Below are positions 1 to 64,000 of a stretch of DNA of 64,000 bases, in pieces. Source of the DNA: a virus (lineage: Duplodnaviria; Caudoviricetes); IMG/VR virus record IMGVR_UViG_3300032030_000020, positions 32,001 to 96,000 of that record. One strand, 5' to 3'. How positions within the stretch are numbered: position 1 is the stretch's first letter; each line of letters opens with the position of its first letter. The notes beneath the pieces are model-generated. The model ran no database searches, was not told the origin of the DNA, and saw only the letters and a list, made by a program, of their open reading frames with translations. The position numbers and the translations under genes were made by a program.

Positions 1-1
1 T

Positions 2-457
2 CTCGAAAAAATCCGGTGGAATGATGTCGTCTGCGAGTCCTACGACGCTGCAAAGGAATGGATTGAAAAACACGACAAAGGATGGTACGAGCAGCTTGCA
101 GTAGCGTACAAAGCGCCCGTCAGGGGCTATGAAGATTCTGACAAAATCAGAGAGTTGAACGCAAAGATCGCGGAAGCAAGAAAACTGTTTATGAGCCGAG
201 ACGACGTGTTGTACCCCAAGACCCGCACTTCAGAATTTATCGGATGTTCTGCATGTGGAAGTAGGCTTGCAAGTAAGTTACTAGTTTCCAACAAGTGTCC
301 TGTGTGTCATTCTGATTTACGGCCGGAAACAATGCTTAAATCCATTGAAGCTGCCAGAGCAAAGTATTCTAAAGCACTAAAAACCAAAGAAGAATACGTC
401 CTAAAACACACCAAGAAAGAAATTCGATGGCTTGTTAAGATTGAATACCACACTTAA
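2..457 (+). CDS. Hypothetical zinc-ribbon protein, 5' truncated
   Basis: Frame is open from position 2 (LEKIRWNDVV...) into the listed 155 ORF; CxxC...CxxC motif. Confidence 0.7.
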   Translation, partial: LEKIRWNDVVCESYDAAKEWIEKHDKGWYEQLAVAYKAPVRGYEDSDKIRELNAKIAEARKLFMSRDDVLYPKTRTSEFIGCSACGSRLASKLLVSNKCPVCHSDLRPETMLKSIEAARAKYSKALKTKEEYVLKHTKKEIRWLVKIEYHT

Positions 458-510
458 TTTGTCAAATCTGGTAGGGACATTCGAAAATTACCATATAGGA
501 GAAAAGAAAG

Positions 511-1128
511 ATGCCGAACTGGGTATATAACAAAGTGCACTTCTACGGAGAACAGAAAGAAATTGACAAGCTGAAGAAATTTGTAAAGAGCAAAGAATCT
601 GTTTTTGATTTTAATAAGATTATTCCCATGCCGGAAGAACTGAACCTTGAGTCTGGCAGCCACGAAGACGTTGCTGTGGATTGTGCGCTTGCCAAACGTC
701 TGGGTTTTACAACAAGCGAAAAATATGAAGCACGCCCTTGGAGTCAAACAAAAACGTTTGACGAGTGGGCTGAGCTTGGAGAAAAGTATCTCGGCAATAT
801 CGAAAAATACGGACATCCGACATGGTATACATGGTGTTGCGATAAATGGGGAACCAAGTGGAACGCCTGCGATGCAGACTGGTCCGAGAACGATGTGGAG
901 TTCAACACGGCTTGGTCTGCTCCGACTCCGATTTTTGAGAAACTGAGTCAGGAATTTCCGAAAGTGTATTTCAACGTTTCGTACGCCGATGAAGACCTTG
1001 GACGCAACAACGGAACGATAAGCTGGGATGGAGACTCTTTTACAGACGATGAGCTGAACGATTTTGATTTCGCCTGTGAAGTATGGGGATACGACCCGGA
1101 AGAAATGAGAGAGGAACGTGACGTATGA
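511..1128 (+). CDS. DUF1281/YubB ferredoxin-like domain protein
   Basis: MPNW start; WYxWC..KWGTKWNA and FNTAWSAP motifs. Confidence 0.75.
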   Translation: MPNWVYNKVHFYGEQKEIDKLKKFVKSKESVFDFNKIIPMPEELNLESGSHEDVAVDCALAKRLGFTTSEKYEARPWSQTKTFDEWAELGEKYLGNIEKYGHPTWYTWCCDKWGTKWNACDADWSENDVEFNTAWSAPTPIFEKLSQEFPKVYFNVSYADEDLGRNNGTISWDGDSFTDDELNDFDFACEVWGYDPEEMREERDV

Positions 1129-1343
1129 ATGTCTATCTTTTAGTCGAGGAAACAGAACAGGAAGAGTTTACAGACAAACACGGAGATTCAGCCGCTGCTT
1201 TCAGTACAATCGTCGGCGTATACGAAACCCGTGAACGGGCCGAGAAAGAACAGAAAGCAATGGAAGACATGTCCAAAAGAAACGAAAAAGAATTGGGCTG
1301 CGATCCGCTGTTCTATTTTATTGAAGAAAGGCCTGTGCTGTAA
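1125..1343 (+). CDS. Hypothetical protein
   Basis: ATGA overlap with upstream gene; RBS GAGG. Confidence 0.7.
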   Translation: MNVYLLVEETEQEEFTDKHGDSAAAFSTIVGVYETRERAEKEQKAMEDMSKRNEKELGCDPLFYFIEERPVL

Positions 1344-1522
1344 TGTGTGTAGCGACTGTATTTTACGGAAGCAGTATCTATCGCAAACAGTTTAACACTA
1401 TGGCTGAAGCGCAGCAATGGCTGAATTCGGAAAACAAAAACATGGAATACACTACGATGATCGAAACATACGATGAGACCGGCCGGAAAACGGACGGTTT
1501 CTTTTTTACAACAAAGGAGTAA
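1343..1522 (+). CDS. Hypothetical protein (59 aa, not in ORF track)
   Basis: TAATG coupling; fills the gap exactly (MCVATVFY...TTKE). Confidence 0.6.
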   Translation: MCVATVFYGSSIYRKQFNTMAEAQQWLNSENKNMEYTTMIETYDETGRKTDGFFFTTKE

Positions 1523-1524
1523 AT

Positions 1525-1794
1525 ATGCAAAGCATTAGAATTAAACTACCCAACGGAGACTCTCTTGTGGCAGAAGAAACACCTTGCTTTGTTGGCGGAC
1601 AAATTACAATTGGCATCGAAAACAAAGAAGGAACATGGGTTCAGGATCTTGCTGTCGTTGAAACCAATTTCAACGGCAAGAAATATGTTCCTGACGAATT
1701 CAACACGTACGTGTTTGGCAACGAAGACGAAGAATCTTTTACGGAATGCTTTCTTGTTAAACGTATTCCAGACGAAGAACTTGAAGGAGATTAA
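1525..1794 (+). CDS. Hypothetical protein
   Basis: RBS AAGGAG; tight packing. Confidence 0.75.
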   Translation: MQSIRIKLPNGDSLVAEETPCFVGGQITIGIENKEGTWVQDLAVVETNFNGKKYVPDEFNTYVFGNEDEESFTECFLVKRIPDEELEGD

Positions 1795-1796
1795 CA

Positions 1797-2234
1797 ATGC
1801 AATATACGCAGGACGAGATCGAAGCGATGAAACAGGCGATGAAGCAGATCGAGGAATACATCGCAAAAGAGATTATGCCTTACACGAGAGAATTCTTTCA
1901 GGTTGGATGGGGAGAGAAGTATGTTGCTCCCCGAGGCTGGCATGACTGGACATGGACACACCATATCGGTGTATATCCCGATCTGAAGGTTGCGGCCTAC
2001 GGCAAACAGTATGGATCAAACAGAACGTTTATTATGCCGTCAGGAAAGTTTAACACATTGAAGGAAGCAAAGAAGTATCCCTACTTCTCTGATTCGTTCA
2101 CTCAGTCTATCTATGATGCTCCGTATGCAATGCAGGAAATCATTTCAAACTGGAAAGGTATCAAGAAAATGCTGCTCGATGGCAGTAATGAACAACTAAG
2201 AAAACTTAGAGCTATTCAGGAATTTCAAATCTAA
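1797..2234 (+). CDS. Hypothetical protein
   Basis: RBS AAGGAG; tight packing. Confidence 0.75.
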   Translation: MQYTQDEIEAMKQAMKQIEEYIAKEIMPYTREFFQVGWGEKYVAPRGWHDWTWTHHIGVYPDLKVAAYGKQYGSNRTFIMPSGKFNTLKEAKKYPYFSDSFTQSIYDAPYAMQEIISNWKGIKKMLLDGSNEQLRKLRAIQEFQI

Positions 2235-2242
2235 AAAGGACG

Positions 2243-3052
2243 GTGGTGCTTTTGAGTCTTTTAAAGGACGGACACCGGTTTTCTTATTCGCAACTGTCTT
2301 CTTTTTCGGAATGTCCATTTGGATATTATCTGAAGCATATTGAAGGAGTCCCTGATCAGTCGAACGGATTTGCTGAACAGGGCTCCTTAATTCATGACAT
2401 CCTTGACAAATGGGCAAAAGGAGAACTCAAAAAAGAAGATATGGCGGCCGAGTATATACGAAGATACCCGGACGAAGTAGTAACGTCTTTTCCCCGTATG
2501 CTGACAGCAAAAGGCTATGCAGAAAAGACATACAATCAGGGGTTGGAATACTTCAAGAACTTTGATGAGTTCCCGGGGTACAAGATTGTGTCAGCCGAAG
2601 AAAAGTTTGACCAGCCATTAAAGCTGACAGACGGTACAGAAAGACCGTTTATTGCGTTTGTTGATCTAATTCTCAGAGATGAATTCACAGACGGACTGGT
2701 TGTGTTTGACCACAAATCAAAATCACTGGCTGAGTTCAAGCGACACAGAGACGAAATGTATAAACAGCAATATCTGTATTCTTTCTTTGTGCATGAGAAG
2801 TATGGAGAATGGCCGGTTGCAACAGCTTTCAACCTGTTCAAAGCCGAAGGTTACAAGGATGTTCAGGAGTTCTCTATGAACAAATACAACGAAACCATGC
2901 AATGGGCAACAGACGCGATCCACAAGATTGAATCTTATGACGTGCTGGATTGGATGGAGTGCAAAGAACAGAAGACCCCAGGAAAACCGGATATGTTTTG
3001 TTCAGCAATATGTTCAAGCAGGCGAAATTGCCCTAATGCAATAACGAGGTAA
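2243..3052 (+). CDS. PD-(D/E)XK nuclease, Cas4/AddB-like with probable Fe-S cysteines
   Basis: SYSQLSSFSECP; GSLIH; E...D...DHK catalytic motif; C-terminal C-x3-C-x5-C. Confidence 0.85.
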   Translation: MVLLSLLKDGHRFSYSQLSSFSECPFGYYLKHIEGVPDQSNGFAEQGSLIHDILDKWAKGELKKEDMAAEYIRRYPDEVVTSFPRMLTAKGYAEKTYNQGLEYFKNFDEFPGYKIVSAEEKFDQPLKLTDGTERPFIAFVDLILRDEFTDGLVVFDHKSKSLAEFKRHRDEMYKQQYLYSFFVHEKYGEWPVATAFNLFKAEGYKDVQEFSMNKYNETMQWATDAIHKIESYDVLDWMECKEQKTPGKPDMFCSAICSSRRNCPNAITR

Positions 3053-3054
3053 GT

Positions 3055-3276
3055 ATGAGATACGACAGAGATCATTCAGACAGAGTGGCAGATGCGGCCA
3101 TCGGCAACGCTAATAAGGAATGGACATACATGGCAAGGCTGGCTCTAAAGCTCAGGACGACCAGCGTTAATCCGACGTGGGCGGAAGAACAGGAAAAGAA
3201 ATTTATCGGCATCTTTAAGCGACTGCTCACAGATCCGCTGGACGAAGTAGAAAGAGAGGCGAAGACCAATGCGTAA
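3055..3276 (+). CDS. Hypothetical protein
   Basis: RBS GAGGT; operon packing. Confidence 0.7.
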   Translation: MRYDRDHSDRVADAAIGNANKEWTYMARLALKLRTTSVNPTWAEEQEKKFIGIFKRLLTDPLDEVEREAKTNA

Positions 3277-3547
3277 AGGAACGCAGAAAATGTTTCCAAG
3301 AGAATGGAACAAATTTGTTGGAATGATGTTCGATGCGGCAGAACAGGATGAACTTCCTCTCGCCTTTCAAGTAGATGACGTAAACCTGTTTTCTTTCAAA
3401 GATATCGAAGATACCTTCAACGATTTCAAAGAAACAACAGGGCTTGACGTTACAGGACATATGTTCCTTTGTCCGGACTGCGGCAAGCTGCATTTAATAG
3501 TCGAAGTAGATTATGACGAAGAAGACGAAGATACCCTAATTCAGTAA
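3269..3547 (+). CDS. Hypothetical acidic CxxC protein
   Basis: Overlaps upstream gene; CPDCG motif; acidic tail. Confidence 0.7.
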   Translation: MRKGTQKMFPREWNKFVGMMFDAAEQDELPLAFQVDDVNLFSFKDIEDTFNDFKETTGLDVTGHMFLCPDCGKLHLIVEVDYDEEDEDTLIQ

Positions 3548-3565
3548 AAAAGGGGGAGAGCGTGG

Positions 3566-6500
3566 TTGGAACCACAACTGGAATACTATCATTGCCACAG
3601 CGCGTATAGTAACGCTTTGACGCAGCCGGATTCTACGTGTTTCATTTCCGACTACGCAAATGAATACCGAAGACGCGGAAACAAGGTGCTGTGTTTATCC
3701 GAGCACGGCAACAGGTCAAACGTATGGGAACAGTTTGATATCTGCGAATCATTTAAGAAAGACAAAGAACCTTATGAGATGACGCCTTTGGCGGCCGCAG
3801 AAGTATATTTTGTACCGGATCGAAAGGCGTTAATCGACGGCAAACTGGACGGAAGAAACTTCCACTTGATTTTGGTCGCAAAGAATCAGGAAGGGTTCTA
3901 TCAGCTAAATGAGATCTTGTCTGAAGCCAATCTGACAGGATACTACTATCATGCACGAGTGGACTTTGATCTTTTAGGGCGGCTGAATTACAAGAACTTT
4001 CTGTGCACGACGGCCTGCGTTGCAGGAATCTGCAAGGATGAGAACTACACACAACTTGCATGTCAACTCGGAGAGATCTTCCACGAGAACTTCTACCTTG
4101 AAATACAGCATCATCCGCAGAAGATTCAGGTGGAAACCAACATGAAGGTGATGCGGCTGTACCAGAAGTATCACTGGCCGCTGATCTATGGGTCAGACTC
4201 TCACTATATTAAGAAGGAAGACAAGATTCTCAGGTCTGAATTAATCAAGTCGGCCGGTATTACTTACGGCGACGAAGATTCTTTTGATCTGTATCTTCCA
4301 ACTTATCAGGAAGCCTATGAAATGCTTGAGAATCAAGGTGTGTTAACCAGAGCAAGAATCGAAGAAGCAATGGAGAACACGTTAATTCTCAGGGAGTTTG
4401 AAGGGGTAAAGTTTACACGGGAAAAGAAGATTCCTACACTATATCCGAATTCTTCGATGGAAGAACGCAATCAAATGTTCAAAGAAACCGTTTTGAGAGA
4501 ATATATCAAAAAGAACGGTCAACCAACCGAAGAAGAGATGGCAGAAATCCAAGCCGAGATTGATACAATCACAAGCACGAACACTGCTGATTACTTCCTG
4601 ACACTCAAAAAGATTGTAGATCGCGGAAAAGAACTAGGTGGCGTATTAACAACAACTGGCAGAGGGTCGGCAGCGTCTTTTATTTGTAATCACGCTCTTG
4701 GATTCTCGTCTATCAACAGGTTGCATGCTCCCGTAAAGATGATGCCTGAGCGTTTTGTCAGCGCAGATCGCTTAGTTAACGGGCTTCCTGATGTTGACGC
4801 AAACATGTTCGGTACCGAAGCGTTCGATAAAGCAGGTAAAGAATTCCTTGGAGAATACGGTTGTTTGCCAATGATTGCGTTCGGTACAACCAAAACTTTA
4901 TCTGCTTTCAAGATGCTTGCACGCGCCAGAGATCTGGATTTCGAAACCGCGAATGCTATTTCAAAACAGATATCTGCTTACGAACTAGATGTAAAACACG
5001 CAAAAGACAACAACGCAGACGATGATGACTACGATGTAGATGACGATGTAAAAATTGGAGACTATGTAGAAGAACAATATCTTCCGTTACTTGAAGAATC
5101 CAAAAAATACAAAGGCATCATCACAAGCCTGAGTCCACATCCATGTGCACGACTGCTTCTGGACCGTGACATTCGCAGAGAAATAGGAGTAGTCAGAGTC
5201 AAATCCAAATCAGGAACAAAAGACGCTGTTTATGCAGCATTTATCGACGGCCGAACAGCAGATAGCTTCAATTACGTGAAAGCGGATTATCTTCGTGTGG
5301 ACGTTGTCGGAATTATTTCCGAAACGTTTAAAGCCATAGGTAAAGACGTAATGAGCGTCGACGAATTGTTGGCAGAAGTAAAGAACGATCCGGCGGTTTG
5401 GAAACTGTATTGGAATGGATTTACACAAGGATTGAACCAGATCGAAAAAGAAGGAACCACTCAAAAGGCTATCCAGTATAAGCCAAAGAACGTAGAAGAG
5501 CTCACTGGACTAATTGCTGGAATCCGGCCGGGTTTTAGATCGATGATAAATACGTTTATCAATCGTCAACATTTCGACTATGGTATTCCATCATTGGACA
5601 AGCTTCTTCAAACAAAAGCAATTCCTGACTCTTTTCTGATCTATGACGAGCAGATTCTAAAGATTCTAAAGACAGCAGGAATCCCAGGACCGGAAGCTTA
5701 CGCAACCGTAAAAGCCATCAAGAAGAAAAAGACGGAAAAGGTTTTAGCAGAAAAGGAAAAGTTCAAAACAGGATTTACAAAAGTTCTACAGGAAACAGAA
5801 GGAGCCAGCGAAAAGAAAGCTCACGAAGTAGTAGAACAGATATGGACCATTATAGAAAATGCAGCAAACTATATGTTTTGTGCTGCTCATGCATTTTCAA
5901 TGGCCTGCGACAGTCTTTACTGTGCATGGCTTAAAGTCCATTATCCTTACGAACTCTATACTACTATGTTGAAACTGTACGACGAAAAGAAGAACACTGA
6001 CAAGATCTCTTCCATTATTGCTGAGATGAAGCGCTACAAAAACATTCAGCTGCTTGTTGGAAAATGGGGACAGGACAATACAGACTGGCTTATCGACAAA
6101 GAAAACAATACGATCAGCCAGAGTATTTCATCCATCAAATACATGTCTAAACAGGTAGCGGAAGAACTATACAAGCTCAGCCAGCAGGAAGAAGCTTATA
6201 TCGGTACAACTTACGAGTCTCCTGTGTTTACCCCGGAAGTCAAAAAGCAAATCGCCGCCATCAAAAAGAAGCTGAAACCGCTTCAACAGAAAGCAGAAGA
6301 AATGCTGAACCTAGGCGTAGACGAATTTGATCCAGAGTTCCTTGAGCTCTACGATCAAGGCTATCCTTTGGAGCAGGAGATTAAAAGACTTGAAGCCGAC
6401 GATGCTTCTTATGTTACTCGCGGCGGCGAAATTAAACACTATGCCAAACTGGACTGCTTTACCAATGTTTTACGAGCATTGCAGGTTGGAAGCTGTCTTG

Positions 6501-7024
6501 ATACAAGGCAGATTGATATTCTGATTTCGTTAAACTATTTCCAGCAGTTCGGGAAAACAGGCAAACTGAAACAAGTGTTCGAGTACTTCTTCAACGGCGA
6601 CAAGAAAGTCACCAAGACAATCAAATCCTTCAAAGAAAGGATGGATGCCTGTCGGCAATACGAGGCTTCGCTTGTTGACTCCGATCTTCCGACAGGCTTA
6701 CGCCTTCGCTATGAAATGGATAACGTCGGCCTATGCATTTCGACCCAACCCGACGCTCCGAATAATGCTTATTTCGTAACGGCAATCGACGATAAATACA
6801 CGATCAAGTTAAATCTTTACAACATCCGCCGTGGAACAAGTGGTCTTGTAAAGGTGGCGAAAAAAGATTATCATACAGTCGGAGAAGGATCGTGTATTAC
6901 GATTGAGAACTACAGAAAGAGTCCGAAGTACTCGTACAACAAAGGTAAGAAAACGATTATCCCCGGAGAGACAGAGATTTGGGTAACCAATTATAACGTG
7001 CTACAAAAAGGCAATATCGCCTGA
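3566..7024 (+). CDS. dnaE: DNA polymerase III alpha subunit (C family, phage DnaE)
   Basis: PHP motifs HCHSAYS, EHG, DSHY; GRGSAA; catalytic PDVD and KADYL; SPHPC; HhH region. Confidence 0.95.
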   Translation: MEPQLEYYHCHSAYSNALTQPDSTCFISDYANEYRRRGNKVLCLSEHGNRSNVWEQFDICESFKKDKEPYEMTPLAAAEVYFVPDRKALIDGKLDGRNFHLILVAKNQEGFYQLNEILSEANLTGYYYHARVDFDLLGRLNYKNFLCTTACVAGICKDENYTQLACQLGEIFHENFYLEIQHHPQKIQVETNMKVMRLYQKYHWPLIYGSDSHYIKKEDKILRSELIKSAGITYGDEDSFDLYLPTYQEAYEMLENQGVLTRARIEEAMENTLILREFEGVKFTREKKIPTLYPNSSMEERNQMFKETVLREYIKKNGQPTEEEMAEIQAEIDTITSTNTADYFLTLKKIVDRGKELGGVLTTTGRGSAASFICNHALGFSSINRLHAPVKMMPERFVSADRLVNGLPDVDANMFGTEAFDKAGKEFLGEYGCLPMIAFGTTKTLSAFKMLARARDLDFETANAISKQISAYELDVKHAKDNNADDDDYDVDDDVKIGDYVEEQYLPLLEESKKYKGIITSLSPHPCARLLLDRDIRREIGVVRVKSKSGTKDAVYAAFIDGRTADSFNYVKADYLRVDVVGIISETFKAIGKDVMSVDELLAEVKNDPAVWKLYWNGFTQGLNQIEKEGTTQKAIQYKPKNVEELTGLIAGIRPGFRSMINTFINRQHFDYGIPSLDKLLQTKAIPDSFLIYDEQILKILKTAGIPGPEAYATVKAIKKKKTEKVLAEKEKFKTGFTKVLQETEGASEKKAHEVVEQIWTIIENAANYMFCAAHAFSMACDSLYCAWLKVHYPYELYTTMLKLYDEKKNTDKISSIIAEMKRYKNIQLLVGKWGQDNTDWLIDKENNTISQSISSIKYMSKQVAEELYKLSQQEEAYIGTTYESPVFTPEVKKQIAAIKKKLKPLQQKAEEMLNLGVDEFDPEFLELYDQGYPLEQEIKRLEADDASYVTRGGEIKHYAKLDCFTNVLRALQVGSCLDTRQIDILISLNYFQQFGKTGKLKQVFEYFFNGDKKVTKTIKSFKERMDACRQYEASLVDSDLPTGLRLRYEMDNVGLCISTQPDAPNNAYFVTAIDDKYTIKLNLYNIRRGTSGLVKVAKKDYHTVGEGSCITIENYRKSPKYSYNKGKKTIIPGETEIWVTNYNVLQKGNIA

Positions 7025-7063
7025 AAAATCATGACTCCCATAGAGATTAGAAAGGAAAAGTCA

Positions 7064-7363
7064 ATGAAAAGAGTTTACGGCGTCCAGAGCGTTCTTGGCG
7101 GCCAGAATTACTACGATGAGACCGGCAAGCTGATAGGCTATTCCGTGCCGGGAATCGGTGGCGGAGAAGACTTCTACGGAACAGATGGAGAATTTGGATA
7201 CTCAGTTAATTCAGTATTCGGCGGCTCCAACTATTACGGAAGCGATGGAACGAAAGCATACTCGGTAGAGTCTCCGTTCGGCGGAGAAACCATTTACGGA
7301 GATCACTCTGGATTCAGTCTTGATTCTCCGTTCGGCGGCTCAGATATTTTTCTTGACGAATAA
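7064..7363 (+). CDS. Gly/aromatic beta-hairpin repeat protein
   Basis: About 5 repeats of YSVxSxFGGxxxYGxDG; RBS AAAGGA favours ATG 7064. Confidence 0.7.
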   Translation: MKRVYGVQSVLGGQNYYDETGKLIGYSVPGIGGGEDFYGTDGEFGYSVNSVFGGSNYYGSDGTKAYSVESPFGGETIYGDHSGFSLDSPFGGSDIFLDE

Positions 7364-7403
7364 AGATTAGCAAGGGAGTCCCACAAGAAAGAAGGGACGA
7401 CCT

Positions 7404-7835
7404 ATGGGCTACATGCTGCCCTTACGATTCATTGAGGTATCATCGGAACCAGCGGTATCTATTTGTGCAACACGGATTGTTGCAATGATGTCTACAAAAA
7501 ACTACCAAGCCAGAAGAACAATCTACAATGAGAAGAAATCAGGCACCCTGATCAACGCATGCGGCAACAAAGCCGCCAAGACAGCAATCTTTCTTGATAA
7601 TGGTGCTGTGGTTTCTTCGCCTAAAACGATTAGTGTTCTTATGACAGCCGTCGAAAAATCCAACATGAAAGCCAACGCTAAGTCTTCTGTAAGGATGAAG
7701 ATCTACGACGTGTACGACGAAGATCCGACAGAAGAAACAGACGAAGAAGAAGAAGTCATGTCGGATTACGGAATCGACGACGAAGAATTTGACGAAGAAC
7801 TCGACGACGAGTTCGAAGACTTTGACGGTGAATAA
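7404..7835 (+). CDS. RemA/DUF370-like protein with long acidic tail
   Basis: ICATRIVAMMS...ARRTI..EKKSGTLINACG.KAAKTAIFLDNGAVVSS aligns by eye with RemA; last ~43 aa are D/E-rich. Confidence 0.7.
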   Translation: MGYMLPLRFIEVSSEPAVSICATRIVAMMSTKNYQARRTIYNEKKSGTLINACGNKAAKTAIFLDNGAVVSSPKTISVLMTAVEKSNMKANAKSSVRMKIYDVYDEDPTEETDEEEEVMSDYGIDDEEFDEELDDEFEDFDGE

Positions 7836-7902
7836 CGCGATGAGCGTATTCATACAATGCGCAGCAAGCTCGACTGCGTAAATAATAATAAGGAGTGATT
7901 AT

Positions 7903-8133
7903 ATGTACGGAGACGAAGAGCAGAACGATATTATGCGAATGATTAACGACTACAAAGGAGAAGAAGACATGGAAGATCGTATGGAAAATCGTATTGCGAA
8001 GATCACAAAGGACATCGAAGCCTACCAGGAAGCCATCGAGAACGCGGAAGGAGCACTCGCCGAAGCAGAGCGTGAACTTGTGGAAGAGCTGGATCGCCGG
8101 GTAGGATCGCTCGACATTGAGATGCCGGAATAA
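7903..8133 (+). CDS. Acidic coiled-coil hypothetical protein
   Basis: RBS AAGGAG; heptad pattern. Confidence 0.7.
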   Translation: MYGDEEQNDIMRMINDYKGEEDMEDRMENRIAKITKDIEAYQEAIENAEGALAEAERELVEELDRRVGSLDIEMPE

Positions 8134-8171
8134 GAAATAGAATAAAAAAAAAAAAAAAGAACGAATAAGAG

Positions 8172-8203
8172 AACGGAGCCGCATCAAAGCGGCTCCGTTT
8201 TTT
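8172..8203 (+). terminator. Intrinsic terminator
   Basis: AACGGAGCCGC-ATCAAA-GCGGCTCCGTT followed by a T run. Confidence 0.85.
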
Positions 8204-8221
8204 AAGATTAAGGAGAAAAAA

Positions 8222-8683
8222 ATGGGGTACTACGCCGATTACGACGGCTACATCAAGTTTAAGAAAGAACCCGGGGACGACGTGCGAAATGCAATTGAGA
8301 ATTGTTTCGCCGGATATGCAGAAGACGAGCTGTCTTACTCCTTGGACGGATCAGACAAATACTACGAAGACTTTGTTTACGAAACGCTCGACAAAACAAA
8401 ACAGGATTGCGAGAAAGGCGAGATCGAATATCGAGGAGAAGACGGCTGTCTCTGGAGGTTTGTCTTCATAAACGGAGAATGGATTGAAGAAAACGGTTTT
8501 GTAAAGTATACAGAAGAAGGCGTCGATCCGAAAAATCAAGAAGAGTTCATCGGACAGATTATCGACGTATTCGAAGACGCTTTAGGCGGCTCGGAAGTGC
8601 TCATCAAAGATGACAAGTACGACCAGATTGCAGAGCAGCTAAACCAGCTGATGAAGAACTGGAACGTTTATAAGGAGAATTGA
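8222..8683 (+). CDS. Hypothetical protein
   Basis: RBS AAGGAG. Confidence 0.8.
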   Translation: MGYYADYDGYIKFKKEPGDDVRNAIENCFAGYAEDELSYSLDGSDKYYEDFVYETLDKTKQDCEKGEIEYRGEDGCLWRFVFINGEWIEENGFVKYTEEGVDPKNQEEFIGQIIDVFEDALGGSEVLIKDDKYDQIAEQLNQLMKNWNVYKEN

Positions 8684-8684
8684 T

Positions 8685-9041
8685 GTGATTCTCTATTCAA
8701 ACGGGCAAATCAAGTACGAAAACCGGCTCGACAAAACTACATTGATAATCAACCTTTCGCTGGAATCGGGGCAGGATTTGATGAAGAATCTCCCTGTCAT
8801 TCTGCAGGACTACAAAAGATACGTAGAATGCATTGAGTTTACCGGAGAAATCACCGATCCGTATGAGATGTGCAAGATTCTTCAGCAGATTCACGGCGCA
8901 AATCTGCGCACCTGTGTTAAGTGTGCCAGCCCGGACAAACTCAGTGCGGCTATGCTGAGCGAACTGGACTACGCTGAAGCCGAAGACAAAGTCTTTCAGA
9001 AAGAGTATTCACCTTTCGCGGACGAGTATATTTGGATGTAA
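8685..9041 (+). CDS. Degenerate NrdG-like (anaerobic RNR activase) protein lacking CX3CX2C
   Basis: TLIINLS, CIEFTGE, LRTCV and LDY segments resemble short NrdG-like activases; the Cys loop is absent. Confidence 0.5.
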   Translation: MILYSNGQIKYENRLDKTTLIINLSLESGQDLMKNLPVILQDYKRYVECIEFTGEITDPYEMCKILQQIHGANLRTCVKCASPDKLSAAMLSELDYAEAEDKVFQKEYSPFADEYIWM

Positions 9042-9128
9042 ACATGTACAATCTGGTTGGGACATTCGAAAATATGCGTAATGGAGAAAAGAACATCTTT
9101 TCTACTAACAAACAAAAGGTGATTTGAA

Positions 9129-9644
9129 TTGAAAGTATTTGCAATTGACCCCGGCAACGAACAAAGCGCGTACTGCATCATGGACGATCAGTACAATCTC
9201 TACGAGTTTGCCAAGTGGCCAAACAAACAAATCATGGAAAAGCTTTGCTCAAAACTTTCAGATGTGGATCTTATCGTCATAGAGCGCATGATGAGCTACG
9301 GCATGCCAGTAGGAGCCGAAGTCTTTATCAGTTGCGAGTGGATCGGAAGATTTGCGCAGGAAGCAGAGAAGAAAAAACCCGTAGAGTATGTATACCGAAA
9401 AGACGAAAAGCTATACATGTGCGGCAGTCCAAAGGCAACAGACTCTAATATCCGTCACGCATTAATCGAACGTTTTGCCAAGTTTGACACAGCCAGGGGA
9501 ACCGGCACAAAAAAGAACCCTGATTTTTTCTACGGAGTCACAAAAGACGTGTGGAGCAGTATAGCTATTGCTACCACGAAACTCGACATGATAAAGGAGA
9601 AAGAACATGGCAAAGCTAAAGAACTTTCTCACTCAGAAGATTGA
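9129..9644 (+). CDS. RuvC-like Holliday junction resolvase
   Basis: AIDPG; IVIE; C-terminal D..S.IAIA. Confidence 0.8.
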   Translation: MKVFAIDPGNEQSAYCIMDDQYNLYEFAKWPNKQIMEKLCSKLSDVDLIVIERMMSYGMPVGAEVFISCEWIGRFAQEAEKKKPVEYVYRKDEKLYMCGSPKATDSNIRHALIERFAKFDTARGTGTKKNPDFFYGVTKDVWSSIAIATTKLDMIKEKEHGKAKELSHSED

Positions 9645-9720
9645 TCTTCCTGTATGGACAATTCTTCTGTTTGATCTCGTATTGATCCTTACAGCGATTG
9701 TTTTCATTGTAAGGATTTAA
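9607..9720 (+). CDS. Small membrane peptide (37 aa)
   Basis: RBS AAGGAG; one hydrophobic helix. Confidence 0.55.
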   Translation: MAKLKNFLTQKIDLPVWTILLFDLVLILTAIVFIVRI

Positions 9721-9795
9721 ACCGTAGGTCGTCGCATGAATACAAGCCATGCATAATACTCGACCTGCGGAATTTTTTAATGGAGTGAAATGTTT

Positions 9796-10113
9796 ATGGC
9801 TCAAAAAAAAACTTATCTTTATCACATGTTAATCGGACAGAACGACCGAACTGAAGTCGATTGCTTTGTTGCAGCACGAAACTGCGGCGTCGCAATCGAC
9901 TACTGCAAAGAAGTCTACAAGGACAAGAAATACAACTCTTATCAGGCAATCAAGGTAGGGATCTGCCACAAACTCGAAGAGACAAGGATTCTAGATAAGG
10001 AAGAAGAGATGAAGCTGCGCAACGCAGGCGCAGACAGATTAGAGAAGTTCAGCGAAAGACAGATCGACATACCGAAGTTTATCCCCAAAGAAGAACTGGA
10101 GGCAAGCGTATGA
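9796..10113 (+). CDS. Hypothetical protein
   Basis: RBS GGAG; ATGA overlap with downstream gene. Confidence 0.7.
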   Translation: MAQKKTYLYHMLIGQNDRTEVDCFVAARNCGVAIDYCKEVYKDKKYNSYQAIKVGICHKLEETRILDKEEEMKLRNAGADRLEKFSERQIDIPKFIPKEELEASV

Positions 10114-10442
10114 CGGTTCTGTTTTTTAAAGTTGAAGACGTTCTCAATTTCCCTGAGACGGACGCAAAAGCGCCGAGCGGCAGGCTCGGCGTAGTTGACC
10201 GAATGGTCAAAGACCTAAGACAAAAATTAAGCGAAGAGCCGGTCGGAACACAACTCGTTTTATACGGAGAGTGGGCAGACGACTGGGATTTTGACGAAAA
10301 CAAGTGTACTCCTGACGGGAAGTACCTGATTAAAAAATTGGAAAGACGCGGCCTGCATATTATGGATAAGGCCGTCGGAGATAACCCGATCACAAACTAC
10401 ATTCAAAGGAAACACGTCGATCAGCACGACGTGTTGGCATAA
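10110..10442 (+). CDS. Degenerate HAD (Swiss-Army-knife RNA-repair type) domain protein
   Basis: FFKVEDVLN in place of FLDIDGVLN; APSG..G; LVLYGEW; no terminal DD motif. Confidence 0.6.
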   Translation: MTVLFFKVEDVLNFPETDAKAPSGRLGVVDRMVKDLRQKLSEEPVGTQLVLYGEWADDWDFDENKCTPDGKYLIKKLERRGLHIMDKAVGDNPITNYIQRKHVDQHDVLA

Positions 10443-10681
10443 TGATGAAAACAAATGATTCAGCGATTGTTACAGCAACAGCTGTGATTCTTTTACAGAT
10501 AACATTATTGGCACTAAAACTGTTCAATGTAATTAATTGGGGTTATGAATGGGTTCTGGCTCCTATCTGGATACCGTATCTATTCGTAATTCTACTAACA
10601 ATAAGTATTATTATTTTTGAAGCATGTATCATTATAGGAAGGAAAATTAAATATGGATTATTTGGTCGGAAAAAATCCTGA
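10442..10681 (+). CDS. Two-TM membrane protein
   Basis: LKLFNVINWGYEWVLAPIW, a common phage membrane motif. Confidence 0.75.
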   Translation: MMKTNDSAIVTATAVILLQITLLALKLFNVINWGYEWVLAPIWIPYLFVILLTISIIIFEACIIIGRKIKYGLFGRKKS

Positions 10682-10859
10682 CGCAGAATTCAGAGCACAG
10701 GTTGTAGCTCGCATCAAAGCAAACGGTGGATATTGTATCTCTAAATTTGAACGATCTCCTGACACCAAATGCCATTGCAAAGCCTTCAAAGAGAACGGCG
10801 ATTGCGAGTGCGGCCTGTTTATTAAGGTTCCTTGCTATGAGATAGCGGAAGGGAGCTAA
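10653..10859 (+). CDS. Ferredoxin-thioredoxin reductase beta-like small protein
   Basis: NPD...NGGYCIS...KCHC...CECGLF; first CPC motif is altered to CIS. Confidence 0.7.
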   Translation: MDYLVGKNPDAEFRAQVVARIKANGGYCISKFERSPDTKCHCKAFKENGDCECGLFIKVPCYEIAEGS

Positions 10860-10860
10860 T

Positions 10861-11370
10861 ATGCAGGGTGTTGCAGAATTTCATAAGGTATCTTTTAATC
10901 AGTTCCTACAGGATTCTAAGGCGGCTGGTTTCATCGATTCTGAGACAGATCCTGAAATTGTAAAAATAATCTGGGATCAAATCAAACTACCGAAGAGAGC
11001 CACCGGTGGATCAGCAGGATACGACTTCTATCTTCCTTTTCCGTTCTCGCTAAGTCCGTGCGCATCAGTAACGATTCCTACGGGCATACGATGTGATATG
11101 CAGCCTGGGTGGTGTCTATTTCTGTTGCCGCGCTCTGGGCTGGGTTTTAAATATGGCATTCGATTATTAAACACAGTTGGTTTAATCGACAGCGACTACT
11201 ACTATGCGAAGAACGAAGGCCACATCCAAGCAAAAATTGAAGTAGAGAGCAATATGTGCCTTCAACAGGGGGACAGGCTCATACAGGGCGTATTTCTACC
11301 GCACGGACTTGCAAGAACGGAAGAAACGGTTGGTGTACGAACCGGCGGATTTGGTTCTACGGGGGTATAA
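10861..11370 (+). CDS. dut: Trimeric dUTPase
   Basis: All five motifs present: SAGYDF, PRSG, GLIDSDY, GDRLIQ, RTGGFGSTG. Confidence 0.95.
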   Translation: MQGVAEFHKVSFNQFLQDSKAAGFIDSETDPEIVKIIWDQIKLPKRATGGSAGYDFYLPFPFSLSPCASVTIPTGIRCDMQPGWCLFLLPRSGLGFKYGIRLLNTVGLIDSDYYYAKNEGHIQAKIEVESNMCLQQGDRLIQGVFLPHGLARTEETVGVRTGGFGSTGV

Positions 11371-11371
11371 C

Positions 11372-11653
11372 ATGTTCAAAAAGATTATCATACTCATCAT
11401 GCGATGTGCTTTGTCTAATAACATCCACGAGAGAATCAAATACACGGCCGACGCAGCCAAGATGATCAAAAACCTTGAACAATCTATTAACGATCTGATA
11501 GACAAAACCGTAAAAGCAGGAGAAACCATTACAGATCAGAACGATCTGTTGGAATGTTTCTATGCGGCAACCGGAGAACGGTCGTACGACATTGTAACAA
11601 CATGGCGCACGCTGAAAAAATTAAAGAAAAAAAGATTAACAGAAAGGGATTAA
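11372..11653 (+). CDS. Hypothetical protein
   Basis: ATG immediately after dut stop. Confidence 0.65.
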   Translation: MFKKIIILIMRCALSNNIHERIKYTADAAKMIKNLEQSINDLIDKTVKAGETITDQNDLLECFYAATGERSYDIVTTWRTLKKLKKKRLTERD

Positions 11654-11657
11654 AGTC

Positions 11658-12431
11658 ATGAGAAAGTATGACGTTGCGTATGTTCCCAACGGTCCAGCAA
11701 ACTATTTTCCAGCAAAGGATCTGAGCGAAATGACGCTCGAAGAAATTGTTGCAAAGCACATTAAGACGTGCGGCAAAGCCAACGGGAACCTTGCAGTCTG
11801 TTCTCAGTGCAAGTCTCCGTGCAGGGAAGGGAAGCGAGCAATTCAGCTGCTTTCCAACAAGGTCTACAACGATCCACCGATTCCGCTCTATGGCGGCAAA
11901 ACACTGATCGAAAAGGCGAGAGAAGAAAACCTGAAGAGAAAAGAGAACGCTTCAAACATCAGCATTCTTGCCGATGCTTTGGCTGAAGCACACAAAGAAG
12001 AACAGCCGAAGAAGAAAAAACGTGGCAGCTATTTGGCCTGGGACGGATGGTACGAAGAAGCAACGAAAACTGGAGATCCTATCAAATGGGTTATGGACAA
12101 CATGAAGCTTTCTAAAACACAAGCCAAGAAGAAAGTCTACATGTACGAATACCATCATGGTCTGCGACAGGTAAAGGAAGAGTCCAAGAAAGAAACAGTT
12201 GAACCCATATCCAAAGAAACCAAAGTTGAATCCAAAGAAAATAAAACCGAATCCAAAGCAGTCGATGCTGGCATTGAAACCAAGATCGAACACCTGATGA
12301 AACTTCAGGAAGAACAGAAAAAGGCTATGGCAGAGTATCAGAAGTTATACGAAGAAGCCAAGAAGGAATATGAAAGGTTAAAGGCACAGGCTGACGTTCT
12401 CTGCGAAGCCTTGGATATCTTAAACAGCTAA
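11658..12431 (+). CDS. Hypothetical protein with Cys-rich N-terminus and coiled-coil C-terminus
   Basis: H...C...CxxC...C; K/E-rich heptads. Confidence 0.75.
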   Translation: MRKYDVAYVPNGPANYFPAKDLSEMTLEEIVAKHIKTCGKANGNLAVCSQCKSPCREGKRAIQLLSNKVYNDPPIPLYGGKTLIEKAREENLKRKENASNISILADALAEAHKEEQPKKKKRGSYLAWDGWYEEATKTGDPIKWVMDNMKLSKTQAKKKVYMYEYHHGLRQVKEESKKETVEPISKETKVESKENKTESKAVDAGIETKIEHLMKLQEEQKKAMAEYQKLYEEAKKEYERLKAQADVLCEALDILNS

Positions 12432-12436
12432 AGAAG

Positions 12437-12676
12437 GTGATACCCATGACACCGCAAGAGCTGATTGCCAAACTGGTGAGCATCGAAGGTCCGTGTGGTC
12501 GCCTATGCTCATACTGTGACGAGCAGTTTGACACAGCCGAAGTCAAAGAGTGCGTGGAAAGCATGATCCGAAAAATCTATCTTCTTCAATCAAACCAAGA
12601 CAGAATAATGAAAGAAATGATTTCCATGCGCCAAGCCTACAAAGAAGCAACGGGAAAGGAGTACCCATGCGAGTAA
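12437..12676 (+). CDS. Hypothetical protein
   Basis: Operon packing; CxxxCxxC. Confidence 0.65.
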   Translation: MIPMTPQELIAKLVSIEGPCGRLCSYCDEQFDTAEVKECVESMIRKIYLLQSNQDRIMKEMISMRQAYKEATGKEYPCE

Positions 12677-13305
12677 CACTCATCAGATACACAGAAGCTC
12701 CGGCTGAACTGTGTGGTTCCGCCGCTGCAATCTGTTACGATTCACAAAACCCGGAGAGTTCATTGAAACACTCTGTTGAATCAGGTCACACAAGCGTTCT
12801 GGAACATGCTTCTTTCACGTTCCAGATTGAAGGAATCAGCCGTGCATGCCTTGCCCAGTTAACAAGGCACCGGCTTGCATCCTTTGATGTACAAAGCCAG
12901 AGATATGTAAAACTTGACAATCCCGAACTTGTTATTCCAGACACCATCAAAGACTCAGGATTTGCCGCTGAAGTAGAAAGCACCATGAGATACGTCATGA
13001 ACCTTTACAAGCGCATGGTTGATGCCGGAATCCCTGCCGAAGACGCAAGATACGTTACTCCCCAAGCCGTCCCGACAAAACTGTATATGACAATGAACTG
13101 CCGGGAGATGCTGCACTTCTTTAGTCTCAGGACGTGCAACAGAGCGCAATGGGAGATAAGACGTATGGCGGATGAAATGTTGAAGATTTGCCGCGAGAAA
13201 GCACCGGAGATCTTCGGAGAAGCAGGGCCGGGATGCGTCACAGGCAAATGCCCTGAGAAAAGACCATGTGGCAAACCAAGGAACGTTGGCGACTGGAATG
13301 AATAA
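12667..13305 (+). CDS. thyX: FAD-dependent thymidylate synthase
   Basis: GHTSVLEH; RHRLASFDVQSQRY signature; EDARY; RAQWEIR; start revised to ATG 12667. Confidence 0.95.
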   Translation: MRVTLIRYTEAPAELCGSAAAICYDSQNPESSLKHSVESGHTSVLEHASFTFQIEGISRACLAQLTRHRLASFDVQSQRYVKLDNPELVIPDTIKDSGFAAEVESTMRYVMNLYKRMVDAGIPAEDARYVTPQAVPTKLYMTMNCREMLHFFSLRTCNRAQWEIRRMADEMLKICREKAPEIFGEAGPGCVTGKCPEKRPCGKPRNVGDWNE

Positions 13306-13387
13306 GATCATTCTGTTGATTGTGCTTTTGGTTTTGTTATATCTTGCAACTCGAAGCAACAATAGACCTAAATATTAGGGGGATACC

Positions 13388-13606
13388 ATGGTTGTAAAAA
13401 TTAACAACGTAACCATCAGTGGGATTGAAAGATCCCCGTTGAGCGTCTATGTCAACCCGGATCACATCGTCGACTTTTATGTCGTGGACGACCGGACAAT
13501 CATCACTCTACCGACGGGCGAGTATTACATGGTGCAGGGTGACAAGACTGCAGAACTGGCAAAGATTATTACGACTGCAACAAACACAAAGGTGGCTGTA
13601 CTGTAA
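13388..13606 (+). CDS. FlbD/SwrD-like protein
   Basis: VYVNPDHI....DDRTIITLPTGEYYMV..D..EL..II pattern; typical family size. Confidence 0.6.
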   Translation: MVVKINNVTISGIERSPLSVYVNPDHIVDFYVVDDRTIITLPTGEYYMVQGDKTAELAKIITTATNTKVAVL

Positions 13607-14163
13607 TGATCGGAAAACTTTCAGGACTCACGTATAATCAAGACGGTTCGCAAAATATCACCATAACTGTGACAGATAACTTTGCAGTTGAATATGACGA
13701 ACTCAAAGAAGCCGATGTGAACATTGAGATCAAAAAGTTCCACAAGCGCAGAAGTTTGGATGCCAATGCCTACGCATGGACGATCATAGACAAAATCGCA
13801 GAAAAGACCGGTGAAAAGAAAACGGCCGTGTACCGAAACGCCATCAGAGAAATCGGCGGCGTATCCACGATTATCTGTGTGCGGGATATTGCAGCCGACG
13901 CTTTGTGCAGAGGGTGGGCCGAACACGGCACAGGGTGGATGACCGAGAAAACAAAAAGCAAGATTCCCGGCTGCACTAACGTGACACTTTGGTACGGTTC
14001 ATCTGTGTACGATAGTCGACAAATGTCTATGCTTATCGATAGTCTGATACAGGACGCAGAAGCATTGGGGATTCCGACGATCACGGAAAAGGAAAAGGAA
14101 CAATTGATTGGAAGATGGACCGTAAAAGAAGAAAAGAAAAAGGAAAAAAAGAATGACAAGTAA
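13606..14163 (+). CDS. NinB-like recombination protein
   Basis: RRSLDANAYAW...GSSVYDSRQMSMLID...AEALGI. Confidence 0.75.
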   Translation: MIGKLSGLTYNQDGSQNITITVTDNFAVEYDELKEADVNIEIKKFHKRRSLDANAYAWTIIDKIAEKTGEKKTAVYRNAIREIGGVSTIICVRDIAADALCRGWAEHGTGWMTEKTKSKIPGCTNVTLWYGSSVYDSRQMSMLIDSLIQDAEALGIPTITEKEKEQLIGRWTVKEEKKKEKKNDK

Positions 14164-14234
14164 AAAAAGAGCGGATTCTTCACAGTGCTGATCAATTAGC
14201 TAGTAAAATCGACAAGATTTAAGGCGGATAACAT

Positions 14235-14615
14235 ATGAGCAAAACAAACTGTATAAACTGCGGCGCAGCAAAAGACACCAACGAAATCAAATGTCCGTTC
14301 TGCGGCACAACCTATGTTGACTTGACGGCGATTGACTTTTCTTCCGGCGATCCAGTCGTGTGCCAGTTTGTGCTGCCAAACAACATTAGAATAGGTAACT
14401 CAAAAGCCAAGATGATTATGTCTATGCTTGCAAAACCCTGCCTTGAAGATGTTTCCGTGACATCAAACACAACAGATTTATATTGTGGATGGCGTGGTGC
14501 GCCGATTAGCTTCGTAAACAATTATGATATCAACGTCGGTGTATCTTTCAAGCCAATACAACGCGAAGACAAATCCATAATAACTTTTACCGCAGCAGAA
14601 ACAGGTGATGAATGA
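14235..14615 (+). CDS. Zinc-ribbon protein
   Basis: NCINCGA...CPFCGT. Confidence 0.75.
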   Translation: MSKTNCINCGAAKDTNEIKCPFCGTTYVDLTAIDFSSGDPVVCQFVLPNNIRIGNSKAKMIMSMLAKPCLEDVSVTSNTTDLYCGWRGAPISFVNNYDINVGVSFKPIQREDKSIITFTAAETGDE

Positions 14616-14892
14616 TGGCAAAAAGTATTATGCAATCCGAAAAGAAATGCTATGTTTCCGGCGCTGAGTATAACTTGGATTGCCATCACTAAATGTGATG
14701 ACAGGTACAGCGAACCGGAAACTGTCTGAGAAGTACGGTCTCAAAGTCTGGCTCCGGCATGACATTCACATGGACTTGCATGACCGCAACAAAGAGCTTG
14801 AGATTAAGCTCAAGCAAGATGCTCAGCGAGCATTTGAAAAGAAATACTCCCATGAAGCGTGGATGAAAATTTTTAGAAAAAATTACCTTTAA
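14615..14892 (+). pseudogene. HNH-like (His-Me finger) small phage gene disrupted by a 5-nt insertion
   Basis: MAKSIMQ..KCY...CHH-stop (14690), then VMTGTANRKLSEKYGL...IFRKNYL in another frame. Confidence 0.75.
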
Positions 14893-14959
14893 TAAAGAGA
14901 ATAATACTGTGAATATGCCTGCGCCTTGGGCGTCTTACTATCACAAACAGGAGTAACGT

Positions 14960-15118
14960 ATGGTACCAATTATCTTTATTCTAGTCGTCTGGCTTGGCAT
15001 TTGGCTGTACTTCGCATGGAGACGGCACGAAATGTTGGAAGTCATCGCTGCTATTCTGATCTCCATTGCGGAAGACTGCGAGGACGAAGACTGCGAGGAC
15101 GAAGATGACTTCGACTAA
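14960..15118 (+). CDS. Small membrane protein with acidic tail (52 aa)
   Basis: RBS AGGAG; MVPIIFILVVWLGIWLYFAW...EDCEDEDCEDEDDFD. Confidence 0.65.
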   Translation: MVPIIFILVVWLGIWLYFAWRRHEMLEVIAAILISIAEDCEDEDCEDEDDFD

Positions 15119-15305
15119 AATGACGCTATGTTGGGATTGCAAGAAAGCCTGCGGCGGATGCAGATGGTCTGACAAACTTCTGCCCGTCCCGGGCTGGACT
15201 GCAAAGGAAACAACACACAAGATTGGTGTAAGCTACATCGTATCAGAATGCCCGCAGTTCGAAAGAGATGGAATCAACGGTGGCGTAAAACGATATAAGC
15301 CATAA
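15105..15305 (+). CDS. Cys-rich hypothetical protein
   Basis: TLCWDC...GGCRWS...PVPGW...CPQF. Confidence 0.7.
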   Translation: MTSTKMTLCWDCKKACGGCRWSDKLLPVPGWTAKETTHKIGVSYIVSECPQFERDGINGGVKRYKP

Positions 15306-15340
15306 AAAAGCTCCCGCCCAAAAGGCGGGAGCAATTCTTT
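15304..15340. terminator. Intrinsic terminator (possibly bidirectional)
   Basis: A6-GCTCCCGCC-CAAAA-GGCGGGAGC-AATTCTTT. Confidence 0.75.
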
Positions 15341-15374
15341 ATAATTTCAAAAAACGGGGGTACATAATATATAT

Positions 15375-15587
15375 ATGGATAAGCTTTTAAGCGTGAAAGA
15401 TATTATGGAACGACATCATTTGAAGAGCCGACAGACGGCCGTCAAAAGAATGAAGGAAATGGGAACCCGTTTGGACATCAGACCCTATCTCGTACCAGAG
15501 CAGGCCGTAATCGAATGGGAAAGGAGGAAAGAAGTACACCCGCCGGAATATCTCAGAGCCATCGCAAGACTCCGAAAGATCAATTGA
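15375..15587 (+). CDS. Excisionase-like winged-helix protein
   Basis: LLSVKDIMER...; small and basic; directly upstream of integrase. Confidence 0.65.
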   Translation: MDKLLSVKDIMERHHLKSRQTAVKRMKEMGTRLDIRPYLVPEQAVIEWERRKEVHPPEYLRAIARLRKIN

Positions 15588-15613
15588 CAATTGCAATTTC
15601 TACTTATTATAAT
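15584..15613 (+). promoter_or_regulatory. Consensus sigma-A promoter for integrase
   Basis: TTGACA (15584-89), 18-bp spacer, TATAAT (15608-13). Confidence 0.8.
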
Positions 15614-15638
15614 TGTACGTTGAAAGGAGTCGAGAGTT

Positions 15639-16796
15639 GTGCCGAGACAGAAGAAGCTTCGTTTAAAGAAGCGCAAGGATGGGTACTACGCATGTCGGTA
15701 TAAAGATCAATGGTTCTACTCAAAGGTTTCTTCTGACGATGCAATCGCACAGAGAGAAGAATACATCGAACTTGAAAAGAAGCACGAAACAGAACTTCTG
15801 TTCGGCCCTAAGTTAAAGGATTATGCGGAGAAATGGCTGAAGAACATAGATACCGGAGCAGGAATAAGCACAGTACGCAACAACAAAATCCAGATACGCA
15901 AACTGACAGATCGGTACGGCGACCGTTTTATTTCAGAAATCAAAGCATCAGACATCAGAACACTTTTCGCAGAAAAGTATAACGGTCAATCTACTGACTA
16001 TATCAGACACGCAGCTTCGCTCTACAGAAGGCTGTTTGACGCGGCAGTAGACGACGGGTATATCAAACACAATCCGGCCAGACAAAAGTCAGCCAAGCCG
16101 CACAAAGGAACAACAGGTTCACACAGGGCTATCACAGAACAGGAAAGAGATCTGATCGAGAATCATTGCAAAGATCACAGGATCTATCCTGCGGTCATGA
16201 CCATGCTGTACGCAGGACTACGGCCGCAGGAAATCAAAGCTTTCGATATCGACAGATCGGTAGACTTTGAAAAGAACGAGATCCGATTAATGGATTTTGT
16301 AAAACTTGCGGATAACACACACTACGAAGTGACAAACAAAGGCAAGACAGAGAACGCAACAAGGACCATTCCTTTACTTGAACCGCTGCGCAAGGTTCTT
16401 AAAGGACGGCACGGGCTTCTTGTTTCTACGGCGAGCGGCAAACCTGTCACAGTCGGAGCGTGGCGAGCCGCATATAAGTCTTACGTCCGCAATATGGAGT
16501 ACGTGATAAACAACGCCCCGAGAAAGACCAAAAAGCAGAAAGAGTGGAAAAAGTTCACTGTTGTCCCGTACGATCTCCGGCACTCTTTCTGTACGATGTG
16601 TAGAGACAACGGAGTGGAACTCAAAACCTGTGTTTTGTGGATGGGGCACAGCGATGCTACAATGATTCTCAAAATTTACGACGAAGCGCCGGACGCAAGA
16701 CTGAAATCCGAAGCTGAAAAGTTAAATGAAAAGCTGATTCAGAGTATGAATGGTAGTATGAAGAATCAGAAGAAGTCTGAACCCGTTGAAAAATAA
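15639..16796 (+). CDS. int: Tyrosine recombinase/integrase
   Basis: GLRPQE, KT..ATRTIPL, YDLRH, MGHS, KIY; N-terminal arm-binding-type domain. Confidence 0.95.
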   Translation: MPRQKKLRLKKRKDGYYACRYKDQWFYSKVSSDDAIAQREEYIELEKKHETELLFGPKLKDYAEKWLKNIDTGAGISTVRNNKIQIRKLTDRYGDRFISEIKASDIRTLFAEKYNGQSTDYIRHAASLYRRLFDAAVDDGYIKHNPARQKSAKPHKGTTGSHRAITEQERDLIENHCKDHRIYPAVMTMLYAGLRPQEIKAFDIDRSVDFEKNEIRLMDFVKLADNTHYEVTNKGKTENATRTIPLLEPLRKVLKGRHGLLVSTASGKPVTVGAWRAAYKSYVRNMEYVINNAPRKTKKQKEWKKFTVVPYDLRHSFCTMCRDNGVELKTCVLWMGHSDATMILKIYDEAPDARLKSEAEKLNEKLIQSMNGSMKNQKKSEPVEK

Positions 16797-16982
16797 GGAG
16801 TGCAAGGTAGTGGGACTTTCACCGATGATGCGAAAACCCAGAAAAATCAAGGCTCCAAGCAAACGCTTGAATGGCAGGAAAATCAAGGCGACTGAAACTA
16901 AATTCCAAAATTCCCAATGTTAATTAAGGTTAAAATACTACGATTAAGGTTAACGATTTGGTAGTATAAAAGGTAGTATAAG
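16741..16982. other. Probable attP region
   Basis: GGTAGTAT repeats on both sides of a central region; ATTAAGGTTAA x2; GAAAA(A)TCAAGG repeats; lies at the int 3' end. Confidence 0.6.
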
Positions 16983-16992
16983 CTTTCTAAAC

Positions 16993-17021
16993 AAAGAGTC
17001 CGGCTTCGGTCGGGCTTTTTG
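16993..17021 (+). terminator. Intrinsic terminator
   Basis: AGTCCGGC-TTCG-GTCGGGCT-TTTT. Confidence 0.8.
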
Positions 17022-17056
17022 TGTAGGAAACTTTAGAAGAGTAAAAGGAGAATAGG

Positions 17057-17356
17057 TTGATGAACAAAGCAGATGTCGTCACAGCTATCGGCCGACAAAT
17101 CGAGTTGGCGAAACGACTTGGAAATCCGAACATTTTCTTTTCAATCAGCGAAGCGAATATGCTGATTGACTTGTTGAAAGAGCAGGAAGCGGTTGAACCT
17201 ATATTGGAACAGGACTCTATGGTTTGCGGAGTATGTGGGCATGAAGTCATTTGGCAGAAAATGCTCGGAGATGGAATTTGGGTAGACGAGAAACTTGATT
17301 ACTGCCCACATTGTGGAAGGTTGGTGAAATGGAATGACGAACCAAGAAGCAATTGA
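17057..17356 (+). CDS. Zinc-ribbon hypothetical protein
   Basis: RBS AAGGAG; CGVCG...YCPHCG. Confidence 0.75.
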   Translation: MMNKADVVTAIGRQIELAKRLGNPNIFFSISEANMLIDLLKEQEAVEPILEQDSMVCGVCGHEVIWQKMLGDGIWVDEKLDYCPHCGRLVKWNDEPRSN

Positions 17357-17696
17357 AACGATAGAAGCAAATTATCCACCGGAAAAATATTCTATGTTGA
17401 GAGAAGCATTGGATATAGCTCTTTCCTTGCTGAAAGAACAGGAAACAAGAGTGCTTGACTGGGACGAAATCAAAGACTATCCCGTTGTCTATGGGGAATT
17501 CAAAGACGTCAAGGAAATTTATCCTTTGATCATCACGTTCGACGGTCGGGGCCGGTGTCTTTCGTGGAACCCTGAAATCAACGTTAGTGATGAGTTTCTT
17601 CTCTTGACCTACGATGAAGAAGACAGAAAGAACACCCGCTGTTGGAACAAAATGCCAAAAGAAGAACAAAGACAGGCGGTGAAATGGAATGAGTGA
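17334..17696 (+). CDS. Hypothetical protein
   Basis: RBS GGTGA; RCWNKMP motif. Confidence 0.75.
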   Translation: MTNQEAIETIEANYPPEKYSMLREALDIALSLLKEQETRVLDWDEIKDYPVVYGEFKDVKEIYPLIITFDGRGRCLSWNPEINVSDEFLLLTYDEEDRKNTRCWNKMPKEEQRQAVKWNE

Positions 17697-17838
17697 TGTG
17701 ATTATCCTTTGTATGATAGGCGTTGCGGTAATTATTTGTATAGTTGGACTTTCCATTATACATTTTCAAGAAAAGAAAACGAAGACGAAATCAGCATATT
17801 ATAGTGCTGTTGGTGAATGGTTACATGGAAAAAGATGA
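17689..17838 (+). CDS. Small membrane protein (49 aa)
   Basis: Same GGTGAAATGGAATG junction as 17334; hydrophobic N-terminus. Confidence 0.55.
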   Translation: MSDVIILCMIGVAVIICIVGLSIIHFQEKKTKTKSAYYSAVGEWLHGKR

Positions 17839-17888
17839 AAGTGAAACGAAAACGATAACGATGAAATGGATGAAAGAAGTGTCTGAAA

Positions 17889-18065
17889 ATGTCAAAATTT
17901 GATTGCGGCCGGGTACAGGATGAAGTGCCGATGGACTGCCTGAGTTGTGCACAGTCTTTTAGCGCGGACGATGACGATGGAAACATGATATTGATTTGTG
18001 TCAAAGATAAGAATCACCCTGTACAAGTACGAGAGGATAACAATTGCGAAGAGTGGAAAGACTAA
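17889..18065 (+). CDS. Small Cys-rich protein (58 aa)
   Basis: CxxC...C...C; fills gap. Confidence 0.55.
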   Translation: MSKFDCGRVQDEVPMDCLSCAQSFSADDDDGNMILICVKDKNHPVQVREDNNCEEWKD

Positions 18066-18085
18066 CTTAAAGAAGGAGTTCGAGA

Positions 18086-18316
18086 ATGGCTGATTATCAT
18101 GTTGGCACGGGTGAAATAACAGGCAAAATCTATGCCGGCGTATTGACGAAAGATGGCAAATCATGGCGCAATCGTTCAATTGTGACAGATGAAGCAATCT
18201 GTGCTGTACGGGATCATCTCATTAATCAGATGGATCAAAACAAGCAAGACTGGTTTGGTTATGAATGGACGCGCAAAGACGGCAAAAAGATTGTACTGAG
18301 TATTGCTCTCAAATGA
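18086..18316 (+). CDS. Hypothetical protein
   Basis: RBS AAGGAG. Confidence 0.75.
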   Translation: MADYHVGTGEITGKIYAGVLTKDGKSWRNRSIVTDEAICAVRDHLINQMDQNKQDWFGYEWTRKDGKKIVLSIALK

Positions 18317-18390
18317 AACTTGCCGGAAGCTTAGCGTAATTTAAAGAAAGATATTAAATCAGATAGTCAAGGCTACCAGAAAGGGAAAAC

Positions 18391-18894
18391 ATGTATTCAG
18401 AATCTCAAACTAAGGTGAAAATGACCAGAAATTCAAATGGAGACACGAGACACGCAACGCATATCCCAACAATCTCTGAATTTAACAAAGCCAACGGATT
18501 GCATCGTTGTGATGTCGATAGACTTATAGAAAGATTCTGTGCTTTGCTTAAGAAGTCGTCCGAAATACATGATTGGTCAAAAGTTGAAGAACCGTATCGC
18601 AGTATGTTCTACCGTGACATGGTGGCAACAATGGAAGGCCGGATGCATTTCGAAGATGGTGAATGGTGCAAACTGCACTATGAAAAACTTGAACGTCATC
18701 ATCTTCTCAAGTATGTGCCGGATGATGTCGATTTGTTCGATGTGATTGAGATGGTTTGTGACTGCGTTGCCGCTGGAATGGCACGGAGCGGAGAAGTCAG
18801 GCCGCTTGAAATCTCTGACGGAGTATTCCAGAAAGCTCTGAAGAATACAGTCAAAATCCTTCAGAACGAAATCGAGCTGACGGATGATGATTGA
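18391..18894 (+). CDS. HD-superfamily (DUF5662-like) phosphohydrolase
   Basis: H...HDWSK...HY...RHH...DVIEMVCD. Confidence 0.65.
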   Translation: MYSESQTKVKMTRNSNGDTRHATHIPTISEFNKANGLHRCDVDRLIERFCALLKKSSEIHDWSKVEEPYRSMFYRDMVATMEGRMHFEDGEWCKLHYEKLERHHLLKYVPDDVDLFDVIEMVCDCVAAGMARSGEVRPLEISDGVFQKALKNTVKILQNEIELTDDD

Positions 18895-19217
18895 AAGACA
18901 TCAGGCGAGCCGTTAAGCTGAACCCTGTTTGTGTTCCGGAGTACGGCAGGAAATGAGTGAAACAGATATGCAAGATGACGGTATAGGCACTCGCCACCAC
19001 ATAATTTAAATACTATGATTTCGTCATAAAATGGCGAAAAACCAAGATTGCTATGGAAGGTGATAACGTGACAACTATATGCGCGGAATGCGGATATCAG
19101 CAATTATGCGAGGATCTTGGATACGAATTGGATTGTGATTGCAGGAATGAGTGTTCCCATTATGATTCTTTTCTGGAATGCGAGGAGTCAGACGAGATGA
19201 TAGTCTGAAAGAAATAG

Positions 19218-19484
19218 ATGAACAAAATAAATACCATACTAAGTCAAATCATCAGAGCGAAACGGGCAACCCCGGAAGACTGCGTATTGTTTATTAACCA
19301 AAGTTTATATAACGCAATGGAAGAAGCTGGGTTGGTCATCTGTTGGACCGAAAATCATCCCGGAGCAATATGGACGCATAGAAATATTTGTGGACTTCCT
19401 GTCGTAATCGACCCAAAAGTTGAACTTTTTTCTGTTGTACCACAGCGCGAAGCAAGAGAACGGATCAATTCAATTGTATTTTAG
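19218..19484 (+). CDS. Hypothetical protein
   Basis: ORF on the coding strand. Confidence 0.6.
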   Translation: MNKINTILSQIIRAKRATPEDCVLFINQSLYNAMEEAGLVICWTENHPGAIWTHRNICGLPVVIDPKVELFSVVPQREARERINSIVF

Positions 19485-19519
19485 GGTAGATAAAAGATCA
19501 AACAAACGGAGCAAAGAAA

Positions 19520-19921
19520 ATGATAGCAATAACAACAATGGACGCAATTCCTAATTTATGCTACGAATGTCCATGCCACGACGGAGAAAACGGGACGTGC
19601 AATGTAGACAAAGAACAACGATATATTTCAGAGTACAGGCCGTACTGGTGTCCACTGCAATCTGTTCAGAATAATCCCAACCCGTACACTAATTTGCAGC
19701 CATATACTCATACGCTACACGTAGACAGCAAGTTGGAACCTTGCCCGTTTTGTGGCAACGCAAAAACTTTAAAAATAGAAGAAGTTCACAACGTGCTCGA
19801 TGACGTTGAATATCTTCAGTTCAGAGTCGTATGTGATGCTTTGTATAAAGGTTGCGGTGGAGCAAGCGGATTCAAATCATCAAAAGAAAAGGCAATCAAA
19901 GCTTGGAACGAAAGGAAATAA
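19520..19921 (+). CDS. Lar-family restriction-alleviation protein fused to an N-terminal Cys domain
   Basis: LEPCPFCG...C...CG...KEKAIKAWN. Confidence 0.75.
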   Translation: MIAITTMDAIPNLCYECPCHDGENGTCNVDKEQRYISEYRPYWCPLQSVQNNPNPYTNLQPYTHTLHVDSKLEPCPFCGNAKTLKIEEVHNVLDDVEYLQFRVVCDALYKGCGGASGFKSSKEKAIKAWNERK

Positions 19922-19922
19922 G

Positions 19923-20117
19923 ATGGAACCAACTCAGAAACAATTGGATTTCATTAAAATCATAGAAGGATACGTTGTCGATAGATTTACTGGCAACACA
20001 AAGAAAGAAGCTTCCGAGTGGATTGATGCCCATTACGCAATGTATACCAAAACAAGAAAGCGCGAAGATGAAGAAATGAACTTCAATTCATGGGCATGGG
20101 AACACGGATATGACTAA
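19923..20117 (+). CDS. Hypothetical protein
   Basis: MEPTQKQLDFI...TKKEASEWI; RBS AAGGA. Confidence 0.7.
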   Translation: MEPTQKQLDFIKIIEGYVVDRFTGNTKKEASEWIDAHYAMYTKTRKREDEEMNFNSWAWEHGYD

Positions 20118-20186
20118 GAACAATCAAACTAATTCGCCAACAGCGGTGAAAAGCTGTCGGAAAAATAACATCTGAGGAGACGCAGA

Positions 20187-20453
20187 ATGAAAACGAAAGT
20201 ATTTCTCGATAAGTATGACGTTCAGCAAATCGTGGCAAAGCACTACAACGTGGAACCCAAAAGCGTTGATATGCACTTGTTCATGGAAACAGTAGGATAT
20301 GGCCTGGGTGAACACGATGAACCATCAATCGAAGTTGTTGTCACAACTGGTGAAGAGACGTCAGACGACAAATGTCCGTGCGACGGCTGCGAAAACAATG
20401 ACCGAACTGTATGCACATGCGACAAACTTGATCGGTACATGAACAACAAGTAA
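20187..20453 (+). CDS. Hypothetical protein
   Basis: RBS GAGGAG. Confidence 0.7.
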   Translation: MKTKVFLDKYDVQQIVAKHYNVEPKSVDMHLFMETVGYGLGEHDEPSIEVVVTTGEETSDDKCPCDGCENNDRTVCTCDKLDRYMNNK

Positions 20454-20467
20454 ATGGAGAAATAAAA

Positions 20468-21505
20468 ATGTGGTGGTTTCTGCAACTAATTGAAGTCGTA
20501 TTTGGCATTCCGATTGGATTGATCTGGTGGAACTACATAATTGCACCAGGCAAATCCGTAAGAGAAGGACTGCTAGATTATATTCACGAATCGGACGACG
20601 ACATTTAGGAGAATATATGCACATATTCGAAGCTTATAACATAACGGATATCTTGAACTTTTTAAAAGAAACCAGACCTTCGTATTGGGAACTTGACACA
20701 CGAAAGGCTATTGACACATTACAAAAAATCTACGTACTTAGATGGAAGGAATAATTATGAAGAAAAGCAATGTGCTCAAATGGTACTTAGGATATAACAA
20801 AGCCGTTGATCTCCGTGGGCATTCGAAATACAGGACTCGAAAAAAGAATATCCACAGAGTAAACAGAATGAAAGACAAAGCGTTCAGGAGATGGGGATAC
20901 TTCCCTTTCCCGCCTGAGTGGGATACAAAAACAGGAGAATAAAATGACGGAAGAACAATGTAAGAAATGTATGTACGATGCTCCATATTTATGGTGCTGC
21001 AAACGTGAGTGTGGTCAGCACGAAATATGCCGTAAATGTGAAGCAAAGAGCAAAGGGTATCGTTCAGACAGCGAGCCGTGCTCCTGAAGAAAGAAGATAT
21101 GTCTATGCCGACCAGAAAAGAAATATACGATTGGATTAAAGCACACGACGCTTACGAGTGGAATGCAAACCGGATAGCGAAAGAAATGCTGCTTGAAGCC
21201 ATAGAAAATACGGCGTTTGCAGAGTGGGCATACCCCGGGCTCAAAGAGAAGATAAAGCAAGTTATCATAAATACGGAGCTTCCAGACGAAACATCGGAAA
21301 GGAACGAACAATGACCTGGGAAGAATATCAGAAGGTTAATCCTTGGAATATACTGGAACTTAATAACTCCAACAAAGAGAAGACAGATATTATTTGCCCA
21401 AAATGTGGCAAACCCGTCTATGTAAGGACGGACATTATTAAGACTTCTTACCCGCCGAAACGTCAATACGAATGCGACTGCGGATGGGTAGACTATTCAT
21501 ACTGA
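20468..21505 (+). other. Run of six very small hypothetical ORFs (20468-20608, 20617-20754, 20757-20942, 20944-21087, ~21099-21314, 21311-21505)
   Basis: Tightly packed, most with AGGAG-type RBS; the last is a zinc ribbon. Confidence 0.55.
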
Positions 21506-21544
21506 TATTACGGCCGACAAAATATAATAGAAAGGAAAAAGACT

Positions 21545-21826
21545 ATGAATAAGAATGAATTGATTGAGAAACTGAAGTACAAAACCAAGGCTCCTATTAC
21601 CACGGCTGATGTAGAGCGCATCGTCGTTGGGTTCATGGATGAAGTTAAGAACGCCGTTGCGTCCGGCGACAGTGTGCAGCTTGTAGGATTCGGCACGTTC
21701 GAAGCCCGTGAAAGGGCTGCTCGCGAAGCAAGGAATCCGCAGACCGGAGAAATTCTGAAAATTGCCGCTAAGAAGGTTCCTGCCTTCAAACCCGGCAAGG
21801 CTTTCAAGGACATCGTTAACAAGTAA
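21545..21826 (+). CDS. hup: HU family DNA-binding protein
   Basis: MNKNELI...VQLVGFGTFE.RERAAR..RNPQTGE...PAFKPGK. Confidence 0.95.
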   Translation: MNKNELIEKLKYKTKAPITTADVERIVVGFMDEVKNAVASGDSVQLVGFGTFEARERAAREARNPQTGEILKIAAKKVPAFKPGKAFKDIVNK

Positions 21827-21854
21827 GGAATAAATTTTGTCGGCTTTAATATAC

Positions 21855-21879
21855 GCCCCGTCTTCGGACGGGGTTTTTG
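21855..21879 (+). terminator. Intrinsic terminator
   Basis: GCCCCGTC-TTCG-GACGGGGT-TTTT. Confidence 0.85.
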
Positions 21880-21940
21880 CAATTGCGCGTAAGCATTAAT
21901 GCCGAGTCCGCAACTCGGCGTTGTAGAAAGGAAAAATAAT

Positions 21941-22480
21941 ATGAAAAACAGACATTCAGTATTTACATTGGCGTATCGCAAAAGCTATTACATTCTCCGG
22001 CCGTGGAAACTCATCCACGAAACATATTGGAACATCCGCAACTTTATCCATCGCGGAAGGTACGGTTTTGCCTATGTCGACACATGGAACTGGAACAACT
22101 GGTGGGCAGAAATCGGAGCTGAAGCTCTGAGATACATGGCAAAACATGGCAATGCCTACCCTGGAGTCAAGCCTTACGATACGCCTGAGATTTGGCGCAG
22201 ACATCTATTGGAGACGGCCGAGAAGTTAGAATGGTGTTCCAAGTCGATGGAAGAAACATCTAACGAGTATCAGAAAGAATTCACGGAGATGTGCGACCGG
22301 TGCACGGTGCATGAAACAGACGGAGCTTTTATGACATCCCGTTTGGAAATGACAGAAAAAGACAAAGAGATAAGAGATAAATATTTTAAAAGAGAAGAAG
22401 AATTGCAGAAAGAAAATCAGGAAAGGAGAGCTGAGATTCTGGCCGAGATCGGCAGGAATTTCGAGATGTACTGGGACTGA
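21941..22480 (+). CDS. Hypothetical protein
   Basis: RBS AAAGGA; ends in the YWD motif common in phage ORFs. Confidence 0.75.
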   Translation: MKNRHSVFTLAYRKSYYILRPWKLIHETYWNIRNFIHRGRYGFAYVDTWNWNNWWAEIGAEALRYMAKHGNAYPGVKPYDTPEIWRRHLLETAEKLEWCSKSMEETSNEYQKEFTEMCDRCTVHETDGAFMTSRLEMTEKDKEIRDKYFKREEELQKENQERRAEILAEIGRNFEMYWD

Positions 22481-22702
22481 ATGAAAAGAGAAATTAAGAT
22501 TATTAGATGTGATCGCTGCGGAAAAAGAGTAAGCGAATCAGAACACGCTATAATTACAATTAGAAGGCCCGGATGCAATTATTCCGATCTATACGATATA
22601 TGCAAAGACTGTGTAAACTTCTTTGAGTCGGAAATGAAATATAAAGAAAGAGTAAAAGAGTTTTTCTGCGATCTTTCAGAAGAAGAATTAATCAAGGAGT
22701 AA
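22481..22702 (+). CDS. Zinc-finger hypothetical protein
   Basis: CDRCGK...DICKDC. Confidence 0.7.
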   Translation: MKREIKIIRCDRCGKRVSESEHAIITIRRPGCNYSDLYDICKDCVNFFESEMKYKERVKEFFCDLSEEELIKE

Positions 22703-22705
22703 ACT

Positions 22706-23109
22706 ATGAACGGAATGACAGAGTTTATAAAATTTTGTATGCGGCAAAATATAAAAGACCTGTACGCAAAGAACGAAGACGGAGAATATATTTTGCTGCC
22801 GTTTACACTTTCATATGAAGAACGAAGCGGAGACGAGTACGGCACCGAATTTTACGCACCAAAGAAAGAAGAAACTACTTTCACTCAAAAATCTAGCAAG
22901 AACACTCCTGATTCAAGAAAGTCGCCTGAATGTCATAACGCTCAAAAAATCTTATAGGCCAGTGGCGTGGAAGAGACGTAACGTGCGAACCAGACGGCAG
23001 GGTAATTTTCCACTTCAACGACACAACAGAAGCCGATGATTTCTTGAATGCCCTTGAAGCTAAATGGAGAATTGAGCCATTTATATTGCAAAGAAAGGAA
23101 AAAAGATGA
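22706..23109 (+). pseudogene. Hypothetical gene with apparent frameshift at the A6 run (22944-22949)
   Basis: First frame stops at 22957; the -1 frame is open to TGA 23109, which overlaps the next ATG. Confidence 0.55.
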
Positions 23110-23303
23110 ACGAACTATACAAATGGTTTCACGACGACATAACATGGTGCGGCAACGAATGCTCCTACACGAAGTGCGAACGAAATCAAGCAAATCGCTT
23201 GAATAAGACAGGAGTGTTCTCAGTCTCAATGTTTCAGGACACGGAGATGTGTCCGCTATACGAAAGAAGGGAAGACGAATGCCAAAAGAACTCGAACTCC
23301 TGA
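23106..23303 (+). CDS. Cys-rich hypothetical protein
   Basis: DITWC...C...CER...CP. Confidence 0.7.
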   Translation: MNELYKWFHDDITWCGNECSYTKCERNQANRLNKTGVFSVSMFQDTEMCPLYERREDECQKNSNS

Positions 23304-23860
23304 AGGAATGGAAAGAAAGATTAGGTTTATATGATTGGACGATAGAGCTTATGTCCAACGTTAACCCTGACGATCTGGACGAAGACGCCGACGGAGATGT
23401 GGAATACATCGAATCAACAAAGTGCGCCGTGATTAAAATTGTAGATCCAAAGTTAAGGAAAGCAGCACTGAGAAAGTTTAACTTTGAGTTATGTCTGGTA
23501 CATGAACTTCTGCATTGCAAGCTCTCTCTGTTGGTGGACGGAGAAGACTGGGAAATTGGTTTCCAGCCCAGGTATCTTCATCAGATCGTCGACGACCTTG
23601 CGCGAGCTTTTGTTGCTGCAAAATATGATTCTATAACAGAAAACACAATCAATTACGAAGACGTTATCGAATGTGCGATGGAAGAAGAGAAGCCAACAGA
23701 AGCAAAGAGCAAAGGTGAAGCTGTCTGGGTGCGTTATCCAAATGCTAAAGACATCAGAGTGTGTTCCAAGTGCGGCCGTGCAATTGTCGTGAACGGCAAA
23801 AGCCATGACTACTGCGAAGGTTGTGGATCAAAAATGACAGGGTGCATAAATGGAGAATGA
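23279..23860 (+). CDS. HExxH metallopeptidase-like protein with C-terminal zinc ribbon
   Basis: W...LGL.DW; LVHELLH; CSKCG...CEGCG. Confidence 0.7.
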   Translation: MPKELELLKEWKERLGLYDWTIELMSNVNPDDLDEDADGDVEYIESTKCAVIKIVDPKLRKAALRKFNFELCLVHELLHCKLSLLVDGEDWEIGFQPRYLHQIVDDLARAFVAAKYDSITENTINYEDVIECAMEEEKPTEAKSKGEAVWVRYPNAKDIRVCSKCGRAIVVNGKSHDYCEGCGSKMTGCINGE

Positions 23861-24332
23861 TATGAAAAAGATAATATCGATGATATTGATTCTCGCTCTT
23901 TCCTTTACCGTCTCTTACGCCGAAGAACCTGAAGAGATCGACTGCTGGGTGATGTGCCAGCCAGACTCTTGGGTATACGCAAGGCTCAATCCAAACAAGA
24001 ACTCTATGGAGATCGGCAGATTGGAATGCGGAGATCACATCTACACCGATGGAAAAGAAAAGAACGGATTCCTGCATGTATATGTGTTATTTGAATACGG
24101 AGAAGGATGGGTACACAAAGGCTACATCGTGTACGACGAGCCGCAGAAACCTGTCTTTCAGGAAACAACAATTCAATCCAACGGCCGAGTAAAAGCAAGA
24201 AAGACAATCGGCGGCAAAAGAAGATGCTGGTTAAAAGACGAACAGAAGATCAAGGTTTATATGTACTCTGAAGAATGGGCTGTAACCAATAAAGGATTTG
24301 TGCAGACCAAATTCATAGATCTTGGCAAATAA
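23850..24332 (+). CDS. Secreted protein with two SH3b domains
   Basis: MKKIISMILILALSFTVSYA signal peptide; two R...G(W/F)V units. Confidence 0.75.
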   Translation: MENDMKKIISMILILALSFTVSYAEEPEEIDCWVMCQPDSWVYARLNPNKNSMEIGRLECGDHIYTDGKEKNGFLHVYVLFEYGEGWVHKGYIVYDEPQKPVFQETTIQSNGRVKARKTIGGKRRCWLKDEQKIKVYMYSEEWAVTNKGFVQTKFIDLGK

Positions 24333-24336
24333 AAAA

Positions 24337-24391
24337 AGGCTACATCGTAGCCTAAAAAAATAGGATACGGCAATACACCGTATCCTTTTTT
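24337..24391. terminator. Two hairpins at the convergence of the early and late arms
   Basis: AGGCTAC/GTAGCCT and AGGATACGG/CCGTATCCT, flanked by A and T runs. Confidence 0.85.
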
Positions 24392-25061
24392 ATTCCACTC
24401 TGGAAAATTCACCTGAAATCCAACCGACCTGTTTTGGCAATTTGACAGCGTGCCAGCCGTTTTCTGACGTAGCAACCCATTCGTAAGAACTCCCAGAATT
24501 TGCTTGAGAAATTCGTGCAAATCCCTTGCCGTTTCCAAGACGGATATTTACTCGATCGGCTGTCACGACAACGTATTTTGACGATTTTCCCCCAGAAAAT
24601 CTGGTATAGAATTGGAAACCGTACTCGGCCCGTCTTTGTTTCATTGTTTCACTCATGTTGGCGGGACGTTCATACTTTGCCATAATCACGTCCGAGCATG
24701 TGCGAATGTTGACAGCGTTGACAATAGCCGACCATACCATCTTGTATTTGTTGGAGAGTTCGTCTATCAGATAACTCAACTGAAGGTTGAGATCACCGAC
24801 AGACTTGCCTTTGGATTTGGCTAGGTTTAGAAGTCCTTCTTTACGGACGTAGAAGCACCACTGAGCCAGCCCAAAGGCGTGCCCGTCGTGTACAAAATCA
24901 TTTGTTCCAGAATCCGATTTAGAAATATAATCTGGATCTTTAATTCCAGTTACACACTTTGGGTTTAGCGAACTCTCAGCCATCAGGTTTCCCATCAAAG
25001 CAGCGGTCCCAAATTCGTTTTTCGTATAGGATTGGATATAATCCCAGATCTGTTTGTCCAT
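24390..25061 (-). CDS. Phage tail lysozyme (Phage_lysozyme2-like) domain plus SH3b; endolysin
   Basis: ALMGNLMAESSLNP, FGLAQW, YERPA; C-terminal VNIR...GWIS. Confidence 0.85.
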   Translation of the reverse strand: MDKQIWDYIQSYTKNEFGTAALMGNLMAESSLNPKCVTGIKDPDYISKSDSGTNDFVHDGHAFGLAQWCFYVRKEGLLNLAKSKGKSVGDLNLQLSYLIDELSNKYKMVWSAIVNAVNIRTCSDVIMAKYERPANMSETMKQRRAEYGFQFYTRFSGGKSSKYVVVTADRVNIRLGNGKGFARISQANSGSSYEWVATSENGWHAVKLPKQVGWISGEFSRVE

Positions 25062-25435
25062 CAGATCTCATCCTTATGCACAACAGCGTTGGAAACATAC
25101 TGTTTGACGGCCGTGTTGTTCTTGAAGAGTTCCTTAAACTTAACCAATACTTCGTCTACGAGGAAGCTGAAGTATTCAAATGAAACGAACTTCACAAGAT
25201 AAGGAAACTTCGTAACAAACATGTCGTATACATACCGAAGTTTCAATTGACCTGTGCCGCTGCCAAGTTCCTTTTCTGCTTCAGTAACTGCGTATAACAG
25301 CCACTCCTTAATCTTGGTGATCTGTGATTCATGTGGAAGCTTGAAGAATTTCACAATTAAACAAATCACGACTGCTGCAGCCGCCATTCCGAGTAAAAGA
25401 ATATACCAGTTTTCAGCAATGAATTTCATAGTCAT
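25061..25435 (-). CDS. Holin-like protein
   Basis: N-terminal TM; WLLYAVTEAEKELGSGTGQLK; lies between the two hydrolases. Confidence 0.75.
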   Translation of the reverse strand: MTMKFIAENWYILLLGMAAAAVVICLIVKFFKLPHESQITKIKEWLLYAVTEAEKELGSGTGQLKLRYVYDMFVTKFPYLVKFVSFEYFSFLVDEVLVKFKELFKNNTAVKQYVSNAVVHKDEI

Positions 25436-25441
25436 TCCCCC

Positions 25442-26236
25442 TTAATATTTGCCTTTACCATCGCCCACGATGTCAAGGAACTCAGCCTTCATATACCAGC
25501 CTTCTCTGCGGCCGCCATTGATCTTGGCCCACTTCTCTCCGGGTTCTACAATAGTGACTTCTGTACCCACAGGTAGCTTGTCCCACGTGCTGCAGCTCGT
25601 AGAAGGATACTGCCGCATCTTGACGGGGCTGCCGTTGTCGGATACCACTATTGCTTTGATTCCGGCATAGGGAATAGGATCAGGCGGGACAGGAGTCGGT
25701 GCTTTGCTTGCCGCGTTGACAATAGGTTTGATCTTGGCATGATAGTTCCAAGGACTCTTTGAGTTTTGGCTAAGGCCTGTGTCAACTTTCATGTGGGGAG
25801 ATGTCATATGCGTAATCCTTAAAGGATTAACGCTTGTTACAACTCCAACATGATAATAATCTTTGAGATCTCCGTTGTAATAAGCTCCGCTGTGTTTATA
25901 ACGGGAAGGAAGGTCGTACTTATGAGAGAACGTGCCGCCGTTTAAAGGTTTAGGGCCTATACCATCAGGTCCTACGCCTTTGTAAACAGCGTCGCCAAGC
26001 TCAAGCTGGGAGATACTTTCAATGTACTTGAGCTCGACAGACTCTCTTCGTGCAGCCCAGTTGGACCCGTGAATGCCCGTCCACTTCAACCCCATTCTAC
26101 GAACTGCACCGATGATTAAACCGATGCAATCGCATACTCCATTAGAGCCGTCTCCCGGCTGTTTATAAGCAGGGTTGAGACTCTTGATCTTTTGTACCAT
26201 TTCGAGAAACTTTTTGATGAGTTCAGAATACGTCAT
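25442..26236 (-). CDS. NlpC/P60-like peptidoglycan hydrolase plus SH3b
   Basis: DCIGL...HVG...H; C-terminal SH3. Confidence 0.8.
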   Translation of the reverse strand: MTYSELIKKFLEMVQKIKSLNPAYKQPGDGSNGVCDCIGLIIGAVRRMGLKWTGIHGSNWAARRESVELKYIESISQLELGDAVYKGVGPDGIGPKPLNGGTFSHKYDLPSRYKHSGAYYNGDLKDYYHVGVVTSVNPLRITHMTSPHMKVDTGLSQNSKSPWNYHAKIKPIVNAASKAPTPVPPDPIPYAGIKAIVVSDNGSPVKMRQYPSTSCSTWDKLPVGTEVTIVEPGEKWAKINGGRREGWYMKAEFLDIVGDGKGKY

Positions 26237-26541
26237 CCGTTATCACCGTCTTCTTCGTCTTTGGAAGTAGATATTTTGCTGTTGCCGATTTTGAGTTCAA
26301 GTTCTGTTTTAGCGATCATTGCATATAGCATCTTTTCCAGCTTACTATTAGATGTGTAATGATAGATATTGATAATCATCACTACAGAAACAATTAGCGC
26401 CATGTAAACAGAAAACAAAGCTGATTCCGGCACCAAATACAGCAGGACGCTAAGCCATGCCATATAAAGGAACCAGAACACAGATGTCCAGCGAGCAAGT
26501 TTCTTGGAAAATTGCTGCCGTGGATCAACCGGTTTATCCAT
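26233..26541 (-). CDS. Two-TM membrane protein (lysis module)
   Basis: Two hydrophobic helices after QFSKK. Confidence 0.7.
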   Translation of the reverse strand: MDKPVDPRQQFSKKLARWTSVFWFLYMAWLSVLLYLVPESALFSVYMALIVSVVMIINIYHYTSNSKLEKMLYAMIAKTELELKIGNSKISTSKDEEDGDNG

Positions 26542-26545
26542 GTCG

Positions 26546-26839
26546 TCACGCCCCTAATTTAGTTTTAGATAGAATGTCGGATTCTCGAAACAAGACTTCG
26601 CCGTGTGGATAGGTTAAAGCTCTGGAATAGAGAAGGTATTCGTATAGGTGATATTCCGGCCACAAAATTTTGTAGACAGGGTCTTTGTAGACACATGGAT
26701 CTGTGTTTGCAAGGAAATAACCGTCTGGTATAATTACTGGACGGCCATCAATATAATCCTTGCTTTGCCCTTGCATGTCTTCCAAGCGATAGGCAATAAT
26801 GTAACTGTTTAAAGACATGGGACCACCCCAGTTACTCAC
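26546..26839 (-). CDS. Hypothetical protein
   Basis: Operon packing. Confidence 0.6.
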   Translation of the reverse strand: MSNWGGPMSLNSYIIAYRLEDMQGQSKDYIDGRPVIIPDGYFLANTDPCVYKDPVYKILWPEYHLYEYLLYSRALTYPHGEVLFRESDILSKTKLGA

Positions 26840-27449
26840 CTAAGAACTTGTTGTTTAGATTACACTCGTCGTATACGTGTTCGATGTACTTGAAGTCATG
26901 TTTGTATACGTTGTTTTCCCAATGATACTTCTCAACCAAACTCTCGTAGATTTTTGCTTCTTCGAAAAGATTTTTGAAGTCTTCTCGACTGTGTGGCTCG
27001 CCTTTTCTGCATTGTCTTGCGAAATTCAAGACGTGATTCTTTATTCTGGCGGCTGCAAGCTTGTCAAGTCTTTCTTCGGTTTCCTTTTGCTTTTCATCCA
27101 GAATGTCGAAACGTTTTTCAAGATCCACAAACCCTGCTTTAACGGCAGCACAGTTGGAGCTCTGAGACGTCGCCATTTCACTTAGCTTGCTATCAAAAGA
27201 AGTCGTCATGCCGGTAAGTTTTGTATCGATTTCAGATTTCATTTCAAGTACAATATTTTTGAAAGATTGGGTACGTTGTTCATCTATCTTTCTAAAAGGG
27301 AAGGATATACACTTCCACAACCATTTTAATGGATAGACTTTGATTTTTGATATCTCAAAAAAGAGACAAAATAAGAATAAACCGATCCCGATGGAAAGCG
27401 GAATGTTATCCGCAATCCATTGGCCGACCGGCTTTACAAGATCATTCAT
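26832..27449 (-). CDS. Membrane-anchored coiled-coil protein, holin-associated
   Basis: TM then EISKIKVYP; RI...LNFA...HSREDF...YE...NN. Confidence 0.75.
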   Translation of the reverse strand: MNDLVKPVGQWIADNIPLSIGIGLFLFCLFFEISKIKVYPLKWLWKCISFPFRKIDEQRTQSFKNIVLEMKSEIDTKLTGMTTSFDSKLSEMATSQSSNCAAVKAGFVDLEKRFDILDEKQKETEERLDKLAAARIKNHVLNFARQCRKGEPHSREDFKNLFEEAKIYESLVEKYHWENNVYKHDFKYIEHVYDECNLNNKFLGE

Positions 27450-27534
27450 AGTAATACACCTCGCTCAAAAAGTAAAAAGAGAGCGAGACTGCGTATCGAA
27501 AGAATTATCTCAAATAGTTTCGCTCTAAAAATAA

Positions 27535-29754
27535 TTAAGCAAATAAAGCATCAATTTCTGCGTCTGTAATGGCAGGAACCAAGGAATAAACACCGTTAAC
27601 AATCTGAACTATCTTGCCGTTATTTTCGGCTGTAGGAGCCGGAACCTGTCCTGTAAGATGTACTCCGTATAGCTGAACATCTCCACTCGTAGCCTTCAAA
27701 ACAGCGTTAAGACCCGCTTTAAGATTTTTTGCCGTCATGACACGACTTGTTTTTGCAGTACCTGTGTTCATTTCGGTCGAACTCATGGCAGAATAAGTCG
27801 TGTTTGCGTCGTAATAATTCAGCACACACCAGCGGCTCATTGTAACGTTTGCTGTTGATGCCCCTGCTGCTGCTCCATCTTTTGTATTGCCATATAGAGC
27901 AGTTGTACGACCAGTCTGAAAAACAACTTCAATTGTTTCGTCAACAGGATATTGTGTTGTTAGGCGAGAAGTGTTGATGCAAGCAACTGGATAATAGTTC
28001 GTACCGTTATCCACGCTCATCCATACGCCTGCATCGACAACCGCAACAGGAATCTTGATAGTTAACCGGTCTCCTTCGACGGGAGTCATTCCCAAATTAA
28101 AACTCCATAGTGCCGGTTTATAAGCCACAGTTGCAGATCCAGCCTGTCCAGCAGTTCCTGTGCCGGTAATAATTTCGTTGATTCCTTTTTGGAGAGTCAA
28201 CTTGCCAGACATCGTATCGCCTGATTTGTTTACTTTTCCTGAAATGTCCTGATGCGCGGTAAGAACTTTTGTACCGCCGCTATATAAACACCCGTCAGTG
28301 CCGACATATGCGGTATCATGAGAGTAAGTTTGTGGGTTGGCCGCCTGAGATGTTGCACCAATCAGGAACAACTTGCTTGAAGAATCCGTAGCTCCGGCTG
28401 TATTCTTCGTGTCGTTGTCTGTAGTCTTATAACCTTTACCTTCAACAAACGACGCAACAGCCGCAGATGTAGGAAGATTTGTACTTGTTGATGCAGCTGC
28501 GATAGAAGTGTCTACACCTTTAGCCGCCGCTTCGCCCAAAGCTTCAATTGCGTTGGCGACAGTAGAAACCGTAGCGGCTTTGTTTGTGGAAGCATTGTAT
28601 GTGCCATCAAACGCATATGTCGTGTTTGTGCCAGGGATCCCAAGCGCTGTAATATCTGATTTTTCGACAGCTACAGCATTTGTAACGTGACCTTCGCTGT
28701 TAGTCGTAATCTTATACAGGCCAGAACTGTAAGCTGATCCTTTTGCGGTAGCGTGGGCGTATGCAATATTGCCATGATCGCCCCTAAAAGCCGTGCTTGA
28801 AGTAGTGCCTAAAGCAAGAGAAGGAGAAATTTCCACATAGTCAGAACCGCCCCAACGGTAAGTCTTGTTTGTGGCTTTATCGACATAGATCTTTCCTGCT
28901 TCACCGGTTAAAGGAAAAGAGTCTTTGTTTGTAAATTCAAGCACATCGTCAACATAGGACGGGAGTTGAGAAGAAGGCACTTTTCCGTTTTCATCCAGTT
29001 CTGCGAGACCGTTGGCGGCGCCTTTTAAGGAAGTGTTCAGTTTGCCGCTGATATCTTGGTGAGCAGTAATAACAGTGCCAAGGTCAACCACGCCGGAAGA
29101 ACCTTTTGACGCACCATTCATCTTAATTCCTGTGATGGTGCCAGTGTTAGCTGTAAAGCCGCTGTCGTTGGTAAGCTGGCTGACCTTTGTAGGAATTTCT
29201 GATTTATCAGCTTTGCCGGAGATATCCTGATGCTCCGTTAACACAGTACCAAGATCCACAACACCAGACGTACCTTTGGATGCACCGTTCATGGTAATTC
29301 CGGTAATTGTACCCAGGTTTGCTGTCGCGTTTTCTGCGATACCGTCCAGCTTTGTTTTATCCGCAGAAGACATAAGACCATCCGCAGAATGAGTCGCAGG
29401 AGAATAAGTAGTATCGTTATCAGGAATCGTTACTGTCATAGGAGAACCAGAAGACGGAGTCAGCGTAATAACATGCCCGTCTGTCTGGTCTTGAGTTAAA
29501 GTATACGTAGTATCGGACGAGCCGCCCGGGAGTTGGCTTACCGGAATCTTGCCGTCTGAACCTAAAGAAGCAACGCCGTTTGCAACGCCGACTTTGTCGT
29601 TATCCACCTTTTCGTCGAGTGCGTCCTGAACACCGTCGATAACAGCGACAATAACGTCATTTGTAGGATACTCGTTCAGCTTCTGGGCGAAATGCGCCAA
29701 ACCATCAGCGTCCAGAAACTTTTTGGGATTCGTTGCCGCATATGTATTCGGCAT
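27535..29754 (-). CDS. Mosaic fibre protein with internal repeats
   Basis: GKxPxSQLP x2; GTITGI.MNGASKG..GVVDLG x2; HQDISGK x3. Confidence 0.8.
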   Translation of the reverse strand: MPNTYAATNPKKFLDADGLAHFAQKLNEYPTNDVIVAVIDGVQDALDEKVDNDKVGVANGVASLGSDGKIPVSQLPGGSSDTTYTLTQDQTDGHVITLTPSSGSPMTVTIPDNDTTYSPATHSADGLMSSADKTKLDGIAENATANLGTITGITMNGASKGTSGVVDLGTVLTEHQDISGKADKSEIPTKVSQLTNDSGFTANTGTITGIKMNGASKGSSGVVDLGTVITAHQDISGKLNTSLKGAANGLAELDENGKVPSSQLPSYVDDVLEFTNKDSFPLTGEAGKIYVDKATNKTYRWGGSDYVEISPSLALGTTSSTAFRGDHGNIAYAHATAKGSAYSSGLYKITTNSEGHVTNAVAVEKSDITALGIPGTNTTYAFDGTYNASTNKAATVSTVANAIEALGEAAAKGVDTSIAAASTSTNLPTSAAVASFVEGKGYKTTDNDTKNTAGATDSSSKLFLIGATSQAANPQTYSHDTAYVGTDGCLYSGGTKVLTAHQDISGKVNKSGDTMSGKLTLQKGINEIITGTGTAGQAGSATVAYKPALWSFNLGMTPVEGDRLTIKIPVAVVDAGVWMSVDNGTNYYPVACINTSRLTTQYPVDETIEVVFQTGRTTALYGNTKDGAAAGASTANVTMSRWCVLNYYDANTTYSAMSSTEMNTGTAKTSRVMTAKNLKAGLNAVLKATSGDVQLYGVHLTGQVPAPTAENNGKIVQIVNGVYSLVPAITDAEIDALFA

Positions 29755-29772
29755 TATACATTTCCCCTTTCA

Positions 29773-29804
29773 AGAAGAATAGGAGAGGGCCGAAGCCCTC
29801 TCCT
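29773..29804 (-). terminator. Terminator/hairpin
   Basis: 10-bp stem AGGAGAGGGC/GCCCTCTCCT with UUCG loop on the minus strand. Confidence 0.7.
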
Positions 29805-29812
29805 TAGTCCAA

Positions 29813-30727
29813 TTACACAGCGGCGATCGCAGCGTCGATTTCGGCATTGGACAGGGCCTGAATCGCGGTGTACACGTCGGAAGCATACTGCTTCACACCG
29901 TACACAGTCGCAGCGGAAGCCAGATCGGTATCTGCGCCCAGCACGGCAGCAGCAGCACCGGCAACGTCATACGCAGTAGAAGCAGTGTACGCAGCAGTAC
30001 CCAGACCATGCACAGCCACATCAGTGCCGTCCACAGCAATCGTGCCGTTAGCAGAACCTTCAGCAACAGACTGCACAGCGCTGTCAGCCGCATCCAGAGA
30101 ATTCTGCACGGCCTGAGCCAGCTTGGCCTTTGTGATGGTGCCATCGGTAATGGTAGCGGTCACACGATGCTGCGCATCAATGGCGATCACAACCATATCG
30201 CCAGCCTGAGAACCGGAAGTCACGTACTCAATCAGATCGCCAACATTGATGTACAGATCGCTGTCATCCGCATTGGCAAGAACCAGATGGATGTAAGTGC
30301 CTGCGGGGCCCCAAGCACCGGACTCGGACTTGGTTTCCACAGTGCCACTTTCAACCACCATATCCTTCGGGATGTTGATGGCAGCCCCAACGTTCACTGG
30401 AGTACCAGAACCGTTGGGGGTCTTCTGCAGATGATAGATTGCGGCATAGTCGCCGGAATTATCATCCTTCACAATGCTGTAAGTATCCTGATCAGCAATA
30501 GGAGCTACATACAGACCCTTATTGCCAGTGGTCTTCAGCTGCAGCCGGTTATCAGCTTCAGCACTGACCTGCACACCGATGCCATTAACGCCAGTAACAA
30601 CGATAGAGTCGTCGGAAGCCTGAACGTTGTCCAGTTTGCTGTCATACCTGTCCTTAATTTTTTCCCACAGATGACCAACGCCCGCAGAGTTAAGGAATTT
30701 CTTGGTTTCAATTGTTTCGTAAGCCAT
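29813..30727 (-). CDS. Fibre/decoration protein, probably highly expressed
   Basis: INIPKDMVV.SG and GTITKAKLA fibre motifs; GC-biased codons; terminator follows. Confidence 0.75.
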   Translation of the reverse strand: MAYETIETKKFLNSAGVGHLWEKIKDRYDSKLDNVQASDDSIVVTGVNGIGVQVSAEADNRLQLKTTGNKGLYVAPIADQDTYSIVKDDNSGDYAAIYHLQKTPNGSGTPVNVGAAINIPKDMVVESGTVETKSESGAWGPAGTYIHLVLANADDSDLYINVGDLIEYVTSGSQAGDMVVIAIDAQHRVTATITDGTITKAKLAQAVQNSLDAADSAVQSVAEGSANGTIAVDGTDVAVHGLGTAAYTASTAYDVAGAAAAVLGADTDLASAATVYGVKQYASDVYTAIQALSNAEIDAAIAAV

Positions 30728-30786
30728 AATGATATACCTCTTTCTTTAAATATTTATGTCTAACAGAATATCTGTTGACAACATGA

Positions 30787-32226
30787 TTACGCCTGATATG
30801 CAGGCACAAATTCGCCGCCTGTTACGGTGACGTTAGGAGTTGCTTCGTTGGACAGAACTTCAAGAGAATGATCTGTTCCAACGAACTTACCGCCGGTAAT
30901 TGTCAGAGACATACCGGCTTTGCCGGGATAGTTCGCGGTTTCGTGATAGATCACAGCAGAAGCGGACATCTTTGTCTTATTGTCGCCAACCCAGCCAGGG
31001 GTATGGTCGCCGCCAACAGCAACGACTTCGCCGCCGTTGATGGTGACGTTGCCGCCACGCATTAAGATGCCGCAACCGTTGTTAGAACGAATCTTGCCGC
31101 CGTTCATAACAAAGGTGTCATTGTTCGCAATGTACACACCGCAGGATTCATATCCGTTGGACGTGATGTTGCCAACCAGTTCACCATTGTTGAAGGTGAC
31201 GGTATTTCCGCCACGGCCAGATGTACCGTTTGTAAAGACAGGGAAGTTATCGATACCAGAAATAGTACCGCCGTTAATTTCGATGACGCCCTTATCGAAT
31301 GCTCCGATGCCGCCTTCTTTCGCAGAGATAGATCCGCCGTTAATCGTGACTTTGGAGCCGTCCCCAAGCGCAGACAGAGCAACGTCGCCAGACTGATAAT
31401 TGCCGCTATCGACAATGACTTCGCCACCGTTTTCAGCCTGAGCAACGCGTTTGTTAGCTTGGACATTACCGTTTTTGATTGTCAGCTTTGAGCCGTTAGC
31501 AACCAAAGCATAACCGTCTCCGGAATAGGTAAGCGTATTGCCGCCAAGATCCAGAGTTGTATCATGCGTCAAAGCAACAGCCATAGACAAAGTCACATCA
31601 GCGCCAAGATCTACGTTGCCGCCTTTAACAAGGAGCTCTTTCAGGGCGGCTTCGCTTGAAGCAGAACCAGTAATAATATCCAGCTCGTAATTAGACAGGC
31701 TTTCAATTTGGATAATAGCTCCAAGATTGTCCCATCGAGATTCTTCAGCGTTCCATGCATAGTTTGTGCCATCTTCTTCAACATCGTAAACATCTCCGTT
31801 CTGGGGATTCTGAATGTTTTCAAGATCAGCAACTTTGGCAACTTTGCCGCAGTATTTGTAAACTTTGCTTACAGCGGTTCTAACTTCTTCCAGCTCATCT
31901 TTGGTTGCAGCGTCCGTGATTCCATATCCTTCAAGAGTAGTCGGAGCGTCCTGAATATCGTCCCACTCTACAGGCATTTCGGGATTGTAAACCGTGCGGA
32001 CAACACCGTTTTCGTCGATAGAAAGACCGTCGCCAACTTTAATGCCGCCGAGAGCTTCGGAAGAAGCAGCAGGAAGTTCGTAGTTTTCAAGATCTGCAAG
32101 TTTTTCCTTTTCTTCCGTCGTAAAGTTTTCGTCGGAAAGTCCTTTGCCGGATTCTTTCTTGAGATAAATTTCACTAGCTTTATCCCATAAGTATTTAACA
32201 CCAGTAGAATCTAAATATTTACTCAT
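30787..32226 (-). CDS. Fibre protein with C-terminal beta-helix
   Basis: GKGLS..NFT.EEK.KL, LGGIKVGDGL, PTTLEGYGITDA; repeated xING/GG coils. Confidence 0.8.
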   Translation of the reverse strand: MSKYLDSTGVKYLWDKASEIYLKKESGKGLSDENFTTEEKEKLADLENYELPAASSEALGGIKVGDGLSIDENGVVRTVYNPEMPVEWDDIQDAPTTLEGYGITDAATKDELEEVRTAVSKVYKYCGKVAKVADLENIQNPQNGDVYDVEEDGTNYAWNAEESRWDNLGAIIQIESLSNYELDIITGSASSEAALKELLVKGGNVDLGADVTLSMAVALTHDTTLDLGGNTLTYSGDGYALVANGSKLTIKNGNVQANKRVAQAENGGEVIVDSGNYQSGDVALSALGDGSKVTINGGSISAKEGGIGAFDKGVIEINGGTISGIDNFPVFTNGTSGRGGNTVTFNNGELVGNITSNGYESCGVYIANNDTFVMNGGKIRSNNGCGILMRGGNVTINGGEVVAVGGDHTPGWVGDNKTKMSASAVIYHETANYPGKAGMSLTITGGKFVGTDHSLEVLSNEATPNVTVTGGEFVPAYQA

Positions 32227-32244
32227 GCATTTCGTCTCCTTTCT

Positions 32245-32481
32245 TTAAGTATTTATAAGATCATTGAGATCGTCCTGAGAAAGGGGCGTAGTAGGAACAC
32301 CGCCAAGTCCCAGATCTTCTAGCGTCAGATCACCGGAAAGCTCAACGCCATTAATCGAAGGTTTATTAATTAATCCATCGTAGTCGCCGGGTTCCTTACT
32401 TTCTTTTTCCGGTACAGGAGTTGTAAGCGTGAGAGTAAACATATTCCCACTTCTTACAGAATGAATGTCGGGATTGTACAT
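32245..32481 (-). CDS. Small fibre adaptor
   Basis: DY..L.NKPSINGVEL.G..T.EDLGL motif. Confidence 0.7.
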   Translation of the reverse strand: MYNPDIHSVRSGNMFTLTLTTPVPEKESKEPGDYDGLINKPSINGVELSGDLTLEDLGLGGVPTTPLSQDDLNDLINT

Positions 32482-32847
32482 TTACTCACCACCTTCATTT
32501 TCTGCGTAGGTTATTTCGTCCGTCAAAACGAAAGTGCCAACAAAGCTTTCCTTAATAAAGTTTTGATATTCCAATTGAATATCGAACACATAATTCGGAA
32601 AGCGTGTGTCGTTTACAATCATTTTGTTTGTATCTTTAGGTTCGATTTTTATTTGATAATCACCGAGACCAAGCTTGGTAATACCGCCCGTGCTAAGTCT
32701 TTTTTGAAACTCATATAAACGGTCTCTTTTATTTCGCTTGACTGTGAAATAAATCTCATCAAAGTCCACGTCTGCGGCTGTACCGTTTCGTTCATTGACT
32801 AAAAACCGAACCAGTCTGATATCGCCTCTAGGCATACTAATTCTCAT
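32482..32847 (-). CDS. BppU N-terminal-like beta-sandwich adaptor
   Basis: ISMPRGD...YFTVK...I.PKDT...YVFDIQL. Confidence 0.65.
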   Translation of the reverse strand: MRISMPRGDIRLVRFLVNERNGTAADVDFDEIYFTVKRNKRDRLYEFQKRLSTGGITKLGLGDYQIKIEPKDTNKMIVNDTRFPNYVFDIQLEYQNFIKESFVGTFVLTDEITYAENEGGE

Positions 32848-32865
32848 CTGGTTCAGCTCCTCTCA

Positions 32866-33186
32866 TTACCATCTGCGTTCTTCCGGATAGGGAAAAGGAT
32901 AATGCCCAGACATGTCAGGACCCATGTCACGGCTGCGCATTCCGCGCATATATGGATCAGCGTAAGAATTGTAAGAATTACCCATGCCATAAGAGCTGTA
33001 ATTCTCAGGCGGCATCTCAGAACCTTTCATTGCCGTAAACGTAGCAAGGCTCTTCATTGCATGAGTAAGAAGATCAATCTTACGCAGGTCGCCTTCGCTC
33101 ATTTCAGCTCCTGTACGATACTTTTCTTCGAGCAGTTCAAGCTCTTTGCAGAGTTTGTTTTCAAGAATCATATATCTATTGTTCAT
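32866..33186 (-). CDS. Conserved hypothetical protein (spore-like cluster)
   Basis: Helical N-terminus; low-complexity Y/M/S/R tail. Confidence 0.7.
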   Translation of the reverse strand: MNNRYMILENKLCKELELLEEKYRTGAEMSEGDLRKIDLLTHAMKSLATFTAMKGSEMPPENYSSYGMGNSYNSYADPYMRGMRSRDMGPDMSGHYPFPYPEERRW

Positions 33187-33200
33187 ATCTCAACACTCCT

Positions 33201-33656
33201 TTACGCCAGCCGGGTGACTTCAACATTCAGATTGCGAAGGTTAAGAGCCGGAGCGACAGCCGCAGGCGTAGCACCTTCAGAAGCGTTCTCTACGGCTACC
33301 GTATAGCAGCAACCCGCAGGGACATCTACGATTGCAAAATTACTAACATTCCAGTAAGAATCGACAACCGTCGGAGTGGCAGTTCCAACACTCGATTGGT
33401 CAATTTCTCCGCCGATAGCAATAGCAAGCTGGATCTCACCAACTGTACCGTCTGTAGGAACAGCAATATTACCGCTGTAGGCAACACGATACCGAGCAAA
33501 ACGTCCGCAGGGATTGTTGACAATGCCGCGCAAAGTAAGAATGCCAGAGCCGGGACGATGGATCACATAGCCACGATTGCAGCCAATGTTGTCATCTAAA
33601 AGAGCAGAAGCTCCGGGCTGCACAAATTGTACAGGAACATAATTGTATTGAGCCAT
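33201..33656 (-). CDS. Beta-sandwich (BclA C-terminal/TNF-like) protein
   Basis: HRPGSGILTLRG...GNIA...CC.TVAVEN. Confidence 0.65.
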   Translation of the reverse strand: MAQYNYVPVQFVQPGASALLDDNIGCNRGYVIHRPGSGILTLRGIVNNPCGRFARYRVAYSGNIAVPTDGTVGEIQLAIAIGGEIDQSSVGTATPTVVDSYWNVSNFAIVDVPAGCCYTVAVENASEGATPAAVAPALNLRNLNVEVTRLA

Positions 33657-33715
33657 AACACTCATTCCTTTCAAAATGTTTAAAGATAAGACAAAGTCTT
33701 AAAATGAAAGATTGG

Positions 33716-33743
33716 AGAAAGAGGAGCCCCTAAAGGGCTCCTC
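33716..33743 (-). terminator. Hairpin/terminator
   Basis: GAGGAGCCC/GGGCTCCTC then TTTCT. Confidence 0.65.
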
Positions 33744-33750
33744 GAAGAAG

Positions 33751-34425
33751 TTACATATTTCCGCAGCCGCAGCTGAAATTCTGATTGCAACAAGAAGGAT
33801 TCTGGACCAGGTAGGCAGGCCGAGGTGTCGGAGCCAGATACTGCTCAAGCGCCGCAGTCTGAGCTTCGTTGTTCGCGAGAATAGTAGCCGTCTGAGCATT
33901 CTGAGACGCCGCAAGATTAGCCATCGTAAGCTGCTGACGAAGCATAGAGATCGTCTCGTTCTTAGCGTCGATCTTATCCTGACACATCGTGTCGAGAATG
34001 CGCTGGGTAGAAGCATTGTTAGCTTCCAGAACATCGCGCAGAGCCATAGAGATGCTATTGCGATCCGCACACGCTTCTGTAGCGACGGCATATTTCAGGT
34101 CGCCAATGCCGCTCTGAAGAGCAAAGTTCTGATTCATGTCAGCCATCTGCCGAGAGTTGGCGGAAATCTCAGCCTGGGCAAAACCGTTGGTGATCGCGTT
34201 CTGGATTCCTGTGATACCGCTCATAACGGCGTTCTGATCAAAGCCCCGCTGAATATCGGAATAACCACTGTTTCCGCCAAAGCCAAATCCATTACCACCC
34301 CATCCGAACATTGCCATCCAGATGAGCAAGAACCAGAGACCGTTACCGCCAAACATGTCGTTCGAGTATCCTGAATAAGCAGGCGCAACGGGCATATACA
34401 TTCCATTTCCAGTTTCGTTAACCAT
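33751..34425 (-). CDS. Gly-rich TM, coiled-coil, Cys-tailed spore-coat-like protein
   Basis: WFLLIWMAMFGWGGNGFG, IQRGFD, C-terminal CC...CGCG. Confidence 0.75.
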   Translation of the reverse strand: MVNETGNGMYMPVAPAYSGYSNDMFGGNGLWFLLIWMAMFGWGGNGFGFGGNSGYSDIQRGFDQNAVMSGITGIQNAITNGFAQAEISANSRQMADMNQNFALQSGIGDLKYAVATEACADRNSISMALRDVLEANNASTQRILDTMCQDKIDAKNETISMLRQQLTMANLAASQNAQTATILANNEAQTAALEQYLAPTPRPAYLVQNPSCCNQNFSCGCGNM

Positions 34426-34562
34426 AACTGGTCAACTCCTTCTGAATAAGATTTGCTTTGACCAAGCAAAGCATTGTGATAATTGCTTACTTAACACGGC
34501 AAACATCCAAGCGTGCCGAACCCCCTTATGCGAACCGAGTCGCGCGGGATTCGTATTCAATT

Positions 34563-34594
34563 AAAAAGACGCTACGGGAAAAATCCCGTAGCGT
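34563..34594 (-). terminator. Strong intrinsic terminator
   Basis: 11-bp stem ACGCTACGGGA/TCCCGTAGCGT, then CTTTTT on the minus strand. Confidence 0.85.
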
Positions 34595-34717
34595 TGTTTA
34601 ACTTCAAGCTCTTCTATAAAGTCATTCACACATTGTACACTGCGTAAGTTCGTTATTCGTTTCTGAACGAGATAAGAGATGAAGATTAAACCAATATTCA
34701 TAACAAGCAGATGCTTG

Positions 34718-35476
34718 CTATGGTTGATTATTCCACGCATACAGATCGATGTTCTGTATAAAGTGGTCTGGGATCTCAGGCTGTGTTTTTACGGCTTTAG
34801 CTCTGCATCCGTTAACATACACATCTAGATGAGCGGAGCCACCGTAGTAACACATCGCCAGATATCCGTTAAAATAGCTGTTGCTGATCCAGATGTCCCC
34901 TTTAGCGTCTGGGAGATCCACGTTGTGATATCGCACCGTAATGCTATCTTCTACGCCGTTGTCAAAATAGCAGTTGTCGATAATGATTCTCGCGTTCTGT
35001 GCAACGCCGCCGCCGATGCAGTTGGCGTTTTTAAGCAGCCGCCCAACAACTCGACAGTGACGATACTCGTTGATATATGGCTGATCCCAATGCCATAAAT
35101 CATCGTGAATGGCGTACAACATACCTTCAGCATAAAGATTCAGTCCGTCCAGTATCACGTTCCCGCCGCTGTAGATTACGGAAAAGTTATCTGTTCTGTC
35201 CCATGTGCATGTGAGTTTGGAGCCCGGTAAAAATATGACAGTACGATCATGAAGAAATATGCCTTTTGCAAAAACATCCGGCACGTTTTTTCCAAACAGC
35301 GTTTCATATTCTTCCCGGATATCGTATTCACCGGGAGAAACAATAACTGTTTCTTTGCTGTCTATTGTTTCATAGATAGCCTGCGTAAACGATTCATATT
35401 GCATGTCTTGCCCGACAGTTATATCCGCCAAAGCAACAGAAGGAATCAGCAACAGAAGTAGCAGGATTCGTTTCAT
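34718..35476 (-). CDS. Secreted pectin-lyase-like beta-helix protein
   Basis: Signal peptide MKRILLLLLLIPSVALA; ITVG...Y.S.TQAI...V.PGEY; YAIHDD; RBS AAGGAG. Confidence 0.7.
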   Translation of the reverse strand: MKRILLLLLLIPSVALADITVGQDMQYESFTQAIYETIDSKETVIVSPGEYDIREEYETLFGKNVPDVFAKGIFLHDRTVIFLPGSKLTCTWDRTDNFSVIYSGGNVILDGLNLYAEGMLYAIHDDLWHWDQPYINEYRHCRVVGRLLKNANCIGGGVAQNARIIIDNCYFDNGVEDSITVRYHNVDLPDAKGDIWISNSYFNGYLAMCYYGGSAHLDVYVNGCRAKAVKTQPEIPDHFIQNIDLYAWNNQP

Positions 35477-35548
35477 ATTAAAATCTCCTTTAGACAGGGC
35501 CTCCTTGCTCAAGGAAGGCCGCTGTCAAGGTATTGAGGAGGAATACCA

Positions 35549-35830
35549 TCACTCGTTGGATTCAGGTTCAGGTTCGGGTTCAGGGTATTTCCGGCGATCA
35601 AACACTTTATTTTCCAGCAGGATGATACGATCGCCACGGTGCTCAGTCATATAAGCGCTGAGAAGCTGCCGGGTTTCACCAGCTTCAGGATTAGCGGCAT
35701 AGCCCCACAGCTTAAAAAGCTTGCTTTCCGCTTCGGTTTTTGTCATATAGACATAGTTCTGCACACCGATGTTATCGCTTGCGAGAACATTAGATTCTGT
35801 AACAGTCCAATACACAGTGTTAGGAGTCAT
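35549..35830 (-). CDS. Hypothetical protein with PE-repeat tail
   Basis: RBS AAAGGA; PEPEPEPE. Confidence 0.7.
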   Translation of the reverse strand: MTPNTVYWTVTESNVLASDNIGVQNYVYMTKTEAESKLFKLWGYAANPEAGETRQLLSAYMTEHRGDRIILLENKVFDRRKYPEPEPEPESNE

Positions 35831-35847
35831 AGTATATCACTTTCCTT

Positions 35848-36831
35848 TCATAGTTCTTTGACGTGGTTGAGCCAAGCGTCGATTGTAATTGCTTCCATTT
35901 TCATGCCTTCCATTACAGAACGATTTCGAATCTGATTGGAAATAAGCATTTTGTCATTCATGGGAATTGTGTTCCAGAAATATTCATACTTACGGAAATA
36001 ATCAGCAAATCGTTTTTCTGTTGCTGTTCTGTAATCCTGATTTTCCTGACTGATCCATTCATCTTTATTCATTGTGTAATATGCGTCAAAGATCATGGAT
36101 ACAGCATAAAACATTGCCTTATCCTGATGTGCGCGCCGCATAAATTCAGTAACCAGTGCATCATTTGAGTCGAGCATATTATTATATGTCTTTAAGATAT
36201 ACTTAGGATCATGTCTGCAAACAGAGTCATCCCGCCATTTCCATAGATAGAACGGCGTTTGACAATATTTCACATTTTCGCTTAAGTTCTGACAGAGAAT
36301 GTTGAAATAGCTGTCTTCGTGAATAGTCAGTTTATCATTCCATCTTATTTGTTTATCGATAAGGTATTGTCTCCTATGAACTTTACCATGGACAAACGTG
36401 CTGTCCATTTCGTGATTGACGTAGTTTGTTGTGGATGGATTGTGCGGATCTTTTGGATCTCTGCTTTCTTCGATGAAGCATGAAACGAGACTATCGAATC
36501 CAACTTCCATTTCACGAAATACAATCCATAAACCACATGCGTTATAAAACATATCATCACAATCACAAAACATAACATAGTCAGCCTTGGAGTAGTTAAG
36601 GCAGGCGTTTCTTGTGGCGGATACTCCGCGATGCGGTTCGTGATGAACTTCAATCTTAAAAGGATAGTTTTTGATATATTCTTCGGGTATTTTGGTTGAT
36701 CCGCCGTCGATACAAATAATAGCGCTAATGTTGTCAAAGTTTACGTTTTGTTGAATGGCAATGCTGTCTAACAACGGTTTAACTACAGTCTTATCTTCGT
36801 TGTACATAGGAATTAAAATATCTAATTTCAT
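35848..36831 (-). CDS. Glycosyltransferase family 2
   Basis: ILIPMYN, IDGGS, GVSATRN, FCDCDD, HEDSYFN. Confidence 0.9.
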   Translation of the reverse strand: MKLDILIPMYNEDKTVVKPLLDSIAIQQNVNFDNISAIICIDGGSTKIPEEYIKNYPFKIEVHHEPHRGVSATRNACLNYSKADYVMFCDCDDMFYNACGLWIVFREMEVGFDSLVSCFIEESRDPKDPHNPSTTNYVNHEMDSTFVHGKVHRRQYLIDKQIRWNDKLTIHEDSYFNILCQNLSENVKYCQTPFYLWKWRDDSVCRHDPKYILKTYNNMLDSNDALVTEFMRRAHQDKAMFYAVSMIFDAYYTMNKDEWISQENQDYRTATEKRFADYFRKYEYFWNTIPMNDKMLISNQIRNRSVMEGMKMEAITIDAWLNHVKEL

Positions 36832-36851
36832 TATGATTAATCCTCCGTTTA

Positions 36852-37721
36852 TCAAATACCTACAAATCTATTTGAATAAGAGCTCCAGTAGTTTGCTGTT
36901 TTATAAGAATCAAGAAGAGATGCTGGAACATAAATACTACCATAATACCCAAGGTAAGATGATTTTGATATGGGTGTGTTTAAAAACATGTTGGCACCGC
37001 CTGCACTTACAACGCTAGACCCAAGTAAATAAACAGCTGATAATTTAATGCAGCTTCCAAAAGCAAAGTCATTAATATAAGTACAAGAAGGAAGGCTGAT
37101 AGATGTAAGTTTTTTACAATTTTCAAACGCATAAGAAGCAATTGTTGTACAAGCAGGAATGCTTACTTCAACAAGATTAGTGCACGCGTCAAATGCACAA
37201 TCACTAATAATCCTAACATTAGGAAAATTTACAATCGTTAAATTAGAGCAATTATTAAAAGCCGAACTACTAATTAATGTACAATTAGGAAAACTTATAT
37301 CGGCAAGAACCTTGCACATCCCAAATGCCGCTTTGTCAATAGTTGCGCAAGAAGGAAAGTTTGCAGTAACAAGACTTTCACAATCCATAAAAGCACCGGA
37401 ACCAACTAATTCACAAGAAGGAAAATTAACAACAGAAAAACCACATCCCATAAATGCGCTACCGTTTATTTCAGTGCAAACAGGAAATGAAATGCTTGTT
37501 AAATAACTACACGAATAAAAGGCATACGATCCCACATATGAACACTTAGGAAAACTAACAGATGATAGTATTTTTTTTATTGATAAGGCAAAATAACTCG
37601 ATGATGATCCATCTTGTATGCTTATTAAAAACCCATCAGAATAAGTGGCCCCATTAATATGTAAACCATAAACATCTTCTTTTTTTTTAATTGCTTGTGG
37701 AAATGCATTAACAATACCCAT
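36852..37721 (-). CDS. BspA-type leucine-rich repeat protein
   Basis: About 8 repeats of 22 aa, L..xSFPxCTxIxxxAFxxC; IYVPASL...YK.A..WS cap. Confidence 0.9.
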   Translation of the reverse strand: MGIVNAFPQAIKKKEDVYGLHINGATYSDGFLISIQDGSSSSYFALSIKKILSSVSFPKCSYVGSYAFYSCSYLTSISFPVCTEINGSAFMGCGFSVVNFPSCELVGSGAFMDCESLVTANFPSCATIDKAAFGMCKVLADISFPNCTLISSSAFNNCSNLTIVNFPNVRIISDCAFDACTNLVEVSIPACTTIASYAFENCKKLTSISLPSCTYINDFAFGSCIKLSAVYLLGSSVVSAGGANMFLNTPISKSSYLGYYGSIYVPASLLDSYKTANYWSSYSNRFVGI

Positions 37722-37725
37722 CTTA

Positions 37726-38856
37726 TCACCCCACAATCAGTACCGAGATCGGAATATTGATCTCCGGTTCTTCACCATAACAGGTTAACGTAATTGAGTT
37801 ATCCGTTTGTGCTGTGCACATAATTTTTGCTTGCGTTGCTGCATCTATTTCTTCGACCGTTGCTGTATTTGCTATGCCAACGACAAGATTTGTATTGGTA
37901 TTGACACCGCTTACTGTAATTGATTGGGTAGGTGGCGTTGCACTAGACCAAGAACCTGCAGCCGCAGTGACGATGGAGTTCTCGCTTGTAAAAGCCATTT
38001 TCTGAAGCGTCCATTGCCCCTTGTAATAAGTAAGCACAAACGGCCGGCTGAGCGTTTGACCATCGAAATAATCCAAATGCGGATAAACATAACACGTAAA
38101 ATTAGTATAACTGTAAGTAGATTCTCTTGAATAAACACTAATATATAACATCAAGCTTGTAGGACCATCTGAATCTATCAGTTCTGGCGCTTCTGCAACA
38201 GCTTTAGAATATATTAAAAATTCGCTTGTTGTTCGTGAAACGTAGCTAAGAATGCCTTGCTTCAGCTGAGCGAAACCCGTTACGAAACCGCTGTCAATGA
38301 ATATGTCTATATTACTGTTTGTTAATACTTTCTCTCCGCCGGAATATAAGCAGCCATCGGTTCCAACATACGCCGTATCATGAGAATAGGTCTGCGGATT
38401 CGCGCCCTGAGATGTAGCACCCACAAGAAATATTTTGGAAGAAGTATCTGTAGCTCCCGCCGTGTTTTTTGTGTCCGTATTTGGATTCGCAGGAATTTTA
38501 CCGGACGTTACAGAAAGCCCTGTCACGTGACCTTTTCCGTCTGTGTTAAGGGTTACGCCTTTTACCACGTCAATGCTCCATGCAGCTGTCGCCCCTGAAG
38601 CAGAAGCAGTCTTGTCAGAACCGGAAGCCGTAGCAGGGGTATAATGATTCGCGGAACTCGTAACCTTCGTATCTGTAAATACAGCCCCAGAAGGCACAGA
38701 AGTAGCAATGGTGTAGCCGCTGTCTTTGATGGTTTTGCCAGTCGTTCCGTCAAACGTAGCGACCCGATTTGCCGTCGCAGATGCAGGGCCTTTGACAAAT
38801 AAAGATTCCAGTTTTGTCTTAAATCTCTGCAGCCCGGATAAATCTAAGAATGCCAT
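37726..38856 (-). CDS. Fibre protein with C-terminal adaptor domain
   Basis: ATFDGTTGK.IKDSG and D.KGHVT fibre motifs; shares a ~52-aa module with the 27535 gene. Confidence 0.8.
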   Translation of the reverse strand: MAFLDLSGLQRFKTKLESLFVKGPASATANRVATFDGTTGKTIKDSGYTIATSVPSGAVFTDTKVTSSANHYTPATASGSDKTASASGATAAWSIDVVKGVTLNTDGKGHVTGLSVTSGKIPANPNTDTKNTAGATDTSSKIFLVGATSQGANPQTYSHDTAYVGTDGCLYSGGEKVLTNSNIDIFIDSGFVTGFAQLKQGILSYVSRTTSEFLIYSKAVAEAPELIDSDGPTSLMLYISVYSRESTYSYTNFTCYVYPHLDYFDGQTLSRPFVLTYYKGQWTLQKMAFTSENSIVTAAAGSWSSATPPTQSITVSGVNTNTNLVVGIANTATVEEIDAATQAKIMCTAQTDNSITLTCYGEEPEINIPISVLIVG

Positions 38857-38872
38857 TCACGTCACTCCTTTC

Positions 38873-39130
38873 TTAGAATCTAGGAATTTGATTCATTGTG
38901 TTTTGGATCTCCTGATCGGAGATATGTCTAGTTTGTTTCAAATACTGAAGCATTTGATTCGGATCATTTCGCATATACATAGGAATGTCAGGAAAAGCCT
39001 GTAGAATAACCGGCATAGGGTTATGCATAGCCTGCATTACCTGGTTCATTCTTTGCATAGGTGTTGTAACAGATTGTACCGGCGGCCGATTCGTAGGGTT
39101 GCTCATGTATGCGTTGTAAAGCTCATTCAT
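38873..39130 (-). CDS. Q/M/N/P-rich hypothetical protein (spore-like cluster)
   Basis: NP..M, DPNQMLQYL. Confidence 0.7.
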   Translation of the reverse strand: MNELYNAYMSNPTNRPPVQSVTTPMQRMNQVMQAMHNPMPVILQAFPDIPMYMRNDPNQMLQYLKQTRHISDQEIQNTMNQIPRF

Positions 39131-39540
39131 CGGTTGCCACCCCGATTTCCATTGTTCTGCATAGACCGAGAAAGATTATGTAGTTCTTCTTTCAGTTCGT
39201 CAAAATCACTTTTCAGTTCGTCAAAATCTTTCTTTACAATATACTGCGTATCGCCGGATATATTATTGGGCAGCAACGCAGGGTTAGTGCGTTCCTTGAT
39301 TGTGTAGTTGATCTCCTGCATGGGATTAGCCATGCCGATAGAGTTCCAACTCTTTAACCAGATGCGCTTTTCAGAGTTGTCCCATAAGGCAATAGGTGTT
39401 TCCGGCGGCCACCCCTGAGGCATCTGGAAAGCCTTGGCTCCGACTTCCCCGTCCACCCATTCCATTGATTTAATGTTAGACGTATAAGACTGTGCCTGCG
39501 GATACATGTAAGGATATTGCGGATAATTGTAATAAGTCAT
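39127..39540 (-). CDS. Conserved hypothetical protein (spore-like cluster)
   Basis: Y/P/Q-rich N-terminus; WVDGEVGAKAF...LWD.....W.KS; coiled tail. Confidence 0.75.
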   Translation of the reverse strand: MTYYNYPQYPYMYPQAQSYTSNIKSMEWVDGEVGAKAFQMPQGWPPETPIALWDNSEKRIWLKSWNSIGMANPMQEINYTIKERTNPALLPNNISGDTQYIVKKDFDELKSDFDELKEELHNLSRSMQNNGNRGGNR

Positions 39541-39552
39541 ATATACTCCCCC

Positions 39553-39927
39553 TTATTCTATTCTCCAAAAGAATGACGCAATTTCAGAACCGGAATCCCA
39601 GCTGTCATAATAATTTCCGTTGATGACTGCGACAGCGTGAGATCCGGTTCCGATAATAAAGATTCCATATAAAAAGCTTTGAGAGAATTCTTTGATTGTA
39701 AGACAACGCGGACATTGATTCGGTAGAACAAACGGTTCGAATCCTTTAAGGTATAGGTATTTACCCCAAACCGCATCCGCAGACGGCATGTTAAACTCCG
39801 CTCTTGCAACGGAATAAAGCTCGTCAAAAGTTTGAATCCACGGCTGATTCAAAGCAATCGATATGGCCCGAACTACACAGTCTGGGACTTCTTTGTTTAG
39901 AGGATTGGGGTTTGCTTTAATCCACAT
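39553..39927 (-). CDS. Putative papain-fold Cys peptidase
   Basis: NPNP...DCVVRAI...HAVAV...YDSWDS (Cys-His-Asp order). Confidence 0.6.
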   Translation of the reverse strand: MWIKANPNPLNKEVPDCVVRAISIALNQPWIQTFDELYSVARAEFNMPSADAVWGKYLYLKGFEPFVLPNQCPRCLTIKEFSQSFLYGIFIIGTGSHAVAVINGNYYDSWDSGSEIASFFWRIE

Positions 39928-41291
39928 TAAAACATGGCGTCGATTTCAGCATCTGTAATAGCCGTGCCAATGCTATCGACTTCATCCTGCAGGTCGGAAA
40001 TATCGCTGTTGATTGTTGCGATGGAAGACGACAACCCTGAGATATTCGTATTGATAGTTTGGATTTTCCCGTTTGTACTTTCGACAAAATTCGAAACGGA
40101 TACGGGATCTTGAGCAGACGAATCAATCAGAATACCTGTTCCGTCTAATGTAACATCTCCACCCATTCCGTTAACAGACCTTACAGAACCATCGCCGTTC
40201 ACGCCGGAATAAGAAACGTTATATAAGACAGTAGTTTGTCCGCCACCCCATTGGAACGTTGTCTTGCTCCATGTATATTTGCCTTGTTCCGGGTTGGGTG
40301 TTGCAGTCCACGTCCCTGCTGTTGGGTGGTCTCGACCGTTCGTGCTGTTCTGATAAACTACCGTACCGTCCTGCACGACATCTCCAAACTCAGCGATTTT
40401 CTGAACCATATACTCAGAATAATATTTTGAGTTGTTGTGATAGGTTGGATCTGTTGTTGGAACATTGGTGCCGCCGCGCTGTCCTACAGCCCACGCTTCT
40501 GCATTTCTTGAGTTTGCGAGTGCGTTTGTTTCAGCTGTACTTGCATTAGTCGCAGACGTAGAAGCTGAACTGCTTGCGCTCAGAGCGCTATCTTTTGCAG
40601 AAACAGCAGATGCTGCACTGTTTGCAGCATTTGTTTCCGCTTGAATTGCTCTGTCTTTTGCTGACACAGCTTCGTCCTTCGCTGTCTCTGTCGCAGTCTT
40701 GGCGGCTTGCGCAGCCGTGTTAGCTGCTTCTGCTGTGGTCTTCGCTGTTTCTGCCAGCCCATGAGCCGTCTCTGCTTTATTTTGTGCAGTTTCGGCTTTT
40801 GTTTGTGCGGTTTCAGCTTGACTTTTTGCTGTTTCGGCTGCGGTCTCTGCTCTTTCGGCGCTTTGTTGTGCTGCGACAGCACTTTCGGACGCTTGTTCGG
40901 CGTAGACTTGCGCTGTTTCTGCGCCTTGTTGATGTGTGCATGCAACTTCAGAATAGTACTTTGCGTTGTTGTGATATGTATCGTCGGCAGATGAGACATC
41001 CACATTCAACCTTTTTCCTGTTGCCCATGCTTCTGCATCTAAAGCTCGCTGTGAAACTTCAGCAATATGTTCAACCCATTCTTCCTGAGTCCCTTCGTAC
41101 CCTTCTGAAACAGCAATTGCATAAGAAGAAACTGGGCCAAGGTTTTGTGTTAAGCCGTCAATATACTCCGCATACAATTGTCCGACATTTCCAGTTGACA
41201 CACCGTCTCCAATCCAGACACGGATGACACCACGGTATAGCGTGACGTATTCTTGGAAGGTTGGATAAAAAGTATAAACTGATTCAGCCAT
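39927..41291 (-). CDS. Coiled-coil tail fibre
   Basis: SYAIAV..GY.GT.EEW; AETAxxx heptads; AEAWA.G...TYHNN.KYYSE x2; V.SVNG..GDV. Confidence 0.8.
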   Translation of the reverse strand: MAESVYTFYPTFQEYVTLYRGVIRVWIGDGVSTGNVGQLYAEYIDGLTQNLGPVSSYAIAVSEGYEGTQEEWVEHIAEVSQRALDAEAWATGKRLNVDVSSADDTYHNNAKYYSEVACTHQQGAETAQVYAEQASESAVAAQQSAERAETAAETAKSQAETAQTKAETAQNKAETAHGLAETAKTTAEAANTAAQAAKTATETAKDEAVSAKDRAIQAETNAANSAASAVSAKDSALSASSSASTSATNASTAETNALANSRNAEAWAVGQRGGTNVPTTDPTYHNNSKYYSEYMVQKIAEFGDVVQDGTVVYQNSTNGRDHPTAGTWTATPNPEQGKYTWSKTTFQWGGGQTTVLYNVSYSGVNGDGSVRSVNGMGGDVTLDGTGILIDSSAQDPVSVSNFVESTNGKIQTINTNISGLSSSIATINSDISDLQDEVDSIGTAITDAEIDAMF

Positions 41292-41896
41292 TATTCATCA
41301 CCGCCCACCATAACAAACCCTGCAGGATTTGAATAAATAGTCGAACCGGCAACGTCCATTATTGCGCAGCGATACTTATTATGGGCGATCGCTTCTTGTG
41401 TTGCCAATGTGGTGTACGTGGAACTGCGAGCGTCTGAGATATCTGTGAACTCCGCTTCGTCGACAGAAATTTGCCATTGATACTTTGCGACTCCGACCGC
41501 TCCAATTGAGAATGTTGCTTCCTGTCCTATCGATGTGACCGTCCAGTCAACAGGCTGTACAATGATTTGCATAGAATCAGGTTGCATAATTTCACGAAGA
41601 TATTGCACATAACTGCTTGAACTCAACTCTCTCGAAGAATGCCGTGTTCCTTGGTTGGTATAAACATTTAACTGTATTGTTATTTCTTCGTCGTCTGCAA
41701 ACAGCAGGCTTTCTTCCTGAGTTAACTGAAATTCAATACTTGTAATGTGCTGATCTTTTGCGATAAACCCGTAGGTGATGGTTTTCTCGAAAACAATACT
41801 TTCTTGTTGCTTATAAGACACGACAACTTTGTTGAGTTCGTTTGCTGCAAAGGGAATTATGAAGGCGTGTGTTATAGTCTCGCCGGGTGTAAACAC
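41291..41896 (-). CDS. Baseplate adaptor with Ig-like domain
   Basis: LTQEESL.F; QP...ATF...YQWQ...YRC. Confidence 0.75.
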   Translation of the reverse strand: MFTPGETITHAFIIPFAANELNKVVVSYKQQESIVFEKTITYGFIAKDQHITSIEFQLTQEESLLFADDEEITIQLNVYTNQGTRHSSRELSSSSYVQYLREIMQPDSMQIIVQPVDWTVTSIGQEATFSIGAVGVAKYQWQISVDEAEFTDISDARSSTYTTLATQEAIAHNKYRCAIMDVAGSTIYSNPAGFVMVGGDE

Positions 41897-41921
41897 GCTG
41901 CATCACTTCCTTTCTGCGTGT

Positions 41922-42290
41922 TTATTCGAAATTAAAAAAACAAGACAACGATTCGATGTCTTGGATAGATAAATTAAACGATCCGTCAAGATGGATCGTC
42001 TTTGGCGTATAATCAATGTTGACTTCCATACAATCAAGTTCGTTAAGCTTTTTAAGACACTCAATTCGCTTGTTTGCATCTTCTATGAACCATCCGCTGT
42101 TTTCTGTTCTTTTTGCGTCGAAGCTTTGAAGAATTTTCAGCTGTTCTTCAACTTGGAATTCGTATTGTTCCTTGCAAAGCTTTTTGACCTTGAAAAACAA
42201 CAAAGCAATATTGGAAGGAATGCAAAGGTCCTTGGATATGTTCTCCAACGTTTTATATGCGTCAACAAATTCTTTTTGTTTAATCTTCAT
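41922..42290 (-). CDS. Small tail-associated helical protein (DUF1617-like)
   Basis: Position after Tal; EL..MEV.I...I.L pattern. Confidence 0.55.
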   Translation of the reverse strand: MKIKQKEFVDAYKTLENISKDLCIPSNIALLFFKVKKLCKEQYEFQVEEQLKILQSFDAKRTENSGWFIEDANKRIECLKKLNELDCMEVNIDYTPKTIHLDGSFNLSIQDIESLSCFFNFE

Positions 42291-42301
42291 AATGAACTCC
42301 T

Positions 42302-45300
42302 TTATACGATAACCTGTACATATTCTTCAGCGGTTTCACTCCATACAAACAAGTTGCGAATATACGCATAAGAATCAGTATCTTGTGCGAGCAAACTAAA
42401 ACAAGTAACAGCTCCGCCGTTTACGGTTGTTGTATTCACGCCGCTATCAAACGTGGCGTAACCAGCACGCCCAACATACGTCTTGCCATTGTCAAGTGTA
42501 ATTCCTGTAGGATCTAGGGTTACTGTTCCGTTTGTGTTACTTAGCGCTAAACCGCCTGCTGCGCTTAGCCACGTATTTCCATCTTCTGAAGTCAGTAATC
42601 CACTATCGTCTGTATACCATTTGCCAATACGTGCTTTTCCGTCTCCTTGTATTTCAAATGACGTATTTTCGCCGCCGTTACCGATGGAGAATGTTCCGCC
42701 TGTTTCGATGTTAAAATTGCTGACAGCCGAAATAGATACTTCGTTTTCATTAACAGAAAAGTTATCCGTAGCAATAACAAGCTTGCCATCTCCATTTGCG
42801 TTAAGCTTAAAGTTGTCTGTGTCGATTCTGATCTTGTCTGTTCCGGCAAAAGACAACGTGCCATCTCCACTGACGGATATGCCGGCTCCAGTAATGAAAT
42901 CTTGAAACTCATTAACAGTATATGCGGACATATTAACAGAACCGTCGTCCTGGAACAGCCGTGTCTTTGTTGAGAACTTTGTATCCATAGCGCTATAATC
43001 ACTGTTGTACTCCACAAGAAACCCATCAAAATCTGCTTGAAGCATATATCCTTTTGATTCTATAACGCCATTGGTGTATTCGGAGATGGATTTGTCACCA
43101 ATATATAATTTCTTGGCAATTAAGGTTCCGTCATTTTGAAGCTGATAGTCGTAACTTCCACCGGAATAAGAACCGGAATGAATTACGGGATCAGTACTCT
43201 CAGACGATCCTGCGTCTATATACATATCTCCTTTGTGCATGCCGGAACTGTCAATAATCCAGCCGCCAATCTTACCGTCTGTTGCGGTAATTGTGCCGCT
43301 GAATTCTCCTGTTGAAGCATACAAAGATCCATCTTTCAAGAGTCTAAAAGGAGCATTGGCATAAGTCTCGCTTCCAGCGTAGATGACGTATTCCTGATTG
43401 GCATCAGAATTCAGTTCTACATAGCTTGTGCTTGCACCGGAGTGCAATTGTCCTTCTTTAATTGTCCAGCCGCCGATGGTTCCTTCGTCAGTAATAATTT
43501 CTCCCAGAAAGTCTGCATGATATTGGCCGTCTTCGCCTTTGTAGATGTTCAGGTTGTTAGATCTTATGGTAAGCTCTGCGCCCGATTCTATGGAGAAATT
43601 CCCCCCGGACTTCAGGGAGAAATCGGAACCTGCTTGCATGTTGATTACGCCGCCAGACAAAACATTGATCGCTGCAGGATTGTCATTGTCACCGGCTTTG
43701 ATTTCAATTAATGCATCTGTCGTCAGCAAGCTCCCCGCTGGGCGATCACCGTCAATCGTAGCAAACAATTCCAAAGCTTTATTGCTTCCGATTTCAAGTT
43801 CCTGTCCGACTGAAGAATGAAGCTTGTCTGCTGTAATGGCTCCTGCTTCGATAAGTTTTGCCCTAAGAGTACCCGTGGTAATGACATCTGCCGTCAATCC
43901 GAGACCGGTCATGCTGTTGTTCCATTCCCAGTCTCCATCGGAATTCTTGCTTGAAGCAATTCCAAAGCCAGAGCCCGTTATTTTCATTGCAGACATATCG
44001 TCGGCGGATTCAAAGATCATTGCACCCTGATCGTCTGTATACCAGTTTGTAGCACCGCTGTTTAACTTATTTGCATTAAGCTGAATAGTGCCTTGAAGCT
44101 TCTGCGTAACAACTTCGCCTTTAGGCCCTAAGGTAGACGCTCTTTCATATATTTCCTGCCGTGCTTTCGTCTGGTTTGCAATGTCCGCAATGCGGGACAT
44201 AACGTCTGTAAAACTATGCTGTCCAATCAGAGAAAGGTTGGTATTCAAGGTGATATTTGTCAGCCAAGGCTTGTCATAGCACTTGTCGACTTTATCGAGA
44301 TATGCCCATAGATTGACATTGATTTCTGGGTCAATCAGATGTGCCGCGTCGGTATCTTGAACGTCCGGCCATTTTGCATCGTTGTCTTCTGAAATATCTT
44401 CCGCTTCATACAAATCAAGAAATTCTACGTCGTAAGTAGCTTCTGGTTTGGCGATCTCCATAAGGTTATCCAAAGTGTCTTTGTAAAGCTTGGCTTCGTC
44501 GCCTTCCACGTAGTCCGGATTCTGCCACCAACCTTCACGATATACATCGCCTAATAACTCAGAAAGTTCATTGTTCTTGTCGTTTACAACTTTTTGAGCC
44601 GCCAATAGGGAAGGAAGGTAATTCTCGTATGCTTCGTCTGTTAGATCAGCAAATTGCTTTGTGAGAAAATTAATGCCTTTCAAAAGGCCGGAAGGAACAA
44701 TATCTTCAAGTACGGTATATAATTTATCGTCAACATAGATTAGTTTATTGTAGTTATATACACGCACGTAATGAGTGCTTTCAGGAAGAGTAGGCGACGC
44801 AATTCTTAAAAAATAAGCGTGTTTCGGAGAACGGAAGGAAGTCGCTTCAGAAGTGTAGTATATTCCGATCAACTCTTTGTGATGATCGTAGATAAAGATC
44901 TTACTTCCTTCAGGCAAATTAAACTCGTAATTAGTTAGTTCATAGATACTGATATTGTAGGATCTCTTCCAGTCCTTATTTGTTTCGTCGGCTCCTTGAT
45001 TGTTGATTGTGCCGGTTGCGAAATTAATACCTGCGATAAGGTTTTCGGAAGGGTACTCTACTGTATCAAACGGTTTGGTATCTACAGAGACAATCGAATT
45101 TACATCTTCGGCCTGATAAACTGTGTATTCTGTTGTGTCAACCAACGGTCTGATAGGCTCTGGGTAAATGTTGTTCGGCCGGTCAGTCGTAAACACCCAA
45201 TAGAAACCAAAATCAGTACGAATGGCGTAGTTGCCAGGTTCTCCAATAGGGGTATTGACTGTGTATTTCTCGTACAATCCCTTATACAACATATCCCGCC

Positions 45301-47536
45301 GCAGACAATAGTAGTTGACTTTACTGAATTGGTTTGCAATACGTTTGTCGTCGGTGGAATTCCATTGTTTCCAAACGCCATTTTCTTTATGAAAGAACTC
45401 TTTGGTTTTGGTGTTTAGGAAATACTCTCCATCTTCACCTTCCGGTTCTGTCATCTGGCAATACGCTTTCTTCCATTTTCGGTCACCCATATATCCATAA
45501 CAGAAATACAGTTTTCCGATATCGTAATTGAACGGGTTGTAAAGATAACACCATCCATAACTATTCTCAATGGCAGAAATAGAAGTCGTAGGTGTGCCCG
45601 TATCTATTTCAAAATATGTTGGGTGTGTTTCTGTAACAGTTTTAGTAGAGTTGGTGAGTGTTTGTACGGCAGCTTCATCTTCTACTTGCTTGGCACCAAG
45701 ATATCCTGTCATGCTCTTTGTACACAAGAGATAGAACCTGTCCGTAGGCTGAAGTTCAGGAACGTCCCGATAGTCTATCCATAAAGTGAAATACTCCGGC
45801 TGTCCTTCGCTGATTCCGTACACGTAATCGTCGCAGATTTTTGTTTCTACACCGTCAATGGTTTCGTAGTGGTATCTTTCATCGATCTGATGAACATACG
45901 CCATTTCCCATGTTACAGGCTCGGTATCATGCACGATAAACAGCACGCTTCCAGCTCCAGAAACAGGGTCGCCGTTTTCTTTTAATTTGTTGACGGCGTG
46001 CCACGTAAAACGATTCCGTCTTGCTGCGTCGTAGTCCGTGCGATAGATAACATATGGTTCGTCATTATTCTGGATCATAGCTTTCCTTGCTTCCAATAAC
46101 TGAATGGCGGTTTCTTTGTCCGTCCTTTCCGATTCAGCAATCTCTTGGATTTCAGCATCAATGGCTTCGATCCTGTGAGAACTGTTTTGGGAAAGGTTCA
46201 CTCTCAGCACACCATTCTCAGCTCTTGCATAGGAAGTGATGTCAAGCTTGGCTAAGCCTGTCATAGACTCGGCCGTGATGCTGACTTCGTTTTCCTTTAA
46301 GGTAAAAGCCTTGGAAGCTTCTTCGGCCTTGATCAGAAACTCCGGCATGTTTCTCTGGAATTCTGCGATCTTCTGAAACATTTCTTCAGAAAGCAATCCT
46401 ACTTCGTCGAAGTAATCGAAGTCTAACAGGTAAGGGAAGTGGTTCTCTACCGCTTCTGGAATAACATCTGCCAATAGCATAGGAGATGATACGGGTTCAT
46501 TTGTTATTCGATAGGCATGATCGTGCCATACATAACTTCTGGAAGTCGGGTCCATATCTGACCAGATGTATTCTCCTGCTTCTCCGGCCGTGAAATAATG
46601 AGCAATATGGTCAATGTCGTAAAACTTGTATTCGATATTCGGTGTTTCGATATTGAACTTATACTCGTTATGTTTGACCTTCTGAAGACTGCATAGCCCG
46701 TCTGTTGTATCTCCATACGATCCGTAAGCATAAAGCTTGGAAACAAGGTTCTCTGTATTTAGTGTTCTGGAAATACCTTTGACGTTCTTGTCGTAATGCA
46801 GCTCAATAATATTGGTGCCTTGCTGCACGATAGATGGTATTTCTCCCGGCTCAAGACGAATAGGACGGCCTGCATAGATATGTCCGTCTTCCACTCTCAC
46901 TTCTCTTGCAAAGGGATTTAACGGGAGAATATCTACTGTCTTTGTATCTCCGTGAAAAATGGGCTTGGCTTCAAACAGTTCACACATCATGGTAATCAGT
47001 TTGAATGCACCTGTTTTTGCGGAAGCCTTCATGGATCTTACTTTCTCAGTAACGCCGTCGTCTTCATAAAAGGTTGCCACGTTACCAGGTGTCCATCCAG
47101 TACCTTCAAGAACGGTTGTCAGGATGCTCAAAGCCGTGCCGACGTTATTTCCTTCTTCGTCTGAGAACTCAAGGTCAAGATTCTTCATCTTTAACCTTTG
47201 AGAGATATGTCCGGCCGTAACGTTAATATCTTTGGAAAAAGCTTTATGTGTAATCTTTTCTCCAGACAAAACATACCAGTCTGTTTCGTAGTCGTCTTCA
47301 AATCGGATCTTGTAATCCGCAATCAGATACCGTAAGCGATAGTTTTCTTCTTCGCCGCTATCTCCGTGCATTACAGAAGGAACCGAAAAAGATAACTCTT
47401 TCCATCCGTTGCGCTCAGAAATCCGATGGACGTCATACGCTTGGCCGCTTACATCTGTTCTGTTGTCGTATAAATCGCATACGACCTTATCGTTGTAGTC
47501 ACATATAGCCAGCGTTAGTTTTCGCATCCTTCTCAC
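42302..47536 (-). CDS. Tal / minor tail structural protein (baseplate hub with spike extension)
   Basis: ELSF.VP, LEGTGWT.G, KN..GISRT...SKLY; ADVITTGTLRA; GTIGGW repeats; follows Dit. Confidence 0.85.
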   Translation of the reverse strand: MRRMRKLTLAICDYNDKVVCDLYDNRTDVSGQAYDVHRISERNGWKELSFSVPSVMHGDSGEEENYRLRYLIADYKIRFEDDYETDWYVLSGEKITHKAFSKDINVTAGHISQRLKMKNLDLEFSDEEGNNVGTALSILTTVLEGTGWTPGNVATFYEDDGVTEKVRSMKASAKTGAFKLITMMCELFEAKPIFHGDTKTVDILPLNPFAREVRVEDGHIYAGRPIRLEPGEIPSIVQQGTNIIELHYDKNVKGISRTLNTENLVSKLYAYGSYGDTTDGLCSLQKVKHNEYKFNIETPNIEYKFYDIDHIAHYFTAGEAGEYIWSDMDPTSRSYVWHDHAYRITNEPVSSPMLLADVIPEAVENHFPYLLDFDYFDEVGLLSEEMFQKIAEFQRNMPEFLIKAEEASKAFTLKENEVSITAESMTGLAKLDITSYARAENGVLRVNLSQNSSHRIEAIDAEIQEIAESERTDKETAIQLLEARKAMIQNNDEPYVIYRTDYDAARRNRFTWHAVNKLKENGDPVSGAGSVLFIVHDTEPVTWEMAYVHQIDERYHYETIDGVETKICDDYVYGISEGQPEYFTLWIDYRDVPELQPTDRFYLLCTKSMTGYLGAKQVEDEAAVQTLTNSTKTVTETHPTYFEIDTGTPTTSISAIENSYGWCYLYNPFNYDIGKLYFCYGYMGDRKWKKAYCQMTEPEGEDGEYFLNTKTKEFFHKENGVWKQWNSTDDKRIANQFSKVNYYCLRRDMLYKGLYEKYTVNTPIGEPGNYAIRTDFGFYWVFTTDRPNNIYPEPIRPLVDTTEYTVYQAEDVNSIVSVDTKPFDTVEYPSENLIAGINFATGTINNQGADETNKDWKRSYNISIYELTNYEFNLPEGSKIFIYDHHKELIGIYYTSEATSFRSPKHAYFLRIASPTLPESTHYVRVYNYNKLIYVDDKLYTVLEDIVPSGLLKGINFLTKQFADLTDEAYENYLPSLLAAQKVVNDKNNELSELLGDVYREGWWQNPDYVEGDEAKLYKDTLDNLMEIAKPEATYDVEFLDLYEAEDISEDNDAKWPDVQDTDAAHLIDPEINVNLWAYLDKVDKCYDKPWLTNITLNTNLSLIGQHSFTDVMSRIADIANQTKARQEIYERASTLGPKGEVVTQKLQGTIQLNANKLNSGATNWYTDDQGAMIFESADDMSAMKITGSGFGIASSKNSDGDWEWNNSMTGLGLTADVITTGTLRAKLIEAGAITADKLHSSVGQELEIGSNKALELFATIDGDRPAGSLLTTDALIEIKAGDNDNPAAINVLSGGVINMQAGSDFSLKSGGNFSIESGAELTIRSNNLNIYKGEDGQYHADFLGEIITDEGTIGGWTIKEGQLHSGASTSYVELNSDANQEYVIYAGSETYANAPFRLLKDGSLYASTGEFSGTITATDGKIGGWIIDSSGMHKGDMYIDAGSSESTDPVIHSGSYSGGSYDYQLQNDGTLIAKKLYIGDKSISEYTNGVIESKGYMLQADFDGFLVEYNSDYSAMDTKFSTKTRLFQDDGSVNMSAYTVNEFQDFITGAGISVSGDGTLSFAGTDKIRIDTDNFKLNANGDGKLVIATDNFSVNENEVSISAVSNFNIETGGTFSIGNGGENTSFEIQGDGKARIGKWYTDDSGLLTSEDGNTWLSAAGGLALSNTNGTVTLDPTGITLDNGKTYVGRAGYATFDSGVNTTTVNGGAVTCFSLLAQDTDSYAYIRNLFVWSETAEEYVQVIV

Positions 47537-47544
47537 TTCCTTCT

Positions 47545-48609
47545 TTACGTGTACGTTGGCTTAAATACAAAAGAAATATTGATATCCATTGTTTCGATAG
47601 GTTCAATATATAGCTCGTTCAGTTTCATAATCTGGGTTCTTTCTGTCCCTGAACCCGTCATTTTTCCTGAAACATAGATTGTTTGTCTGTTTATGCTTTC
47701 TATAATTCGATGCCAGCTTCCGTTGGCAAATATATATTCACCGACAATGTCGTCAGGAAAAAAGCCTTTCGTTGTCAGAACTGATCCATCTACGTAGGAA
47801 ACGTAAATGTTCCGCTTTGTAGGATACCCTGGCTCTAGATACAGAAACCCGCTTTCGTGATAAATGAACGCAAGTTCTGATTCTGAATCAGATTTTAATA
47901 ATGTTTTACCGTTCATGCTATTGACGTAGATCTTTTTATCAGCGTCGGTTGTTGTTACCTTAGAAAACGCTGTTAGCTTCATTTCCTGCCCTGTGTTAAG
48001 ATTCGTGATCTTTATTCCGGCTGAAGCGTCTCCGTCTACATATACGCCGACCGGAGTAAACTCTGTACCGGGGTTCCCAAGTAATGCACGAAATGCGCTT
48101 GTCTGATTTGCAAATGTGTTTGCGAGCAACATGTCCGCTCTTTCATATACTGCGGTATTCTGCATCATGTCTTCTCTGTATTTGTCGGTTCTTTCACGAT
48201 ACATAATATCGCTTATAGCAAACGGATAAGCGGCTTTTAAAACAATTGTAACGACGCCGTTTAAGTAGTTTGTAATTTGGGTGTCGTCTACTTTGATAAC
48301 AGTTGCGTTGTAATAACACCACGGCCGCCTGCTAAATATCAGCTTGCCTGTTCTACCGGGCTTAAAGATAGAGTGAATCTTATCTAGCATGCCACGGTCA
48401 ATCTGCTTTTCTTCAAAAAAACAGCGCAAACTGAACTCTTTCGGCTTCTTCCACGCACCGTAAATATATCCACCGTTGTGCCCTTCGAATGTTTCTTCGT
48501 GGACCTCTGATTCAGCCGGACGATAGATATAAGTATCCTGTAATTCTGGCGCATACTGCAAACCCAAACTAGATGCAGTTATTCCGCAGAATGCGAAATC
48601 ACATTTCAA
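47545..48609 (-). CDS. Distal tail protein (Dit)
   Basis: F.FCG..AS.LGL; GKLIF...PW.YY.A; A.YPFA; position between TMP and Tal. Confidence 0.8.
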   Translation of the reverse strand: MKCDFAFCGITASSLGLQYAPELQDTYIYRPAESEVHEETFEGHNGGYIYGAWKKPKEFSLRCFFEEKQIDRGMLDKIHSIFKPGRTGKLIFSRRPWCYYNATVIKVDDTQITNYLNGVVTIVLKAAYPFAISDIMYRERTDKYREDMMQNTAVYERADMLLANTFANQTSAFRALLGNPGTEFTPVGVYVDGDASAGIKITNLNTGQEMKLTAFSKVTTTDADKKIYVNSMNGKTLLKSDSESELAFIYHESGFLYLEPGYPTKRNIYVSYVDGSVLTTKGFFPDDIVGEYIFANGSWHRIIESINRQTIYVSGKMTGSGTERTQIMKLNELYIEPIETMDINISFVFKPTYT

Positions 48610-48697
48610 GTCACTTACCCCCTTTCTCTTTCCCTTTACGTATGTTTTCGAATGGTCAAGTTTTTAAATGACTATTAGTCACTTTTTAAATGACAAG

Positions 48698-48725
48698 GGG
48701 GAGGACGGCAAATCCCGTCCTCCCC
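48698..48725 (-). terminator. Hairpin after the TMP gene
   Basis: GGGGAGGACGG/CCGTCCTCCCC, 11-bp stem. Confidence 0.7.
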
Positions 48726-48731
48726 GTGCTT

Positions 48732-51700
48732 TTAACTCGCATAATTACTAAGATTAAATCCTTGTTTTGTAAGCTCTTTTGTAAATACCTGACCAACTCT
48801 TCTGGCAACATCTTCGAAGTCTGCGTCGCTCTTCAATTCAGCCTGATTAATCGTAACATGGACATCTCCAATGGTATTGGAGTTGTTGCCAATCAAATCG
48901 CTCGGCGGCATCAAAGGAGATGCTACATAGACATACCGAAGTGTGTCGGTAAGAGATTGAATCAATTTTGTATCAACTGAATCAAGGAACGCTTCAGGTT
49001 TGATCTTTGTTCCGTCCACCCAAGCAGGACCTGTAAAATCTACCAATCCACCTGTTGCATACTTCTTTTCAATCGTTAATCGTTCTGTTTGTCCTGTGTT
49101 GTGGTTTTTTACATTATAAGTCTTTGAAGTATCTGCTGTTACTGTTCCGCCGTCGCCAACGTGTGTTATGTCGCCTACGCCTACGCCTTTTTGATTAAGT
49201 ACTGATTCTAGATTTTCAAGATCTTGAGCGGAACCAATAGCGTAATCAGTAAGTTTACCGATGGTTTTACTTAAATTAGAATTAGCATTTCTGTTATCCG
49301 AGTATTCAACATCGCCGTTGTCATGCATATAGGCAACGAAAGCATAATCATTAGTTACAGACTCTCCAGCTTTAAACTTATTTTTGGTATTAGTGTATTC
49401 TTCTTTACCCATTCGTTGATAGCCTTCGATTTGCTGCTGTGTCCATGTCGGGTTATCTTTGCCAAAACTATTTTTCGCATCAACTTTTTCTCCGTTAACA
49501 GCTTGCGCCAACGCCCTTGCATCGTCTTGAGACATGGCGAGAGGACTGCTAGGATCAACAGGTTGTGCGATGTATTTATTAGCAGCGGGGTCCCAGACTG
49601 CGCCCCAGGCGTAAGAATACATCATACCCGTAGCTGTACCCGTATTACTATTGGTTTTAGCTTTTCCTGCGGCAGATTTCGAACCGCTTGTTTTTCCAGA
49701 ACTGCCGGATGTTGTCGTCGAAGACCCGGTAGCAGAGCCTGTAAGCCCAGCGATTGTTAATCCGTTTGCGCTCAGGAATGCATCTGCTCCTTCGGGATGT
49801 AAAGAATTAAATTCATCGCTGCCGAGAATACCTTCAACAATCTTGTTTTTGTCTCCAAGGTTTAACCATGTAGACATACCTGTTGCGTCAGCATCTCTAC
49901 CAAGAAGCGTATTGTACATCCCGTTGATAAACGACTCCATACTTCCGGCTTTCAGCGCGGCGTCTACATCAGTTAGTTTTTTGTCGACATACCGTTCAAA
50001 GTTGGAAATCTCATTCTTCATCGAAACGGTGACTCCGGTAACCGCAGAAAGATATGTGTCTATCTTTCCAGAATAACCCGAAACCGCAGAAAGATATGTG
50101 TCTACATTTCCAGAATAACCCGAAACCGCAGAAAGATATGTGTCTACATTTCCAGAATAACCCGAAACTAATGCGGCGTACTCGTTAATCTCCTTTGCGT
50201 ATGTATCCATTGTGCCACCGGGTTTTACAAACTCATTAAGTAGGCTGGTCAGATCTTTCTCTGCTCCGGTAAGCCCTTCTATCGCTGTCGTTTGCGTTCC
50301 TTCAGCTCCCCAGATCCCTTCAATCTTATCCTTAAGCTCGCCAAGGGCGGTTGTCAGGCTTTGCGAATCTGTAGAGTACTGTTTGGATGCGTCATCAATG
50401 GTTTTCTTTTCGGCTTCCTCAATCTTGTATTCTTCTACAAGTTTGCGATCAATATTGTCATTGAGATCAAACGCAGCGTTTCCTGTGATCGTTTCGAGAT
50501 CGCCGGCAAGCAATTTAGAAGTATCGCTAATTTCTCTGGATGCTTGAGATGCTGTATTGGAAACATTTTCAGCAAGCTCACCGGTTCTTTCTCCGACGGC
50601 CGTCGACATATCATTCAGCATCTCAGACTCGGTATCTAAGTTCGAAGTCATATTGTCGTAAAGATTCATGACCGTTGCTTTCGTGTCCGCGTCCAAAGTG
50701 TTTACGAAGTTTTCAAGTGTCGTACGGTTCTCCTGTAAGGAAGCGAGCGTGTTTTCAAACTCTTTTGTGCCTTCTTCGCCGATGGCAATAGTCAGATCGT
50801 TTAACGAATCTGTCGCAATATCCTTCATTAAGTTAATCGCTTGAGACGTGTTTGCAAACGAGTCGTTGACCTGAGTTGTCAACTCTTCAATAAACATCTC
50901 GTTCAACGCTTGTTTGCGCGCCGTTTCTTTTTCGATCTGGAAACCAAGTTCGTTAATCTCGTTTGTTGTGGTAATATAGTCTTCTGTTCCTTTGTCCATG
51001 CCCGCAACAGAAGCCAAAAGTTTATCTCTTTCAGCTGTTTTGCTTTCGATTGTGCTCTGAGAACCAAGGATCTCCCCGTACAGTTTTGAATCCTTTGCGT
51101 TCTTTAAGGAATCGATAAATCCGGTTGTAGCACTTGTGTTATTTTCAACAAACTGCGTTACAGCTTCCATCCACAACGAGTTGTCTGTCAGACCTAAGTA
51201 AGGAGATCCATCGCTAAACGTATTAGGTGCAATGTTTGGATCATGTTCAAAAGTAGAAGGAACTATCTTAGAACCGCCTTCAACCTTGTTGTTCAGAAGA
51301 TCAATCCACCATTCTGGAAGCTCTTCTAGGATTCTTCTAAACACAAAATCATCAAAGTGCTCGTAATCTGCATTATCAAGCTCGCCTTTTCTCATCTTTT
51401 CGTAAGCATCCAAGATGTTCTGAATATAGAGCTCTTGACCAGACTCAGAAAGATTTTTGTATTCCGTGCTTTCTGTCATGTAGCCAAGCAGAGAATCCGC
51501 AGACTGCATGATTTCGTTAATCTGTTCGAAGTAAGTATCGACAATGCCCTTCATCTGCTTCCAAGTGTCTTCCCAGGAATTGGTCATTTCCATACGGGTT
51601 GCGTCAAGACTGTTCTTGTAAGTCTCGTCGTTTACTTTGACCCATTCCATAAGATCTTCAAAAGAACCGCTGAGTAAAATATCAATGGTTTCTTTGAAGT

Positions 51701-54700
51701 TGTTGGCATCTTCAAGGTATTCGTCCAGCTTTTCTCTTTGATAATCAAGGTTATCGTCAATGGATTTAATCTGATCGTCAAGCATTTCAGCCTGAGCATT
51801 TGCTTCGTCTTCTGCTAAAGACAACGCCCTGTTCTGCTGCAGTTCCTGAATCCGTTTACGGAGTTCTTTTGCTTCCTTGGTTCTGGAACTGTCTGCAGAG
51901 ATAAGCGCTAATTGCCGCTGAAGTTCTGCCAGTTCTTCAGTCTGACGTTCTTCTTCAAGGGCTTTCTTCCGCATTTGAAGCCGTTCGTTAATCAATCCCT
52001 TTTCTTCGTTCAGCGCTTCTTTTTGCTTGTTGAGATCTCTCTCGTATAACTCAAAACGATTCCGATAAGAATTCCTGAGAATTTCGAGAATCTGGTTCTG
52101 GTTCGAAGTTGTACCTGCCAGCATATCTCTTTCTTCTTGAATTCTTTTTCTGATCTCTTCATCCACCATGTCTTCCACGGCTTTGCGGTTTTCAAGAATC
52201 TGCTTCCTGTTTTCCGACATCGCCTTGGTGTTGCTCTCAACAGTGTTGGTTGTTTCTTCGAGTTCCTTCTCGTACTTCATAATTGCCGAAGCAATTCTCC
52301 AGTACTCGTCTCCGCCTTCCGCTACGGTTGTAAGCTCGGCTTCGAGCTCTTCGATGAACAACCTTAAGGTATCAGCGCGGGTTTCCTGAATCTCATTTTC
52401 GCTGGCAAGGATTGTATTGACATTAGTCAATTCATCCCTGTTCTGATACCGTGTTCTTACGGTTGTGTACATGTCTGCGCGATGGTTCTGCATCTCATCC
52501 ACTCTGGACATGCGTTCGAGCATTTCATCAATTTCCATGCTCTTGATCTGCTTGTCGAGTTTGATGAGTTCATAGTCCATTTCCGCAACAGACATTGCAG
52601 AGTCATAGATCTGTTTTTCGAGTTTTTCGAAAGCGTCTGTGTTCTCCGGGGTTGTCTTAGCCAACTCTCGAAGTGTATCAATTTCACTGATTTCATATTC
52701 TTGTTTTGCTTTAATCGCTTCTTTTTGTCTCTCTATTGCTTTGGTATACATCTCGCTGTCTTTGTTCTCAGAATAATACTGAGACAGCATGGACGCTACC
52801 TTAATCTCACGGTCGAAGCTGTCGATCATCTTCTGCCGTGCCTTTAGCGTGGAATCTACTTTGGAATTTGCAATGTCAATCAACGCCTGAATATCATCAG
52901 CTTCAAGCCGGACGTATTCATTCTGACGTGTATAAATCTCCTGTACAACTCTGTCGTACTGAGATGTTCCCCTTGTATTTTCAAGCTCTGCCTGCAGAGA
53001 TTCTATCTCTTTCTGAATTGCTTCACGAACAGGCTTTCTGTCTTCCATCTGCGTTTCCAGCATGTTCTGATACAAGTCGTAGAACATGGTACTGTTATAC
53101 ATTCCCGCATAGATACCGGCCTTTTCAATGTTGTGTAACGGCCCGCGAGAAGCATCTTCGTAGGTCTTTACAATTTCATCGATAACGGCTTTTTTGATAG
53201 CTTCAGCCGCTTCTTCCATAGAGATCTTGAGCTTCTGAAGTGCAGCCTGATATTCGTACAGGCGCTGTGTAGCTTCCTGCCATTCAGGAGAACCTTCTTC
53301 CAGTCCGGCGATCTGCTTTTTAAGCTCCTTAATTGCTTCTTCGTAAACGGGAACCATTTGCTGAGAAGCTTGTAACTGCTGATTTAACGCGCCCCTTTGC
53401 GCCGCATAGTTGCCAATCGAACCGTAGCGAGACGCCCATTGCCCGTAAACATCGTTCAGGAAGTTTGGACGAAGCGTGCCAAGGTTGACATTCATCGCCG
53501 TCTCATCAAGATACGACTTGTTTATGGCCCGTTCATTGGATTCCATTGTGGCCTGAAGGCTTGCGTTGTTGGTAATCAGCTGATACAGCCTCTGAATCGC
53601 TGCAGACTGTTGTTGCGGATCAGTAATCTCTCTGTTTTGAAGCTGCTGTGTAAGCGTATCGATTTCAATTTTGTTGTTTCGATACGTTGTACGGTTTGCG
53701 TCATTCCCGGCTTTTAACATGCCACGATAACCTTCCCAGTCTCCTGCCTGCTGCGACATAGACGCATAGGTGTTAGCTAACTGAGCGTTCGTTGTGGATG
53801 CAAGGTTTGCACGGGTTGTAGCAAGATCAAGCTGAGCCATACGGTTGGCTTCGATTGCTTTGGTGTTCTCTTCGATGGCTTTTGTGTCGCTGAGAATCGC
53901 AATCTCTTCTTTGTTAATCTCATCGATGGTTTGCCTAAGAAGCTTTGGATTATCTCTGTATTCATCTAATTCTTCTTTGAGTGCTTCGATATGCTTTTTA
54001 CGGGCTTCGATGCTCTTGTTTAATTGAACTTCGTTATTGCCGAGAAGCCTACGATAGTTCTCAAAGTCTTCGCGGTTAAGATAGATTGCTCCAGCCGCCT
54101 GATTGACAGCCATTGCCTGATCGATCCACCGCCTGGTATCGTTATTGTCTTCAGTAATCTTGGTATGCCTTGCCGCTTCTTCGTTGAAGCGATCCTGAAT
54201 TGCGGCAGAGACTTCGTCCGAATACTGTTTGATAATATTCTGATACTCTTTAATCGCTTTATCTTTAACTTCTTCGGATATCCAAGGATTATCTTCATCG
54301 TGCGACATGATTTCTTCGTAGAGCTCATTGGCAGCATCTCTCAGTGTCGCAATAGTAGTTGCTCTCTGTGCGTAGCTTGTTGCATAAGCTTCGGCTTGAA
54401 GATCGTACTCGCTTGTCTTGCCATATGTTCCGGCGTAAGAGTTTGCGAGGTTGATGCTTCCGTTGGCCGCACGGTTCCTTTCATTGATATCAAACAGTAC
54501 TTTCTGCCTTGTAATATCCTGATACTCAGAGATCTTATCGAAGATTTCCTTTGCTTTTTGAGCGTCGGATTTCATCAGCTCGGCAAGATTCTGATATGCA
54601 TCCATATAGGACTCGACTTCCGTGAAGAAAGCTTCGCCCATTTCATCTGTGACATACTGAATCATACTGCCGAATTCAGAAGAAGTCTTGTCAATATCAG

Positions 54701-57700
54701 CATTGATGGAGTCAATGTTGGCATTGGTCGCTTCAATGCTTGCGGCGAGATCAGATTCCTGAGAAGCAAGAGTTTCAAGCTGCCCATTGTACTCTTCCAT
54801 CGCGGCTTCGTAATCGGCTCTGGCTTGTTCTTCCGCCTGAACCTGAGCAACGTTCACCGTCTCGGTAGCCGCAACTTCTGTCTTTGTGGTAGCTTCAATT
54901 TCATCAAGTTGTTCCTTGAGCTTATCATATTGTTCCTGCATTGAAGACAAACGCTTTTTGTTTGCTTCTTCCTGTGCTTTTTTAAGAGCTGGGCCAAGAC
55001 TGCCTGCGACATCTTCTACGGTCGGAACATGAATATTTTCGCCACCGGGCTGCTTTGACTGAGCCGTTAACTGTCTGACAGTTGCTCTGGCTGTTCCCCA
55101 TAAATCAAATTGCACACCTTTGCCGTTCATTGCGGCTTCGAGCTGATGAAGCTGGTTTTGAAGTGTTTTTCTTCTTGCTGCTTCTTCCTTGGTAAGCTCT
55201 CTGCCAACGGTACGTACTTCTCCGGTTTCACGCTCTTCGTAGACGGGTTCAACATCAGGTACGATCATTTGCGGCGGATTCGCCAATAAGTCAGCACGTT
55301 GTTTATCGATCTCATTTTGTCTGCGTTGGTATTCCAGAAGCTTTGCATATTCAGCGTCTCGTTGGGCGTTGAGTTCTGCCAAACGAGCATCTCTTTCAGC
55401 TTCCAGACGGGATTGCTTTTCACGTAAAGGATCACCGGTTTCGGGAAGTTCTCCCTTGGTGTGCGTCATTCTGTCGTAAAGCTGTTGAGCCGCTTCGCTG
55501 TCGAGCTCTTTTGTCTGTTTCGCCGCGTCAATCTGAATCTGCAACGCTTTTCTATAATCGTCCCATTGGCCGTTGCGCTTATACATGTCGCCATAAGATC
55601 CGGCGATAGAAGAATAAGTTTCCGGCGCAATGGATTGGCGTTCAGCATTTAGCTTAATCTGCTCGGTGATATTCTTCTGCATAGCGATGGTGTTATCGCG
55701 AATTGCTTTTGTATAATCAATCTCCTGTTGTTCTGCCTGATACAAGGCGTCTGCAATTTCACGATATCCCGGATCAGCTTCATCCATCGTAGCAAGTTGC
55801 TCTTTCAATTGAGCAACTTGTACAGCGGTAGATTCACGTAAAGACTCGGTTAACTTGATGGCATCGCGCATAGAGCTGCGGTACTTCTCAAACTCTTCTC
55901 CGGTCTTGAAGTATTCCGCAATAGATACAGCACTCTCTGAATAAGCCTTCGCTGCTCTTGTAGCATCTTCATAACCTTTGGTAACTTCGTTAACGAAAGA
56001 CTCCGCAATTGTGCGTTGATTTTCGATTAACTGAATTTGCAGCTTATCGATTTCTTCCGCGTTGGAAATGTAAGATTCAAGAGCTTCGCTCCAGCCGTCA
56101 GGATCGGAAGCTTTCAATTCTGCGTCATTCACACGTGCAAAGAACTTGTCTGCTTCTGCAACCTTAGCAGCAAGCTGTTCTTCGATAAATGCGTTGTCGT
56201 CTCGCAGGAACTGCCGCTGAAGAGCGTAGTTCTCCTGTGCTTCCGCAAGGGATGCGCCAGACTGTGCGAGCCTGCTGTTGCCGCTTGGGATTTCGGTTGC
56301 ACGTCTCAGTTCGGTTTGAAGGATCTCATTCTCAAGAGCGTTAAGATCTCTGACTTCCTGAATGATCTCCGATTCCAAGTTGAATTGCTCAGCTTCGATA
56401 TCGGCAATCTTGTTCATGATGTCAATAGCGTTCTGAGAGTTCGGGCCTTCTTCCTTCTGGATGCGGTCAAGTTCGTTTCTCCATTCGTTTAACTGCGGAA
56501 CGTTCTGAGCAAAAGATTCACGCCGCAAGTTAACCAATTCAGCAACTCTTGCACGATGGGTGTCGTAGTCTTCGATTAATGCGCTATAATCTTTTTCTGC
56601 GGTTGCAACAGTTTTTCTGCGGTCCTGTGAAGAGTCTGCAACGTCCTGTTGCTGCTGAATGAAATCTAATCTCTGTTTGTTTAATTCGATGATCTGGTTT
56701 GTGAGTTCTTCAAGGGCTTCTTTGTAGCCGTTGATAGCATCAGTTAATGACCAGTAATCGTCTTTTGTTTCACTCATTCCTGCGCGCTGGGCTTCAAGAG
56801 CTTCAATATTTTGACGATAGACGGCCGCCATCTGTGAATAATTCTGACGCTGTGATTCAAACGCGGAGTTAAATTCAACACGGTCGTTAACAGACTCTGC
56901 ATGCTTGAGTTTAGTATCGTATATCTTTTGGAGATGCTCGAGTTCAGTTAAAGCATGCTTTGCATCTTCGATGGCTTTCTGGGCTTTGGACTTACCACCG
57001 CCGCCACCGCCGCCACCGCCGCTGGCACCGTCTCCACCGCCCCCGTTAGGAGAGAAACTCCAAGAAACGTTGACGATGTTTCCGTCTCCGTCGACTGTGG
57101 CTGTTGCAGTACCACCAGATGCAAGTGCTTCTTCGATCAGCTGTTTGGTTTGTTCGTCCATTTTGCTTCCAAATTCGCTGAGAAGAGCTTCTCCGTTGTA
57201 AGTTACTTCACCGTTTTCAACGGTAATGCCGGGTCCTTCAATCGTTATGTCTTCAAGATTATCACTATAGCTTTGAACTTGTTTTTGAATCGCGTCTTGA
57301 AGTTCGGTATCCGACATAATAATACCCAGGCCAATATCTTGCGCTTCAGTAGAATACTTTTGTGACTCTTTTTCCAGAGCCGCGTAAATCTCATCTACGG
57401 CTTCTGCGTTACCTTTTTTAGCATCTTCGATTTTCTTCTTGGAGAAATTAAGACTTTCAAACAGGCTTTCATCTTCTTTTGAGACCTTTTTCCCTTGAAG
57501 CCTTGCCATCGCGTTTTGGTACTTATTTGCATCTGCAATGGCTTTGCGATACTGAGTCATCAAATCAGTGCGCTCTTCAAATGTACCTTTTGATTTTCTC
57601 ATTGCGTCAGTAATTCGTTTTGTTGAATCACCAAATTTGTTTTGTGCGTCAAGGGCATCTGCTAAGGCGTTGACTCTAAACCGCTCAAGCGCTTCTCCGT

Positions 57701-60700
57701 TTTGGACAACGCCGTCTTTGGACTCGTTGAGCATATCTTTGACGTATTCGATCGATTGAGCCCATTCCCCAAATCCGTCCGCGTCTTCCGTTGCGGCTGT
57801 CTTAAATGCTTTAACATCCAAATTGCCTTCGGCGTCAAGCATGCCTGTAAACTGTTTGTAATATGCTTCTGAATCACGGTTGTAAGTTAATCTGCCGAAA
57901 ACAGATTCATTTCTTAAGTTGCTGATGTCGGATTCTGTGAAGAAGTTTTGGTTTTGACTTCTTCCGGCCATCTCGCCGAAAATATCTTGAACGCCTTGCG
58001 TTTGATGAGATAACCATTCTTCAAAGCTCTTCTTTCTATCTGCGAACGTGTCGCCTTCAAATAATCCAGCATTCTCACTGAGCATAGTATTGATCGTGCT
58101 GACAGAACCGTTATCAATAGCGTCGATTATTTGCTGAAGCTTGTTTCTTGAATCGCGGCCCGATTTGTATCTTGAAGCATAATCACTCAAAGCAGAGGCC
58201 GTCGACGTGGGAGTAAGATTACCAAACTCATCAAACATTTTGGCTATTTGCAGTATCGCTTCCGCTGCTTTGTCATCAACGCCCTGAAGAGCAGCTGAAA
58301 GCGTCTCAAACGCAGAGCTCGTATCACTTGGATCGATATCGATATTGAGCCCATTTGCAATTGTCTGCAGAAGTGTTTGAATTTGATCTTGAATCTCTTT
58401 TTTCAGCGCTTCTTTTGCTTTGTTGTCGTTTCCGTTCATAATCTGCTTGACATCTGCTTCGTTTCTATTCGGAAGGAACGAAGCTATCGTAGAAGCATAT
58501 TCATCAGGAGATAAAGCGTAATTGTTGAACGCGTTTTCTGCTTGACTTGCAGACAACAGTTGATTTCTATATTCGTCGACCTGCGTCCTCAGGTTGTTGT
58601 TAAGCTCTTGTACTGCAAGCGCCTGTTCTTTTGCAAGCTCTTCTGGAGAAACTTCAGGATTGTTGAACATAGCCAAAACGTTTTGGCCGTGTTCGCCAAA
58701 AGATTCTGACGCAGCTTTCATTAAATCCGGGTCTGAGCCGTAAACATTTTGCCATTTTTCCTGAGTCGAAGCATATAGCAGTTGGCGTTGAGCAATGTTA
58801 ATCTCATAAGGACTCAATGGACGTGACTTGCCCACTGCCGTATTTACATAAGGCACTTGCCCAACATCTTCACCCGGCACAAAATATCCTTTTGTCAAAT
58901 TTGCATATTGTTGTGTTGCGTACTCAGATATCATGCCATCTGCAAATGGCAATAACTTACCATTTGAATCAAACGGGTTTGAAGAATACCATGTTCCGTC
59001 TGGGCCCATAAAGTAACCAAGATCATTTCTTAAATGATTAATTACTTTTTCTTGGTCTTCTGCGGGAACAAAAGTATATCCATTTTCAGCCGCTGTTTTA
59101 TTAGCTTCTTCTGTTTCTCCGGCCTGTAACATAGCAGTTAATCTTCCGGCTTCTTGTCTTCGCTGTTCAGCCCAATAATCAGTTCCTTGCTTTAAAGAAT
59201 CTCCGGGATTTGTAGCAATTGACTCCGCAGAGATACCGGCAGCTAACATTGATTCAACCTGTTCTGCATAAGTTCCATTGGTGATCTTTGCGGCGTTCTT
59301 CTGAATTTCTGAGGCTTCATTTTCTAATCTAATTTTTGCCTTAATCTCAAATTCTCCGCCCTTTTTCAAGTCTTCGATCAACTGCTTAGTACCGGACAAC
59401 ACTTCTCCTGCTTGTTCAAGAGTATCAAGACCTGTAACAGAGAGCTCTATTTCGGCCTGCTGTTTGATAAGTTGACCTTCGCCGGTGCTACGTTGGGCTT
59501 CGGTAAGATCTAAGAATTTCTTAAGAGAAGGGTATGCGCTTTCAAGCGCAGACCAATCTCCTTCGTCGAAGTCAAATGCAGCTTGCGCTCCAGTCCAATC
59601 CTTAAAATCGCCGGCGGTAAAACCAGACATAATTTGCTGAGCCATAGAGCCAACATCGGAAGACAGATATTGCTTGGTGCTGAGAGACTTCTTGATTCTT
59701 GCCTTTGTAAGCGCTTCATTTACAGCTTTCTGAGCGTCCGAACCTTCATATGTGCCACTTGTGATCGACTCAAAGACAGCAGCAAGCTGTTCCTCACCAC
59801 CGAAGAAAGACTGCATCTGCTTATAGAAAGGCTCAAGAATTTTATCTGTTGTTAATTCTTCAATGAATTCAGGTGAAGACGTGATGGTGTTCATTACCGA
59901 CTCCATAACGTCAGGCGTTTTAAACTGTCCGGGCTTGGCGTTTGCGACCGCAGACTTGAACGTATTCAAAGATTCTTTTGGGTTAACGTTTCTGCTCATA
60001 TAAGCAGCAATCATTTCTGGATTAGTTGCCATATAAGCTTGCATCGTGGCGCCAAGTTCGGTGTTATCGAGATCAGTCAAGAAACTTTGCCAGTCGTTAT
60101 AATTTTCAATCGGTTTAAGCGTTTGTGTTTGTTCGGAGTCAAATCGAGTTATCAGCTGTCTTATTTCTTTTGGTAGCTGACTTTCGTCTATGATTCCATT
60201 CTGCAGATTGTACAACAAATCCCCTTCGCCAAGGATTCTGGCAATATAATCATTTCTTTCATCTACCGTATGTCCAGAAACTACCCCTTGCTGCAGAATT
60301 CTTAATGTGTCATAAGGGTTCTTTTCGTTTGCCTTTAAACGAGCTGCGTCAAATAGACTTTCGGTTGACTGAAACACCGTCGCGTTTGTTTTATATTGTT
60401 TGATGTCAGAAAGCCTATACTTGCCATAAGAATTACGAACAAATCTTTTTGCTTCATCTTCAGCTCTAAAAGCATTATTTCCTACTTTAAACCCATAATA
60501 ATCTTCTGGGCTATATTCTTTGATTAAGTTTTCTAATCCTTGAACGTCCTCAATTTCGGGGAAAATACCAGTAATTAAATCAATTAATGCTTGCGTAGGA
60601 ACACCGTCTTCTAAATATATTCCATTTTTATCATTTAATACCGCCTTGCCGACTTTAGCTTCAATTGCTTTAGTAATGGCCTCTGCAGAAAAATCTTCCG

Positions 60701-63700
60701 TCGCATACAAGTTGATAAGGCTACTTTGATCTTGGATTGCGTCGTGAATAGTTTTTGTCGAAGCGGCCCTTCTCGCAGACAGTAATCCTGCATTGGACTG
60801 TGTGGTTACAAATTCGTCTAACCAATCTGCAGCCTGATCAAGAATTTCATCGGGTACTTGGTCGACAGATGTTTGATTATCAATGATATGTTGTCTCAGT
60901 TCTGGATATTGCTCTTGCAGCGAGCTTTGCACTTGAGCAGACCCTCGAGCAAGAATTGATAACAATGAATATTTCAGATCTTTTCTGTGCTGTGGTTTAT
61001 CTTCGAGTCTTCCGTTGGTCGTCATTAACGAATTAAGACTCGCATACACAGAAGGATCGATGTTTCCGTATTCATCTATTATCTCTGTAGGAACACCACT
61101 ATCATAAAACAGTGAATTAATCACATCTCGATGATATTTTAAGCTGCTGTTCGCATCTCCTAAGAACGATGGTTTGCTGTTCATCCTTGCAAAAACAAAT
61201 TCTGCCGCTTGGTTTAGAACAGGCATAGCTTCGTCTGAATCGTTGTTTGTACGCAAATAAGACAAAGCATCATCTAAGCCGTTTTTTGACAACAATGCTT
61301 CAACGTATTTTGTAAACGGGGCCACTTCTTTATTTCCTTTGCCAATTCTATACGCTGTTAACATCGTAAACCCAGGATCGTAAGAAAAAAGCGAAGGATC
61401 ATTTGTTCCTGCAAATGCATTATATGCAGCTAACGCATTAGATTGAGCAAGCGGATCTTCGTATATTTGTTCAAAATTCTTATTGTACGAAGATTTAAAC
61501 TTCAATTGAATCTGATCTCTAATTTTTTCGGATAATAATCCTTTATTGGTTTGAAGAAATTTGTCTGAAATCGAACTTGCTTGAAGAACAATATCTTTCC
61601 ACTTCGATAAGTCTGTTGTTGCCTTCGCTATTTCACCAGAAAGTTCAGGGAAAACAGATGCAAGATTCTGCAATGAATCTCTTAAACCGTTTTCGTTTTC
61701 TATGCTGTTTAGTTTCTTCCAAGCAACTCCTGCTTCTTCGACTTCTTTGATAACATCCAGTTGCTTTTTATGTTGATCTTGCGCAGCGTCAGACATCGCG
61801 TTGTTCTGATTAAGTTTCTTCTGCGCTTCCTTAAGCGTTTTATCATCTTCTGATAACGGATTTGCAATTTGTCCAATTACAGATGAAAGATGTAAACCAC
61901 CAACTAATGTAGCAACTGCAGTTAGTCCGCCCAAGAGCCATCCGATTGGACCGCTTCCTGTTGTGACGATTGTTGCAATTGCCGCCGTAAGTCCAAGAAT
62001 ACCAGCTGTAATAATACTTAATCCAGAGCCTATTGATCCAGCGTTTTCGGCAGCAGTAGACAACCCTTGGAACAAAGAAGAAATGCCATCGATAACTCCA
62101 GTAACAGAACCTGCTTCTACAAGGCTCGCCACTACAGAATCAAACGAAGAACGGAATGTTTCCATTGACGCAGACAGACTCTGCATCGCAATCTCGTACT
62201 TGCTTTGAGTAATGCCTTCAGAGTCTTTTGCCAGCCCCAAATATTTATCGAGCGTAGCTCCGCCATCTTCCGACATACCTTCCATCAATGTGGAGAATAC
62301 GTTAGTCTGTCGTGTACCAGCCAAAGCATTCGTAACAATAGACTTCTGAGCATCGCTTAAGTTCTGCCATACCTTAGACAGGTCAGACATAACTTCGTAA
62401 GCGGTTCTCATTTTGCCCGTTGTTTTGTCGTCCCACAGGTCTACACCTACAGCCTTTAATGCAGCTTCAGCATCGCTTGTGGTAGTCTTCTCGCCGTTTT
62501 GGTCTGCCGTATAGCCGGACAGGCTTAATCTCCGCATACGGGAGAACACGGTTTGAAGGGCTGTACCTACTTGAGTACCGCTTAACTGGGTATCGGATGT
62601 ACCAATTGTTAAGAGTGCAGTAAGTTCTTCGTAGGATACACCGGCAACCTTTGCAGATGCGGCCGCCTTTTGCATGCCTTTACCGATCTCGGCCGCGGTC
62701 GTAGCAGCAGAGTCACCCAATGCTACAAGCGCATCCATTGCTTCGGTGGCAGAGCCGACCAAGTCGTTCTGGAGAGCCGTAGTAATGATCTTCGTAGCTT
62801 CAGCAACGTTCAGTTTTGTAACGGTAGCAAACTTGATAATGGAGTCTGTACGTTCGGATACTTCCTGATCGCTCAAGCCTTGACGATAGAGTGCCGCTTC
62901 GGTTGTAGCAACGTTGGAAACGGAAGTCCGAAGTCCTAACGCTTTGTTAATTGTCTGAGAACGAACAGCTTGCATGTCTGTGTCAGACTTTAACGTGATG
63001 GCTTGGATCTCGTTCATAGAAGAGTCGAACTCTTTGACAAAGCGTTTGGTTTCTTGAAGAGCCTTTTGGAAGACTTGGCGACCAAGGCGCTGGGTAAGCG
63101 CCTGAACTGATTGACCCAATGATGCAAACACGTCTCCTGCAGTGACGCTGTGTTTGCCAAGCTGTTCCATTTCTGTGCGGGCTGCTGCTTCGGCATTCTT
63201 CAGCTCGTTCAATTTGGCTACTTCTTGATCATAACCTTCCGTGCCTTTCTTTTGCTCGACGACTCTTTCTTGATCCATGCGCATTTGTGTGGCCGTCATC
63301 AGGCGGTTCTCTTGTTGAGAAAGAGCACTTTCGTGAATAGCTAAAGCACGAGCTGCTATGCCTCGACTTCCACCGTAACGGTTACGACTAAGCTGGTCGC
63401 CCTGCCGCATAAAACGATTGTAAGAAACATCGTTGCGAATTGCTTGCATTTCTTGCTGTTCTCGAAGTGAATTATCGTATGTTTTTGCGTATGTTTCAAC
63501 TGCTTTATTTAACTGTTCTTGTGTTGCACTTGGATTTATTTTAGCGTATGTTGCACCGAAATCATAAAGAGCTTTATCACGAATTACATTTGGATCTAAA
63601 GCGGTTCCGTTCATCATGGCTTCCACTCGTTTGTTGTCAAACGAAGCACCCGAATTGATCACCCGTTCAAGTGTTGTACCTTGAATGCTTGCAAAGGAAC

Positions 63701-63998
63701 CAGCTTGTTTATCAATATCTGCTGCCCATGTTATTAAAGCTTGCTGAAGGAGCGCATCTTGAATTTTTTTCTCGCCGGTAACAGCATCTGTCTCCGTGGT
63801 AGCGTTAAGAATGTCTTGTGATTTTAGCTTTAAATTATTTATAACGCTTTCGACGCTACCTCCACTAAAAAGCTGATTAAGTCCAAAGTTTTCTTCCGTT
63901 TTATGTTTTTCTAATTCTTCTATCCATCCAACTTCGAATGATTTTCGATAATTGTCAATTTCAGCAACCCGTTTATCGTATTGAGATTCTGCTTTTTT
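48732..63998 (-). CDS. Giant tape measure protein (>5088 aa, 5' end outside the window)
   Basis: TP901-type core (GTALQTVFSR, LAGTRQ.N.F); long coiled coils; YATGG...AWVDG...PE C-terminus; frame open to the window end. Confidence 0.92.
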   Translation of the reverse strand, partial: KKAESQYDKRVAEIDNYRKSFEVGWIEELEKHKTEENFGLNQLFSGGSVESVINNLKLKSQDILNATTETDAVTGEKKIQDALLQQALITWAADIDKQAGSFASIQGTTLERVINSGASFDNKRVEAMMNGTALDPNVIRDKALYDFGATYAKINPSATQEQLNKAVETYAKTYDNSLREQQEMQAIRNDVSYNRFMRQGDQLSRNRYGGSRGIAARALAIHESALSQQENRLMTATQMRMDQERVVEQKKGTEGYDQEVAKLNELKNAEAAARTEMEQLGKHSVTAGDVFASLGQSVQALTQRLGRQVFQKALQETKRFVKEFDSSMNEIQAITLKSDTDMQAVRSQTINKALGLRTSVSNVATTEAALYRQGLSDQEVSERTDSIIKFATVTKLNVAEATKIITTALQNDLVGSATEAMDALVALGDSAATTAAEIGKGMQKAAASAKVAGVSYEELTALLTIGTSDTQLSGTQVGTALQTVFSRMRRLSLSGYTADQNGEKTTTSDAEAALKAVGVDLWDDKTTGKMRTAYEVMSDLSKVWQNLSDAQKSIVTNALAGTRQTNVFSTLMEGMSEDGGATLDKYLGLAKDSEGITQSKYEIAMQSLSASMETFRSSFDSVVASLVEAGSVTGVIDGISSLFQGLSTAAENAGSIGSGLSIITAGILGLTAAIATIVTTGSGPIGWLLGGLTAVATLVGGLHLSSVIGQIANPLSEDDKTLKEAQKKLNQNNAMSDAAQDQHKKQLDVIKEVEEAGVAWKKLNSIENENGLRDSLQNLASVFPELSGEIAKATTDLSKWKDIVLQASSISDKFLQTNKGLLSEKIRDQIQLKFKSSYNKNFEQIYEDPLAQSNALAAYNAFAGTNDPSLFSYDPGFTMLTAYRIGKGNKEVAPFTKYVEALLSKNGLDDALSYLRTNNDSDEAMPVLNQAAEFVFARMNSKPSFLGDANSSLKYHRDVINSLFYDSGVPTEIIDEYGNIDPSVYASLNSLMTTNGRLEDKPQHRKDLKYSLLSILARGSAQVQSSLQEQYPELRQHIIDNQTSVDQVPDEILDQAADWLDEFVTTQSNAGLLSARRAASTKTIHDAIQDQSSLINLYATEDFSAEAITKAIEAKVGKAVLNDKNGIYLEDGVPTQALIDLITGIFPEIEDVQGLENLIKEYSPEDYYGFKVGNNAFRAEDEAKRFVRNSYGKYRLSDIKQYKTNATVFQSTESLFDAARLKANEKNPYDTLRILQQGVVSGHTVDERNDYIARILGEGDLLYNLQNGIIDESQLPKEIRQLITRFDSEQTQTLKPIENYNDWQSFLTDLDNTELGATMQAYMATNPEMIAAYMSRNVNPKESLNTFKSAVANAKPGQFKTPDVMESVMNTITSSPEFIEELTTDKILEPFYKQMQSFFGGEEQLAAVFESITSGTYEGSDAQKAVNEALTKARIKKSLSTKQYLSSDVGSMAQQIMSGFTAGDFKDWTGAQAAFDFDEGDWSALESAYPSLKKFLDLTEAQRSTGEGQLIKQQAEIELSVTGLDTLEQAGEVLSGTKQLIEDLKKGGEFEIKAKIRLENEASEIQKNAAKITNGTYAEQVESMLAAGISAESIATNPGDSLKQGTDYWAEQRRQEAGRLTAMLQAGETEEANKTAAENGYTFVPAEDQEKVINHLRNDLGYFMGPDGTWYSSNPFDSNGKLLPFADGMISEYATQQYANLTKGYFVPGEDVGQVPYVNTAVGKSRPLSPYEINIAQRQLLYASTQEKWQNVYGSDPDLMKAASESFGEHGQNVLAMFNNPEVSPEELAKEQALAVQELNNNLRTQVDEYRNQLLSASQAENAFNNYALSPDEYASTIASFLPNRNEADVKQIMNGNDNKAKEALKKEIQDQIQTLLQTIANGLNIDIDPSDTSSAFETLSAALQGVDDKAAEAILQIAKMFDEFGNLTPTSTASALSDYASRYKSGRDSRNKLQQIIDAIDNGSVSTINTMLSENAGLFEGDTFADRKKSFEEWLSHQTQGVQDIFGEMAGRSQNQNFFTESDISNLRNESVFGRLTYNRDSEAYYKQFTGMLDAEGNLDVKAFKTAATEDADGFGEWAQSIEYVKDMLNESKDGVVQNGEALERFRVNALADALDAQNKFGDSTKRITDAMRKSKGTFEERTDLMTQYRKAIADANKYQNAMARLQGKKVSKEDESLFESLNFSKKKIEDAKKGNAEAVDEIYAALEKESQKYSTEAQDIGLGIIMSDTELQDAIQKQVQSYSDNLEDITIEGPGITVENGEVTYNGEALLSEFGSKMDEQTKQLIEEALASGGTATATVDGDGNIVNVSWSFSPNGGGGDGASGGGGGGGGGKSKAQKAIEDAKHALTELEHLQKIYDTKLKHAESVNDRVEFNSAFESQRQNYSQMAAVYRQNIEALEAQRAGMSETKDDYWSLTDAINGYKEALEELTNQIIELNKQRLDFIQQQQDVADSSQDRRKTVATAEKDYSALIEDYDTHRARVAELVNLRRESFAQNVPQLNEWRNELDRIQKEEGPNSQNAIDIMNKIADIEAEQFNLESEIIQEVRDLNALENEILQTELRRATEIPSGNSRLAQSGASLAEAQENYALQRQFLRDDNAFIEEQLAAKVAEADKFFARVNDAELKASDPDGWSEALESYISNAEEIDKLQIQLIENQRTIAESFVNEVTKGYEDATRAAKAYSESAVSIAEYFKTGEEFEKYRSSMRDAIKLTESLRESTAVQVAQLKEQLATMDEADPGYREIADALYQAEQQEIDYTKAIRDNTIAMQKNITEQIKLNAERQSIAPETYSSIAGSYGDMYKRNGQWDDYRKALQIQIDAAKQTKELDSEAAQQLYDRMTHTKGELPETGDPLREKQSRLEAERDARLAELNAQRDAEYAKLLEYQRRQNEIDKQRADLLANPPQMIVPDVEPVYEERETGEVRTVGRELTKEEAARRKTLQNQLHQLEAAMNGKGVQFDLWGTARATVRQLTAQSKQPGGENIHVPTVEDVAGSLGPALKKAQEEANKKRLSSMQEQYDKLKEQLDEIEATTKTEVAATETVNVAQVQAEEQARADYEAAMEEYNGQLETLASQESDLAASIEATNANIDSINADIDKTSSEFGSMIQYVTDEMGEAFFTEVESYMDAYQNLAELMKSDAQKAKEIFDKISEYQDITRQKVLFDINERNRAANGSINLANSYAGTYGKTSEYDLQAEAYATSYAQRATTIATLRDAANELYEEIMSHDEDNPWISEEVKDKAIKEYQNIIKQYSDEVSAAIQDRFNEEAARHTKITEDNNDTRRWIDQAMAVNQAAGAIYLNREDFENYRRLLGNNEVQLNKSIEARKKHIEALKEELDEYRDNPKLLRQTIDEINKEEIAILSDTKAIEENTKAIEANRMAQLDLATTRANLASTTNAQLANTYASMSQQAGDWEGYRGMLKAGNDANRTTYRNNKIEIDTLTQQLQNREITDPQQQSAAIQRLYQLITNNASLQATMESNERAINKSYLDETAMNVNLGTLRPNFLNDVYGQWASRYGSIGNYAAQRGALNQQLQASQQMVPVYEEAIKELKKQIAGLEEGSPEWQEATQRLYEYQAALQKLKISMEEAAEAIKKAVIDEIVKTYEDASRGPLHNIEKAGIYAGMYNSTMFYDLYQNMLETQMEDRKPVREAIQKEIESLQAELENTRGTSQYDRVVQEIYTRQNEYVRLEADDIQALIDIANSKVDSTLKARQKMIDSFDREIKVASMLSQYYSENKDSEMYTKAIERQKEAIKAKQEYEISEIDTLRELAKTTPENTDAFEKLEKQIYDSAMSVAEMDYELIKLDKQIKSMEIDEMLERMSRVDEMQNHRADMYTTVRTRYQNRDELTNVNTILASENEIQETRADTLRLFIEELEAELTTVAEGGDEYWRIASAIMKYEKELEETTNTVESNTKAMSENRKQILENRKAVEDMVDEEIRKRIQEERDMLAGTTSNQNQILEILRNSYRNRFELYERDLNKQKEALNEEKGLINERLQMRKKALEEERQTEELAELQRQLALISADSSRTKEAKELRKRIQELQQNRALSLAEDEANAQAEMLDDQIKSIDDNLDYQREKLDEYLEDANNFKETIDILLSGSFEDLMEWVKVNDETYKNSLDATRMEMTNSWEDTWKQMKGIVDTYFEQINEIMQSADSLLGYMTESTEYKNLSESGQELYIQNILDAYEKMRKGELDNADYEHFDDFVFRRILEELPEWWIDLLNNKVEGGSKIVPSTFEHDPNIAPNTFSDGSPYLGLTDNSLWMEAVTQFVENNTSATTGFIDSLKNAKDSKLYGEILGSQSTIESKTAERDKLLASVAGMDKGTEDYITTTNEINELGFQIEKETARKQALNEMFIEELTTQVNDSFANTSQAINLMKDIATDSLNDLTIAIGEEGTKEFENTLASLQENRTTLENFVNTLDADTKATVMNLYDNMTSNLDTESEMLNDMSTAVGERTGELAENVSNTASQASREISDTSKLLAGDLETITGNAAFDLNDNIDRKLVEEYKIEEAEKKTIDDASKQYSTDSQSLTTALGELKDKIEGIWGAEGTQTTAIEGLTGAEKDLTSLLNEFVKPGGTMDTYAKEINEYAALVSGYSGNVDTYLSAVSGYSGNVDTYLSAVSGYSGKIDTYLSAVTGVTVSMKNEISNFERYVDKKLTDVDAALKAGSMESFINGMYNTLLGRDADATGMSTWLNLGDKNKIVEGILGSDEFNSLHPEGADAFLSANGLTIAGLTGSATGSSTTTSGSSGKTSGSKSAAGKAKTNSNTGTATGMMYSYAWGAVWDPAANKYIAQPVDPSSPLAMSQDDARALAQAVNGEKVDAKNSFGKDNPTWTQQQIEGYQRMGKEEYTNTKNKFKAGESVTNDYAFVAYMHDNGDVEYSDNRNANSNLSKTIGKLTDYAIGSAQDLENLESVLNQKGVGVGDITHVGDGGTVTADTSKTYNVKNHNTGQTERLTIEKKYATGGLVDFTGPAWVDGTKIKPEAFLDSVDTKLIQSLTDTLRYVYVASPLMPPSDLIGNNSNTIGDVHVTINQAELKSDADFEDVARRVGQVFTKELTKQGFNLSNYAS
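50041..50168. repeat. 3 x 42-bp in-frame tandem repeat in TMP
   Basis: ACCGCAGAAAGATATGTGTCTACATTTCCAGAATAACCCGAA unit, encoding SGYSGNVDTYLSAV. Confidence 0.95.
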
Positions 63999-64000
63999 AG

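Follow-up and report, generated by a model that had tools for sequence, protein, structure and literature searches.

In a gut phage genome of 132,669 bases, the separately made segments of two virion fibres are probably joined end to end by short peptides at their termini, referred to here as the N-motif and the C-motif, as the sequences and the order of the genes suggest. The genes lie on the minus strand of the window, which is the whole stretch of DNA analysed (64,000 nucleotides, positions 32,001 to 96,000 of IMG/VR record IMGVR_UViG_3300032030_000020), and all feature coordinates below refer to that strand. In the model that we favour, each fibre would consist of separate proteins joined in gene order and would begin with a small adaptor of the beta-sandwich type (201 aa in the first fibre and a putatively LtfC-like protein of 121 aa in the second), which would carry a short 'initiator' (454 or 78 aa) ending in the C-motif, a predicted acidic helix with a serine or threonine cap. 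The N-motif, a predicted short strand followed by a basic amphipathic helix, would dock onto the C-motif of the preceding protein; proteins with both motifs would extend the chain and a protein with only the N-motif would terminate it. The first chain would most likely run 201 -> 454 (or 85) -> 376, and the second 121 -> 78 -> 479 (the tailspike) and/or 304 -> 739. We infer the contact between the N- and C-peptides, the trimeric state and the site of the fibres on the virion.

The recurrence of the two motifs was first noticed in a sequence-only reading of the window, and all of the N- and C-motif strings that it quoted are present at the protein termini to which it assigned them. Both motifs are short (10–16 residues) and were defined by the patterns [FY]LDxxG[LV]xx[FLW] for the N-motif and [LI][ST]xx[ED][LI][DN]xx[FILM] for the C-motif. 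The N-motif occupies residues 13–28 of the 739-aa protein, 11–26 of the 304-aa protein, 4–19 of the 479-aa protein and 3–18 of the 376-aa protein, and the C-motif forms the final 11–14 residues of the 739-, 304-, 454- and 78-aa proteins, with an internal copy, SLSNYELDIIT, at residues 176–186 of the 479-aa protein. When all six frames of the window and of the whole genome were searched, a loose form of the N pattern matched only the four named N-termini and four short non-genic frames, and the C pattern matched the four named C-termini and, by chance, residue 5 of the tape measure protein. An HMM built from just the 12 residues of the C-motif was powerless, and the pattern followed by a PSSM, trained on the window and loci L002–L140, was used instead; this scored the four tails at 32, 30, 29 and 13 bits and the internal copy at 5.4 bits, with a threshold of 4.1. 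A fifth, C-like tail, HISDQEIQNTMN, overlooked in the earlier reading, lies 17 residues before the end of an 85-aa protein (16.9 bits). By sequence, this phage appears to have at least three N-types and three C-types. Each motif is a short helix in the AF2 monomer models of the 479- and 304-aa proteins, and the mean charge is +1.6 for the N windows and -2.5 for the C windows, an opposition that is partly built into the patterns used.

The second chain would be headed by the putative LtfC-like beta-sandwich adaptor of 121 aa (32482..32847). Its family is related to the adaptor of locus L141 (hhalign probability 94.9%, E 4e-8), which in turn matches the Pfam LtfC model PF23926 at 27.7 bits (cut-off 27); the 121-aa protein itself has no direct match in Pfam, PF23926 included, and its family profile matched nothing in the PDB. 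Next comes the 78-aa initiator or connector (32245..32481), in which the family alignment reveals little besides an NKP-ING repeat and the conserved tail bearing the C-motif PLSQDDLNDLINT (32248–32286). The 479-aa tailspike-like protein (30787..32226) comprises the N-motif (32170–32217), a 170-aa stalk, the internal C-motif SLSNYELDIITG (31666–31701) and a right-handed beta-helix. Its AF2 model (pLDDT 85.8) has helices at residues 7–20 and 179–186 and a beta-helix at residues 203–474, where regular short strands with pLDDT of 91–98 form a parallel beta-helix fold, and its best Foldseek matches are the phage tailspikes 6e1r, 5w6p and 8oq0, at borderline E-values of 1e-3 to 3e-2, with 6e1r and 5w6p at about 1e-3. 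The 304-aa extender (29813..30727) has an N-motif (30650–30697), a central beta domain and a C-motif, ALSNAEIDAAIAAV (29816–29857), with helices at residues 19–32 and 294–303 in its AF2 model, and more than 1,851 homologues in which both ends are kept; a 'TNF-like knob' was considered for its core and rejected, the match to TNF ligands being weak (E 0.34) and unsupported by the fold search. The last fibre gene, after which the lysis cassette begins, encodes the 739-aa distal fibre (27535..29754), which consists of an N-motif (29671–29718), repeats, a C-terminal domain and a C-motif, AITDAEIDALFA (27538–27573), which is without an obvious partner. The gene that follows 304-like genes in relatives encodes a protein of 117 to 1,773 aa beginning KKFLDAxGLTYFxxKLNNYP.

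At the head of the first chain is the 201-aa adaptor (type 2; 41291..41896), residues 1–105 of which share 36% identity (E 8e-20) with a 106-aa protein of L147 that heads a chain of C-only, N+C and N-only proteins. In L002, L003 and L013, homologues of 107–135 aa are encoded just ahead of the 454-like genes. The 201-aa protein showed no relation to the 121-aa family. The 454-aa initiator (39927..41291) has a conserved 80-aa N-terminus, shared with proteins of 201–243 aa in relatives that end ATDEDIDALFGIS, and an Ala-rich coiled coil, and it finishes with coiled coil and the C-motif AITDAEIDAMF (39930–39962; PSSM 29.3 bits), without a distal knob. The earlier reading had each C-only protein directly following a BppU-like adaptor gene: small genes do precede them (201 before 454, and 121 before 78), but BppU_N was absent from both the 201- and the 121-aa protein in Pfam searches with E-values up to 5. 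The 85-aa protein (38873..39130), with its PSSM-detected C-like tail at 38891–38926, is encoded directly upstream of the 376-aa N-only fibre, the putative cap (37726..38856), and the pairing of an 83–85-aa protein with an N-motif fibre, there of 719–869 aa, is kept in L086 and L104. The N-motif of the 376-aa fibre, FLDLSGLQRFKTKLES (38803–38850), is of an 'RFK.KL' subtype, which, without the glycine, also begins the giant fibres encoded after 454-like genes in relatives.

The motifs also occur in other phages. Across IMG/VR, 350 stretches fit the N-motif pattern and 286 of these were confirmed; judged by sequence, matching end peptides of this kind recur in hundreds of further phages whose hosts are of the Gram-positive type. 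An N-motif HMM matched 39 ORFs, every time within residues 1–17, and in the first set of loci 73 of 99 C-pattern matches lie no more than 30 residues from the stop codon, where 28 were expected. As an independent test set we used 80 loci seeded on the N-motif only, to which the C-PSSM was applied. N- and C-motif genes co-occur as neighbours across these loci, which bears out the association expected from the earlier reading, and a C-motif gene directly precedes 80 of the 95 N-motif genes (84%). Adjacent unique pairs number 80 for C followed by N, 24 for C followed by not-N, 15 for not-C followed by N and 478 for neither, an odds ratio of 106 (p 2e-61) from counts that ignore shared ancestry; a single ancient cassette of three genes may account for much of this adjacency signal. 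Of the 15 exceptions that lack a preceding C-motif, about nine have degenerate tails, for example ITNTWMDTNLT. The most frequent run is C-only, N+C, N-only (23 unique cases and three at locus edges), and the full order of adaptor, C-only, N+C and N-only is found in L141, L143, L147, L148, L149, L150 and L117, as well as in the Streptococcus prophage Javan191, where proteins of 98, 70, 197 and 171 aa, encoded at 37291–38933 of MK448700, are followed by a holin. The four proteins of the L141 chain measure 114, 80, 452 and 279 aa. The predicted order, with a C-only gene after an adaptor, then an N+C gene and then an N-only gene, accordingly recurs in many independent lineages, and conservation of the motifs extends to very distant ones, TGA- and TAG-recoded phages included. 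In several close relatives the 304-like gene is preceded by that of a 137–144-aa coiled-coil protein without a C-motif, which implies that partners are not always neighbours. The L005 initiator is present on the same contig, further upstream (L082). FP_Brigit-like phages have a related C-tail, IATDxEVxEMLxEVF, with a different N-terminus, and their cassette sits between the genes for the terminase and the portal; the appendage is thus not necessarily a tail fibre.

The same arrangement bears on an alternative that we regard as unlikely, in which a shared anchor, the N-motif, fixes every fibre on its own to a hub (the adaptor, Dit or Tal), the C-motif serves as an unrelated terminal helix for trimerisation or capping and the fibres stand in parallel. 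Known phages as a rule have N-terminal anchors of this kind that several of their receptor-binding proteins share. LtfC of DT57C captures the N-terminal strands of LtfA (PMC10713586); the partnerless C-motif of the 739-aa protein would fit, and the internal copy in the 479-aa protein could simply be a helix ahead of the beta-helix cap, as in the AF2 model. A common anchor, however, leaves unexplained why 84% of N-motif genes stand directly behind a C-motif gene and why in most lineages the first protein has no N-motif and the last no C-motif, and it gives no role to a protein of 70–80 aa of which the tail alone is conserved.

If end-to-end docking is the better account, its form would differ from that first proposed, in which N+C extenders were able to self-polymerise. 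Chains typically have a single N+C protein, and the first-joint motifs are systematically unlike those of the second joint, which favours ordered assembly instead. The caps form 20 clusters among 28 and the extenders 3, and such diversity of caps beside uniformity of extenders usually marks exchangeable receptor binders that share a conserved anchor. A covalent (isopeptide) joint was rejected, as the residue that follows the S/T, the candidate for such a bond, is not constant (D/N/Q/T/E). The internal C-motif of the 479-aa protein is a possible branch point. Tentatively, and with more doubt than conviction, we suggest that the peptides might constitute a docking code made up of several orthogonal specificity classes, in which the internal copy is a true branch point and the tailspike bears the 304/739 fibre. 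The two joints of a three-protein chain would then use different motif variants, the code would set the order of the segments and block self-polymerisation, and phages that infect Firmicutes-type hosts, ranging from prophages of Streptococcus to gut siphophages of 130 kb, would swap receptor-binding tips as ready-made plug-in parts. Were docking true, it would account for the way in which many phages with Gram-positive-type hosts assemble and refit their host-recognition fibres from separately encoded parts, it would supply a sequence rule for reading fibre architecture in metagenomes (which genes make one fibre, in which order, and which encodes the distal binder), and the peptides would represent a small natural connector pair.

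Gene fusions in relatives tie the 121-aa adaptor, the 78-aa protein and the beta-helix of the 479-aa protein to one assembly: the 121- and 78-aa proteins are a single protein in L008, L015 and L017, and the 78-aa protein is joined to the beta-helix in L002 and L010, with the junction exactly at the C-motif. The earlier reading had also taken the motifs to be two halves of a split domain, for which natural C-then-N fusions would be informative. None was found in any ORF of the ~220 loci, in 147 proteins representing the NKP-repeat fibre family or in a search of the 78-aa family profile against 1.84 billion representatives, which yielded 10,055 proteins, mostly with the widespread NKP-ING fibre repeat. 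A split (tag/catcher-like) domain is therefore unsupported: the searches contained no contiguous form, the N-motif is internal in none of the ~2,400 genes of related loci, and each motif is a short helix by itself in the AF2 monomer models.

Upstream of the 304-aa gene, 18 nt (30740..30757) repeat the end of the 78-aa gene together with its RBS; one frame of this copy gives ...STDILLDINI*, a vestigial C-motif, and the copy reads as the footprint of an insertion of the 479-aa cassette between the 78- and 304-aa genes. It also suits the improbable proposal that recombination maintains the motifs as module boundaries, serving as conserved linkers for swaps of fibre cassettes with no binding role of their own, since the genes are mosaic, the 479-aa form resembles a cassette inserted at a C-motif and the caps are freely swapped. 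Against this, motif DNA within the genome shares at most ~11 consecutive bases, which is insufficient for homologous exchange, and differs at synonymous sites. The C-motifs of the 739- and 454-aa genes are identical at 25 of 33 bases with every difference synonymous, and there are no long DNA repeats, which points to selection at the protein level, with conservation reaching as far as the recoded phages. Boundary recombination and docking are not mutually exclusive. Chance or low-complexity composition, which the shortness of the motifs might suggest, is ruled out by their strictly terminal positions across six frames of 132.7 kb and by the position counts of the N-motif HMM and C-pattern matches.

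The module is common, yet its proteins have no functional names, and we came across no publication, Pfam model or solved structure that covers the motifs. Searches of Pfam and PHROGs with the module proteins returned generic tail-fibre and unknown-function families, none of them covering the motifs, and PDB sequence searches with the 304-aa, adaptor and N-motif profiles, the 739-aa protein and a distant N+C protein returned nothing relevant. Matches to crAss-like phages were discarded, the shared element being a 'GKGLSTNDYT' stalk repeat and not the N-motif.

Comparable designs exist. The long tail fibre of T4 consists of gp34, gp35, gp36 and gp37, separately encoded segments joined end to end in gene order, but its joints are made by globular domains and a monomeric hinge protein, with no recurring peptide pair; there is no sequence relation to the proteins described here, and the T4 parts are not known to serve many lineages as a reusable kit. 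In the baseplate of TP901-1 and Tuc2009, BppU holds BppL (and BppA) trimers, three BppL trimers being held through its C-terminal domain. The likeness lies in a post-Tal adaptor that carries exchangeable receptor-binding trimers in siphophages of Gram-positive hosts; we know of no serial chain or shared terminal peptides in that system, and PDB 4v96, which we take to be this baseplate, was a non-significant match in the fold search. [quoted passage not shown] In the KP32 type the system is modular and a short conserved N-terminal peptide docks an exchangeable second receptor-binding protein onto another one, a feature with a counterpart in the N-motif, which lies within residues 1–28 of four proteins. 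The socket of the KP32 type, however, is a branching domain like that of T4 gp10, situated close to the N-terminus of the first protein, whereas the presumed socket here is a helix of 10–14 residues at the extreme C-terminus, with three or four proteins at most in series; in Pfam scans, none of the 20 module proteins had a gp10-like, Collar or Gp10_C domain, and the N-motif is unrelated in sequence to the Klebsiella peptide, which makes this an analogy and not a homology. In T5 and DT57C, a ring of LtfC holds LtfA, from which LtfB branches off, and the N-terminal strands of the DT57C fibre extend the sheets of the LtfC adaptor (PMC10713586). There a small LtfC-type beta-sandwich adaptor begins the fibre, as the 121-aa protein, whose family is related by profile to an LtfC-like protein, may do in the second chain, while no counterpart of the C-motif/N-motif pair downstream of the adaptor is described for DT57C (PMC10713586). 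Podophage A1002 has 'chain-like fibres' built as beads on a rope, which is another design.

The two terminal motifs, one a short peptide near the N-termini of the 739-, 304-, 479- and 376-aa fibre proteins (the N-motif) and the other ending the 739-, 304-, 454- and 78-aa proteins (the C-motif), recur in a way that is real and not due to chance. Every motif string quoted in the sequence-only reading was found in its place, and a search with both patterns, covering all six frames first of the window and later of the complete genome, returned the four N-termini, the four C-termini and almost nothing besides. The internal C-motif of the 479-aa protein was borne out by a position-specific scoring matrix (PSSM), though more weakly, and the same matrix revealed a C-like tail that had been missed, at the end (HISDQEIQNTMNQIPRF) of an 85-aa Pro/Gln/Met-rich protein (38873-39130, minus strand) just upstream of the 376-aa fibre. 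Comparable pairs of a small protein and an N-motif fibre recur in two related loci from other phages (L086 and L104), and the 85-aa protein may be a third kind of chain initiator, one without an obvious adaptor. A profile built from the four N-motifs matched 39 ORFs among the first 80 related loci, with the motif within residues 1-17 in all of them, and the C pattern lay within 30 residues of the stop in 73 of 99 hits, where 28 were expected.

The genes belong to a phage genome represented by one contig of 132,669 bases, of which the window covers bases 32001-96000; in window numbering the tail module extends on the minus strand from roughly 64000 to 24400. It opens with a tape measure ORF (48732 to beyond 64000; genome 80732-102460) that, at 7,242 aa, is exceptionally long by siphophage standards, followed by Dit (354 aa, with a Sipho_tail match that is weak at 22.3 bits, just below the Pfam cut-off of 24.2), Tal (1,744 aa; Prophage_tail), the fibre genes discussed here and a lysis cassette with Phage_lysozyme2 and an SH3_3-like match just under the Pfam cut-off. 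No DNA-level relative was found among deposited phages; Faecalibacterium phage FP_Brigit has a protein that shares 62% identity with the 304-aa core. The 376-aa gene is followed immediately, in the interval separating the fibre chains, by genes for a BspA-type LRR protein (PF13306, E 3e-35), a GT2 glycosyltransferase and a 264-aa protein with no Pfam match (34718-37736, minus strand). Small Tyr/Gly/Cys/Pro-rich proteins also occur within the module (32866-34425 and 38873-39927), resembling in their composition small proteins adjoining the holin in the crAss-like phage cr10_1 (L145, 9580-10649).

Gene order across phages was used to test the grammar of the motifs, whose peptides would dock on each other. 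A first adjacency count over 139 loci and this genome gave 24 cases of a C-tail followed by an N-head, against 65, 33 and 2,175 in the remaining cells of the table, an odds ratio of 24, using a pattern that missed obvious variants and loci chosen through their fibre genes. A cleaner test was therefore run on an IMG/VR scan in which the N-motif was the sole seed; of its 350 matching stretches 286 were confirmed, and 80 loci were kept. C-tails were scored there by a PSSM trained solely on the preceding loci. In unique pairs of neighbouring genes, a C-tail gene came immediately before 80 of the 95 N-motif genes but before only 24 of the 502 others, giving an odds ratio of 106 (p 2e-61). These counts, like the first, are raw and uncorrected for common descent, and a single old cassette that has spread widely contributes to the signal. 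Most of the 15 exceptions show degenerate tails.

Runs of flagged genes most commonly read C-only, N+C, N-only (initiator, extender, cap), and this order after a small adaptor, as had been predicted, was found in L117, L141, L143 and L147-L150. Javan191, a deposited prophage of Streptococcus equi, shows it too, as a 98-aa adaptor, 70-aa C-only, 197-aa N+C and 171-aa N-only proteins and a holin. Between their termini the caps fall into 20 unrelated clusters among 28, whereas the extenders are essentially one family, as would be expected of exchangeable distal binders that share the N-motif as their constant anchor.

If each fibre were anchored to a hub on its own, the common N-motif would be accounted for, but this leaves unexplained why the first protein lacks this motif and the last lacks the C-motif, and why C-motif and N-motif genes adjoin in that order. 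That the motifs are purely recombination linkers is unlikely: between the 739- and 454-aa genes just 25/33 motif bases match, every difference is synonymous, and there are no long DNA repeats. Cassette exchange at these boundaries clearly occurs as well.

The two joints differ consistently in 31 unique three-protein chains. At the first, initiator tails of the form x[LI]TNx[ED][IL][EDL]N[LI]L precede extender heads YLDx[ND]GL[LI]Y; at the second, extender tails [SA]I[TS]N[AS]EIDTI[LV]AS precede cap heads [YF]LD[KQ][TA]GL[ATS][YH][FL]W. This fits joints that are specific and made in a set order, and it speaks against the earlier proposal that extenders self-polymerise. The further idea that the motifs are halves of a split domain drew no support from the loci and fibre-family proteins examined, among which no single-chain C-then-N form was found. 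The window subtypes are different again (three C-types, three or four N-types), and partners were assigned mainly from gene order and relatives. The 78-aa C-motif would pair with the N-motif of the 479-aa protein, the 304-aa protein or both, and the 304-aa C-motif with the 739-aa N-motif, an adjacency kept in most relatives. The C-motif of the 454- or 85-aa protein is predicted to meet the 376-aa N-motif; in relatives, 454-like genes are followed by giant fibres beginning LITLENLERFKGKL, the 376-type head minus a glycine. The 739-aa C-motif was assigned no partner among window proteins.

The 739-, 479- and 454-aa proteins belong to tail or tail-fibre families in PHROGs, and the 304-aa protein matches an unnamed PHROG only. 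In the 454-aa protein a conserved head of 80 aa leads into a long Ala-rich coiled coil and, with no knob, a terminal C-motif. The 78-aa protein has hardly anything besides a single 'DYxxLxNKPxINGVxL' fibre repeat and the C-motif, a tail kept throughout its family of 44 sequences with just 0-3 residues beyond. AF2 models the 479-aa protein (pLDDT 85.8) with the N-motif as a strand and a 14-residue helix, followed by a poorly defined stalk, the internal C-motif as an 8-residue helix, a cap helix and then an extended right-handed beta-helix whose best fold matches are phage tailspikes; in the weaker 304-aa model (pLDDT 72.6) both motifs are again helices. Both models were computed as monomers, and we infer the oligomeric state of the fibres and their location in the virion. 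The 121-aa adaptor belongs to a family that profile comparison relates to an LtfC-like beta-sandwich, and the 201-aa protein, whose first 105 residues match a small protein heading the equivalent chain in another phage, is a second adaptor type. The 739- and 376-aa genes share a 176-nt segment, 70% identical (28265-28440 and 38327-38502), encoding a 'TKNTAGATDxSSKxFLxGATSQxANPQTYSHDTAYVGTDGCLYSGG' module.

Fusions offer a further line of evidence. The 121- and 78-aa proteins, separate in L003 as in the window, form one 209-230-aa protein with a terminal C-motif in L008, L015 and L017, in the last of which a 304-like gene follows directly. The 78-like segment of L002 and L010 does not end at the C-motif (PLSENDLDVIIG, PLSNDDIDAIMG) but continues without a break into the beta-helix found here from residue 172 of the 479-aa protein; the window arrangement therefore looks like an insertion, of a stop, an N-motif, a 170-aa stalk and a second C-motif, into a once continuous gene. 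Such Rosetta-stone-type links suggest that adaptor, 78-aa protein and 479-aa beta-helix are parts of one assembly, with the C-motif probably marking its joint. An 18-nt copy of the 78-aa gene end and ribosome-binding site, in the 479/304 gap upstream of the 304-aa gene (30728-30786, minus strand), encodes in one frame a vestigial C-motif (...STDILLDINI, then a stop) and is presumably the footprint of a cassette insertion.

The docking principle has precedents; for the peptide pair itself, the searches turned up no publication, no solved structure and no model in Pfam or PHROGs that covers it. Joining of fibre parts is known from T4 long tail fibres and from BppU-BppL. It is likewise seen in the LtfC-LtfA attachment of the T5-like phage DT57C, where the lateral fibre is captured by its N-terminal strands in an LtfC ring (PMC10713586), and Klebsiella podophages use a conserved docking peptide (PMC6872550, PMC13352976). 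FP_Brigit (L001) carries a fibre-like variant cassette between its terminase and portal genes (18413-22770), with C-tails IATDxEVxEMLxEVF and N-terminal KLxTLxxL helices, and part of the stalk resembles the phi29 head-fibre family PF11133; given this position and likeness, the appendage may be sited at the neck or head. The first protein of that cassette (183 aa) bears its tail twice in tandem. Several fibre genes per locus in other gut phage groups (L019-L065) show other recurring terminal pairs, N-terminal 'RxDTxxNWxxxNPxLxxGE' with C-terminal 'LxLxGGxA' or 'IDAGEI', which may be further docking systems. Some chain-bearing phages have late genes with in-frame TGA (18 in L143, 7 in L150) or TAG (10 in L148) that terminate at other stops; these lineages are stop-codon-recoded, with TGA or TAG as sense codons.
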